DNA from: Octopus sinensis
Taxonomy: Eukaryota
DNA length: 24,969 nucleotides
Assembly (NCBI RefSeq): GCF_006345805.1
Contig: NW_021836196.1
Span: forward strand, 1 to 24,969
Reading direction: 5' to 3'
Part shown: in pieces, positions 1-24,969 of the stretch
How positions within the stretch are numbered: position 1 is the stretch's first letter
How the letters are laid out: every line of letters starts with the position of its first letter
The notes under the pieces: generated by a model
The model's database searches: none
The model's input: only the letters and a program-made list of their open reading frames with translations
Told to the model about the DNA's origin: nothing
Program-made: the position numbers and the translations under genes

Positions 1-349
1 TTACTAATTTGTTAACTGGTAAATGTAAAAGAAACCAGCATCGTCCAAGGGAATTGCTAGTTTCTAACATTATTTACACAAATGAATTTTCTATTAGAAT
101 GAATTTGATGAAAGCAAAGACATATATACAAGATTGAACCATTTCTTTAGACTGCCAAAAAATGGGTACTTTGTAAGTAATGATTGGAATGATTGATCAT
201 CAGTTCATTAGTTTAAAAATATCAATGCATTTAAGCAAATGAAATAATGTATTTAAGCTCAGTAATTAAAGACAATATTAATTTCTATTTCAGACTGAAT
301 ATTTGAAGCCATCTCCAACCTGGATACTGTATTAAAATCAAGCCCAGAG

Positions 350-2705
350 ATGTTGTTACACCTGTGTCTTTTATTGACTTTCTTCCACTGTTGTCTAAGT
401 GAAGATATCACATACCATGTTAAAGAAGAGAATGGTCCCTATACCTATATAGGGGACATTGCTACTGACCTACAGAAATCAGACAGCTCCTTCTTAAAGA
501 ATAAGGATTTAATTACATTTAGTCAACTGCAACAAAAGGGAGAACAGTTGTTCAATGTGACGAGAACAGGTAAACTGTACACTGTTGAGACATTGGATGC
601 TGAGTCTGTGTGTAGTTATGAGAAAGAATGTTTTGAAATCGTTAAAGTTGCTGTTCACAAATCCAAGACATTTATGAAGATCTTAAAGATTAAAGTCATA
701 ATAGAAGACATCAATGACCACCAACCTGAGTTTCCTGAGAAGGACATTACTATACATTTCCGAGATGGAGATGGTAAAGGCATGAAAAGGCCCATACCTC
801 ATGCTATCGACAAAGATATGAGTCCAGAAAACAGCTTAATTACTTATGAATTGAAAAAGGATAATGGACGTTTTTCTTTATCAGTTTCTAAACAAACAGA
901 TGAAATATCAACATTACGAATTATTTTAGAAGAGAAATTGGACAGAGAAAAAGAAGACAATTACAATATTGAAGTCATTGCTAAAGATGGAGGAACTCCC
1001 CAAAAAAGTCCATTTTAAATGTGAAAATATCTGTAGAAGATGAAAATGATAATGCACCACAATTTTCTCAAAGTATCTACAATGTCTCTATTGAACATAA
1101 ACATAAAAAGAATATTCCTGTAGTCACATTATCTGCCAGTGATTTAGATATTGGCAGGAATGGTAAAATATCTTTCTATTTTGCTAGGAAAACTACTGAG
1201 AAAGTGAAGAGAAACTTTAATTTAGATGAAAATACTGGAAAATTATATTTAGCTACATCTTCAAAAATTGATAAAGAAGAGTCTTTTAAATTATACATCG
1301 AAGCCAGAGATGATGGCAGTCCTCCTCTGAGTTCCATAGCAACAGTTATGGTAAATGTCATCAACCAGCAGAACAATCCTCCAAATATTGATGTGAACTT
1401 TATTTCTACACGGAATCACAACACAGCTACCATTCTGGAAGACATCAAAGTTGGTAGCTTCATTGCTTATGTGATGGTCACTGACAATGATGTTGGACAC
1501 ACAATGGACAGGTGAACTGTCATATCAAAGACGACACATTCAAACTACAGTCAATGGGATCGAAGGAATATAAAATAGTTCTAAAGAAAGCAGTAGACAG
1601 AGAGACAGGAACATTATCACTTTACTGTGTCGTGTGAAGATAAGGATTACCTGCTCTGAAAACTGATAAAGATCTGTCAATCCAAGTGTTGGATGTGAAT
1701 GATGTAGAACCACACTTTACGAAAGACACATTCAAGTTCCTTACCTATGAGAATGACAAAGCTAATTTCCCTATTGGCTTTATCAATGCTACAGACCCAG
1801 ATATTGGTAAGGGAGGTGAATTGTCTTATTCTCTGAGAAATAAACAGCAATATCGTCTGCCATTCCAGATTATCAACTCTGGCTTTATTTCAACAAACCA
1901 GTCTTTAGACAGAGAACACAGAGATTTCTATGAGTTTGAGGTTTTTGTGAAAGACAATGGAAGCCCATCTCTGAATAACACAGTGAATGTTGAAGTGGAA
2001 GTATTGGATAGAAATGATAATGCTCCATATTTTACATTTCCTAGTGTTGACCCTTTCACTCTTAATGTCCACTATCATCCGCAAAGTAAGAACGACATCA
2101 CAGTTCTGAAAGCATCTGATATAGACAGTCACATGAATGCTTTTCTCAGGTATGAAATCGTTTCAGGTAACGAGAGACAGTTATTTAAACTGGATTCGTT
2201 CACTGGTGTGTTATCTTACTCTCGCACAGTTTACCAAAATGATGCCGGATCATATGAGCTTGAGTTTGTTGTGAAAGACAGTGGTACTCCAGTTCTGTCA
2301 GCAACAACTAGTGTGTCTTTGACACTGACTGTTAGTAACAAGACGTCACCAATGTTCACAGCTGTGCACCTACCAAGTGATAACACAATAGATGCGACAT
2401 TGTTGATTATCATTGTAGTAGCAGCTGTGATAGTATCTATAGCTATTGTGGTTTCTATAACCCTGTGTATTGTGAGATGTAACAATGTGAGAAATAGCTC
2501 ATCTGAAAGAACAGCAGAAGAGAAACAGGCATACCAATGTCGCAATGAGATGAGACAGTTGATCTATCAAGGTAACAACAGTGTACCTGTGATGTCAGGT
2601 AATCGAGGAGAGATGACAGACAGATATGGTCATTCGAGGAGCCATTACTATCCTGAAGACTGGAAGACATCGACAATGAGTCGGACACTTCAGAAGTCTA
2701 CAAAG
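350..2705 (+). CDS. Pcdh: Protocadherin gene 1, large exon (signal peptide, EC1-EC6, TM, proximal tail), interrupted by 4 small indels as sequenced
   Basis: ORFs 350-1018, 1021-1515 and 1686-2765 are consecutive pieces collinear with intact gene 2. Cadherin motifs (IEDINDHQPEF, LDRE, DENDNAPQF, DVNDVEPHF, DRNDNAPYF), EC1 C-X5-C (CSYEKEC), hydrophobic TM (LLIIIVVAAVIVSIAIVVSITLCIV). Acceptor TTTCAG ends 293; phase-0 donor AAG|GTAAGC at 2706. Indels versus gene 2: -1 at C-run 998-1001, +2 at AC 1497-1502, -2 at 1605-1607, -1 at AA 1642-1643. Restored length is 2358 nt, equal to gene 2. Confidence 0.92.
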
Positions 2706-3399
2706 GTAAGCTTTACTTGGATTGACTATTTGGTAGCAGTGAATGTTTGTTCAATAATTATATGACTTAAAAGCATTGACAATGAGCAGAAGTTTACCAA
2801 AAAGTATGAATGTATGATTTTCTTGTATTTTGTATCAGTATTCTCATTGTTATAGAATTTATTTTTAATCACTTGGACATTTTTTATGTGTTCTTTCAGA
2901 TAACCCCATTTGAGATAATTAAAACATAAACACCATGATGATATTTATATATTTTAAAATTTCAAATTAGTCATCAAAATTGTACTTTAGATAATTATAT
3001 GCAAATGCACTGTTCTTTCTTTCCAACTTAATATTATTAATTTTATCAAGTAACATAAACTTTACATAGTATTTATAACCTTTAAATAGCAGGTTTTGGA
3101 ATATTGACTTAACCACCAGATACATGTAGTTAAAACCCAATAACTTTGTGCTGTTTAGATAAAAACCATTTGTTCATATTTTACTGCCATAATATGATGA
3201 GTGTATATTGCTTACATACACCTGGTTACATGGAGAGATAACCAATACTGATTGTGAATCATGCTTGAATATTTAAGCATTTATTATCTCGTCTTCCACA
3301 TATGTAAATGAATAGACTGCAAGCATCGTAAAACATTTTGTGTAAAATGAATGACATGGATAACTACAGATATACTAGTAATACTACACATGCCAACAC

Positions 3400-3469
3400 A
3401 ATGTCTGGGATTGAACTTAGAATCTGAGGGTTAGTAGCCTGCACTCTTATCCACTATGCTATATGCCTG
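3400..3469 (-). mobile_element. Degenerate tRNA-derived SINE head
   Basis: Minus strand reads ggcatatagcatagtggataagagtgcaggctactaaccctcagattctaagttcaatcccag, with an A-box-like tagcatagtgg and a B-box-like aagttcaatccc. Confidence 0.5.
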
Positions 3470-3622
3470 TATGTAATTATAGAGTGAAGTTTTGGGCTTA
3501 TAAACCTAATGTTTTATCTTTTCTTAATACAAAACTAGGTTAAATTATTCAATATCAGATATGGCACTGTTAATCCTAAATGATATATTTATAGTATGTG
3601 TTGTTACTATTGTATTTTACAG

Positions 3623-3776
3623 CAGAAATACAGTCAACCGATTGAGGTGACATCTTATGGAGACAACAGACCATCCTCTAACTATCCCACTGACACACTG
3701 ACCAGTCGTAAGAGTAGTGGACAGTGCTGGAGTGAGCGGTCAAGTAGACAGTATGAAGAAATACCAGCAATGTCAG
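3623..3776 (+). CDS. Pcdh: Pcdh gene 1 exon B (cytoplasmic, QKYSQPIEV...RQYEEIPAMS)
   Basis: NAGNAG acceptor (TTTTACAG CAG), phase 0 in and phase 1 out (TCA G|GTAG at 3777). Near-identical copies lie at 14729 and 24726, in the same position relative to each large exon. Confidence 0.9.
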
Positions 3777-3918
3777 GTAGGATAACTATCTTCTTCAATA
3801 TTTTATAATTGATTAATTAATTATCATTGGTCATCAATTTACTTGCTTAAATTCAGAAGTATTCATTGATAGGTCATCATTCCACTCTTGGCTGTGGTCA
3901 AATAGATATCCATATTTT

Positions 3919-4221
3919 GTTTGTTCCTTCTCAAGCCATGCCTGGCTCATAAGGGCCGGATCTCCCGGTTTCCTTGGCGTATAGGTTCCCCACCTGGACA
4001 GGATGCTGGTCCGTTGCAGGTGAGCTGTAAGATGCAGGGGAAAAGAGTAAGAGAAAGTTGTGGTGAAAGAGTCAGCAGAAGTTCACCATTACCTTCTGCC
4101 GGAGCCGCATGGAGCTTAGGTGTTTCGCTCATAAACACACACATTGCCTGGTCTGAGATTCAAACCTGCGATTCCTCGACCGTGAGTCCGCTGCTCTAAC
4201 CACTAGGCCATGTGCTTCCAC
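3919..4221 (-). mobile_element. Full-length tRNA-derived SINE with 12-bp target-site duplication
   Basis: A box TGGCCTAGTGG (4200-4210) and B box GGTTTGAATCTC (4155-4166) on the minus strand. Flanked by the direct repeat TATCCATATTTT at 3907-3918 and 4222-4233. Confidence 0.85.
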
Positions 4222-4619
4222 TATCCATATTTTAGGTAGGATAAGTTCTTGTTGTCTTTCATATACATACAATTACTTGAGTTCAAAGTTGCTTGCAGAC
4301 TAAACACCAAGCATTCATTTATCATACATTTCTTTATAGAAACTTGGAAACAGCTTTCTTATGCAAATGCAGTCAGTCAAAGACTCCATGTACTGGATGC
4401 CAGAAGGTTTTAGGGGTCATCAGAAGAGAGTGTGAACTGTTTTGATGCCTTCCACTTGACAGCTTTACAGTGCACTGCCTCTTCTGCCTCCAGCTTTCCT
4501 GATGTGAGGCTTCACCTCCTGGTTTGACTGACTTGTATTCAACCTTGGGTCCATTTCAGGGTCATCACTTCTCCAGCCAAGCTTCATCATTCCTTCAGCT
4601 ATACTCAATCTCTGGCTCT

Positions 4620-4900
4620 CTCTCCACTAGATCTCTTTCAAGATGACATTTGCTTGCATAGTTTTGACACCAATTGATAGCATCCACTGTCTCAGTTTGG
4701 TTCCAATAAAACTTCTACATCCAACTTCTATAAAGAGGTCTTATTACTCTCCAACCAGCAGCTATACAGTCTTCGTGCAGCATCTCATGTCACTCATCTT
4801 TCCTAACCTGAGTTGCATCTGCATTGTTTTCATGTGGAACAGTCAATTCAACAAGATGTATTATTTTGTTTCCTCACCTTGTATTGTCAATCTGGCTCCT
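4620..4900 (-). mobile_element. Degenerate non-LTR retrotransposon fragment, restriction-like endonuclease (RLE; HERO/R2-superfamily-like)
   Basis: Minus-strand translation across stops and frameshifts gives KEPD~KIIHLVELTVPHENNADATQVRKDE*HEMLHEDCIAAGW~IEVGCRSFIG, matching my recollection of the PD..ELTVPxE..K..GW..EVGxRG RLE pattern. Confidence 0.62.
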
Positions 4901-5488
4901 TCTTTGTTGGTATTGGAAAGAGGCATTCACACCCTACAAGACCTACAATTAAATGGATGGCTTGAGCAAGGCTTAATTAATTGTCTTTAGTCACGTCAGA
5001 ATTCCGTAATGTTGACACATGAATTTTTTATCAGTTTGGTCAGCTTGCTATTAACTCAGTCAGTTCTGCTATTGTTTGTGACATAGTAGAGTTTATTGAC
5101 CCTTCATCAGCTTAGTATCCCTCTATTAATTCAGTTAGGTGTAACAACAGTGGTAAACCAGTAGAGTCTGTTGATAGATGACCAATTAGATCTTCCACCT
5201 AGTAACTCAACTGTGATACTGTTTGGGATAAGCCAGTAAAGCCTTCGGATCTTTCAGCAGCTAAGTCATCTGGTTATTCACCCAGTCAGCTGTAACACTG
5301 TGACAGAATTCAACAATGGTACCCCAGTAATCACTGATATCTTTCCATCTGCTAAGACAGCCCCTGGACAGCTCAGCTAGCAGTGTATATTATTAGTTAG
5401 ATTTATGAATTACAAACTACTGAGGTAAATATTATTAACACTATCCACTTCTCTTGTACCGTAAGTGAAAATTATCCTTATTATTAAT

Positions 5489-5643
5489 CATCATCATCAT
5501 TTAGCGTCCGTTTTCCATGCTAGCATGGGTTGGACGGTTCAACTGGGGTCTGTGAAGCCAGAAGGCTGCATCAGGCCCAGTCTGATCTGGCAGTGTTTCT
5601 ACGGCCGGATGCCCTTCCTAACGCCAACCACTCCGCGAGTGTA
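5489..5643 (-). mobile_element. 5'-truncated retroposon 3' end (RTE-like tail) with (ATG)n terminus
   Basis: Minus strand ends gtccaacccatgctagcatggaaaacggacgctaaatgatgatgatg. The same terminus recurs at 18151-18217 and 23641-23670. A possible TATTAAT TSD lies at 5482-5488 and 5646-5652. Family assignment is from memory, not a search. Confidence 0.7.
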
Positions 5644-5765
5644 TGTATTAATATTGTTAGAATTATCATTCCATGATTTTTTATTGTCATTTTGTGCTAT
5701 CATTGCATAATTGAACACAGCATCATGTGTTTTGACTACATGCAATGTTTTACAAGTTGTATAAT

Positions 5766-5990
5766 TAGGTGGTGAATTGGCAGAGCCATTACAGTGTCAA
5801 ACCAAATGGTTTGTGGTATCAGTTGACTCTCTGCCCTCTGATGTCAAAGCCTGCCAAGGTCACCTTTGTTTTCCATCATTTTAAGGTCATTAAAAAGTAC
5901 TGATTCAAGGCAATGGGTTGGCCGAACTGTAAGAATGTTGGACCATAAGTCCTCTGCTATTTGATCAGGCTCTTTGCTTTCTGAGTTCAG
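5766..5990 (+). mobile_element. Degenerate SINE-like copies
   Basis: Similar to the element at 17454-17668 (ggtgaattggcagag...ggtcacctttg vs ggcagtgagttggcagaa...ggtcacctttgcc), followed by a second head-like segment. Confidence 0.45.
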
Positions 5991-7420
5991 TTTGTGCTAT
6001 AGTCTGCTTGTGTGATAGACGTAACTCTCTCACCCTATTTAGCTCTACCACTTGGCATCTTAGGTGCCTTTAGCAAAGCCTACTTTGTTGCAAGCATTTA
6101 GGTCAGGAGCCAGCTGTGAGACTATCTTCCTCCCTCCTCCCAGCAATAGCAGAGGCCCACTAACACGTCATCGACACTGCCTTTCCTCCTAACTATAATA
6201 TTAAAAAAGAAAAACACAATATAATTCCAAGCATGTGCAGTGTTTGGTAGTGCTGTTGTCTGTATGTTTGTGCTTGTCTAATTACTGAGATATTGATTAT
6301 GAATTTGTCCACAACTTTTTAACCCTTTCCAAACTACCTGTTATTATGGGGATTGTTTCTGTTTTCAATCTCCACATTCTGATTATCTGTATTTCCAAAT
6401 CTTTATGTTTAGATAGTGAACACATTTCTTTTAAATATACACATCACTGTCTGTTTTAATATCTCCACTAATCTTGTACTGAAATATTTATGTCAACATG
6501 TCTAACTGAAATTGAAAGTATATTCTTGAAACTGTCAAATTATATGAAGTATTTCTTCTTGGTCCCTACCAGCAGTACCTGACTAATTTTCCCCTAATCT
6601 TCTTGTTTATGTGAATTGATATGTTATCAGAGTATGGTTACTTTATTGACTATACTGAAAGTAGGTCTATGGTCTATCATACCAAAGCAATGACAAGAAA
6701 ACCCTAACAAGGCCAATAGTTTTGTTTTAAAACTATTCCTAATTGAGATTAGGTCAGTTAGCCCAACAATACAGAGGCATATATTGTTATAATTTAGCCC
6801 TAGGTCACATTTGACTCACTAGATATATGACCAATGATATTCAAGTCAAGTCAGGATCATGCTTTCTCTTTTCAACACATAGTGTATCTAGGACTGTGTT
6901 AGTTTATTATCTTTCCTTTTTAAGGACAACAAGGGTTTGAATTGAGGGAAATTTGACTGTTATTTCTAGCAGGTTAATTACTCACGTATACTGCAATCCA
7001 TAAAGACCACCTTGCTGGCTCATCAAAAACCTGTTACAGATGACAATGTAAATGAGTTAATGAAAAGTAAATTAATTTTATAATATAAAAGGAGTTTTAG
7101 AAGTTTTTTTATGATGAAATATTTATTTCTTATTCATAAACTTAGCCTTCAAGAACAGTTATACATTCGTCTAATTTGATCAGCTTGTGAACCAGAGAAG
7201 TCACTAAATGAACTGTATTTTATTTAACAATTCCAATCTAATTAAGATATCATTTCAATGTAAATTATTTTAATTATTATTGTTGTTTTAATTTTATATT
7301 TTAGTTTAACTAACTGACTATAATCTTATTCACTGAATGTGGGCAAAAGATTGATTTCCAATTAATAACCTTTCTTTATGTAGAATATCTAAGATTATTT
7401 TATATATGTGTGTGTTTCAG

Positions 7421-7542
7421 GAATCTATGGTGGTGCCCCACCCGATGTATCAAGCACCAGTGAGAGAGACCATTACCAAGACAGATATGTGAAACCTCCA
7501 GAGAGACAGTTACCTTCAACACCAGATGTTGTTGTCAGTTAA
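7421..7542 (+). CDS. Pcdh: Pcdh gene 1 terminal coding exon C ((G)IYGGAPPDVSSTSERDHYQDRYVKPPERQLPSTPDVVVS*)
   Basis: TGTGTTTCAG acceptor ends 7420. Phase 1 matches exon B; TAA at 7540-7542. Homologous to gene 2 exon C (IYG...QDRYVKPPERQLP[S/A]TPDV). Confidence 0.85.
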
Positions 7543-8056
7543 GTGAGGTTGAGAGAGGAACACAACAGAAATAATATCTCACCTTCAACATTCACACAGT
7601 ATTTAAAAACAACAGAAATATATTAGTTACATAATAATATTATCTGCATTGAATTAGTTATATTCTTGTGTGTGTGTATATGTATATGGGATATTTCCTT
7701 AGAAGACTAATTTAGCAGCTTTGGATATGAACAATTTCAATCAAATTCTAACACTTTAATTGCATAGGCAAAAGAAATATTTTAAGAATTTAAAAATAAA
7801 AACTCAGACGAGGAAAATAAAATCTAAAATTTAAACAGTTTGTTAAATTATGATAAATAATTTTCATATAGATATACTTTCTCTGTTTACATATCTTGTT
7901 TAAATTTTCCAAATCTATCCTGAATAAGAGAGTTAGGTCAGACACACACACTAACTGTTATTGTCAATATTGTATTTACATTTTAAATTACACACACATT
8001 AACAACATCAGCCATATTTTGTTAATATAACCTCTCTGTTCTAAGGATTTCTATAT

Positions 8057-8202
8057 CAGTCTCTCTCCACATCAGACATGTTGGTGTTATATAGACTTAT
8101 CATGGCTGACTGTTAGTGGAGCTGATAGTGTATCTTTTTCTTGCCTTTGAGAGGGAAACTGCATCTAGTTGGAATGAGGCTGGAGTAAGCATCACCCATC
8201 TC
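8057..8202 (+). promoter_or_regulatory. Conserved non-coding block, copy 1 (putative promoter/5' leader of gene 2)
   Basis: Alignable by eye to 15943-16088 (same 146 bp span; shared catggctgactgttagtgg and taagcatcacccatctc) within otherwise unalignable spacer. Function is inferred. Confidence 0.5.
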
Positions 8203-8317
8203 CCCCTCTCTCTCTCCCTCTCTCACACACACATATACACTAAACATCACCCATCCTACTCCCTCTCCTTTTCTAAGTGTATATTACACACACGCTTTAT
8301 ACACCACACATTCACAG

Positions 8318-8487
8318 AGGAAGACTTGAGAGGGAACTGCTGGTTCCCACTGACTCACCACCAACACTATTCCATCAACATGAAGCCATTGTCACACCAT
8401 AGCAGCAGTGACACAGACAACCATTAACAACAGAACATTGGGACCAAGTCACAGTTTATACAACAAAGGATTTTACACACAATGAAG
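8318..8487 (+). other. Conserved exon-like element, copy 1 (probable 5' leader exon of gene 2; possibly an alternative last exon of gene 1)
   Basis: 158/159 nt identical to 16143-16301. Preceded by CAG and followed by the donor AAG|GTAAGT at 8488. The next downstream Pcdh acceptor ends at 10858. Confidence 0.7.
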
Positions 8488-10914
8488 GTAAGTTTATTGT
8501 TCAATATTATTTATTCAAATTACGTGAAATAATGATTTCATATGTAGCCTTCCTGTAATATGAAAATGTAATATTCTGATGGTGGCCATATTAGATCTGT
8601 GTCAGTTCATATTGAATGTCTTCTTTTCCATAATGGCTATCATATAATTTACTAACAGGAGAACATTAAAGAAATGGAATATTTATTTTGACTTAACTGT
8701 ATATTTTAAAAATTATTTTGAGTACGTAGCAGTTTCCTGTTTCATATTTTACCCTGTCATTTTCATTATATTCGTAGTAATTATGTTGTATGTAATCATT
8801 GAAGTATATGTGAGGTTTATTCTAATTAGTTTAAATGTAAAATTTCTCATTGAAAGTATGACCATTGAGGTAGAGGCCAAGGAGTTTGTATGTATGTGTG
8901 TATATATATCTCATATTGTATATGTAACAGTTTATATATATATATATATATATAAAGGGGTTTGTATGATTGTGTATAGAGGGATATATATTATTCAAAG
9001 AAATTCCAACTCTGTCTGTTTTTTATGTTTTATTTATATTCTTTATGATATTAATGTAGAATATAGAATATATAGTATAAATAGTATATATAATAAAATG
9101 AAATGAAGTATTGATTGTCTTATCATATATATATATATATATAAACTGTTACATTTACAATATGAGATCTAGAAATGTATGTCCCTGTATGCATATGGAT
9201 ATTTAACAGCAATGCCTTTGAAATATTCATATTTTATTCCCCAAATCATAGGAGCACTAACCATATGGGTGGATCACTTATGAAAAATCTAAACCTACAT
9301 TCTTGAACATTTAGGCTTGAACTAGTTTTCAATATTGATTTGTTAATTTTGAATAATTTAAATGTATTTTATCATATAAAACAATTTCAAAAGATATTTA
9401 CTTCATTTCCACTTTTAATTTAGACATTCTTTCCATTTGTAGATTTTCATATTATTTTAGCCACAGTTCCTTTAATATATTGGTTAGTTTTTATTCCTGC
9501 TAGAAATAAGCAATATATTTTCTCTCTACTCCCTTCAATAGATTTAACTAAACATTTTATTATAGTTGCTCCTTAATTATTGCATTTTATATCTTCCCTA
9601 CATCATATTGTCAAAGCATTCTATAAATGACTGGAGATACATCTCTTATCAGTATCCTTGTAATTGACTTCTTCCATGAAAACAGTTAATCAAAATGTTT
9701 GTGAATTCAACTGATATTTGTATTAAATAGGTAAGATGTTTTATCAGCATCAAGAATAATAATTCAAGTACTGAACATGTTAAAATAGGAGAATTAGATC
9801 TAATTTGATCAATCGTAATTTACGTGTGTGTTACTATTAATGGGGACTGTATTGTCGCTAATATAACTGAATTTCTTTCATATCTCACAGCATCATGCTT
9901 ATTCTTTCTTAATAGTTGGTGGAGACGTTTTTTCCTGAGAATATCTCTACAAAATGGTAACACTATAGATTAGATAAGTCAGCTATTTTGTAATGTAAGT
10001 TGGGATATAAAGCTGTGCCATGTTTCTTTAGATATACTGGCACCAGCGAATTAACTCAAGCTTTACCATGTATGACATGTGTATACATAATTGTGATGAA
10101 AGAGAAGAAAAGTATTTGATACATCCACTGCTCTCTCTCTTTCTCTCTCTCTCTGGTACCTTACAGTCATACCAAAATATTAGACATAGATTAATATCAG
10201 GTTAAGAAAAGCAATGTTTAGATGGTCAGGGATTTTCTGTTAATTGCCAAGAATGAGCACTGAAGCAGTTCCTTGTTATTGTCTGTTATGCTCTGCCTGA
10301 ACAAGCATAGTTATGCAATGTCTCCTTATAATTCTGCTTGCATGTAAACATGGCATGGAGTTGATGAGAAATTATCTAAGATTAATTCACAATTCTTATA
10401 TGCGTCTTATGATACACTTTGCTTTAATCAGAGTCTATACCATAGATATATATGCAGAGTGTGTTATTCTAGTTTGTGTATAATAATCAATGTTCCTAGA
10501 AGAGGCTGCATTCAAAGACAGTTTGGTTGGTATAAAAGGATCAGTTTGTTGGAATTTTAATATTTAACATTACTGTCATTGTTGTTTCTTGTTTGCATCA
10601 TATCCCTATTAAAGAAATTCATTTGCATCATTTGAACAATAAAAAACTACATGTAAAGAGGGATGTGTTTCATATTGTAGCTTTTGTAAATTTACATTGA
10701 TTTCTCATTAATATACAAATAGATTAATAAGTATTTTTTAATTAACATTTTTCATATGGCAACAACCAAAATAGAAAAGAATTTAGAGTAGATGAATAAA
10801 CATTATGACCAGTTATGTTTCTTTTTTCTCAATAATGCAATGAATATTTCTATTTCAGACCGAACATTTGAAGCTGTCTTTCCCTTGGATACTGTATTAA
10901 CAACAAAACCAGAG

Positions 10915-13272
10915 ATGTTGCGATTTCTGTGTGTTTTACTGACTTTCTTCCACTGTTATTTAAGTGAAGATATCACTTACCATGTTGAAGAAGAGAAGAA
11001 TTCCTACACTTATGTAGGGGACATTGCTACTGACTTACAGAAGGCAGACAGCTCCTATTTAAAGAACAAGGATTTAATTACATTTAGTCAACTGCAACAA
11101 AAGGGAGAACAGTTGTTCAATGTGACGAGAACAGGTAAACTGTACACTGTTGAGACATTGGATGCTGAGTCTGTGTGTAGTTATGAGAAAGAATGTTTTG
11201 AAATCGTTAAAGTTGCTGTTCACAAATCCAAGACATTTATGAAGATCTTAAAGATTAAAGTCATAATAGAAGACATCAATGACCACCAACCTGAGTTTCC
11301 AACTGAAGAAGTCAACATTCAGTTTTCAGAGAGAGATAGTAAAGGTTCAAAACTATCAATACCCAATGCTGTGGATAATGATATGGGTTATAAGAACAGC
11401 TTAATTAATTATGAATTGAAAGAGGATAATGAACATTTCTCTTTATTAGTTGCCAAACAAGCTGATGGTATATCATCATTAGAAATTATTTTAGAAGAGA
11501 ATTTAGACAGAGAAACAAAAGACAACTACAATATTGAAGTCATTGCTAAAGATGGAGGAACTCCACCAAAACAATCTGTTTTAAATGTGAAAATATCTGT
11601 AGAAGATGAAAATGATAACAGGCCGCAATTTTCTCAAAGTATCTACAATGTTTCTATTGAACATAAACATAAAAAGAACATTCCAGTAGTCACATTATCT
11701 GCCAGTGATTTGGATATTGGCAAGAACGGTAAAATATCTTATTATTTCAGTAGAAAGACTGCAGAAAAAATGAAGAGATACTTTCATTTAGATAAAAGTA
11801 CTGGAAAAATTTTCTTAGTACAATCTTTAGAGGTTGACACAAAAAATTCTTTAAAATTATACATTGAAGCCAGAGATGGTGGCAACCCTCCTCTCAGTAC
11901 CATAGCAACTGTTATGGTAAATGTTATCAACCAACACAACAATCACCCAAATATTGATGTGAACTTTATTTCTACACAGAATCACAACACAGCTACCATT
12001 CTGGAAGACATCAAAGTTGGTAGTTTCATTGCTTATGTGATGGTCACTGACAACGATGTTGGACACAATGGACAGGTGAACTGTCATATCAAAGATGACA
12101 CATTCAAACTACAGTCAATGGGATCAAAGGAATATAAAATAGTTCTAAAGAAAGCAGTAGACAGAGAGACACAGGAACATTATCACTTTACTGTGTCGTG
12201 TGAAGATAAAGGATTACCTGCTCTGAAAACTGATAAAGATCTGTCAATCCAAGTGTTGGATGTGAATGATGTAGAACCACACTTCACGAAAGACACATTC
12301 AAGTTCCTTACCTATGAGAATGACAAAGCTAATTTCCCTATTGGCTTTATCAATGCTACAGACCCAGATATTGGTAAGGGAGGTGAATTGTCCTATTCTC
12401 TGAGAAATAAACAGAAATATCGTCTGCCATTCCAGATTATCAACTCTGGCTTTATTTCAACAAACCAGTCTTTAGACAGAGAACACAGAGATTTCTATGA
12501 GTTTGAGGTTTTTGTGAAAGACAATGGAAGCCCATCTCTGAATAACACAGTGAATGTTGAAGTGGAAGTATTGGATAGAAATGATAATGCTCCATATTTT
12601 ACATTTCCTAGTGTTGACCCTTTCACTCTTAATGTCCACTATCATCCGCAAAGTAAGAACGACATCACAGTTCTGAAAGCATCTGATATAGACAGTCACA
12701 TGAATGCTTTTCTCAGGTATGAAATCGTTTCAGGTAACGAGAGACAGTTATTTAAACTGGATTCGTTCACTGGTGTGTTATCTTACTCTCGCACAGTTTA
12801 CCAAAATGATGCCGGATCATATGAGCTTGAGTTTGTTGTAAAAGACAGTGGTACTCCAGTTCTGTCAGCAACAACTAGTGTGTCTTTGACACTGACTGTT
12901 AGTAACAAGACGTCACCAATGTTCACAGCTGTGCACCTACCAAGTGATAACACAATAGATGCAACATTGTTGATTATCATTGTAGTAGCAGCTGTGATAG
13001 TATCTATAGCTATTGTGGTTTCTATAACCCTGTGTATTGTGAGATGTAACAATGTGAGAAATAGCTCATCTGAAAGAACAGCAGAAGAGAAACAGGCATA
13101 CCAATGTCGCAATGAGATGAGACAGTTGATCTATCAAGGTAACAACAGTGTACCTGTGATGTCAGGTAATCGAGGAGAGATGTCAGAGAGATATGGTCAT
13201 TCAAGGAGCCATTACTATACTGAAGACTGGAAGACGTCAACAATGAGTCGGACACTTCAGAAGTCTATCAGG
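10915..13272 (+). CDS. Pcdh: Protocadherin gene 2, large exon (intact, 786 codons; full protein about 875 aa with exons B and C)
   Basis: Open frame with signal peptide MLRFLCVLLTFFHCYLS, six EC repeats, EC1 C-X5-C and TM. Acceptor TATTTCAG ends 10858, homologous to gene 1's at 293, so the true ATG is 10915 rather than 10792. Donor AGG|GTAAGC at 13273. Confidence 0.95.
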
Positions 13273-13449
13273 GTAAGCTTTTTCACTGTTTTGTTACTAT
13301 ATTCTTACTTTTCAAACACATCACCTTTGTCTTAATTAATTTTGGAAAAAACAAAGAATTTACTAAAATAACTGTTGAATTAGGCTGGTGTTCGGGATGT
13401 GAATGAACATGAAATTTTGTTGGAAAAGCTTTAATCTATATTGCTTTAA

Positions 13450-13669
13450 CCCTTTCATTACTGTATTTATTTTGGGATGCTCTGTCTTTCTTTCAATTAC
13501 TTTAAACATAACAAAGAATTTAGTAAAATAACTTCATTATCATTAAGCTAGTGTTAGGAACATAAATTGTGACTAAGGTGTGTTGGAAGATTTCAATTGA
13601 AAACTTATGAAAACAAGACATTTGTACTCAGAGCCAGAGCCAGTTTCAGTTGGGTTGGTATCAAAAGGG
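13450..13669. mobile_element. piggyBac-like MITE
   Basis: TTAA (13446-13449) + CCCTTTcattac ... gtatcaAAAGGG + TTAA (13670-13673): imperfect terminal inverted repeats with a TTAA duplication and no ORF. Confidence 0.7.
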
Positions 13670-14728
13670 TTAAAGCAGTAATTTTATTTTATGCAGCTAT
13701 GTGTGGTGTCAGGTGGGATGGTATTGAAGGGGTTAATTTTATAATCTGTCACTAAATAGTATTCTATGTCTTTTTCCGTTTGCTCCTCTTATTTCAGTTT
13801 GTCATCGTCATTATTATTCATTGCTGTATTGTTTATCATTCTCATCATTACCTTTTCTTTGATTCTGCTTTAGTGTTGATGAGGAGTTTTGACATCTTTC
13901 ATGATGTCTTCATCTTAGATTATTTCAATGTGGAAAATTCATGCTCCTTATTTTAGTAAATTATTTATGCCTGGTACCATATCGAATTATATCAGTTTAG
14001 CATTACTGTCATCAGTCTGTATCCAAGTGATACCCTACTCTATTTGTAAACTTTAAATTCCATACACTCCAAAGTACTCCTTGTACCCTTAGCACTTCTG
14101 TTCTTTTATTAATTTTGGTCACCAATCTAGAGGATATTACTATTTATTTATATTTGATATTGAAGATTGCTATTACACTTTATCACCTTTTTTTTGTGTG
14201 TGTTTCATATTTTTTACATGGAAAATTGTCTGCTTATTCTGCAAACCTTGTGCTATGACATATGAGAATATTATTTAGAATAGTCTTCATTGCTAACTAA
14301 TGCTTTAGTCATCTCTCATTCACTAAGTGTTTCTAAAACTAGAACTAGGACCTGAGTTTAACAAACCTCTGTGGTTTTCAAAGATTTTCATTCTTTTTTT
14401 GATCATCCAAAAAGGTGAGTAGCATCAGAAATGGTAAAGCATTGGATTAATTGTTTGACAGTATTTGTATCTAGTTGTATGCTGAGTCAAAATGCTGCTG
14501 GAGTTTGCCTTTCATACCAGTTATGTATGGAGGGCAGTTCTATTGACTGTATTCTTTCCATAAAAAGGACCTTGTGTCTGCATAAGAAATTATTTTACAA
14601 TTATTTTGCCAAACGGATTGATATTGGTAAAAAAGTAGGCAGTTGTTTTATACCAAAGATGGATGCATACAACTCCAGAGAAAGTATCAATTATATTATC
14701 TATATCTTGTTACTATTGTATTTTCCAG

Positions 14729-14882
14729 CAGAAATACAGTCAACCGATTGAGGTGACATCTTATGGAGACAACAGACCATCCTCTAACTATCCCACTGAC
14801 ACACTGACCAGTCGTAAGAGCAGTGGACAGTGCTGGAGTGAGCGGTCAAGTAGACAGTATGAAGAAATACCAGCAATGTCAG
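14729..14882 (+). CDS. Pcdh: Pcdh gene 2 exon B
   Basis: NAGNAG acceptor TTTTCCAG CAG; one synonymous difference from gene 1 exon B; donor G|GTAAGG at 14883. Confidence 0.92.
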
Positions 14883-14968
14883 GTAAGGGTAGTTTAAACT
14901 AAGAGAATAACAAGGATAAATATAATATACAAAACTGACTCTATGTATTACCATTGTATATGTTCCAG

Positions 14969-15084
14969 CTATCTATGGTATGCAACAGGACCCCACAGCC
15001 AACACTGAGAAACTGCCCCAGGACAGATATGTGAAACCTCCAGAAAGACAACTCCCTGCTACACCTGATGTTATAAACAACTGA
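14969..15084 (+). CDS. Pcdh: Pcdh gene 2 terminal coding exon C ((A)IYGMQQDPTANTEKLPQDRYVKPPERQLPATPDVINN*)
   Basis: 86-bp intron 14883-14968 ending TGTTCCAG; phase 1; TGA at 15082-15084; homologous to 7421-7542. Confidence 0.88.
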
Positions 15085-15307
15085 TCAGTTACAATTATTA
15101 CTTACAAACTCCTAACCTTTCACATTATATAAATTTGTAGTGGATCTTTAAGTCTTCAAAATATATTAAGAATGAGTAATGAATGTTTTATGTTAATATC
15201 ACTTGAATCATTTTCTGCTGGATTGGACAATGTTTCATCTCACCAATATATATACATATATATAATATATATTGTTTCAAATTTGTGTAAATGTATATAC
15301 AATAACA

Positions 15308-15539
15308 TATCAGTTGAATATAGTTAAAACATGGTCTGATTTTTACGTTTTTTATTATGGTCCTTTAACATTAAAAAATATTTTGTAATGCTCATAATGT
15401 TAAATTAGCATTTTCATATATATAGTGTATGAGAGTGCTAATTTAACTTAACGAGCATTACAAAATATTTTTTTAATGTTAAAGTACCATAATAAAAATT
15501 GTGAAAACCAGACCATGTTTTAACTTTGTTCAGCTGATA
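15308..15539. repeat. Long imperfect inverted repeat (foldback/MITE-like), ~110-bp arms, ~9-nt loop
   Basis: Left arm tatcagttgaatatagttaaaacatggtctg...ttagcattttcata (15308-15418) is the reverse complement of tatgagagtgctaa...cagaccatgttttaactttgttcagctgata (15428-15539), with scattered mismatches. Confidence 0.85.
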
Positions 15540-15942
15540 CGGATATATTAAAATAGCAATAAGGAAGTTTGGCAATTGATAAGTAGTGTCTTGAATGTTT
15601 ATGTTTAAATAGACAATCAAAATATATGATGAAAAATTAATTATGTAAGGCATTTAAGAAACAAGAAATGACTTTCTTAAGAAGACTATTGTCTTACAGC
15701 ATTTAGACATTTTTTTAAACATTCCTTCTGTGTTTATAAGGACAACTGATGGTTTTTTAGAAATTAGGTCATAAAATATAAATTATTTCAAAATATCCTC
15801 ATTTATAAACATATTTATCAGTATTTTCCATTATGAATTTTGTGTTACATCATAAGTTAGTAAATGTATTTACTAACAACAATAATGTTTTGTTAATATA
15901 AGATCTATATGAAACACTGAATGTATATATATATACACACGC

Positions 15943-16088
15943 CAGTCTTTTTCTACATCAGGCATATTGGTGTTGTATAGACTTAACATGGCTGACTGTT
16001 AGTGGGGCTGATATTCTGTATTCTTTCTTTCTTCTTCTGTGTGAGGGGAAATAGTCTGAGTGAAACTGGAATAAGCATCACCCATCTC
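15943..16088 (+). promoter_or_regulatory. Conserved non-coding block, copy 2 (putative promoter/5' leader of gene 3)
   Basis: Paralogous to 8057-8202 and in the same position relative to the exon-like element. Confidence 0.5.
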
Positions 16089-16142
16089 ACACACACACAC
16101 ATTCGTATACTTACACACTCACTAAACATCACACAGCTACAG

Positions 16143-16310
16143 AGGAAGACTTGAGAGGGAACTGCTGGTTCCCACTGACTCACCACCAACACTATTCCAT
16201 CAACATGAAGCCATTGTCACACCATAGCAGCAGTGACACAAACAACCATTAACAACAGAACATTGGGACCAAGTCACAGTTTATACAACAAAGGATTTTA
16301 CTCAATAAAT
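16143..16310 (+). other. Conserved exon-like element, copy 2 (probable 5' leader exon of gene 3)
   Basis: Near-identical to 8318-8476. CAG before and GTAAGT at 16311 after. The next Pcdh acceptor ends at 19127 (alternative 19155). Confidence 0.7.
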
Positions 16311-17453
16311 GTAAGTCTGTCATTAATATTATATTCCTGTATAATTTACATTATGAAATTTATATATTTTCTTTATTACAAAACTAACAAATTTCTAATT
16401 TAGATTCTCATAAAGGAAAAATCTTTTAATTATATTTAGAATTTCCTTTGTCTTTTCCATTTTTTATTCCAAATGTTACTGTGTTTCTCTATAGTTCTTC
16501 ATGATGATTCATTTCAACTTGCCACAAAATCCTTATTACTTATCCTAATATATCCATAGTTTTATCTCTTTACAAATGGCCTTTTCTTTTTAGCTTTTCT
16601 TTCTCAGTCCTCAGTTTGTAATATACTTTTATTAACTGAGATCCAAATATTTCAGTTATTTTCAATACATACATTTGTTTTGTTGTATCCTCATGAGACA
16701 CTTATTTGTTAAAGAGTTTAGCCTTGGTACGGAAGGAAACAGTACGTAAAGGAAATGGATTGCTGCTTTGTCATTTACTTTCCTAAACTGTTGTCTTCTA
16801 TGAAGATTTAAATTTCTTAAATATAACAATTTCTTAGATTTTATCCATGTTTCAATCAGTAATAATTATTGACTAAAATAATTTAACCTAGATTTGAATA
16901 AATGTTTTAGTTTTTTTTAATTTATGCTAACAATTTTAATTTTGCTGGTTAGTGTTTTACTTATATTTGACTGAATCAACACCTGTATGTTTCTAGTGTT
17001 GTCTCTTCATACCTGTAATTAGGTAGAGTCAACTGTGGTGAAATTTGATTTGAAATTAAAGAATTTAGTTTGCTATTCTCCTGTTTTGGTTATTTCTTTT
17101 AAAATTGAAACTATTAATTAGCAGATATGTCAGTGACGAGTAATGTTGTTCCATTACTAAGATTTTTATTTATTTTTGTGTATATTTGCTTTTATTTTAC
17201 TCAATAATGGAGGTCAAATGTCTGAAGTTACATAATTAGGGGTATCCATCAATAGGTGATTATTTCTATTGTCTTTATTGAAGAAAAAATATGGGATTTG
17301 TTAGGTTGTTCTAATGTTGTTAGAGATACAAGTAAATTGAAATTATTACCATCAGACTCCATTGTGACCATACCATACTCCATTTTGTTCATCACAACTA
17401 TTTCTATGATGAACTAAGATTATTTTATTCCAAAAATTTAATATTACTATCAA

Positions 17454-17668
17454 GGCAGTGAGTTGGCAGAATTGTTAGCACACTCGGCAAAATGATTAGC
17501 AGCATTTTGTCTGCCTTCACATTCTGGGTTCAAATTCTGTTGAGGTCACCTTTGCCTTTCCTCTTTTCAGGATTGATAATATAAGTTGATTACATCCACC
17601 CCAGTAGATGTAATCAACTTACCCTGTACCTTAGAATTGCTGGCCTTGTGCCAAAATTTGAAATCAAT
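17454..17668 (+). mobile_element. SINE-like element
   Basis: Head with B-box-like gggttcaaattc, central ggtcacctttgcctttc segment, tail ending ccaaaatttgaaatc; related to 5766-5900. Confidence 0.6.
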
Positions 17669-17734
17669 ATCTCTTTCTATTTTAAAATCTAAAAATGAAG
17701 TGTTGTCAGAGATTAATAATAATTCTGTGTTTTA

Positions 17735-18068
17735 ATGTCAACCACTTTACAGTGTGCTGGATGCTTTTAATGTGGCAACAACATGAGTGCTTTTTACATG
17801 TGACTGTCACAGGACTCTTGTAGGCCAGTCCTCTTCATCAGGGGTGGTGGCCTTAACACTTCTGCTGTGGAGGGTGGGTCTTCCTGAGTACAGCAAGGCA
17901 CCAGATGTCTTGGTCTTTTGTCATCTCCAATGAAAGGTTCCGTGTTCTGAGGTTGTCCTTTGGTACTTCGTCCCATATCTTCCTGAGTCTCCCTCTTCCA
18001 TGAGTTCCATCTATTTCGACTGATTAGTCCTTCTTTATCAGGCTGTCAATATCCATCTGCATCACATG
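17735..18068 (-). mobile_element. RTE-type LINE 3' end remnant
   Basis: Minus-strand translation IDGTHGRGRLRKIWDEVPKDNLRTRNLSLEMTKDQDIWCLAVLRKT resembles the RTE ORF C-terminal GRGRPRKTW...D...W motif. Confidence 0.7.
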
Positions 18069-18150
18069 GAAATATATGCTATTTAATTAATGATCAGCTA
18101 TCAGAATCACAAACGCGCAAATTACAGTGTTAGCTTCATTCATTACTGTT

Positions 18151-18217
18151 GTCCAACCCATGCTAGCATGGAAAACGGATGTTAAACAATGATGATGATG
18201 ATGATGATGATGATGAT
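18151..18217 (+). mobile_element. Retroposon 3' terminus with (GAT)n tail
   Basis: gtccaacccatgctagcatggaaaacggatgttaaacaatgatgatg..., the reverse complement of the terminus at 5489-5540. Confidence 0.7.
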
Positions 18218-18322
18218 AACTAGCAAATATTTGTGTGATTGAAATGGCTTTTTCTGCATATCAAAAGTATAGAAAAAATATGCTTACACACTTTTGTTTT
18301 ACAACTAGGCTTCTTAATTTAT

Positions 18323-18720
18323 GTCATCATCATCCCCATCATTTAATGTCCATTTTACCACTCTTACATTGGTCAGCTGGAATTTGTTGTGGCAGAATTT
18401 CTATAACTAGATGCTCTATTTGTTATCAACCATCACCTGTTTCTCGGCAAAGTAACATTTCCCATTGACCGGACATGCTTCATGAAATGAGCAACTCTGG
18501 CTATATAATGGTCACCCTTGTTTAGAACCACCTTGTGATATCTAGACATGAGTATACATAAAACACACTCATATATAAGACAGGCTTCTTTCAGTTCCCA
18601 TGTGCTAAAGCCACTCAGAAGGCTTTAGTCAGCCTGGAACTGTAGTAGCAGACACTTATCTAAGGTACCATGCCATGAAACTGAACCCAAAACCACAAAT
18701 TTGAGAAGCAGCTAAACCTG
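18323..18720 (-). mobile_element. Degenerate SINE-like element
   Basis: Begins with a (CAT)n-like stub similar to the other tails and ends in a decayed tRNA-like head (gaaactgaacccaaaacc on the plus strand). Boundaries are approximate. Confidence 0.45.
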
Positions 18721-19173
18721 ATAGACATAGCATTTAATTCTTCCTCAAATCACATCGTTCATTGCCAAGTGCCTCTGCAAGTAGAATAACAGAATAAGTA
18801 ATTATGAACAGTTTATATTACATACTTTGCTTTTGTCATGTACATGAACAATGTTGTGTAAGGAAATCTTATTTTATTTCACTTTTTATGAATGGAACTG
18901 TGACTTGTAGAGTGAACTGAACACTCTGTTTATTAATGATTACTGTTGGTTGTAGGTGTTTCTTTAGTGAACAACATATGATTTTTATTGAATATTTTTT
19001 GAAATTCTATTGTTTTGTGTGGTTAATCTTATGATGTGGGTGTTTAATGTTTCTTAACTTTTTCATGAGGATTTGTAATAAAATTGTGAATATATATTCT
19101 TAATTAGATTTTATATTTTCATTTCAGGTGTGGTTTACATTTTTGTTTTCTATAGAAGTCCTTCTTCATCCAA

Positions 19174-21543
19174 ATGGCAGATATGTTTGTAGCAATTTGC
19201 ATACTTCTCTCTTGTATGCATTGTAGTCTGTGTAAAGACATTACCTTTCATGTAAAGGAGGAGAATGTTCCTTACTATTTCATAGGTGACATTGCTACTG
19301 AAACTCTTGTCACCAAAACTCTTTTAACTGACGATGCCAGTCTCTTCACATTTAATCAACTTAAACAGAAAGGAACTCAACTGTTTAATGTAACAAAAGA
19401 AGGAAAATTGTACACAGCTCAAACTTTGGATGCCGAAGTTTTGTGTCGATATAACACTGAATGTTACAGAACTGTGAAAGTTGCTATCCATAAACATAAA
19501 ACATTTATGAAGATCTTAAAGATTAAAGTCATAATAGAAGACACCAATGACCACCAACCTGAGTTTCCTCAGAAAGAAATCACTCTACATTTTAGGGAAG
19601 CAGATGGTAAAGGTATGAAGAAGGCTATACCTAATGCTGTTGATAAAGATGTTGGATATCAGAACAGGCTGATTAATTATAAATTGAGAAATAATTCTGT
19701 GAAATTTGTGCTGTCTGTTTCTAAAAGAGTGGATGGAATATCCAGATTGGAAATTGTTTTGAATGAAAAATTAGACAGAGAGCAAAAAGATATCTATCAT
19801 GTTCAGGTATCAGCTACAGATGGGGGATCCCCACCTAAAGAATGTGTCTTAAAGATAACAATAATAGTAGAAGATGAGAATGATAATTTACCTCTTTTCT
19901 CAAATGACCTCTACAATATTTCTATTCAGAATACTTATCAAATATACAAACCGATATTAACTCCTTCTGCAAATGATAAGGATAGTGGTAAAAATGGGAT
20001 GATTTCTTATTATTTTAGTCCAATGACTTCTGATATTGACAAAACATACTTTGGCCTGAATAAAACAACTGGAGATATATTTCTAATTGATGAAATTGAT
20101 ATTGATGAAGAGAGGATTATGTATACACTTTATATAGAAGCCAGGGATGGAGGTTTTCCACCCCTGAGTTCCATAGCAGCTGTCCATGTAAATGTTATCA
20201 ACGAACACAACAAACCCCCAAATATTGATGTGAACTTTATTTCTACACAGAATCACAACACAGCCACCATTCTGGAAGACATCAAAGTTGGTAGTTTCAT
20301 TGCTTATGTGATGGTCACGGACAATGATGTTGGACACAATGGAGAGGTGAACTGTCATATCAAAGACGACACATTCAAACTACAGTCAATGGGATTGAAG
20401 GAATATAAAATAGTTCTAAAGAAAGCAGTAGACAGAGAGACACAGGAACATTATCACTTTACTGTGTCGTGTGAAGATAAAGGATTACCTGCTCTGAAAA
20501 CTGATAAAGATCTGTCAATCCAAGTGTTGGATGTGAATGATGTAGAACCACACTTTACGAAAGACACATTCAAGTTCCTTACCTATGAGAATGACAAAGC
20601 TAATTTCCCTATTGGCTTTATCAATGCTACAGACCCAGATATTGGTAAGGGAGGTGAATTGTCTTATTCTCTGAGAAATAAACAGCAATATCGTCTGCCA
20701 TTCCAGATTATCAACTCTGGCTTTATTTCAACAAACCAGTCTTTAGACAGAGAACACAGAGATTTCTATGAGTTTGAGGTTTTTGTGAAAGACAATGGAA
20801 GCCCATCTCTGAATAACACAGTGAATGTTGAAGTGGAAGTATTGGATAGAAATGATAATGCTCCATATTTTACATTTCCTAGTGTTGACCATTTCACTCT
20901 TAATGTCCACTATCATCCGCAAAGTAAGAACGACATCACAGTTCTGAAAGCATCTGATATAGACAGTCACATGAATGCTTTTCTCAGGTATGAAATCGTT
21001 TCAGGTAACGAGAGACAGTTATTTAAACTGGATTCGTTCACTGGTGTGTTATCTTACTCTCGCACAGTTTACCAAAATGATGCCGGATCATATGAGCTTG
21101 AGTTTGTTGTGAAAGACAGTGGTACTCCAGTTCTGTCAGCAACAACTAGTGTGTCTTTGACACTGACTGTTAGTAACAAGACGTCACCAATGTTCACAGC
21201 TGTGCACCTACCAAGTGATAACACCATAGATGCGACATTGTTGATTATCATTGTAGTAGCAGCTGTGATAGTATCTATAGCTATTGTGGTTTCTATAACC
21301 CTGTGTATTGTGAGATGTAACAATGTGAGAAATAGCTCATCTGAAAGAACAGCAGAAGAGAAACAGGCATACCAATGTCGCAATGAGATGAGACAGTTGA
21401 TCTATCAAGGTAACAACAGTGTACCTGTGATGTCAGGCAATCGAGGAGAGATGTCAGACAGATACGGTCATTCGAGGAGCCATTATTATCCTGAAGACTG
21501 GAAGACATCAACAATGAGTCGGACACTTCAGAAGTCTACAAAG
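19174..21543 (+). CDS. Pcdh: Protocadherin gene 3, large exon (intact, 790 codons)
   Basis: Signal peptide, EC1 with CRYNTEC, six EC repeats and TM. Acceptor ATTTCAG ends 19127; phase-0 donor AAG|GTAAAT at 21544. Confidence 0.95.
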
Positions 21544-21653
21544 GTAAATTGCTATTATGATCTGTGTGTGTGTGTGTGTGTTGTCTCTGAGCACATGGAG
21601 CAGTGTTTTATCTAAACTCTGTTTATGTTGTATTACCTCCTGAAAGTGATGTT

Positions 21654-21934
21654 GAGGGAAGGGTGTGGGCAGGGTAGAAATAGAGGGAGCCAGGGAGGGC
21701 AGCAAGGGGTAGGGAGGGTTGGAAAAAGAGAAAGGAAGTTAGAAATGGAGAAAGAAAGAGGGAGAAGGAAGGCAGGAAGGGGGAAAAGAAGAAAAAGTAA
21801 AAGATAGAAAAGAAGGGTGGGGAGGAAGGATGAAAGAGAGAGGAGAGAGAAGAAAGAAATGAGGAAGTAAGAATTGGAGGGTGGGTGGGAGGAAAGAAGA
21901 AAGGAAGGGATGGAAGGGGACAGGAAAAAGGGAA
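21654..21934 (+). repeat. Purine-rich (GA) low-complexity tract
   Basis: About 280 bp that is mostly G/A on the + strand. Confidence 0.8.
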
Positions 21935-22482
21935 TGCATTGCCAATCTGTTTATATCTGTATAAATGTAATTAGACACCTACTACTGTTGGTAATTTTCT
22001 TTTCTTTCTTTGGACTTTTCCCTTTCTCCTTTCCAATGAAGAGCTATGCTCGAAACGTCAAACTCCCTCTTTTAATCGAGCATTTCTTGTGCACGTCCTC
22101 TTGTTATCGATTAATTTGACTTGTTTATTTGAATTGACTGTGTATATATATATATATGTATACTTCCAAGTAAGTTTATCTTAACATATATGTACATATA
22201 TACACATACATACATTCATATACATATATATACATATACATATATTAGAAGAAATGAGGTACCCAGAAATCCGGATGGTTTTAGATTTACAGATATTTAT
22301 TTGTATGTTACATGTTTTTATAAATCATACATCATATAATAGCGCTTTCTTCCACTCTAGTGGAGTCTTCAAATTGAACTAAGTTTTTCCAGGAGTTTTG
22401 ACTCTTTTTATAGTATTATTGAGTGTGTCGTGGTGGAGGGAGATATAAGATAGTACAAGAGGGTGAGGAATGGGGAGAAAGT

Positions 22483-22860
22483 GAGAGAGATCATGTGTGT
22501 GTGTATGTGTGCGTGTGTGTGCCTGTGTGTGTGTATGTGTGTTTTTGTATCTGAAACGTGTGTTAAAGAAAAAGAAGGAAAGAAAGAAAAGGTAGAGAAA
22601 GAAGAAAAAATTTTTGTTGATCTCTTTGCAGCTGGTTAGGTTGTCAATAATAATTTATTCTTGGCTTTTAGTAATGGCAAATCCAGCTGTTTACTCCAAG
22701 GGGGGCAAAATGTCACTTTTCAAAAAATTGTCTGGATTTCCTTTTTGTCATTGTCTTGTGAGAGAGTGTGTGTGTGTGTTTGTGCATGTGTGTGTGTGTT
22801 TGTATCTGAAAATGGTGTTAAAGAAAAAGAAAGAAAGGAAGAAGGAGAGAAAATTTGTGA
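22483..22860 (+). repeat. Local imperfect direct duplication of a ~100-130 bp (TG)n + GA-rich unit
   Basis: gagagag..(tg)n..tttgtatctgaaa..gtgttaaagaaaaagaa occurs at ~22483-22615 and ~22758-22860. Confidence 0.65.
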
Positions 22861-22940
22861 TTTACTTTGCATTGTTTTGGCCTTACCCATGATCTTTTAT
22901 ACAATATATTCTACACAATGCTTCACAGTAATTATTCCGT

Positions 22941-22946
22941 TATATA

Positions 22947-22977
<31 letters not shown>

Positions 22978-23164
22978 ATGTATGTATGTATGTATATGTA
23001 TGTATGTATATATATGTATATATATGTTTGTATATATATGTTTGTATATATATGTATATATGTATGTGTATATATGTATGTATATATATGTATATATATA
23101 TATATATACATATATATGAATGTATATATATGTATGTATATATATATATATGTATATATGTATG

Positions 23165-23195
<31 letters not shown>

Positions 23196-23377
23196 GTATA
23201 TGTATATATATATGTATATGTATATGTATATGTATATATATGTATATGTATATATATATGTATATGTATATATATATATATGTATATGTATATATATATG
23301 TATATGTATATATATTGTATATGTATATATATATGTATATATATATATATATATTGTATATGTATATATTATATATG

Positions 23378-23414
<37 letters not shown>

Positions 23415-23568
23415 GTATATTTATATATATGTATATATATATGTATATTTATATATATGTATATATATATGTATATATATATATATGTGTATATATATAT
23501 ATATATATGCATATTTATATATGTGTATATATATATATGCATATTTATATATATGTATATATATATGT

Positions 23569-23625
<57 letters not shown>

Positions 23626-23714
23626 TATATATATATATATCATCATCATCGTTTAACGTCCGCTTTCCATTGTATATATATATGTGTATATGTATATATA
23701 TATATATGTGTGTG

Positions 23715-23746
<32 letters not shown>

Positions 23747-23770
23747 CATACTTGTATACACACATACTGT

Positions 23771-23809
<39 letters not shown>

Positions 23810-23820
23810 GTACATACACA
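22941..23820. repeat. Large compound (TA)n/(TATATG)n microsatellite
   Basis: About 880 bp of TA/TG repeats, which generates the spurious YI-rich ORFs; interrupted by a retroposon stub at 23641-23670. Confidence 0.95.
23641..23670 (-). mobile_element. Retroposon 3'-terminal stub inside the microsatellite
   Basis: catcatcatcgtttaacgtccgctttccat matches the terminus at 5489-5520. Confidence 0.65.
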
Positions 23821-24725
23821 CCATTAACCACCTCTTATATGATATCACCACTATCTACCCATTTGTATACGGCATTAACCATATCTACCTGGTTATATCT
23901 GATATCCTTGCTAGTTGAAGAATGCTAGACAGATTCAGATTCTGTGTTGTAATTCTGGGGTCTTTTAGCTTAGAAAGGTCATACACTGTCAACATTAATG
24001 GGGAAATTCAATTTCCTGTTTGTATTGATATCTGGAAGTAATGGTGGAAGGGGAATAACTATCTCTGCAAGGGAATGATGGGGAGGTGGGTGTGGACTGA
24101 ATCAGCTGAAGATGTCCGAGGCAGGGTTAAGGGAAGGAAAATATGAGTCATACAAGGAATCTATTAAATAGTTGTTAGAGGAAATTACTTATTTTACTGT
24201 GATTAGAGCTGCAGGAACTGTGGTTCTCTCTGTTGTCATTTCTCTAGTCTTAAATAAAGCTGAAGATAAGAAAACTGAAAAGTGAAGGGGAAAGGGCCTG
24301 GAATTGTTTCTCAAAAACGATTATTTTGTATTTAATGAATACAAATGATTATAAACGAATTATTATATGGATTGCTAAACATGAGTCACTCCGATGAACT
24401 TATTAAGGATAGAAATAAGGAAGAAAAAGAACACTGTTGATCAGACTAAACTTTGGTCATTTCCATTCATTCTGAAGACACGGAATAAATCTACTGCAAC
24501 AAAGAATTTTAGACAACACTCTCTAGTATTGCTTGCCACAGTGAATTTTGTAGGGTTGACCATAGAAGTATCTGTTAAAATTAATATAATATTACTAATA
24601 TTATCAATATTATTAACACAGTTTTTTTTAAATTTAATGGTGTGGTCTGGAAGTAGGGGCTGTGTTTACGGCCTATGTTTGTATTATGCCATACCCACTG
24701 ATAAATGCCTTTTATTACTCATCAG

Positions 24726-24876
24726 AAATACAGTCAACCCATTGAGGTGACATCTTATGGAGACAACAGACCGTCTTCTAACTATCCCACCGACACATTG
24801 ACCAGTCGTAAGAGCAGTGGACAGTGCTGGAGTGAGCGGTCAAGTAGACAGTATGAAGAAATACCAGCAATGTCAG
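24726..24876 (+). CDS. Pcdh: Pcdh gene 3 exon B (gene continues beyond the window)
   Basis: Single acceptor CATCAG ends 24725. Same peptide as the other exon B copies minus the first Gln. Donor G|GTAAGA at 24877. Confidence 0.9.
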
Positions 24877-24969
24877 GTAAGAGACTTTGTAATTTCTTCT
24901 TTTCATATAAGTGGTATTACTAAAGAGTTTTTGAAAATTTTAAAGAAACATATTTTCTAGTCTCGTGTA

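What the first reader, a model, noticed from the sequence alone, without database searches (positions are those of the whole stretch)
1381..2705. Domain-sharp homogenization: EC4-EC6/TM/tail near-identical across three genes while EC2-EC3 diverge
Seen: 1381-2705, 11947-13272 and 20218-21543 are about 98-99% identical by manual comparison, silent sites included. The near-identity begins at the EC3/EC4 junction (cca aat att gat) and ends at the splice donor, whereas EC2-EC3 carry many replacements. Established: vertebrate clustered Pcdhs show conversion-homogenized membrane-proximal domains with specificity concentrated in EC2-EC3, and cephalopod Pcdh arrays expanded independently. Inference: convergent variable-plus-constant logic, reached here by concerted evolution of complete tandem genes rather than by shared constant exons. 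This is a candidate neuronal identity code.
Basis: partly seen in the sequence, partly recalled or inferred. Interest (0 to 1): 0.8.

Follow-up and report, generated by a model that had tools for sequence, protein, structure and literature searches.

The report
Octopus protocadherin genes share homogenised half
Three neighbouring octopus protocadherin (cell-adhesion) genes keep the membrane-side half of their coding sequence almost identical by copying it between gene copies, while the outer domains EC2-EC3 stay old and different. Vertebrate brain protocadherins show the same variable-plus-constant design, reached by a different genetic route.

Summary
The window is a whole unplaced Octopus sinensis contig (VCDQ01002625.1) with three tandem three-exon protocadherin genes. 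Their last ~1.33 kb of exon 1 (EC4-EC6, transmembrane segment, start of the tail) is 98.2-99.0% identical. The first ~1.0 kb (EC1-EC3) is 66-86% identical (Fisher p 1e-35 to 1e-123).

- **dS is not uniform.** For G2 vs G3 it is 1.3-1.6 in EC1-3 and 0.01-0.08 in EC4-6/TM.
I compared 21 gene units from O. sinensis, O. vulgaris, O. bimaculoides and Argonauta hians. EC1-3 groups by ortholog (bootstrap 200/200). EC4-TM groups by lineage (Argonauta 200/200; ortholog pairs 0/200). The module has 47 fixed and 1 shared-polymorphic site between Octopus and Argonauta; EC1-3 has 7 and 229.
- **Tracts are short.** Introns are unalignable, so this is patchy gene conversion, not whole-unit duplication.
- **The constant part is not shared.** Each unit has its own exons 2 and 3.

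Caveats: G1 carries four frameshifting indels. EC1 is also homogenised within a subgroup. Between-genus dS in the module is about 4-5 times lower than in EC1-3, which is unexplained. A neuronal-identity function is untested.

Regional conversion is known in vertebrate protocadherins and was only suggested in general terms for cephalopods.

The parts
350..2705 (+). G1 exon 1 (signal peptide, EC1-EC6, TM, start of tail). The reading frame is broken by four indels relative to G2/G3: -1 after 999, +2 (AC) at 1497-1498, -2 after 1604, -1 after 1641.
   Evidence: ORF list; alignment gaps and their sequence contexts; NCBI model P0130 ends at the +2 frameshift with 'GHTMDR'.
1381..2705 (+). G1 copy of the homogenised module (EC4-EC6, TM, juxtamembrane tail).
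   Evidence: 98.6% and 99.0% identical to the G2 and G3 copies; diversity profile.
503..735 (+). Second homogenised block in the C-terminal half of EC1; a 233-nt perfect match to G2 11068-11300.
   Evidence: diversity valley at aa 106-155 in 13 O. sinensis/vulgaris units and in Argonauta; EC1 dS 0.116 vs EC2 0.61 and EC3 0.54 in the close subgroup.
3623..3778 (+). G1 exon 2 (52 aa, QKYSQPIEV...EEIPAMSG), preceded by an ACAGCAG tandem acceptor.
   Evidence: tblastn with the tail of P0001, 98%; translation.
7411..7542 (+). G1 exon 3 coding part (…YQDRYVKPPERQLPSTPDVVVS, then stop).
   Evidence: tblastn, 95%; translation.
10915..13272 (+). G2 exon 1, intact. The ORF as listed starts at 10792; the homologous signal-peptide Met is at 10915.
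   Evidence: ORF 10792-13335; Pfam Cadherin x5 plus Cadherin_2; translation.
11947..13272 (+). G2 copy of the homogenised module.
14729..14884 (+). G2 exon 2.
   Evidence: tblastn, 98%.
14955..15078 (+). G2 divergent exon-3 variant (…DRYVKPPERQLPATPDVINN, then stop), about 75 nt after exon 2. Coordinates are approximate.
   Evidence: Weak tblastn hit, 51%; translation.
19174..21543 (+). G3 exon 1, intact. Its EC1-3 is 96% identical in protein to O. bimaculoides P0043, the likely ortholog.
20218..21543 (+). G3 copy of the homogenised module.
24723..24878 (+). G3 exon 2. Exon 3 lies beyond the end of the contig.
   Evidence: tblastn, 98%.
7929..8642 (+). Conserved non-coding blocks downstream of G1 exon 3. 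They recur after every unit in O. sinensis and O. vulgaris at 85-98% identity. The G2 counterpart is 15943-16332. Probably 3'UTR or intergenic element.
   Evidence: Self-blast; blast against L001 and L002.

Best explanation
The three genes belong to a large tandem array of complete three-exon protocadherin genes in octopods. The array spans at most ~470 kb in O. vulgaris and in Argonauta hians, judged from flanking non-family or edge genes.

**Mechanism (shown).** Short-tract interlocus gene conversion keeps overwriting the last ~1.3 kb of exon 1 (EC4, EC5, EC6, transmembrane helix, juxtamembrane tail) in all members. It also acts, more weakly, on exons 2-3 and, within subgroups, on the C-terminal half of EC1. 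This module therefore evolves as one unit per lineage, which is concerted evolution.

**Why EC2-EC3 escape (inferred).** EC2-EC3 are not overwritten and keep ancient, orthologously inherited differences (dS above 1). Two causes are likely. Their high divergence blocks heteroduplex extension, giving a self-reinforcing homology cliff at the EC3/EC4 linker. Converted variants that lose a distinct binding specificity would also be selected against. On the 3' side the tracts stop because the introns share no homology.

**Function (inferred by analogy only).** The result is a family of proteins with a variable recognition head on a constant stalk, membrane anchor and proximal tail. In vertebrate clustered and delta protocadherins, antiparallel EC1-EC4 trans dimers place EC2 against EC3 as the specificity interface and EC1 against EC4 as an affinity interface. 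EC5-6 and the membrane region mediate cis assembly and common signalling. By analogy, the variable part would set homophilic specificity, and the constant part would keep all isoforms compatible for cis assembly and downstream signalling.

The confidence given (0.8) refers to the evolutionary mechanism. The functional reading is much less certain, about 0.4.
For: - **Family.** Pfam finds five Cadherin stretches plus Cadherin_2. The ectodomain is colinear over EC1-6 with solved delta-2 protocadherins (6vg1, 6vg4) and gamma-B4 (6e6b).
- **dS step within the window.** G2-G3 dS is 1.3-1.6 in EC1-3 and 0.013-0.077 in EC4-TM.
- **Same diversity profile in Octopus and Argonauta.** Among 13 O. sinensis/vulgaris units, diversity is 0.13-0.37 in EC2-3 and at most 0.03 from about aa 383 to 790. 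Three Argonauta units show the same profile.
- **Lineage-specific homogenisation.** Within-lineage module dS is 0.014-0.08 in Octopus and 0.03-0.05 in Argonauta, against 0.19-0.24 between genera. There are 47 fixed and 1 shared-polymorphic site in the module, against 7 and 229 in EC1-3. The two half-gene trees conflict with 200/200 support.
- **Edge-gene orthologs P0028/P0033.** They pair with each other in EC1-3, but inside a shorter tract each matches its own species' array (nucleotide difference 0.000-0.01).
- **O. bimaculoides.** O. bimaculoides-O. vulgaris ortholog dS in EC1-3 is 0.20-0.24. Module dS is 0.08-0.14 regardless of orthology, and 0.02-0.06 within O. bimaculoides.
- **Short tracts.** Introns are unalignable right after the donor.
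- **Own exons.** Exons 2 and 3 are present in every unit.
- **Base composition.** GC3 is modestly higher in the module (0.35 vs 0.28).
- **Vertebrate precedent.** Conversion acts on EC4-6 and spares EC2-3 (PMC4978886, citing Noonan et al. 2004b).
Against: - No conversion event is observed directly; there are no population or haplotype data.
- At the O. bimaculoides / O. vulgaris depth, lineage clustering is only moderately supported (164/200; O. bimaculoides monophyly 46/200), and the O. bimaculoides module is mostly assembly gap.
- O. sinensis and O. vulgaris copies are intermixed, so nothing can be said about conversion since that split.
- Between-genus dS in the module (0.19) is about 4-5 times lower than in EC1-3 of syntenic orthologs (0.85-0.97). 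Neutral concerted evolution does not predict this, so selection or bias at silent sites also contributes.
- A neighbouring gene pair outside this family shows a similar asymmetry (0.30 vs 0.85).
- The tract boundary is not the same in all members: the edge genes and P0036 carry shorter tracts.
- The functional reading rests entirely on analogy with vertebrate structures.
Confidence: 0.8

Rival explanations
1. Pure purifying selection: EC4-TM is simply under extreme constraint, silent sites included, in old paralogs, with no sequence exchange between copies.
For: The module is very conserved between genera (dN 0.02-0.03, dS ~0.19, against 0.85-0.97 in EC1-3). dN/dS is about 0.1. A non-family ortholog pair also has lower dS in EC4-TM.
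Against: All paralogs of a lineage share that lineage's derived bases: 47 fixed differences against 1 shared polymorphism. This includes an Argonauta-specific insertion (SSKKQEY). Lineage clades get 200/200 while the same genes pair by ortholog in EC1-3. Constraint alone cannot make independently evolving paralogs fix the same silent changes.
Confidence: 0.04
2. Unequal crossing-over or recent segmental duplication. Chimeric units arise from misaligned exchange inside the module, so the 3' halves are young duplicates rather than converted patches.
For: Tandem same-strand arrays favour unequal exchange. The unit structure is regular. Some units share about 115 nt of intron 1 and downstream non-coding blocks.
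Against: Exchange would carry the downstream intron and intergenic DNA with it. Intron 1 of G1, G2 and G3 is unalignable from a few bases after the donor, and the spacing to exon 2 differs (0.9, 1.5 and 3.2 kb). Homogenised exon islands sit in non-homologous introns. Edge genes carry internal tracts flanked on both sides by divergent sequence.
Confidence: 0.07
3. Assembly or polishing artefact. Near-identical repeats were collapsed, or short-read polishing pushed all copies towards a consensus, on an unplaced long-read contig.
For: The window is an unplaced contig of a long-read assembly. G1 and three units on the O. sinensis chromosome have frameshifts in simple-sequence contexts, which could be errors. 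Polishing can homogenise repeats (my own knowledge).
Against: The same step profile and the same boundaries appear in independent assemblies of O. vulgaris and Argonauta hians, with intact ORFs. Each lineage has its own consensus. The O. bimaculoides assembly breaks into N gaps exactly there, as expected for real repeats. Copy-specific substitutions are retained.
Confidence: 0.03
4. cDNA-mediated (retro) conversion. Partially reverse-transcribed, 5'-truncated mRNAs recombine with array members and homogenise exons but not introns, from the 3' end inwards.
For: Similarity stops at the splice donor. Exons 2 and 3 are homogenised islands in unalignable introns. The homogenised part is the 3' portion of the transcript.
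Against: Homogeneity is highest in EC5-EC6 and lower towards the 3' end: exon-1 tail dS is 0.17, and exon 2 differs by 3.3% within lineage. That is the opposite of a 3'-anchored gradient. Intron flanks next to exon 1 and exon 2 are conserved between some units. A separate EC1 block is homogenised with variable EC2-3 between it and the module.
Confidence: 0.04

Closest known systems
Regional gene conversion in vertebrate clustered protocadherins (Noonan et al. 2004b, zebrafish and mammals; Etlioglu et al. 2016, Xenopus, PMC4978886)
   Same: Tandem large exons each encode six EC repeats, a TM segment and a proximal tail. dS is lowest in the membrane-proximal ectodomains and highest in EC2-EC3. 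The accepted reading is conversion of EC4-6 with EC2-3 spared as the specificity determinants.
   Different: - This is an independent cephalopod expansion, not orthologous to the vertebrate clusters according to the literature (PMC4978886, PMC9068888).
- Each unit is a complete gene with its own downstream exons.
- The contrast is far steeper here: G2-G3 domain dS ranges from 1.56 to 0.013, a ratio above 100. The X. tropicalis groups I read in Table 2 of PMC4978886 have highest/lowest ratios of about 2-5.
- The tract includes all of EC4 and the TM segment.
Cephalopod protocadherin expansions (Albertin et al. 2015; Albertin et al. 2022, PMC9068888; Styfhals et al. 2019, PMC6339937)
   Same: This is the same gene family and the same kind of array. 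[quoted passage not shown] They also state that diversity arises by full gene duplication rather than shared constant exons.
   Different: The passages I read from the two papers I could open (PMC6339937, PMC9068888) give no domain-resolved analysis, tract boundaries, per-domain dS, or cross-species test. My searches of the library returned no paper with one. Albertin 2015 itself could not be opened. The O. bimaculoides reference has gaps in exactly this module.
Antiparallel EC1-EC4 trans dimer of clustered and delta protocadherins (e.g. PDB 5k8r, 5szl, 6e6b, 6vg1, 6vg4; affinity versus specificity regions, Nicoludis et al. 2016, recalled from my own knowledge)
   Same: The octopus proteins align colinearly over EC1-6 with these structures. 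The diversity profile is low in EC1 (C-terminal half) and EC4 and high in EC2 and EC3. That matches EC1:EC4 as a generic interface and EC2:EC3 as the specificity interface.
   Different: No structure or binding assay exists for the octopus proteins. The mapping is an inference.
Concerted evolution of tandem multigene families in general (rDNA, histone and globin genes; my own knowledge)
   Same: Paralogs within a lineage are more alike than orthologs between lineages, through conversion or unequal exchange.
   Different: Here homogenisation is confined to part of one exon and coexists with ancient, retained diversity in the adjoining part of the same exon.

Membership tests
Protocadherin (non-classical cadherin with six EC repeats) | Six tandem extracellular cadherin repeats with DxNDxxPxF-type linkers | tested here: met
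   Pfam finds five Cadherin stretches plus Cadherin_2 for EC1. Linker motifs lie at G2 aa 161-169, 272-280, 381-389, 490-498 and 595-603. The protein is colinear with EC1-6 structures 6vg1, 6e6b and 6vg4.
Protocadherin (non-classical cadherin with six EC repeats) | Single transmembrane helix and a cytoplasmic tail without the classical catenin-binding domain | tested here: met
   A 25-residue hydrophobic segment (LLIIIVVAAVIVSIAIVVSITLCIV) lies at G2 aa 726-750. No Pfam cadherin cytoplasmic-domain family is among the hits at E<=0.001.
Protocadherin (non-classical cadherin with six EC repeats) | Whole ectodomain plus TM encoded by one large exon | tested here: met
   Uninterrupted ORFs of 847 and 813 aa cover signal peptide to juxtamembrane tail and end at a GTAAG donor.
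Vertebrate-type clustered protocadherin locus (alpha/gamma architecture) | Many variable first exons spliced to one shared set of constant exons | tested here: not met
   Every unit in the window, L001, L002, L003 and L004 has its own exon 2 and exon 3 copies. Some NCBI models join exon 1 to exons of downstream units. This could not be checked without RNA data.
Vertebrate-type clustered protocadherin locus (alpha/gamma architecture) | Orthology to vertebrate alpha, beta or gamma genes | not tested
   The literature states an independent, convergent expansion (PMC4978886, PMC9068888). No phylogeny with vertebrate genes was made here.
Vertebrate-type clustered protocadherin locus (alpha/gamma architecture) | Conserved promoter element upstream of each variable exon with stochastic promoter choice | tested here: inconclusive
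   No 9-mer is shared by more than 7 of 18 upstream regions of 800 nt. A likely acceptor about 55 nt upstream in several units suggests that the promoters lie further away. Expression is not testable here.
Concerted evolution by interlocus gene conversion | Paralogs within a lineage more alike than orthologs between lineages in the tract | tested here: met
   Module identity is 97.7-99.5% within O. sinensis/vulgaris and 98.3-99.1% within Argonauta, against 93-94% between the genera. dS is 0.014-0.08 and 0.03-0.05 against 0.19-0.24.
Concerted evolution by interlocus gene conversion | Phylogenetic conflict between tract and flank of the same genes | tested here: met
   NJ bootstrap gives ortholog pairs 200/200 in EC1-3 and 0/200 in EC4-TM. 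The Argonauta clade gets 200/200 in EC4-TM.
Concerted evolution by interlocus gene conversion | Tracts bounded by non-homogenised sequence on both sides (patch, not whole-unit exchange) | tested here: met
   The 5' side is divergent EC2-3. The 3' side is unalignable intron. The edge genes carry internal tracts.
Concerted evolution by interlocus gene conversion | Direct observation of conversion events (segregating tracts, donor and acceptor identified) | not testable with these tools
   This needs population or haplotype-resolved data.

The most novel reading that the evidence does not exclude
The constant module may be kept not only by conversion plus protein-level selection but also by a nucleotide-level function of the EC4-TM coding sequence itself.

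Its silent-site divergence between Octopus and Argonauta (dS ~0.19) is four to five times lower than in EC1-3 of syntenic orthologs (0.85-0.97). Neutral concerted evolution does not predict this. A neighbouring gene outside the family shows the same asymmetry (0.30 vs 0.85).

Candidate functions are a conserved double-stranded RNA substrate for the heavy A-to-I editing reported to be enriched in cephalopod protocadherins, an exonic regulatory element used in isoform choice, or selection for the homology platform itself.

A related untested possibility is that read-through transcripts splice exon 1 to exons 2-3 of downstream units, as some NCBI models do. That would mimic vertebrate variable-to-constant splicing.
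Probability: 0.2. Interest if true: 0.75.

Novelty: new member of a known kind. Interest (0 to 1): 0.55.

Why it matters
Cephalopods and vertebrates expanded protocadherins independently, and both have large, complex brains.

This result suggests that octopods hold EC4-EC6, the TM segment and the tail constant across a whole array, while EC2-EC3 are allowed to diverge. The same variable-recognition, constant-chassis design would then have arisen twice, here through conversion between complete genes rather than shared exons.

It gives a concrete, testable prediction about which octopus domains encode binding specificity (EC2-EC3) and which encode shared cis or signalling functions.

It has practical consequences too:
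- It explains why O. bimaculoides protocadherin gene models are truncated: assembly gaps sit in the module.
- It warns that whole-gene protocadherin trees in cephalopods mix two histories.
- It identifies EC1-3 as the part to use for orthology.

Tried and rejected
- **Species.** I first assumed the window was O. bimaculoides, because P0043 is 96% identical. This was wrong. P0130 and contig VCDQ01002625.1 show it is O. sinensis. My first 'between-species' comparison was therefore only O. sinensis against its close relative O. vulgaris, and was uninformative. I added O. bimaculoides and Argonauta to fix this.
- **Neutral calibration from non-coding DNA.** This failed. Introns and spacers of apparently orthologous O. 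bimaculoides and O. vulgaris units are mostly unalignable or interrupted by N gaps.
- **RNA structure as a cause of silent-site conservation.** The result is inconclusive. A 1000-nt fold of the module gave z -2.79 (20 shuffles), against -0.77 for EC1-3. Six 200-nt windows inside the module gave z between -1.2 and +0.5. An earlier script timed out.
- **GC-biased conversion.** GC3 is only modestly raised (0.35 vs 0.28). In my judgement that is too small a shift to explain a 4-5-fold lower dS.
- **Shared upstream promoter motif.** A search by 9-mers found none.
- **Control gene outside the family.** P0039/P0040 did not give a flat dS profile, so it could not serve as a clean neutral control.
- **Papers.** Albertin 2015 and Noonan 2004b could not be opened in the library. 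Their content is cited only through papers that quote them.
- **Rejected explanations.** Simple recent duplication, pure constraint, unequal crossing-over of whole units, assembly artefact and cDNA-mediated conversion; see the rival explanations.
Full report
**What the window is.** The 24,969-bp window is the complete unplaced contig VCDQ01002625.1 of the Octopus sinensis assembly GCA_006345805.1. The NCBI model P0130 lies on a contig of exactly this length, and the fetched locus is identical to window 1-11515.

The window carries three same-strand protocadherin genes.
- **G1:** exon 1 at 350-2705.
- **G2:** coding from about 10915 to 13272, inside the ORF 10792-13335.
- **G3:** 19174-21543.

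G2 and G3 give uninterrupted ORFs with five Pfam Cadherin stretches plus Cadherin_2, and a 25-residue hydrophobic segment. They align colinearly over EC1-6 with solved delta-2 and gamma-B4 protocadherin ectodomains. G1 has four frame-breaking indels, all in simple-sequence contexts. Whether these are real or assembly errors cannot be decided here.

Each gene has its own small downstream exons. Exon 2 is at 3623-3778, 14729-14884 and 24723-24878. Exon 3 is at 7411-7542 for G1. G2 has a divergent variant at about 14955-15078.

**Checking the observation.** A three-way alignment shows a step profile.
- Upstream of the EC3/EC4 linker, G3 is 53-70% identical to G1 and G2 over most 100-nt windows.
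- From about 11900 to about 13160 (G2 coordinates) all three are 94-100% identical, and mostly 98-100% beyond about 12060.
- Identity decays over the last ~110 nt of the exon and is at random level in the intron.

Over the stated intervals the pairwise identities are 98.2-99.0%. There are 28 substitutions and 5 indel columns. The contrast between the two halves is far beyond chance (Fisher p 1e-35 to 1e-123).

Per-domain Nei-Gojobori dS for G2 vs G3:

| Domain | dS |
|---|---|
| EC1 | 1.56 |
| EC2 | 1.31 |
| EC3 | 1.46 |
| EC4 | 0.077 |
| EC5 | 0.031 |
| EC6 | 0.013 |
| TM | 0.056 |
| Exon-1 tail | 0.17 |

So dS is not uniform, and simple recent duplication is excluded.

**Related loci.** I fetched array segments from four species.
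- O. sinensis chromosome: L001, 5 units.
- O. vulgaris: L002, 5 units.
- O. bimaculoides: L003, 3 units.
- Argonauta hians: L004, 3 intact units.
- An edge-of-family gene pair about 210 kb downstream in both O. vulgaris and Argonauta: L005 and L006.
- A neighbouring gene pair outside the family on the other side: L007 and L008.

All units have the same three-exon structure with their own exons 2 and 3. In O. bimaculoides the N gaps fall exactly in EC4-EC6 of every unit. That explains the truncated or fused O. bimaculoides models P0034 and P0043. It also fits real near-identical repeats that the assembly could not resolve.

**The concerted-evolution test.**
- **Identity in the module.** Copies are 97.7-99.5% identical within O. 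sinensis/vulgaris and 98.3-99.1% within Argonauta. They are 95-97.6% identical between O. sinensis/vulgaris and O. bimaculoides (available parts only), and 93-94% between Octopus and Argonauta. In EC1-3 paralogs are 64-94% identical, and the best matches are across species.
- **dS.** Within-lineage module dS is 0.014-0.08 in Octopus and 0.03-0.05 in Argonauta, against 0.19-0.24 between genera. O. bimaculoides-O. vulgaris orthologs have EC1-3 dS of 0.20-0.24. Their module dS is 0.08-0.14 whatever the orthology, and 0.02-0.06 within O. bimaculoides.
- **Trees.** NJ bootstraps give 200/200 for three cross-species ortholog pairs in EC1-3 and 0/200 for the same pairs in EC4-TM. In EC4-TM, Argonauta copies form a clade (200/200). 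The Argonauta edge gene joins them (173/200), and the O. vulgaris edge gene joins the Octopus copies (164/200).
- **Site classes, 13 Octopus units against 3 Argonauta units.** The module has 47 fixed differences and 1 site polymorphic in both. EC1-3 has 7 and 229.
- **Protein level.** All Argonauta paralogs share genus-specific residues and an insertion throughout EC4 to tail.

This is the signature of concerted evolution in the module, with orthologous inheritance of EC1-3.

**Mechanism.**
- **Short patches.** The homogenised segments are exon islands in non-homologous surroundings. Intron 1 is unalignable among G1, G2 and G3, and the exon 1 to exon 2 distances are 0.9, 1.5 and 3.2 kb. The edge genes carry tracts flanked by divergent coding sequence on both sides, with different end-points: O. 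vulgaris about aa 400-660, Argonauta about aa 430-505. The O. sinensis protein P0036 has only an EC5-EC6 tract. This fits short-tract gene conversion rather than unequal crossing-over of whole units.
- **A second homogenised block.** It lies in the C-terminal half of EC1 within a subgroup: a 233-nt perfect G1-G2 match, and EC1 dS of 0.116 against 0.61 and 0.54 for EC2 and EC3.
- **Exon 2.** It shows a weaker version of the pattern.
- **Why the core boundary sits at the EC3/EC4 linker.** This is inferred, not shown. High upstream divergence should block heteroduplex extension, and selection should remove conversions that erase EC2-3 differences.

**Function.** This is inference only. The diversity profile is high in EC2 and EC3 and low in the EC1 C-terminal half and EC4-6, and it is the same in Octopus and Argonauta. 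It matches the vertebrate model in which antiparallel EC1-4 dimers use EC2:EC3 for specificity, with EC1:EC4, EC5-6 and the membrane region serving shared functions. That model is from my own knowledge of the structures hit. PMC4978886 states that EC2-3 account for specificity and are spared by conversion. No expression or binding data were available.

**Unexplained.** Between-genus dS in the module (~0.19) is well below that of EC1-3 in syntenic orthologs: 0.97 for the edge pair and at least 0.69 for core pairs. A gene pair outside the family shows 0.30 against 0.85.

Neutral concerted evolution should not slow silent substitution. Either silent sites in the 3' half are constrained or biased, or EC1-3 dS overestimates neutrality. 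GC3 is slightly raised. RNA-fold tests were inconclusive. Editing is reported to be enriched in octopus protocadherins (bioRxiv 10.1101/714394), which makes an RNA-level constraint a reasonable but untested idea.

**Comparison with the literature.** Domain-restricted conversion, with EC4-6 converted and EC2-3 spared, is established for vertebrate clustered protocadherins (PMC4978886, citing Noonan et al. 2004b). [quoted passage not shown] They note that diversity arises from full gene duplication rather than shared exons. Full-text searches found no domain-resolved analysis in cephalopods. The original 2015 paper could not be read.

**Verdict.** The phenomenon is a new, very clean, independently evolved example of a known kind. 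The neuronal-identity function remains a hypothesis.

Noticed in passing
window 350-2705 (indels near 999, 1497-1498, 1604, 1641): G1 has four frame-breaking indels, all in homopolymer or AC/AG dinucleotide contexts, and no nonsense substitutions. NCBI models it as a 349-aa fragment (P0130) plus a fusion with G2. Three of five units on the O. sinensis chromosome segment and one of five in O. vulgaris also have broken ORFs. These may be pseudogenes still being converted, or long-read assembly errors.
   Followed up: partly
L001 10001-39688; L002 10001-34167; L005 6001-35017: NCBI gene models in O. sinensis and O. vulgaris join exon 1 of one unit to exons 2-3 lying several units (24-30 kb) downstream, although nearer copies exist. 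This is either an annotation artefact of near-identical exons or real read-through splicing that would mimic vertebrate variable-to-constant splicing.
   Followed up: no
L003 (O. bimaculoides) N runs 4868-5476, 11281-12112, 20773-20782: Assembly gaps in the O. bimaculoides reference fall exactly in the EC4-EC6 module of each unit. They produce truncated or fused protein models (P0034, P0043, P0121-P0125).
   Followed up: yes
window 7929-8642 and 15943-16332: Non-coding blocks about 0.4-1.1 kb downstream of exon 3 are conserved at 85-98% after every unit in O. sinensis and O. vulgaris. They may be 3'UTR or a regulatory element. AATAAA signals lie at 7795 and 7816, and ATTAAA at 8665.
   Followed up: partly
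window 14955-15078: G2 has a divergent exon-3 variant (…DRYVKPPERQLPATPDVINN, then stop) only about 75 nt after exon 2. It replaces the standard exon 3 seen after G1 (7411-7542). Its C-terminal end (…ERQLPATPDVINN) resembles that of O. bimaculoides P0043 (…ERQLPSPPDVINQ); the stretch before it differs.
   Followed up: partly
window 3615-3623 and 14721-14729: The exon-2 acceptor is a tandem ACAG|CAG (NAGNAG) site in G1 and G2. This would explain the annotated X1/X2 isoforms that differ by one Gln (STKQKYSQ vs STKKYSQ). G3 has a single AG.
   Followed up: partly
window 22941-23809: A degenerate (TA)n microsatellite of about 870 bp (77% matches) lies in intron 1 of G3. It produces the spurious ORFs listed at 22661-23928 on both strands.
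   Followed up: yes
window 15308-15539; 8905-9171: Two self-complementary (palindromic) segments of about 230 and 260 nt lie in the spacers after G2 exon 3 and after G1. They may be transposon remnants.
   Followed up: no
L007/L008 (O. vulgaris P0039 / A. hians P0040): A neighbouring protocadherin outside the homogenised family also has a much lower between-genus dS in EC4-TM (0.30) than in EC1-3 (0.85). It may belong to another converting family, or the 3' half of octopod protocadherin exons may generally evolve slowly at silent sites.
   Followed up: partly
about 55 nt upstream of the start codon in several units (e.g. L001 Os_2 to Os_4; L002 Ov_1, Ov_5): A shared TTGTTTCAG lies just upstream of the coding start. 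It looks like a splice acceptor, which suggests an unannotated 5'UTR exon and promoters lying further upstream.
   Followed up: no

What the first reader, a model, noticed from the sequence alone, without database searches (positions are those of the whole stretch)
8057..8493. Repeated inter-gene cassette: conserved block plus a 99%-identical leader-like exon before each Pcdh
Seen: 8057-8202 is similar to 15943-16088. A variable CA/CT tract follows, then 159 bp with one mismatch (8318-8476 vs 16143-16301), then GTAAGT donors (8488, 16311). Each large exon begins at a splice acceptor upstream of its ATG (293, 10858, 19127), so an upstream exon is required, and these donors lie 2.4 and 2.8 kb before those acceptors. 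Inference: a standardized promoter/first-exon module per gene. It is far more conserved than the EC1-3 coding sequence of the genes it would drive (genes 2 and 3), making it a candidate functional analogue of the repeated promoters underlying vertebrate Pcdh promoter choice. It predicts another copy a few kb upstream of this window.
Basis: partly seen in the sequence, partly recalled or inferred. Interest (0 to 1): 0.8.

Follow-up and report, generated by a model that had tools for sequence, protein, structure and literature searches.

The report
Octopus protocadherin promoter and leader exon
Each gene in this tandem array of octopus protocadherin (neuronal adhesion) genes is preceded by a near-identical non-coding module that is most likely its own promoter plus a spliced 5' leader exon, which is an ordinary gene architecture but gives a defined sequence for studying how octopus neurons switch these genes on.

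Summary
The window is Octopus sinensis contig VCDQ01002625.1, with three tandem protocadherin (Pcdh) genes. The two cassette copies share a 159-nt core with one mismatch, each ending in GTAAGT.

Across 27 copies from O. sinensis, O. bimaculoides and an assembly labelled Argonauta hians:
- The GTAAGT is kept in 27/27.
- Among 21 Octopus copies, core identity averages 95.5% and falls to 69% within 100 nt past the donor.
- The core has stop codons in all frames and indels that are not multiples of three.
- It is the only conserved element between one gene's last exon and the next gene's large exon.
- All 25 large exons start at a canonical acceptor 40-60 nt before the ATG, with a cassette donor 0.8-4.4 kb upstream in all 20 testable cases.
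- At an array edge, the first gene has a diverged copy with GTAAGT upstream and no Pcdh gene before it.

Best reading: a per-gene promoter plus non-coding leader exon, homogenised like the 3' half of the coding exon.

Not shown: I found no transcript, TSS or junction evidence. The cassette is subfamily-specific and has no CTCF motif or conserved CGCT box. The analogy to vertebrate promoter choice is untested. NCBI models suggest some read-through splicing that skips the cassette.

The parts
7929..8056 (+). Promoter-proximal conserved region, copy 1. Contains AGTTAGGTCA (TTAGGTCA 7933-7940) and the TATA-like TTGTTAATATAA (8019-8030).
   Evidence: Conserved in 9-13 of 14 other units at 89-97%. 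Both motifs recur in nearly all copies in Octopus and in the 'A. hians' assembly. Assigning them promoter roles is inference from consensus only.
8057..8202 (+). Block A, copy 1. Begins at an initiator-like TCAGTC (8056-8061, A at 8058), 32 nt downstream of the TATA-like box. Candidate transcription start and first part of the leader.
   Evidence: 79% (gapped) to 15943-16088. CATCAGACATGTTGGTGTTATATAGACTTATCATGGCTGACTGTTAGTGGAGCTGATAG is conserved across 20+ copies.
8203..8317 (+). Variable CT/CA microsatellite tract between blocks A and B, copy 1.
   Evidence: Length and sequence vary among all copies.
8318..8487 (+). Core non-coding leader exon, copy 1 (5' edge uncertain, about 8300-8320). 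Contains the upstream open reading frame (uORF) ATG 8380 (MKPLSHHSSSDTDNH*) and the small hairpin GGGAACTGCTGGTTCCC.
   Evidence: One mismatch in 159 nt to copy 2. 96-100% identity to 14 other units. Stops in all three frames. Non-3n indels among copies.
8488..8493 (+). GTAAGT splice donor, copy 1.
   Evidence: Invariant in 27/27 copies. Identity falls from 95.5% to 68.6% immediately after it.
8494..10858 (+). Rest of the inferred intron (8488-10858, 2371 nt) between leader 1 and the gene 2 large exon. Ends in tttctatttcag.
   Evidence: No similarity to any other unit. Canonical acceptor at 10858.
10859..13272 (+). Gene 2 large exon: 56 nt of 5' UTR, ATG at 10915, six cadherin repeats, transmembrane segment and part of the cytoplasmic tail. 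Exon 2 is 14729-14882 and exon 3 is 14969-15084.
   Evidence: Intact 875-aa product, 90% identical to O. sinensis Pcdh. It forms the 3' part of NCBI model XP_029657777.2.
15764..15942 (+). Promoter-proximal region, copy 2: TTAGGTCA 15764-15771, TTGTTAATATAA 15890-15901, and a (TA)n run 15924-15936.
   Evidence: Same variant type as the L007 units.
15943..16088 (+). Block A, copy 2 (initiator-like CCAGTC 15942-15947).
16089..16142 (+). Variable CA tract, copy 2.
16143..16310 (+). Core non-coding leader exon, copy 2.
16311..16316 (+). GTAAGT splice donor, copy 2.
16317..19127 (+). Rest of the inferred intron (16311-19127, 2817 nt) to the gene 3 large exon.
   Evidence: Not conserved apart from SINE-like fragments. 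Acceptor at 19127, with an alternative at 19154.
19128..21543 (+). Gene 3 large exon (ATG 19174). Exon 2 is 24723-24876.
   Evidence: Matches NCBI XP_029657779.2.
294..2705 (+). Gene 1 large exon (acceptor 293, ATG 350), frameshifted. Exon 2 is 3623-3776 and exon 3 is 7421-7542. Its leader is predicted to lie upstream of the window.
7543..7548 (+). GTGAGG donor directly after the gene 1 stop codon (TAA 7540-7542). This is the rival partner of the 10858 acceptor implied by the NCBI read-through model.
   Evidence: Present only in units whose exon 3 ends in ...VVVS.

Best explanation
The cassette is the 5' regulatory and leader module of the Pcdh gene downstream of it.

A promoter-proximal region (AATTAGGTCA element, TATA-like TTGTTAATATAA, initiator-like TCAGTC) is inferred to start transcription at or after block A. 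The roughly 170-nt core is a non-coding 5' UTR exon. Its invariant GTAAGT donor is inferred to be cis-spliced, across a fast-evolving 0.8-4.4 kb intron, to the acceptor 40-60 nt upstream of the ATG of the large coding exon.

The module was copied with each tandem duplication. It is kept nearly identical among paralogues by the same concerted evolution (gene conversion) plus purifying selection that homogenises the 3' half of the large exon and exons 2-3. EC1-3 is left free to diverge.

The leader carries a conserved upstream ATG/uORF and a small hairpin, so it may also set translation efficiency.

Shown: the anatomy, the conservation pattern, the conservation of the splice sites, and linkage to the downstream gene at one array edge.

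Inferred: the transcription start site, the actual splice junction, and any regulatory role.
For: 1. Exon-like boundary. GTAAGT is invariant in 27/27 copies from three assemblies. Mean pairwise identity is 95.5% in the core, 68.6% in the next 100 nt and 53% beyond that.
2. Non-coding. There are stops in all frames, 1- and 2-nt indels among copies, and no Rfam match. The fold z-score of +0.56 indicates no structured RNA.
3. Need for an upstream exon. 25/25 large exons begin at a pyrimidine tract plus CAG upstream of the ATG, and similarity among paralogues starts exactly there. A Logan transcript of a distant Pcdh paralogue (L003) has at least 148 nt of non-intronic leader upstream of the equivalent point. 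NCBI model P0004 uses the same acceptor with an upstream exon.
4. Only candidate. The cassette is the only conserved element between exon 3 and the next acceptor. A cassette donor lies 0.8-4.4 kb upstream in all 20 testable units.
5. The alternative donor is not general. The post-stop TAA|GTGAG donor is missing after gene 2 and in all L007 units, yet their downstream genes keep the acceptor.
6. Array edge. The first gene of locus L009 has a diverged B-like exon ending in GTAAGT 4.25 kb upstream (nhmmer E=8e-5). No Pcdh 3' exons occur in the 5.5 kb before it.
7. Canonical AATAAA signals lie between the upstream stop codon and the cassette.
8. Orientation follows the gene, shown by the inverted copy in L002.
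Against: - I obtained no direct transcript, TSS or junction evidence. Logan-derived proteins of this subfamily were not found.
- NCBI model XP_029657777.2 (P0135) joins gene 1 exon 3 directly to the 10859 acceptor and skips the cassette. Other NCBI models splice across units. The acceptor may therefore also, or instead, serve read-through transcripts.
- The TATA and initiator assignments rest on consensus matching only, and block A contains ATGs.
- In the 'A. hians' assembly the core is only 77-85% identical to Octopus. The near-identity within Octopus therefore owes much to recent duplication or conversion rather than deep constraint.
- The array-edge copy is weakly scored (17 bits).
Confidence: 0.68

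Rival explanations
1. The core is a real exon, but of read-through or chained transcripts, or of an intergenic non-coding RNA, rather than the first exon of the downstream gene. Transcription would continue from the upstream gene. The cassette would be an optional internal exon (candidate branch point CTAAAC, acceptor AAAG|G). Large exons would be reached by splicing from upstream units.
For: NCBI model P0135 joins the gene 1 post-stop donor (7542|7543) to acceptor 10858|10859. P0002 uses exon 2 of the next unit. The P0023 coding range spans four units. CTAAAC and an AG two nt into the core are conserved in the Octopus copies.
Against: The AG is not conserved in the 'A. hians' copies. The post-stop donor is absent in many units. 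The array-edge copy has no upstream Pcdh gene. The chimeric NCBI models need base deletions or non-canonical junctions and may be annotation artefacts among near-identical paralogues.
Confidence: 0.14
2. The cassette is a non-transcribed or non-spliced regulatory element (enhancer, insulator or boundary) repeated once per unit, and the GTAAGT is part of a binding site rather than a donor.
For: Several conserved motifs lie upstream of the core. The core also holds a palindrome, GGGAAC..GTTCCC.
Against: The sharpest conservation boundary falls exactly at a perfect donor consensus in 27/27 copies, while the 9-11 nt just before it vary. This reading also leaves every large-exon acceptor without a partner. 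No CTCF motif was found.
Confidence: 0.08
3. The cassette is the distal 3' UTR or a downstream element of the upstream gene. It sits a fixed ~435 bp after the stop codon in the L005 units (O. sinensis).
For: The spacing to the upstream stop is tight and regular. Copy 2 has AATAAA at 16304, just before the GTAAGT.
Against: AATAAA signals occur earlier, at 7795, 7816 and 15491. The AATAAA at 16304 is unique to copy 2. The 3' UTR between the stop and the cassette is not conserved between unit types, whereas the cassette is. The array-edge copy lacks an upstream gene.
Confidence: 0.06
4. The cassette is a dispersed repeat or transposable-element fragment that happens to lie in the repeat unit.
For: Octopus genomes are repeat-rich, and SINE-like fragments do occur in these intergenic regions.
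Against: All 27 copies sit at the same place and in the same orientation within Pcdh units. No copy lies elsewhere in about 230 kb examined, and none in the other-subfamily locus L008. There are no terminal repeats and no coding capacity.
Confidence: 0.02

Closest known systems
Vertebrate clustered protocadherin variable-exon promoters with the conserved sequence element (CSE, a CTCF site; reviewed in PMC7811963)
   Same: Both are tandem head-to-tail arrays of large Pcdh exons. Each exon is preceded at a roughly regular distance by a sequence module conserved among paralogues. In both, EC1-3 diverges while the membrane-proximal and cytoplasmic parts are homogenised.
   Different: In vertebrates the conserved element lies just upstream of the start codon of each variable exon, with no separate leader exon, and the variable exons splice to shared constant exons. 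The CSE has a CGCT box and binds CTCF. Here the module is a separate non-coding exon 0.8-4.4 kb upstream, and each unit has its own exons 2-3. No CTCF motif or conserved CGCT box is present. Stochastic choice is untested.
Vertebrate olfactory receptor genes (non-coding 5' leader exon or exons spliced to a single large coding exon; from my own knowledge)
   Same: Large tandem families in which each member has its own promoter and a non-coding first exon, separated by a kb-scale intron from the exon holding all or most of the coding sequence.
   Different: Olfactory receptor leader exons are not near-identical between paralogues. The Pcdh genes here also have two further small 3' coding exons.
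Chelicerate sDscam arrays with tandem 5' cassettes and alternative promoters (cited in PMC6339937)
   Same: An invertebrate adhesion-receptor array in which each tandem 5' unit is thought to have its own promoter.
   Different: Those cassettes splice to shared downstream exons. Here whole genes are duplicated (PMC9068888).
Spliced-leader RNA genes (trans-splicing)
   Same: A near-identical short non-coding exon ending in a donor site, present in many copies.
   Different: This exon is about 170 nt rather than 16-50 nt. It occurs exactly once per gene, in cis, in the same orientation and a few kb upstream. I saw no Sm-site-like sequence after the donor. This reading was rejected.

Membership tests
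Cis-spliced non-coding 5' leader exon with its own promoter | Conserved 5' splice donor at the 3' edge of the element | tested here: met
   GTAAGT is present in 27/27 copies, and identity drops from 95.5% to 68.6% right after it.
Cis-spliced non-coding 5' leader exon with its own promoter | Downstream coding exon begins at a splice acceptor upstream of its ATG, on the same strand, within intron range | tested here: met
   25/25 large exons have such an acceptor. The donor-to-acceptor distance is 0.8-4.4 kb in 20/20 testable units.
Cis-spliced non-coding 5' leader exon with its own promoter | No coding capacity | tested here: met
   Stops in all three frames. Non-3n indels among copies.
Cis-spliced non-coding 5' leader exon with its own promoter | Belongs to the downstream gene rather than the upstream one | tested here: met
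   The array-edge gene in L009 has a diverged copy upstream with no Pcdh gene before it. This is a single case, and the copy scores weakly (E=8e-5).
Cis-spliced non-coding 5' leader exon with its own promoter | Transcript evidence for the start site and the leader-to-coding-exon junction | not testable with these tools
   Two protein searches found no Logan-derived protein of this subfamily, so no transcript contig could be fetched. The tools do not show UTR exons of the NCBI models.
Cis-spliced non-coding 5' leader exon with its own promoter | Core-promoter motifs at the appropriate spacing | tested here: inconclusive
   A TATA-like TATAA lies 32 nt upstream of the initiator-like TCAGTC and is conserved in most copies. 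This rests on consensus reading only.
Vertebrate-type clustered Pcdh promoter (CSE/CTCF, promoter choice) | CSE with a CGCT box / CTCF-binding motif in the repeated element | tested here: not met
   The CTCF consensus with up to 2 mismatches gave one hit in the window, at 5831, outside the cassette and at chance level. CGCT occurs in copy 1 only.
Vertebrate-type clustered Pcdh promoter (CSE/CTCF, promoter choice) | Variable exons splice to shared constant exons | tested here: not met
   Each unit carries its own exons 2 and 3, in agreement with PMC9068888. Some NCBI models nevertheless splice across units.
Vertebrate-type clustered Pcdh promoter (CSE/CTCF, promoter choice) | Stochastic, monoallelic choice of one promoter per neuron | not testable with these tools
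   This needs single-cell or allele-specific expression data.
Dispersed repeat / transposable element | Copies scattered and unlinked to the host gene family | tested here: not met
   All 27 copies lie in the same position within a unit. None is found elsewhere in about 230 kb, and none in L008. The whole genome could not be searched.
Structured non-coding RNA / miRNA precursor | Rfam match or significantly stable fold | tested here: not met
   No Rfam hit. MFE -24.8 kcal/mol, z = +0.56.

The most novel reading that the evidence does not exclude
The standardised promoter-plus-leader module is the substrate of a vertebrate-like selection mechanism. In each octopus neuron, one or a few of the roughly 30 near-identical promoters in this array would be chosen. 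The near-identity would be maintained because all copies must respond to the same choice machinery. The cross-unit splicing seen in NCBI models would reflect real read-through from a chosen promoter. This would be a convergent, CTCF-independent solution to generating neuronal Pcdh diversity.
Probability: 0.1. Interest if true: 0.8.

Novelty: new member of a known kind. Interest (0 to 1): 0.38.

Why it matters
How octopus neurons regulate their roughly 170 protocadherin genes is unknown. Published genome papers state only that the genes are whole-gene tandem duplicates homogenised by gene conversion (PMC9068888, PMC6339937).

This work pins down a defined, conserved, about 560-bp candidate promoter and leader for one large array, at least 340 kb on O. 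sinensis CM016872.1. That makes promoter usage directly testable by CAGE, ATAC-seq, single-cell 5' reads or reporter assays.

It also shows that the leader shares the homogenised state of the constant-like coding parts, while EC1-3 escapes it. That parallels the pattern seen in vertebrate clusters.

In itself, a non-coding first exon duplicated together with its gene is ordinary.

Tried and rejected
1. Transcript evidence. Logan contigs of distant paralogues gave one spliced leader with no similarity to the cassette (L003, SRR25158139) and one unspliced or genomic contig (L004). Protein searches with the N-terminal and C-terminal parts found no Logan-derived sequences of this subfamily.

2. 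An intron between blocks A and B. The candidate donor is GA|GTAAGC at 8187-8194, the CT/CA tract would serve as the polypyrimidine tract, and CTAAAC as the branch point. The GT is not kept: 15 copies have GT, 4 have GC and 1 has AT. The AG at 8316-8317 is AA in most copies, and the nearby AG is lost in the 'A. hians' copies. This remains unresolved and is not adopted.

3. The NCBI chimeric models as evidence.
- P0001 has a non-canonical junction.
- The P0135 junction works only if two bases are removed to eliminate the stop codon (my inference).
- I treated both as annotation models, not as transcript data.

4. Structured RNA or miRNA precursor: no Rfam hit, and the fold is not better than shuffled sequence.

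5. CTCF/CSE motif: absent.

6. An analogous cassette in another Pcdh subfamily (L008). The only shared intergenic block there is a SINE-like dispersed repeat. The nhmmer hits are CAG/CAA low-complexity sequence without a donor.

7. Spliced-leader trans-splicing: rejected on exon length, copy arrangement and the lack of an Sm-like site.

8. The Helitron/PIF1-like exon used by P0004 in L005 has no counterpart in the window.

9. Albertin et al. 2015 (PMC4795812) is not held in the library.
Full report
**What the window is**

The window is the 24,969-bp unplaced contig VCDQ01002625.1 of the Octopus sinensis assembly GCA_006345805.1. It carries three head-to-tail protocadherin genes. I modelled them by hand from paralogue alignments and translation.
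- Gene 1: acceptor 293, ATG 350, large exon to 2705, exon 2 at 3623-3776, exon 3 at 7421-7542. Two 1-nt deletions relative to gene 2 break the frame.
- Gene 2: acceptor 10858, ATG 10915, large exon to 13272, exon 2 at 14729-14882, exon 3 at 14969-15084. The product is an intact 875 aa.
- Gene 3: acceptor 19127, ATG 19174, large exon to 21543, exon 2 at 24723-24876.

The best protein matches are O. sinensis, O. bimaculoides, O. vulgaris and 'Argonauta hians' protocadherins.

NCBI annotates the contig with two proteins.
- XP_029657777.2 is a chimera of the gene 1 3' part and gene 2.
- XP_029657779.2 is gene 3.

**Checking the observation**

- 8318-8476 and 16143-16301 are 159 nt with a single mismatch at 8416. 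GTAAGT follows at 8488 and 16311.
- BLAST extends the core similarity to 8279-8510 vs 16105-16332 (91%). It confirms block A, 8057-8202 vs 15943-16088, at 79%.
- A variable CT/CA tract lies between the blocks.

**Is it more than a local duplication?**

I fetched six further loci:
- four regions of O. sinensis chromosome CM016872.1 between 59.50 and 59.84 Mb (L009, L001, L005, L007);
- one region of O. bimaculoides (L002);
- one from an assembly labelled Argonauta hians (L006).

Every repeat unit of this Pcdh subfamily contains the cassette once, in the gene's orientation, between exon 3 of one gene and the large exon of the next. That gives 27 copies in all.

A coverage track of the window's two intergenic regions against 14 other units shows that the cassette is the only conserved element there. 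The 2.4-2.8 kb between the GTAAGT and the next acceptor has no detectable similarity to any other unit.

**Exon-like anatomy**

- The GTAAGT is invariant in all 27 copies.
- Among 21 Octopus copies, mean pairwise identity is 95.5% in the 168 nt before the donor. It is 68.6% in the 100 nt after it, 53% in the next 100 nt, and 78% in the 100 nt upstream of the core.
- The 9-11 nt just before the donor vary, including a 2-nt length change. The core also carries 1- and 2-nt indels among copies.
- All three frames have stop codons.

The element is therefore non-coding but ends at a selected splice donor. It is not a known or obviously structured RNA: there is no Rfam hit, and the fold z-score is +0.56.

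In the more distant 'A. hians' copies the core is only 77-85% identical to Octopus. These copies still keep the donor, the ATGAAG, the ACTGACTC motif and AACAAAGGATTTTA.

**Which gene does it serve?**

All 25 large exons examined start at a pyrimidine tract plus CAG, 40-60 nt before the ATG. Similarity among paralogues begins exactly at that acceptor, so an upstream exon is required. A cassette donor lies 0.8-4.4 kb upstream in all 20 units where the upstream sequence is available.

A rival partner exists. In units whose exon 3 ends ...VVVS*, the stop codon is followed directly by GTGAG. The NCBI chimera XP_029657777.2 is explained by joining that donor (7542|7543) to 10858|10859 with two bases removed to eliminate the stop codon (this is my inference).

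That donor is absent after gene 2, in all L007 units and in one 'A. hians' unit. The genes downstream of those units still have the acceptor. It cannot be the general partner.

The strongest discriminating case is an array edge in L009.
- The first gene has its acceptor at 9959 and its ATG at 10001.
- No Pcdh coding sequence lies in the 10 kb upstream.
- A diverged B-like element sits at 5566-5706, ending ...AATGAAA|GTAAGT. A profile search scores it at E=8e-5.
- It is preceded by a (TA)n run rather than block A.

A cassette without an upstream gene but with a downstream one argues that the cassette belongs to the downstream gene. Canonical AATAAA signals between the upstream stop and the cassette (7795, 7816; 15491) are consistent with this, although weak evidence in a 67% A+T sequence.

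**Promoter features (inference from consensus)**

Upstream of the core, nearly all copies keep the following:
- an AATTAGGTCA-like element (7933-7940; 15764-15771);
- TTTTGTTAATATAA (8019-8030; 15890-15901);
- about 27 nt further on, an initiator-like TCAGTC or CCAGTC (A at 8058 and 15944);
- then the well-conserved CATCAGACATGTTGGTGTTATATAGACTTATCATGGCTGACTGTTAGTGGAGCTGATAG.

Similarity between the window's two copies starts at the initiator-like motif.

I considered a short intron between blocks A and B. Its candidate GT and AG are not consistently conserved. The 5' limit of the exon and the start site therefore remain open.

**Why so conserved?**

Within the window, the 3' half of the large exon (from about 11,900 in gene 2 coordinates) is 97-100% identical among the three genes. 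EC1-3 is 48-96% identical. Exon 2 is about 96% identical.

The leader core at 99% therefore shares the homogenised state of the constant-like coding parts. This matches the published suggestion of homogenisation through gene conversion in cephalopod Pcdh arrays (PMC9068888). Near-identity alone does not demonstrate special regulatory constraint. The constraint shows in the sharp boundary at the donor and in the motifs retained in 'A. hians'.

**Comparison with known systems**

Vertebrate clustered Pcdh promoters carry a CSE with a CGCT box that binds CTCF. They sit directly upstream of variable exons that splice to shared constant exons (PMC7811963).

Here the module is a separate non-coding exon kilobases upstream, and each gene has its own 3' exons. 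No CTCF consensus is present. CGCT occurs in one copy only.

The cassette is also subfamily-specific. A locus of another Pcdh subfamily on the same chromosome (L008) lacks it.

The architecture most resembles ordinary genes with a non-coding first exon, such as olfactory receptor genes. I found no paper describing this element.

**Verdict**

- The reading as a per-gene promoter and first-exon module is the best-supported explanation, at about 0.68. It rests on comparative anatomy, not on transcripts.
- The analogy to vertebrate promoter choice is untested, and the one mechanistic marker I could test (CTCF/CSE) is absent.
- This is a new member of a known kind, of moderate interest. Its main value is as a defined handle for experiments on octopus Pcdh regulation.

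Noticed in passing
window 350-2705 (near 1000-1020 and near 1642): The gene 1 large exon has two 1-nt deletions relative to gene 2, giving in-frame stops. It is either a pseudogene or holds assembly errors. NCBI bridges it by starting XP_029657777.2 at an internal Met and fusing it to gene 2.
   Followed up: partly
window 7540-7548; L001, L002, L005, L009 equivalents: In units whose exon 3 ends ...VVVS, the stop codon is followed directly by a good donor (TAA|GTGAG). NCBI chimeric models appear to splice this donor to the next gene's large-exon acceptor. This may reflect real read-through transcripts or an annotation artefact.
   Followed up: partly
L001 10001-24688; L009 10001-39688: NCBI O. 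sinensis models splice a large exon to exons 2-3 of a later unit. XP_036365158/9 use the ...SSNYPTD exon 2, found only in the next unit. The XP model for P0023 spans four units. This is a vertebrate-like 'variable exon to downstream exons' pattern, contrary to the published statement that cephalopods do not do this. It may be an artefact of multi-mapping reads.
   Followed up: partly
window 11900-13100, 20170-21400, 1330-2560: There is a sharp switch inside the large exon. EC1-3 is 48-96% identical among the three paralogues. From about the EC3/EC4 boundary onward the sequence is 97-100% identical. This looks like a gene-conversion tract boundary.
   Followed up: partly
window 8333-8349 and 16158-16174: The small palindrome or hairpin GGGAACTGCTGGTTCCC lies near the 5' end of the leader core. 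A hairpin is still predicted in the diverged 'A. hians' copies, with changed stem bases (for example AGGAAC..GTTCCT).
   Followed up: partly
window 8380-8427 and 16205-16252: The upstream ORF ATGAAGCCATTG...TAA (15 codons) is identical in nearly all Octopus copies. The ATGAAG is also invariant in 'A. hians', but the downstream frame is not. A second ATG at the exon end (CAATGAAG|GT) would open a 15-codon uORF across the splice junction in most units.
   Followed up: partly
window 3620-3625, 14726-14731: A tandem CAGCAG (NAGNAG) acceptor at exon 2 explains the NCBI isoform pairs that differ by one glutamine (876 vs 877 aa).
   Followed up: no
L005 10001-10348 and 18457-18828: A Helitron/PIF1-helicase-like fragment lies between the cassette and the large exon. 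NCBI model XP_029657... (P0004, 1012 aa) uses it as an N-terminal coding exon, spliced to the normal large-exon acceptor. It has no counterpart in the window.
   Followed up: partly
L006 6907-7480 and 8086-8498: In the 'A. hians' assembly, one intergenic region carries two complete tandem cassettes (A plus B, each ending in GTAAGT). These are possible alternative leaders.
   Followed up: no
window 22933-23816: A microsatellite of about 900 bp, (TA)n/(TG)n, lies in the gene 3 first coding intron and produces spurious ORFs on both strands.
   Followed up: no
window 5487-5535 / 18151-18199 (inverted); 5837-5881 / 17523-17567; L008 6939-7087 / 22984-23131: SINE-like dispersed repeat fragments occur in introns and intergenic regions. 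They are unrelated to the cassette.
   Followed up: no
L006 (GCA_054771915.1): Proteins from the assembly labelled Argonauta hians carry O. sinensis LOC numbers (LOC115219398). Their coding sequence is about 91% identical to O. sinensis at the nucleotide level. The annotation seems to have been transferred, and I did not verify the species label.
   Followed up: no

What the first reader, a model, noticed from the sequence alone, without database searches (positions are those of the whole stretch)
14855..15066. Bipartite Src-family kinase docking signature in the tail: QYEEIP plus RQLP[S/A]TP
Seen: QYEEIP is invariant in all three exon B copies (3749-3766, 14855-14872, 24849-24866). RQLPSTP/RQLPATP (7504-7524, 15046-15066) lies in the best-conserved part of the otherwise divergent exon C, about 34 residues after the Tyr in gene 2. 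Established: pYEEI is the optimal Src/Fyn/Lck SH2 ligand (polyoma middle-T PQpYEEIP), RxLPxxP is the class I Src-family SH3 ligand, FAK and p130Cas use paired SH3/SH2 sites, and vertebrate Pcdh-alpha was first isolated as a Fyn interactor. Inference: these Pcdhs may recruit and activate Src-family kinases directly, a convergent signalling output. Caveat: short motifs can arise by chance, and the order is reversed relative to FAK and Cas.
Basis: partly seen in the sequence, partly recalled or inferred. Interest (0 to 1): 0.75.

Follow-up and report, generated by a model that had tools for sequence, protein, structure and literature searches.

The report
Conserved YEEIP tyrosine motif, octopus protocadherins
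Three tandem octopus protocadherin genes carry in their cytoplasmic tails a five-residue tyrosine motif (YEEIP) that is conserved across most related octopod protocadherins and matches the textbook docking site for Src-type kinases, which gives a concrete and testable idea of how these brain adhesion molecules might signal.

Summary
QYEEIP is at 3749, 14855 and 24849, and RQLPSTP/RQLPATP are at 7504-7524 and 15046-15066, in the small exons B and C of three tandem protocadherin genes.

Invariance inside the window says little. The 3' halves of the genes are 97-100% identical, which points to gene conversion.

The wider test is passed for the tyrosine motif. Among 119 octopod protocadherin tails from four species, 78 carry YEEI, against 0.17 expected from shuffles. 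In an unguided alignment of 37 diverged tails, the Y-E-E-I-P columns rank 4, 8, 9, 12 and 19 of 166. Synonymous codon variation shows that the selection acts on the protein.

The proline motif is narrower. [RK]xLPxxP occurs in 48 of 119 tails, in three subfamilies and at different positions: RQLPxTP, KPLPA[LVI]P and RRLPPVP.

The tail is predicted to be disordered, which suits short linear motifs.

Src-family SH2/SH3 docking is the best fit to known specificities. No phosphorylation or binding evidence exists. AP-2 YxxΦ sorting and other SH2 proteins remain open.

One side finding: an O. vulgaris neural transcript differs from two genome assemblies at only one residue, Y→C at the motif tyrosine. 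This could be A-to-I editing. I found no prior description of the motif in the papers I could search.

The parts
10915..13272 (+). Gene 2 exon A: signal peptide, cadherin repeats, transmembrane segment and the first ~85 cytoplasmic residues. The donor GT is at 13273.
   Evidence: ORF 10792-13335. Pfam hits to Cadherin, Cadherin_2 and Cadherin_CELSR2_9th. Donor read. 90% identical to O. sinensis 'protocadherin beta-15-like'.
14729..14882 (+). Gene 2 exon B, 51 codons plus 1 base, with a CAGCAG tandem acceptor. It encodes QKYSQPIEVTSYGDNRPSSNYPTDTLTSRKSSGQCWSERSSRQYEEIPAMS.
   Evidence: Protein models P0001-P0003 join it to exons A and C. P0003 lacks the first Q, as expected from use of the second AG.
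14855..14872 (+). QYEEIP in gene 2 (Tyr codon 14858-14860), 10 nt before the exon B donor.
   Evidence: Family-wide conservation.
14969..15084 (+). Gene 2 exon C, the last coding exon, stop at 15082-15084. It encodes (A)IYGMQQDPTANTEKLPQDRYVKPPERQLPATPDVINN*. Intron 2 is only 86 nt.
14971..14979 (+). I-Y-G: a second tyrosine 11 residues after the YEEI tyrosine. An [IL]Y recurs 6-10 residues downstream in many paralogues.
   Evidence: The fit to the Src-type substrate preference (I at -1, G at +1) is from my own knowledge and was not tested.
15028..15039 (+). YVKP (a YxxP-type tyrosine) inside the conserved block QDRYVKPPERQLPxTPDV. Related Y[VLM][KQE]P endings occur in other subfamilies.
   Evidence: (the K and P columns rank 21 and 16 of 166).
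15046..15066 (+). RQLPATP, a class-I-like proline motif (+xΦPxxP), in gene 2.
   Evidence: Distribution across the family.
350..2705 (+). Gene 1 exon A, broken into three reading frames by frameshifting indels. This is a pseudogene or contains assembly errors.
   Evidence: ORFs 350-1018, 1021-1515 and 1686-2765 lie in different frames. Indels at alignment columns 659, 1160, 1268 and 1307 relative to genes 2 and 3.
3623..3776 (+). Gene 1 exon B, with QYEEIP at 3749-3766.
7421..7543 (+). Gene 1 exon C, with RQLPSTP at 7504-7524, YVKP at 7486-7497 and the stop at 7541-7543. Intron 2 is 3.6 kb here.
   Evidence: It matches the C-termini of P0001 and P0015.
19174..21543 (+). Gene 3 exon A. Its EC1-EC3 region is the most diverged of the three genes.
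24723..24876 (+). Gene 3 exon B, with QYEEIP at 24849-24866. Its exon C lies beyond the end of the window.

Best explanation
The window holds three tandem octopod protocadherin genes, each with its own three coding exons. Exon B ends in a short linear motif, consensus [G/R/K]-[Q/H/L]-Y-E-E-[I/L]-P-[A/G], which sits in a disordered cytoplasmic tail about 130 residues after the membrane.

The most likely function is a phosphotyrosine docking site. Once the Tyr is phosphorylated, pYEE[I/L] binds the SH2 domain of a cytoplasmic tyrosine kinase, most probably a Src-family kinase.

In the window's subfamily, the C-terminal RQLP[S/A]TP can engage the SH3 domain of the same kinase. That would make a two-point ligand that opens and activates the kinase, as FAK and p130Cas do. 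The neighbouring tyrosines ([I/L]YG and DRYVKP, a YxxP type) would then be candidate substrates and secondary docking sites.

Shown here: the gene structure, the presence of the motifs, their selective conservation at the protein level, and their match to the published ligand sequences. Inferred: phosphorylation, the identity of the binding partner, and kinase activation.
For: (1) The motif is real and at the stated coordinates.

(2) It is widespread in the family. 88 of 119 octopod Pcdh cytoplasmic domains have Y[DE][DE][ILVM], 78 have YEEI and 71 have YEEIP. The ectodomains have none, and shuffles give 1.7 and 0.17. The motif sits at a homologous position, 114-156 residues into the extracted cytoplasmic domain.

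(3) In an unguided MAFFT alignment of 37 diverged tails, the five columns rank 4, 8, 9, 12 and 19 of 166, with counts Y31, E31, E30, I24/L8/V2 and P28. Positions -1, -2 and +6 onward vary.

(4) Selection acts on the protein. Diverged paralogues use GAA/GAG/GAT, ATA/ATT/CTC/CTT and CCA/CCT/CCG at the motif. Exon B shows 0 non-synonymous against 1-6 synonymous differences in the window. The exon C block shows 5 synonymous against 1 non-synonymous.

(5) QYEEIP is identical to the core of EPQ(pY)EEIPIA, which is used as a Src-family activator. RQLPSTP resembles the FAK Src-SH3 site RALPSIP. The paralogue variant RKLPSPP resembles the Cas site RPLPSPP.

(6) [RK]xLPxxP occurs in 48 of 119 tails against 0.53 expected. 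It recurs in three subfamilies in different sequence forms and positions, one of them in the FAK/Cas order. Thr-Pro is not retained in KPLPA[LVI]P, so the PxxP is the shared feature rather than a Thr-Pro phosphosite.

(7) The tail is predicted to be disordered: mean pLDDT 51.7, only one juxtamembrane helix, and 74% disorder-promoting residues.
Against: There are no phosphorylation or binding data of any kind.

YEEI also satisfies YxxΦ (AP-2 mu2) and the published preferences of Fes/Fer, Shc, Syk-type and Tec-type SH2 domains (my knowledge), so the partner is not identified.

The conserved Pro at +4 is not a known SH2 requirement.

About 6 of 37 lineages have lost the Tyr (QFDDLS/HFDDLP, HCKLLPG, RKEELPG and others). 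Y-to-F with the acidic residues and Leu retained hints at a phosphorylation-independent contact in that lineage.

The PxxP half is absent from most subfamilies and is degraded in two relatives of the window genes. Its Φ position before the last Pro is Thr in the window.

The order SH2 site then SH3 site is the reverse of FAK and Cas.

The sample is the 120 best octopod hits out of 2,435. Squid and more distant Pcdhs were not examined. Whether octopus Src-family SH2 domains keep the pYEEI preference was not tested.
Confidence: 0.45

Rival explanations
1. YEE[I/L] is a tyrosine-based YxxΦ sorting signal. It would be read, unphosphorylated, by the mu2 subunit of AP-2 (or by other AP complexes) and would control endocytosis and surface level of the protocadherin. 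This does not exclude the SH2 model: phosphorylation could switch the same site from AP-2 to SH2 binding, as I recall for CTLA-4 and L1.
For: Tyr and a bulky hydrophobic residue at +3 are the two best-kept features together with the acidic pair: Y 31/37 and I/L/V 34/37. The motif lies in a disordered tail far from the membrane. Trafficking control by the cytoplasmic domain is known for vertebrate clustered Pcdhs (my knowledge).
Against: YxxΦ does not require specific residues at +1, +2 or +4, yet E, E and P are kept in 31, 30 and 28 of 37 diverged tails. That points to a more specific reader. The co-occurring [RK]xLPxxP motifs have no role in this model.
Confidence: 0.2
2. The motif is a phosphotyrosine docking site, but the reader is not a Src-family kinase. 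Candidates are Fes/Fer, a Syk/Shark-type or Tec-type kinase, or the adaptor Shc. The proline motifs would serve a separate SH3 adaptor of the Crk, Nck or Grb2 type.
For: The sequence evidence is the same as for the main model. From my knowledge, the published SH2 preferences of these proteins overlap pY-E-x-[I/L/V]. The conserved YVKP/YLQP/YMKP ending is a YxxP type, which suits Crk, Nck or Abl SH2 domains. The PxxP is not always present alongside the Tyr motif.
Against: pYEEI is the published optimum for the Src family specifically, and the hexapeptide equals the standard Src-family activator core. The RxLPxxP forms resemble proven Src SH3 sites in FAK and Cas.
Confidence: 0.2
3. The conservation reflects an RNA-level constraint. 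The purine-rich GAAGAA, 10-20 nt from the exon B donor, would act as an exonic splicing enhancer for a small exon flanked by long introns. Alternatively the stretch could be part of an RNA-editing structure.
For: TAT GAA GAA ATA CCA is identical in the window, in L001 and in the diverged L002 paralogue. The motif always lies 1-4 codons before the donor.
Against: Other paralogues use GAT GAG, GAA GAG, ATT, CTC, CTT, CCT and CCG while keeping the amino acids. The genome is AT-rich, so GAA, TAT and ATA are the expected codons. Folding exon B with its intron gives no unusual structure, z = -0.23 and -0.19.
Confidence: 0.04
4. There is no specific function. The motif is a chance sequence carried along by recent duplication and gene conversion of the 3' parts of clustered genes.
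For: Within the window the whole 3' half of the genes is 97-100% identical, and all of exon B is invariant. Homogenisation by gene conversion is reported for cephalopod Pcdh clusters (PMC9068888).
Against: Tails that share less than 50% identity, from four species including Argonauta, keep these five residues while the flanks diverge. Shuffles give 0.17 expected against 78 observed.
Confidence: 0.02

Closest known systems
Hamster polyomavirus middle-T pYEEI site, the EPQ(pY)EEIPIYL / EPQ(pY)EEIPIA peptide: the reference high-affinity ligand of Src-family SH2 domains
   Same: The hexapeptide QYEEIP is identical. Acidic residues at +1 and +2, Ile at +3 and Pro at +4 are the residues conserved across the octopod tails.
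   Different: The viral site is a proven phosphosite and SH2 ligand. The octopus site has no biochemical evidence. The octopus flanks differ, and position -1 varies (Q/H/L).
FAK (RALPSIP + pY397 AEI) and p130Cas (RPLPSPP + YDYVHL): bipartite Src SH3/SH2 docking sites
   Same: A class-I RxLPxxP paired with a tyrosine motif 20-50 residues away in a disordered segment. RQLPSTP matches RALPSIP in 5 of 7 positions, and the paralogue RKLPSPP matches RPLPSPP in 6 of 7.
   Different: In the window the order is reversed, Tyr first and PxxP 34-36 residues later. Only the P0101 subfamily has the FAK/Cas order. The last Φ position is Thr. Most octopod subfamilies have the Tyr motif without any PxxP.
Vertebrate clustered protocadherins (alpha/gamma constant domains): Fyn interaction, FAK/Pyk2 binding, Ret-dependent tyrosine phosphorylation
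   Same: Tandem arrays of Pcdh genes expressed in neurons. The diversified part is the N-terminal cadherin repeats, and the membrane-proximal repeats and tail are homogenised. The cytoplasmic tails are linked to non-receptor tyrosine kinases.
   Different: There are no shared constant exons: each octopod gene has its own exons B and C. No sequence similarity of the tails was found, and earlier authors found no vertebrate cytoplasmic motifs in octopus Pcdhs. Vertebrate tails inhibit FAK/Pyk2 rather than acting as known pYEEI docks.
YxxΦ tyrosine-based sorting signals, including sites that alternate between AP-2 and SH2 binding (CTLA-4 and L1, from my knowledge)
   Same: Tyr plus a bulky hydrophobic residue at +3, in an unstructured tail of a type I membrane protein.
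   Different: Conservation of E, E and P goes beyond what the YxxΦ consensus requires.

Membership tests
Protocadherin (cephalopod tandem-array type) | Signal peptide, several extracellular cadherin repeats encoded by one large exon, one transmembrane segment, a non-catenin tail, and tandem same-strand gene copies each with its own 3' exons | tested here: met
   Pfam Cadherin (5 stretches, E 1e-72) and Cadherin_2. Three + strand copies, each with its own exon B, and genes 1 and 2 with their own exon C. 90% identical to O. sinensis protocadherin models. This matches the organisation described in PMC9068888.
Vertebrate-style clustered Pcdh with shared constant exons | Many variable first exons spliced to one shared set of constant exons | tested here: not met
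   Exon B is present once per gene, three times in 25 kb. Exon C is present after genes 1 and 2 with different sequences. The O. bimaculoides locus L001 is organised the same way.
Src-family SH2 ligand (pY-E-E-I class) | Tyr followed by acidic residues at +1 and +2 and Ile/Leu/Val at +3 | tested here: met
   YEEI in all three window genes. In 37 diverged tails: Y31, E31, E30, I24/L8/V2.
Src-family SH2 ligand (pY-E-E-I class) | Cytoplasmic, accessible (disordered) location | tested here: met
   114-156 residues into the extracted cytoplasmic domain. AlphaFold2 mean pLDDT 51.7 with no secondary structure after residue 32, on a shallow alignment.
Src-family SH2 ligand (pY-E-E-I class) | The Tyr is phosphorylated in vivo and the phosphopeptide binds a Src-family SH2 domain | not testable with these tools
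   This needs phosphoproteomics and binding assays.
Class I SH3 ligand (+xΦPxΦP; Src type RxLPxxP) | Basic residue, then x, a hydrophobic residue, Pro, x, a hydrophobic residue, Pro | tested here: inconclusive
   R-Q-L-P-[S/A]-T-P has the Arg, the Leu and both prolines, but Thr at the second Φ position. The related subfamily forms K-P-L-P-A-[L/V/I]-P and R-R-L-P-P-V-P meet the consensus in full. Binding was not tested.
Bipartite SH3+SH2 Src docking module (FAK/Cas type) | Both motifs on one chain within a few tens of residues, with the SH3 site N-terminal to the Tyr site | tested here: inconclusive
   Both motifs are present, 34-36 residues apart, but in the reverse order in the window. The FAK/Cas order is seen only in the P0101 subfamily. 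Most subfamilies lack a PxxP.
YxxΦ AP-2 sorting signal | Tyr, any two residues, then a bulky hydrophobic residue, in a cytosolic tail at least 7 residues from the membrane | tested here: met
   Y-E-E-I at about 126 residues into the extracted cytoplasmic domain of gene 2. Binding to mu2 cannot be tested here.
ITAM | YxxL/I, then 6-8 residues, then YxxL/I | tested here: not met
   The second Tyr follows after 6 residues in the window, but reads YGMQ or YGGA. Other paralogues have YKNN, YDFK, YNFR and YSAC. There is no L/I at +3.
ITIM / ITSM | [S/I/V/L/T]-x-Y-x-x-[I/V/L] | tested here: not met
   Position -2 is G (14), R, K, A or D in the 37-tail alignment.

The most novel reading that the evidence does not exclude
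The docking tyrosine may be switchable after transcription. In at least one octopus protocadherin, neural mRNA carries TGT (Cys) where two genome assemblies carry TAT (Tyr), exactly at the YEE[I/L]P tyrosine. This is the signature of A-to-I editing. Together with alternative 3' ends, it would mean octopus neurons tune the signalling output of each protocadherin without changing its recognition specificity. The 3' variants are: tail ending after exon A, tail ending just after YEE[I/L]P, and full tail with the PxxP.

Evidence: the transcriptome-derived P0005 and the genome-derived P0132 differ at a single residue out of 852, Y843C. Both genomes read CAG TAT GAA GAA. A polymorphism or an assembly error is not excluded, and local RNA folding gives no support.
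Probability: 0.15. Interest if true: 0.85.

Novelty: new member of a known kind. Interest (0 to 1): 0.6.

Why it matters
Cephalopods expanded protocadherins independently of vertebrates, and nothing is known about what their cytoplasmic tails do. Earlier surveys looked for vertebrate tail motifs and found none. Their lists of octopus-specific motifs cover the cadherin repeats, the membrane span and a PP1 site, but not this one (PMC6339937). A full-text search for protocadherin, cephalopod and YEEI together found no paper.

A five-residue tyrosine motif that is kept across most sampled octopod paralogues, and that equals the reference Src-family SH2 ligand, turns the question of how octopus protocadherins signal into a short list of bench experiments.

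If confirmed, it would show a second, independently derived link between clustered protocadherins and non-receptor tyrosine kinases. If the tyrosine is also recoded by RNA editing, it would be a clear case of editing acting on a signalling switch.

Tried and rejected
- Tail-only protein searches found few relatives. A single tail found 3 proteins and a 10-row tail alignment found 6. The full-length query was needed to reach 120 octopod Pcdhs.
- The exhaustive representative search with a tail profile gave only 10 hits. Two of them (P0007, P0011) are unrelated repetitive proteins and were discarded. No squid tail was recovered, so decapodiform conservation is untested.
- Two contig look-ups (P0076, P0089) found nothing.
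- ITAM and ITIM readings were rejected on sequence.
- The Thr-Pro (MAPK/CDK-type PxTP) reading of LP[S/A]TP was considered. It is not excluded for the window's subfamily, but Thr-Pro is absent from the KPLPA[LVI]P and RRLPPVP forms while the PxxP is kept.
- A WIRS (WAVE-binding) reading of RNSFTSY in the long-tail subfamily was rejected because the -3 position is Arg (the consensus is from my knowledge).
- RNA folding of exon B plus intron gave no evidence of an editing duplex or other structure, either for the window or for the L008 gene with the Y/C difference (z = -0.23 and -0.19).
- Attempts to read Albertin 2015 and Liscovitch-Brauer 2017 failed because they are not held. Shoshan 2021 and its held supplements do not mention protocadherins or tyrosine recoding. 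The A. fangsiao genome paper says nothing about tails.
- Intergenic and intronic ORFs in the window showed nothing of note.
Full report
WHAT IS IN THE WINDOW

The window is AT-rich eukaryotic DNA (GC 0.16-0.43). It carries three protocadherin genes in tandem on the + strand.

Each gene has a large exon A. This encodes the signal peptide, the cadherin repeats (Pfam Cadherin, 5 stretches, E 1e-72; Cadherin_2), the membrane span and the first ~85 cytoplasmic residues.

A 154-nt exon B follows at 3623-3776, 14729-14882 and 24723-24876.

For genes 1 and 2 there is also a last coding exon C, at 7421-7543 and 14969-15084. Exon C of gene 3 lies beyond the end of the window.

Splicing gene 2 this way gives one open frame that ends ...SRQYEEIPAMSAIYGMQQDPTANTEKLPQDRYVKPPERQLPATPDVINN*.

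The same joins appear in protein models from O. bimaculoides, O. sinensis and Argonauta hians. The best full-length matches are O. sinensis 'protocadherin beta-15-like' models at 90% identity. The orthologous O. bimaculoides locus has the same repeated A-B-C layout.

This agrees with the published picture of cephalopod Pcdh arrays: whole-gene duplicates with no shared constant exons, homogenised by gene conversion (PMC9068888).

CHECK OF THE OBSERVATION

A back-translated Q-Y-E-E-I-P pattern hits exactly 3749, 14855 and 24849, with none expected in shuffles. RQLPSTP is 7504-7524 and RQLPATP is 15046-15066. The Arg is 34 residues after the Tyr in gene 2. The description is correct.

What 'invariant in three copies' is worth is a separate question. 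The whole of exon B is identical at the protein level in the three copies, with 0 non-synonymous and 1-6 synonymous differences. Its introns are unalignable. Exon A is a mosaic: the first ~1050 nt (EC1-EC3) are 55-98% identical between genes, and everything downstream is 97-100% identical. Inside the window the motif is therefore no better conserved than its neighbours, and concerted evolution explains the invariance.

Exon C is more informative. Genes 1 and 2 have diverged over its first half. They share the 18-residue block QDRYVKPPERQLPxTPDV, with five synonymous codon changes and one replacement, S/A. That shows purifying selection on the protein.

THE FAMILY-WIDE TEST

I collected the 120 best octopod Pcdh proteins from O. 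bimaculoides, O. sinensis, O. vulgaris and Argonauta hians. I cut out the cytoplasmic domains by hydropathy.

- 88 of 119 contain Y[DE][DE][ILVM], 78 contain YEEI and 71 contain YEEIP.
- None of the 119 ectodomains contains the pattern.
- Composition-preserving shuffles give 1.7 and 0.17.

Clustering the tails at 50% identity gives 43 groups. In most groups that include an exon-B-type segment, the motif sits 114-156 residues into the extracted cytoplasmic domain.

I then made a MAFFT alignment of 37 diverged tails, with no reference to the motif. It places the motif in single columns. With sequence weighting, the Y, E, E, I and P columns rank 4, 8, 9, 12 and 19 of 166. The only better or comparable columns are the end of the membrane span with its juxtamembrane stretch and two isolated tryptophans.

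The raw counts are Y 31, E 31 (+D 3), E 30, I 24 / L 8 / V 2, P 28 and A/G 28. Position -1 is Q/H/L and position -2 is G/R/K/A/D.

Examples with otherwise unrelated flanks: HYEEIPGVS, LYEEIPR, EYEEIPDS, PYEEIPVV, PYDEIPAE, DYEEIHNM, HYETLPG and LYEELPGHK.

Exceptions exist. HFDDLP/QFDDLS, HCKLLPG and RKEELPG are each stable across species. Many shorter models end before exon B.

So the tyrosine motif is a genuine conserved short linear motif of octopod protocadherins. It is not a feature of this locus alone.

PROTEIN LEVEL OR RNA LEVEL?

The motif always lies 1-4 codons before the exon B donor, and GAAGAA is a classic purine-rich enhancer sequence, so I checked the codons in eight paralogue lineages:

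| Locus | Codons |
|---|---|
| window, L001, L002 | TAT GAA GAA ATA CCA |
| L004 | ..ATA CCT |
| L005 | TAT GAT GAG ATA CCT |
| L006 | TAT GAA GAG ATT CAT |
| L003 | TAT GAA ACT CTC CCA |
| L007, L008 | TAT GAA GAA CTT CCG |

Third positions vary while the amino acids stay the same. The common codons are those expected in an AT-rich genome. Folding exon B with its intron gives no unusual structure. An RNA-level explanation is unlikely.

THE PROLINE MOTIF

[RK]xLPxxP occurs in 48 of 119 tails against 0.53 expected, but the pattern differs from the tyrosine motif.

RQLP[S/A/T]TP is fixed in the window's own subfamily. That subfamily has about 35 closely related sequences, and its two exon C types are both shared with Argonauta. 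In the most diverged relatives the motif varies: KQLPITP and RKLPSPP keep it, while RQLSLTP and KQLSLTQ lose it.

Most other subfamilies end in Q[DE][ST]Y[LM][KQ]P... with no PxxP.

Two other subfamilies carry their own versions:
- A long-tail group ends in SFTSY[A/S/T]KPLPA[L/V/I]PK. MAFFT aligned this onto YVKP....LPxTP.
- The P0098/P0101 group has RRLPPVP or RKRPPVP at the exon A/B junction, 48 residues upstream of YDEIP in P0101. This is the FAK/Cas order.

Thr-Pro is not shared by these forms, but the PxxP is. What recurs is therefore a proline-helix ligand rather than a proline-directed phosphosite. The 'bipartite' idea holds for some subfamilies, including the window's, but not for the family as a whole.

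FIT TO KNOWN LIGANDS

QYEEIP equals the core of EPQ(pY)EEIPIA, the phosphopeptide used to activate Src-family kinases through their SH2 domain. RALPSIP is the Src SH3 site of FAK. RPLPSPP and YDYVHL are the Src SH3 and SH2 sites of p130Cas.

The tail is 74% disorder-promoting residues and has 11 tyrosines. AlphaFold2 gives mean pLDDT 51.7 and no structure beyond a juxtamembrane helix, on a shallow alignment. This is the setting expected for docking motifs.

MOST LIKELY MECHANISM

After homophilic engagement or clustering, the exon B tyrosine is phosphorylated, and pYEE[I/L] recruits an SH2-containing tyrosine kinase. On specificity grounds a Src-family kinase is the best candidate.

In the window's subfamily, RQLPxTP adds an SH3 contact. 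The 34-36-residue disordered linker should be long enough for either order. The two contacts together would release the kinase's autoinhibition.

The adjacent [I/L]YG and RYVKP tyrosines are then plausible substrates and secondary docks.

The anatomy, conservation and motif match are shown. Phosphorylation, the partner and activation are inferred. I put this at 0.45.

The main alternatives:
- A YxxΦ AP-2 sorting signal (0.2). It is not exclusive of the main model, but it does not explain the conserved E-E and P.
- A different SH2 reader such as Fes/Fer, Shc, Syk/Shark or Tec (0.2).
- RNA-level constraint (0.04).
- Hitch-hiking by gene conversion (0.02).

NOVELTY

Styfhals et al. report that no vertebrate cytoplasmic motifs were found in octopus Pcdhs. 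They list the octopus-specific motifs of Albertin et al. as EC1, EC5, EC6, TM and a PP1 site, and none of these is this motif. A full-text search for protocadherin + cephalopod + YEEI found no paper with all three terms. Several key papers were not available to me.

The kind of element is well known: an SH2/SH3 docking motif in an adhesion-receptor tail. This instance appears to be undescribed, so I class it as a new member of a known kind.

A LEAD WORTH FOLLOWING

One apparent exception, QCEELPG in P0005, comes from an O. vulgaris neural transcriptome. The genome-derived protein of the same gene is identical in O. vulgaris and O. sinensis. It differs from P0005 at a single residue out of 852, Y843C, which is exactly the motif tyrosine.

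Both genome assemblies read CAG TAT GAA GAA CTT CCG. The O. bimaculoides and Argonauta orthologues have Tyr.

TAT to TGT is an A-to-G change, as produced by A-to-I editing, which is reported to be enriched in octopus protocadherins. A polymorphism or an assembly error cannot be excluded, and local folding gives no support.

Annotated isoform series for several genes also end either after exon A, just after the YEE[I/L]P-type motif, or after the full tail with the PxxP. This suggests the two motifs can be included or dropped by 3' processing.

LIMITS

The sample is the top 120 of 2,435 hits and contains octopods only. Related sequences are not independent, so the shuffle counts overstate significance. 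The comparison of the motif with its flanks is the sound measure. Nothing here shows phosphorylation or binding.

Noticed in passing
L008:16173-16190 (O. vulgaris) and L007:15891-15908 (O. sinensis); proteins P0005 and P0132: The transcriptome-derived O. vulgaris protocadherin P0005 differs from the genome-derived protein of the same gene at one residue out of 852. The change is Y843C at the tyrosine of QYEELPG. Both genomes encode TAT. This fits A-to-I RNA editing of the docking tyrosine, but could also be a polymorphism or an assembly error.
   Followed up: partly
window 350-2705, 10915-13272 and 19174-21543 (the three exons A): Exon A has a mosaic identity pattern. The first ~1050 nt (EC1-EC3) are 55-98% identical between the genes. 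Everything from ~1050 nt to the exon end (EC4-EC6, membrane span, proximal tail) is 97-100% identical. This is the signature of gene conversion that homogenises the 3' part while the N-terminal repeats diversify, and it parallels vertebrate clustered Pcdhs.
   Followed up: partly
window 350-2705 (disruptions near 1009-1020, 1510 and 1618-1660): Gene 1 exon A is split over three reading frames by small indels and an in-frame stop, while its exons B and C are intact. It is either a recently inactivated pseudogene or contains assembly indel errors.
   Followed up: partly
window 14723-14731 (also 3617-3625): The exon B acceptor is a tandem CAGCAG in genes 1 and 2. The O. sinensis model P0003 lacks the first Gln (…TRKYSQP) and other models keep it (…TKQKYSQP). 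Both AGs therefore appear to be used, giving isoforms that differ by one residue. Gene 3 reads …CATCAG at 24717-24722 and has a single AG.
   Followed up: no
window 3777-7420 versus 14883-14968: Intron 2 is 3.6 kb in gene 1 but only 86 nt in gene 2. The gene 1 intron contains a GC-richer stretch (4000-6000, GC about 0.40-0.43) and a short repeat (5486-5631). That repeat recurs inverted at about 18151-18197 and is also found in the O. bimaculoides locus. It is probably an interspersed element.
   Followed up: no
window about 22600-23950: A long low-complexity TA/TG-rich microsatellite tract (GC 0.16 in 23001-24000) lies in intron 1 of gene 3. It produces spurious 150-316-aa 'YIYIYI' ORFs on both strands.
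   Followed up: no
proteins P0140-P0168; locus L003 (gene span 53 kb): Long-tail octopod Pcdh genes have up to 19 annotated isoforms. They end after exon A, just after the YEE[I/L]P-type motif, or after a further ~90 residues containing NDVIDLKS…WNLP.RNSFT.Y.KPLPA.PK. This suggests regulated inclusion of tail modules. The conserved DVIDLKS and WNLPxRNSF blocks are unexplained.
   Followed up: no
window 15019-15072 and 7477-7530: The conserved exon C block is wider than the proline motif: QDRYVKPPERQLPxTPDV. Its tyrosine (YVKP, a YxxP type) has counterparts at the C-termini of other subfamilies (QDSYMKPFL, QDTYLQPT, QETYLEPV). A second conserved tyrosine motif is therefore likely.
   Followed up: partly
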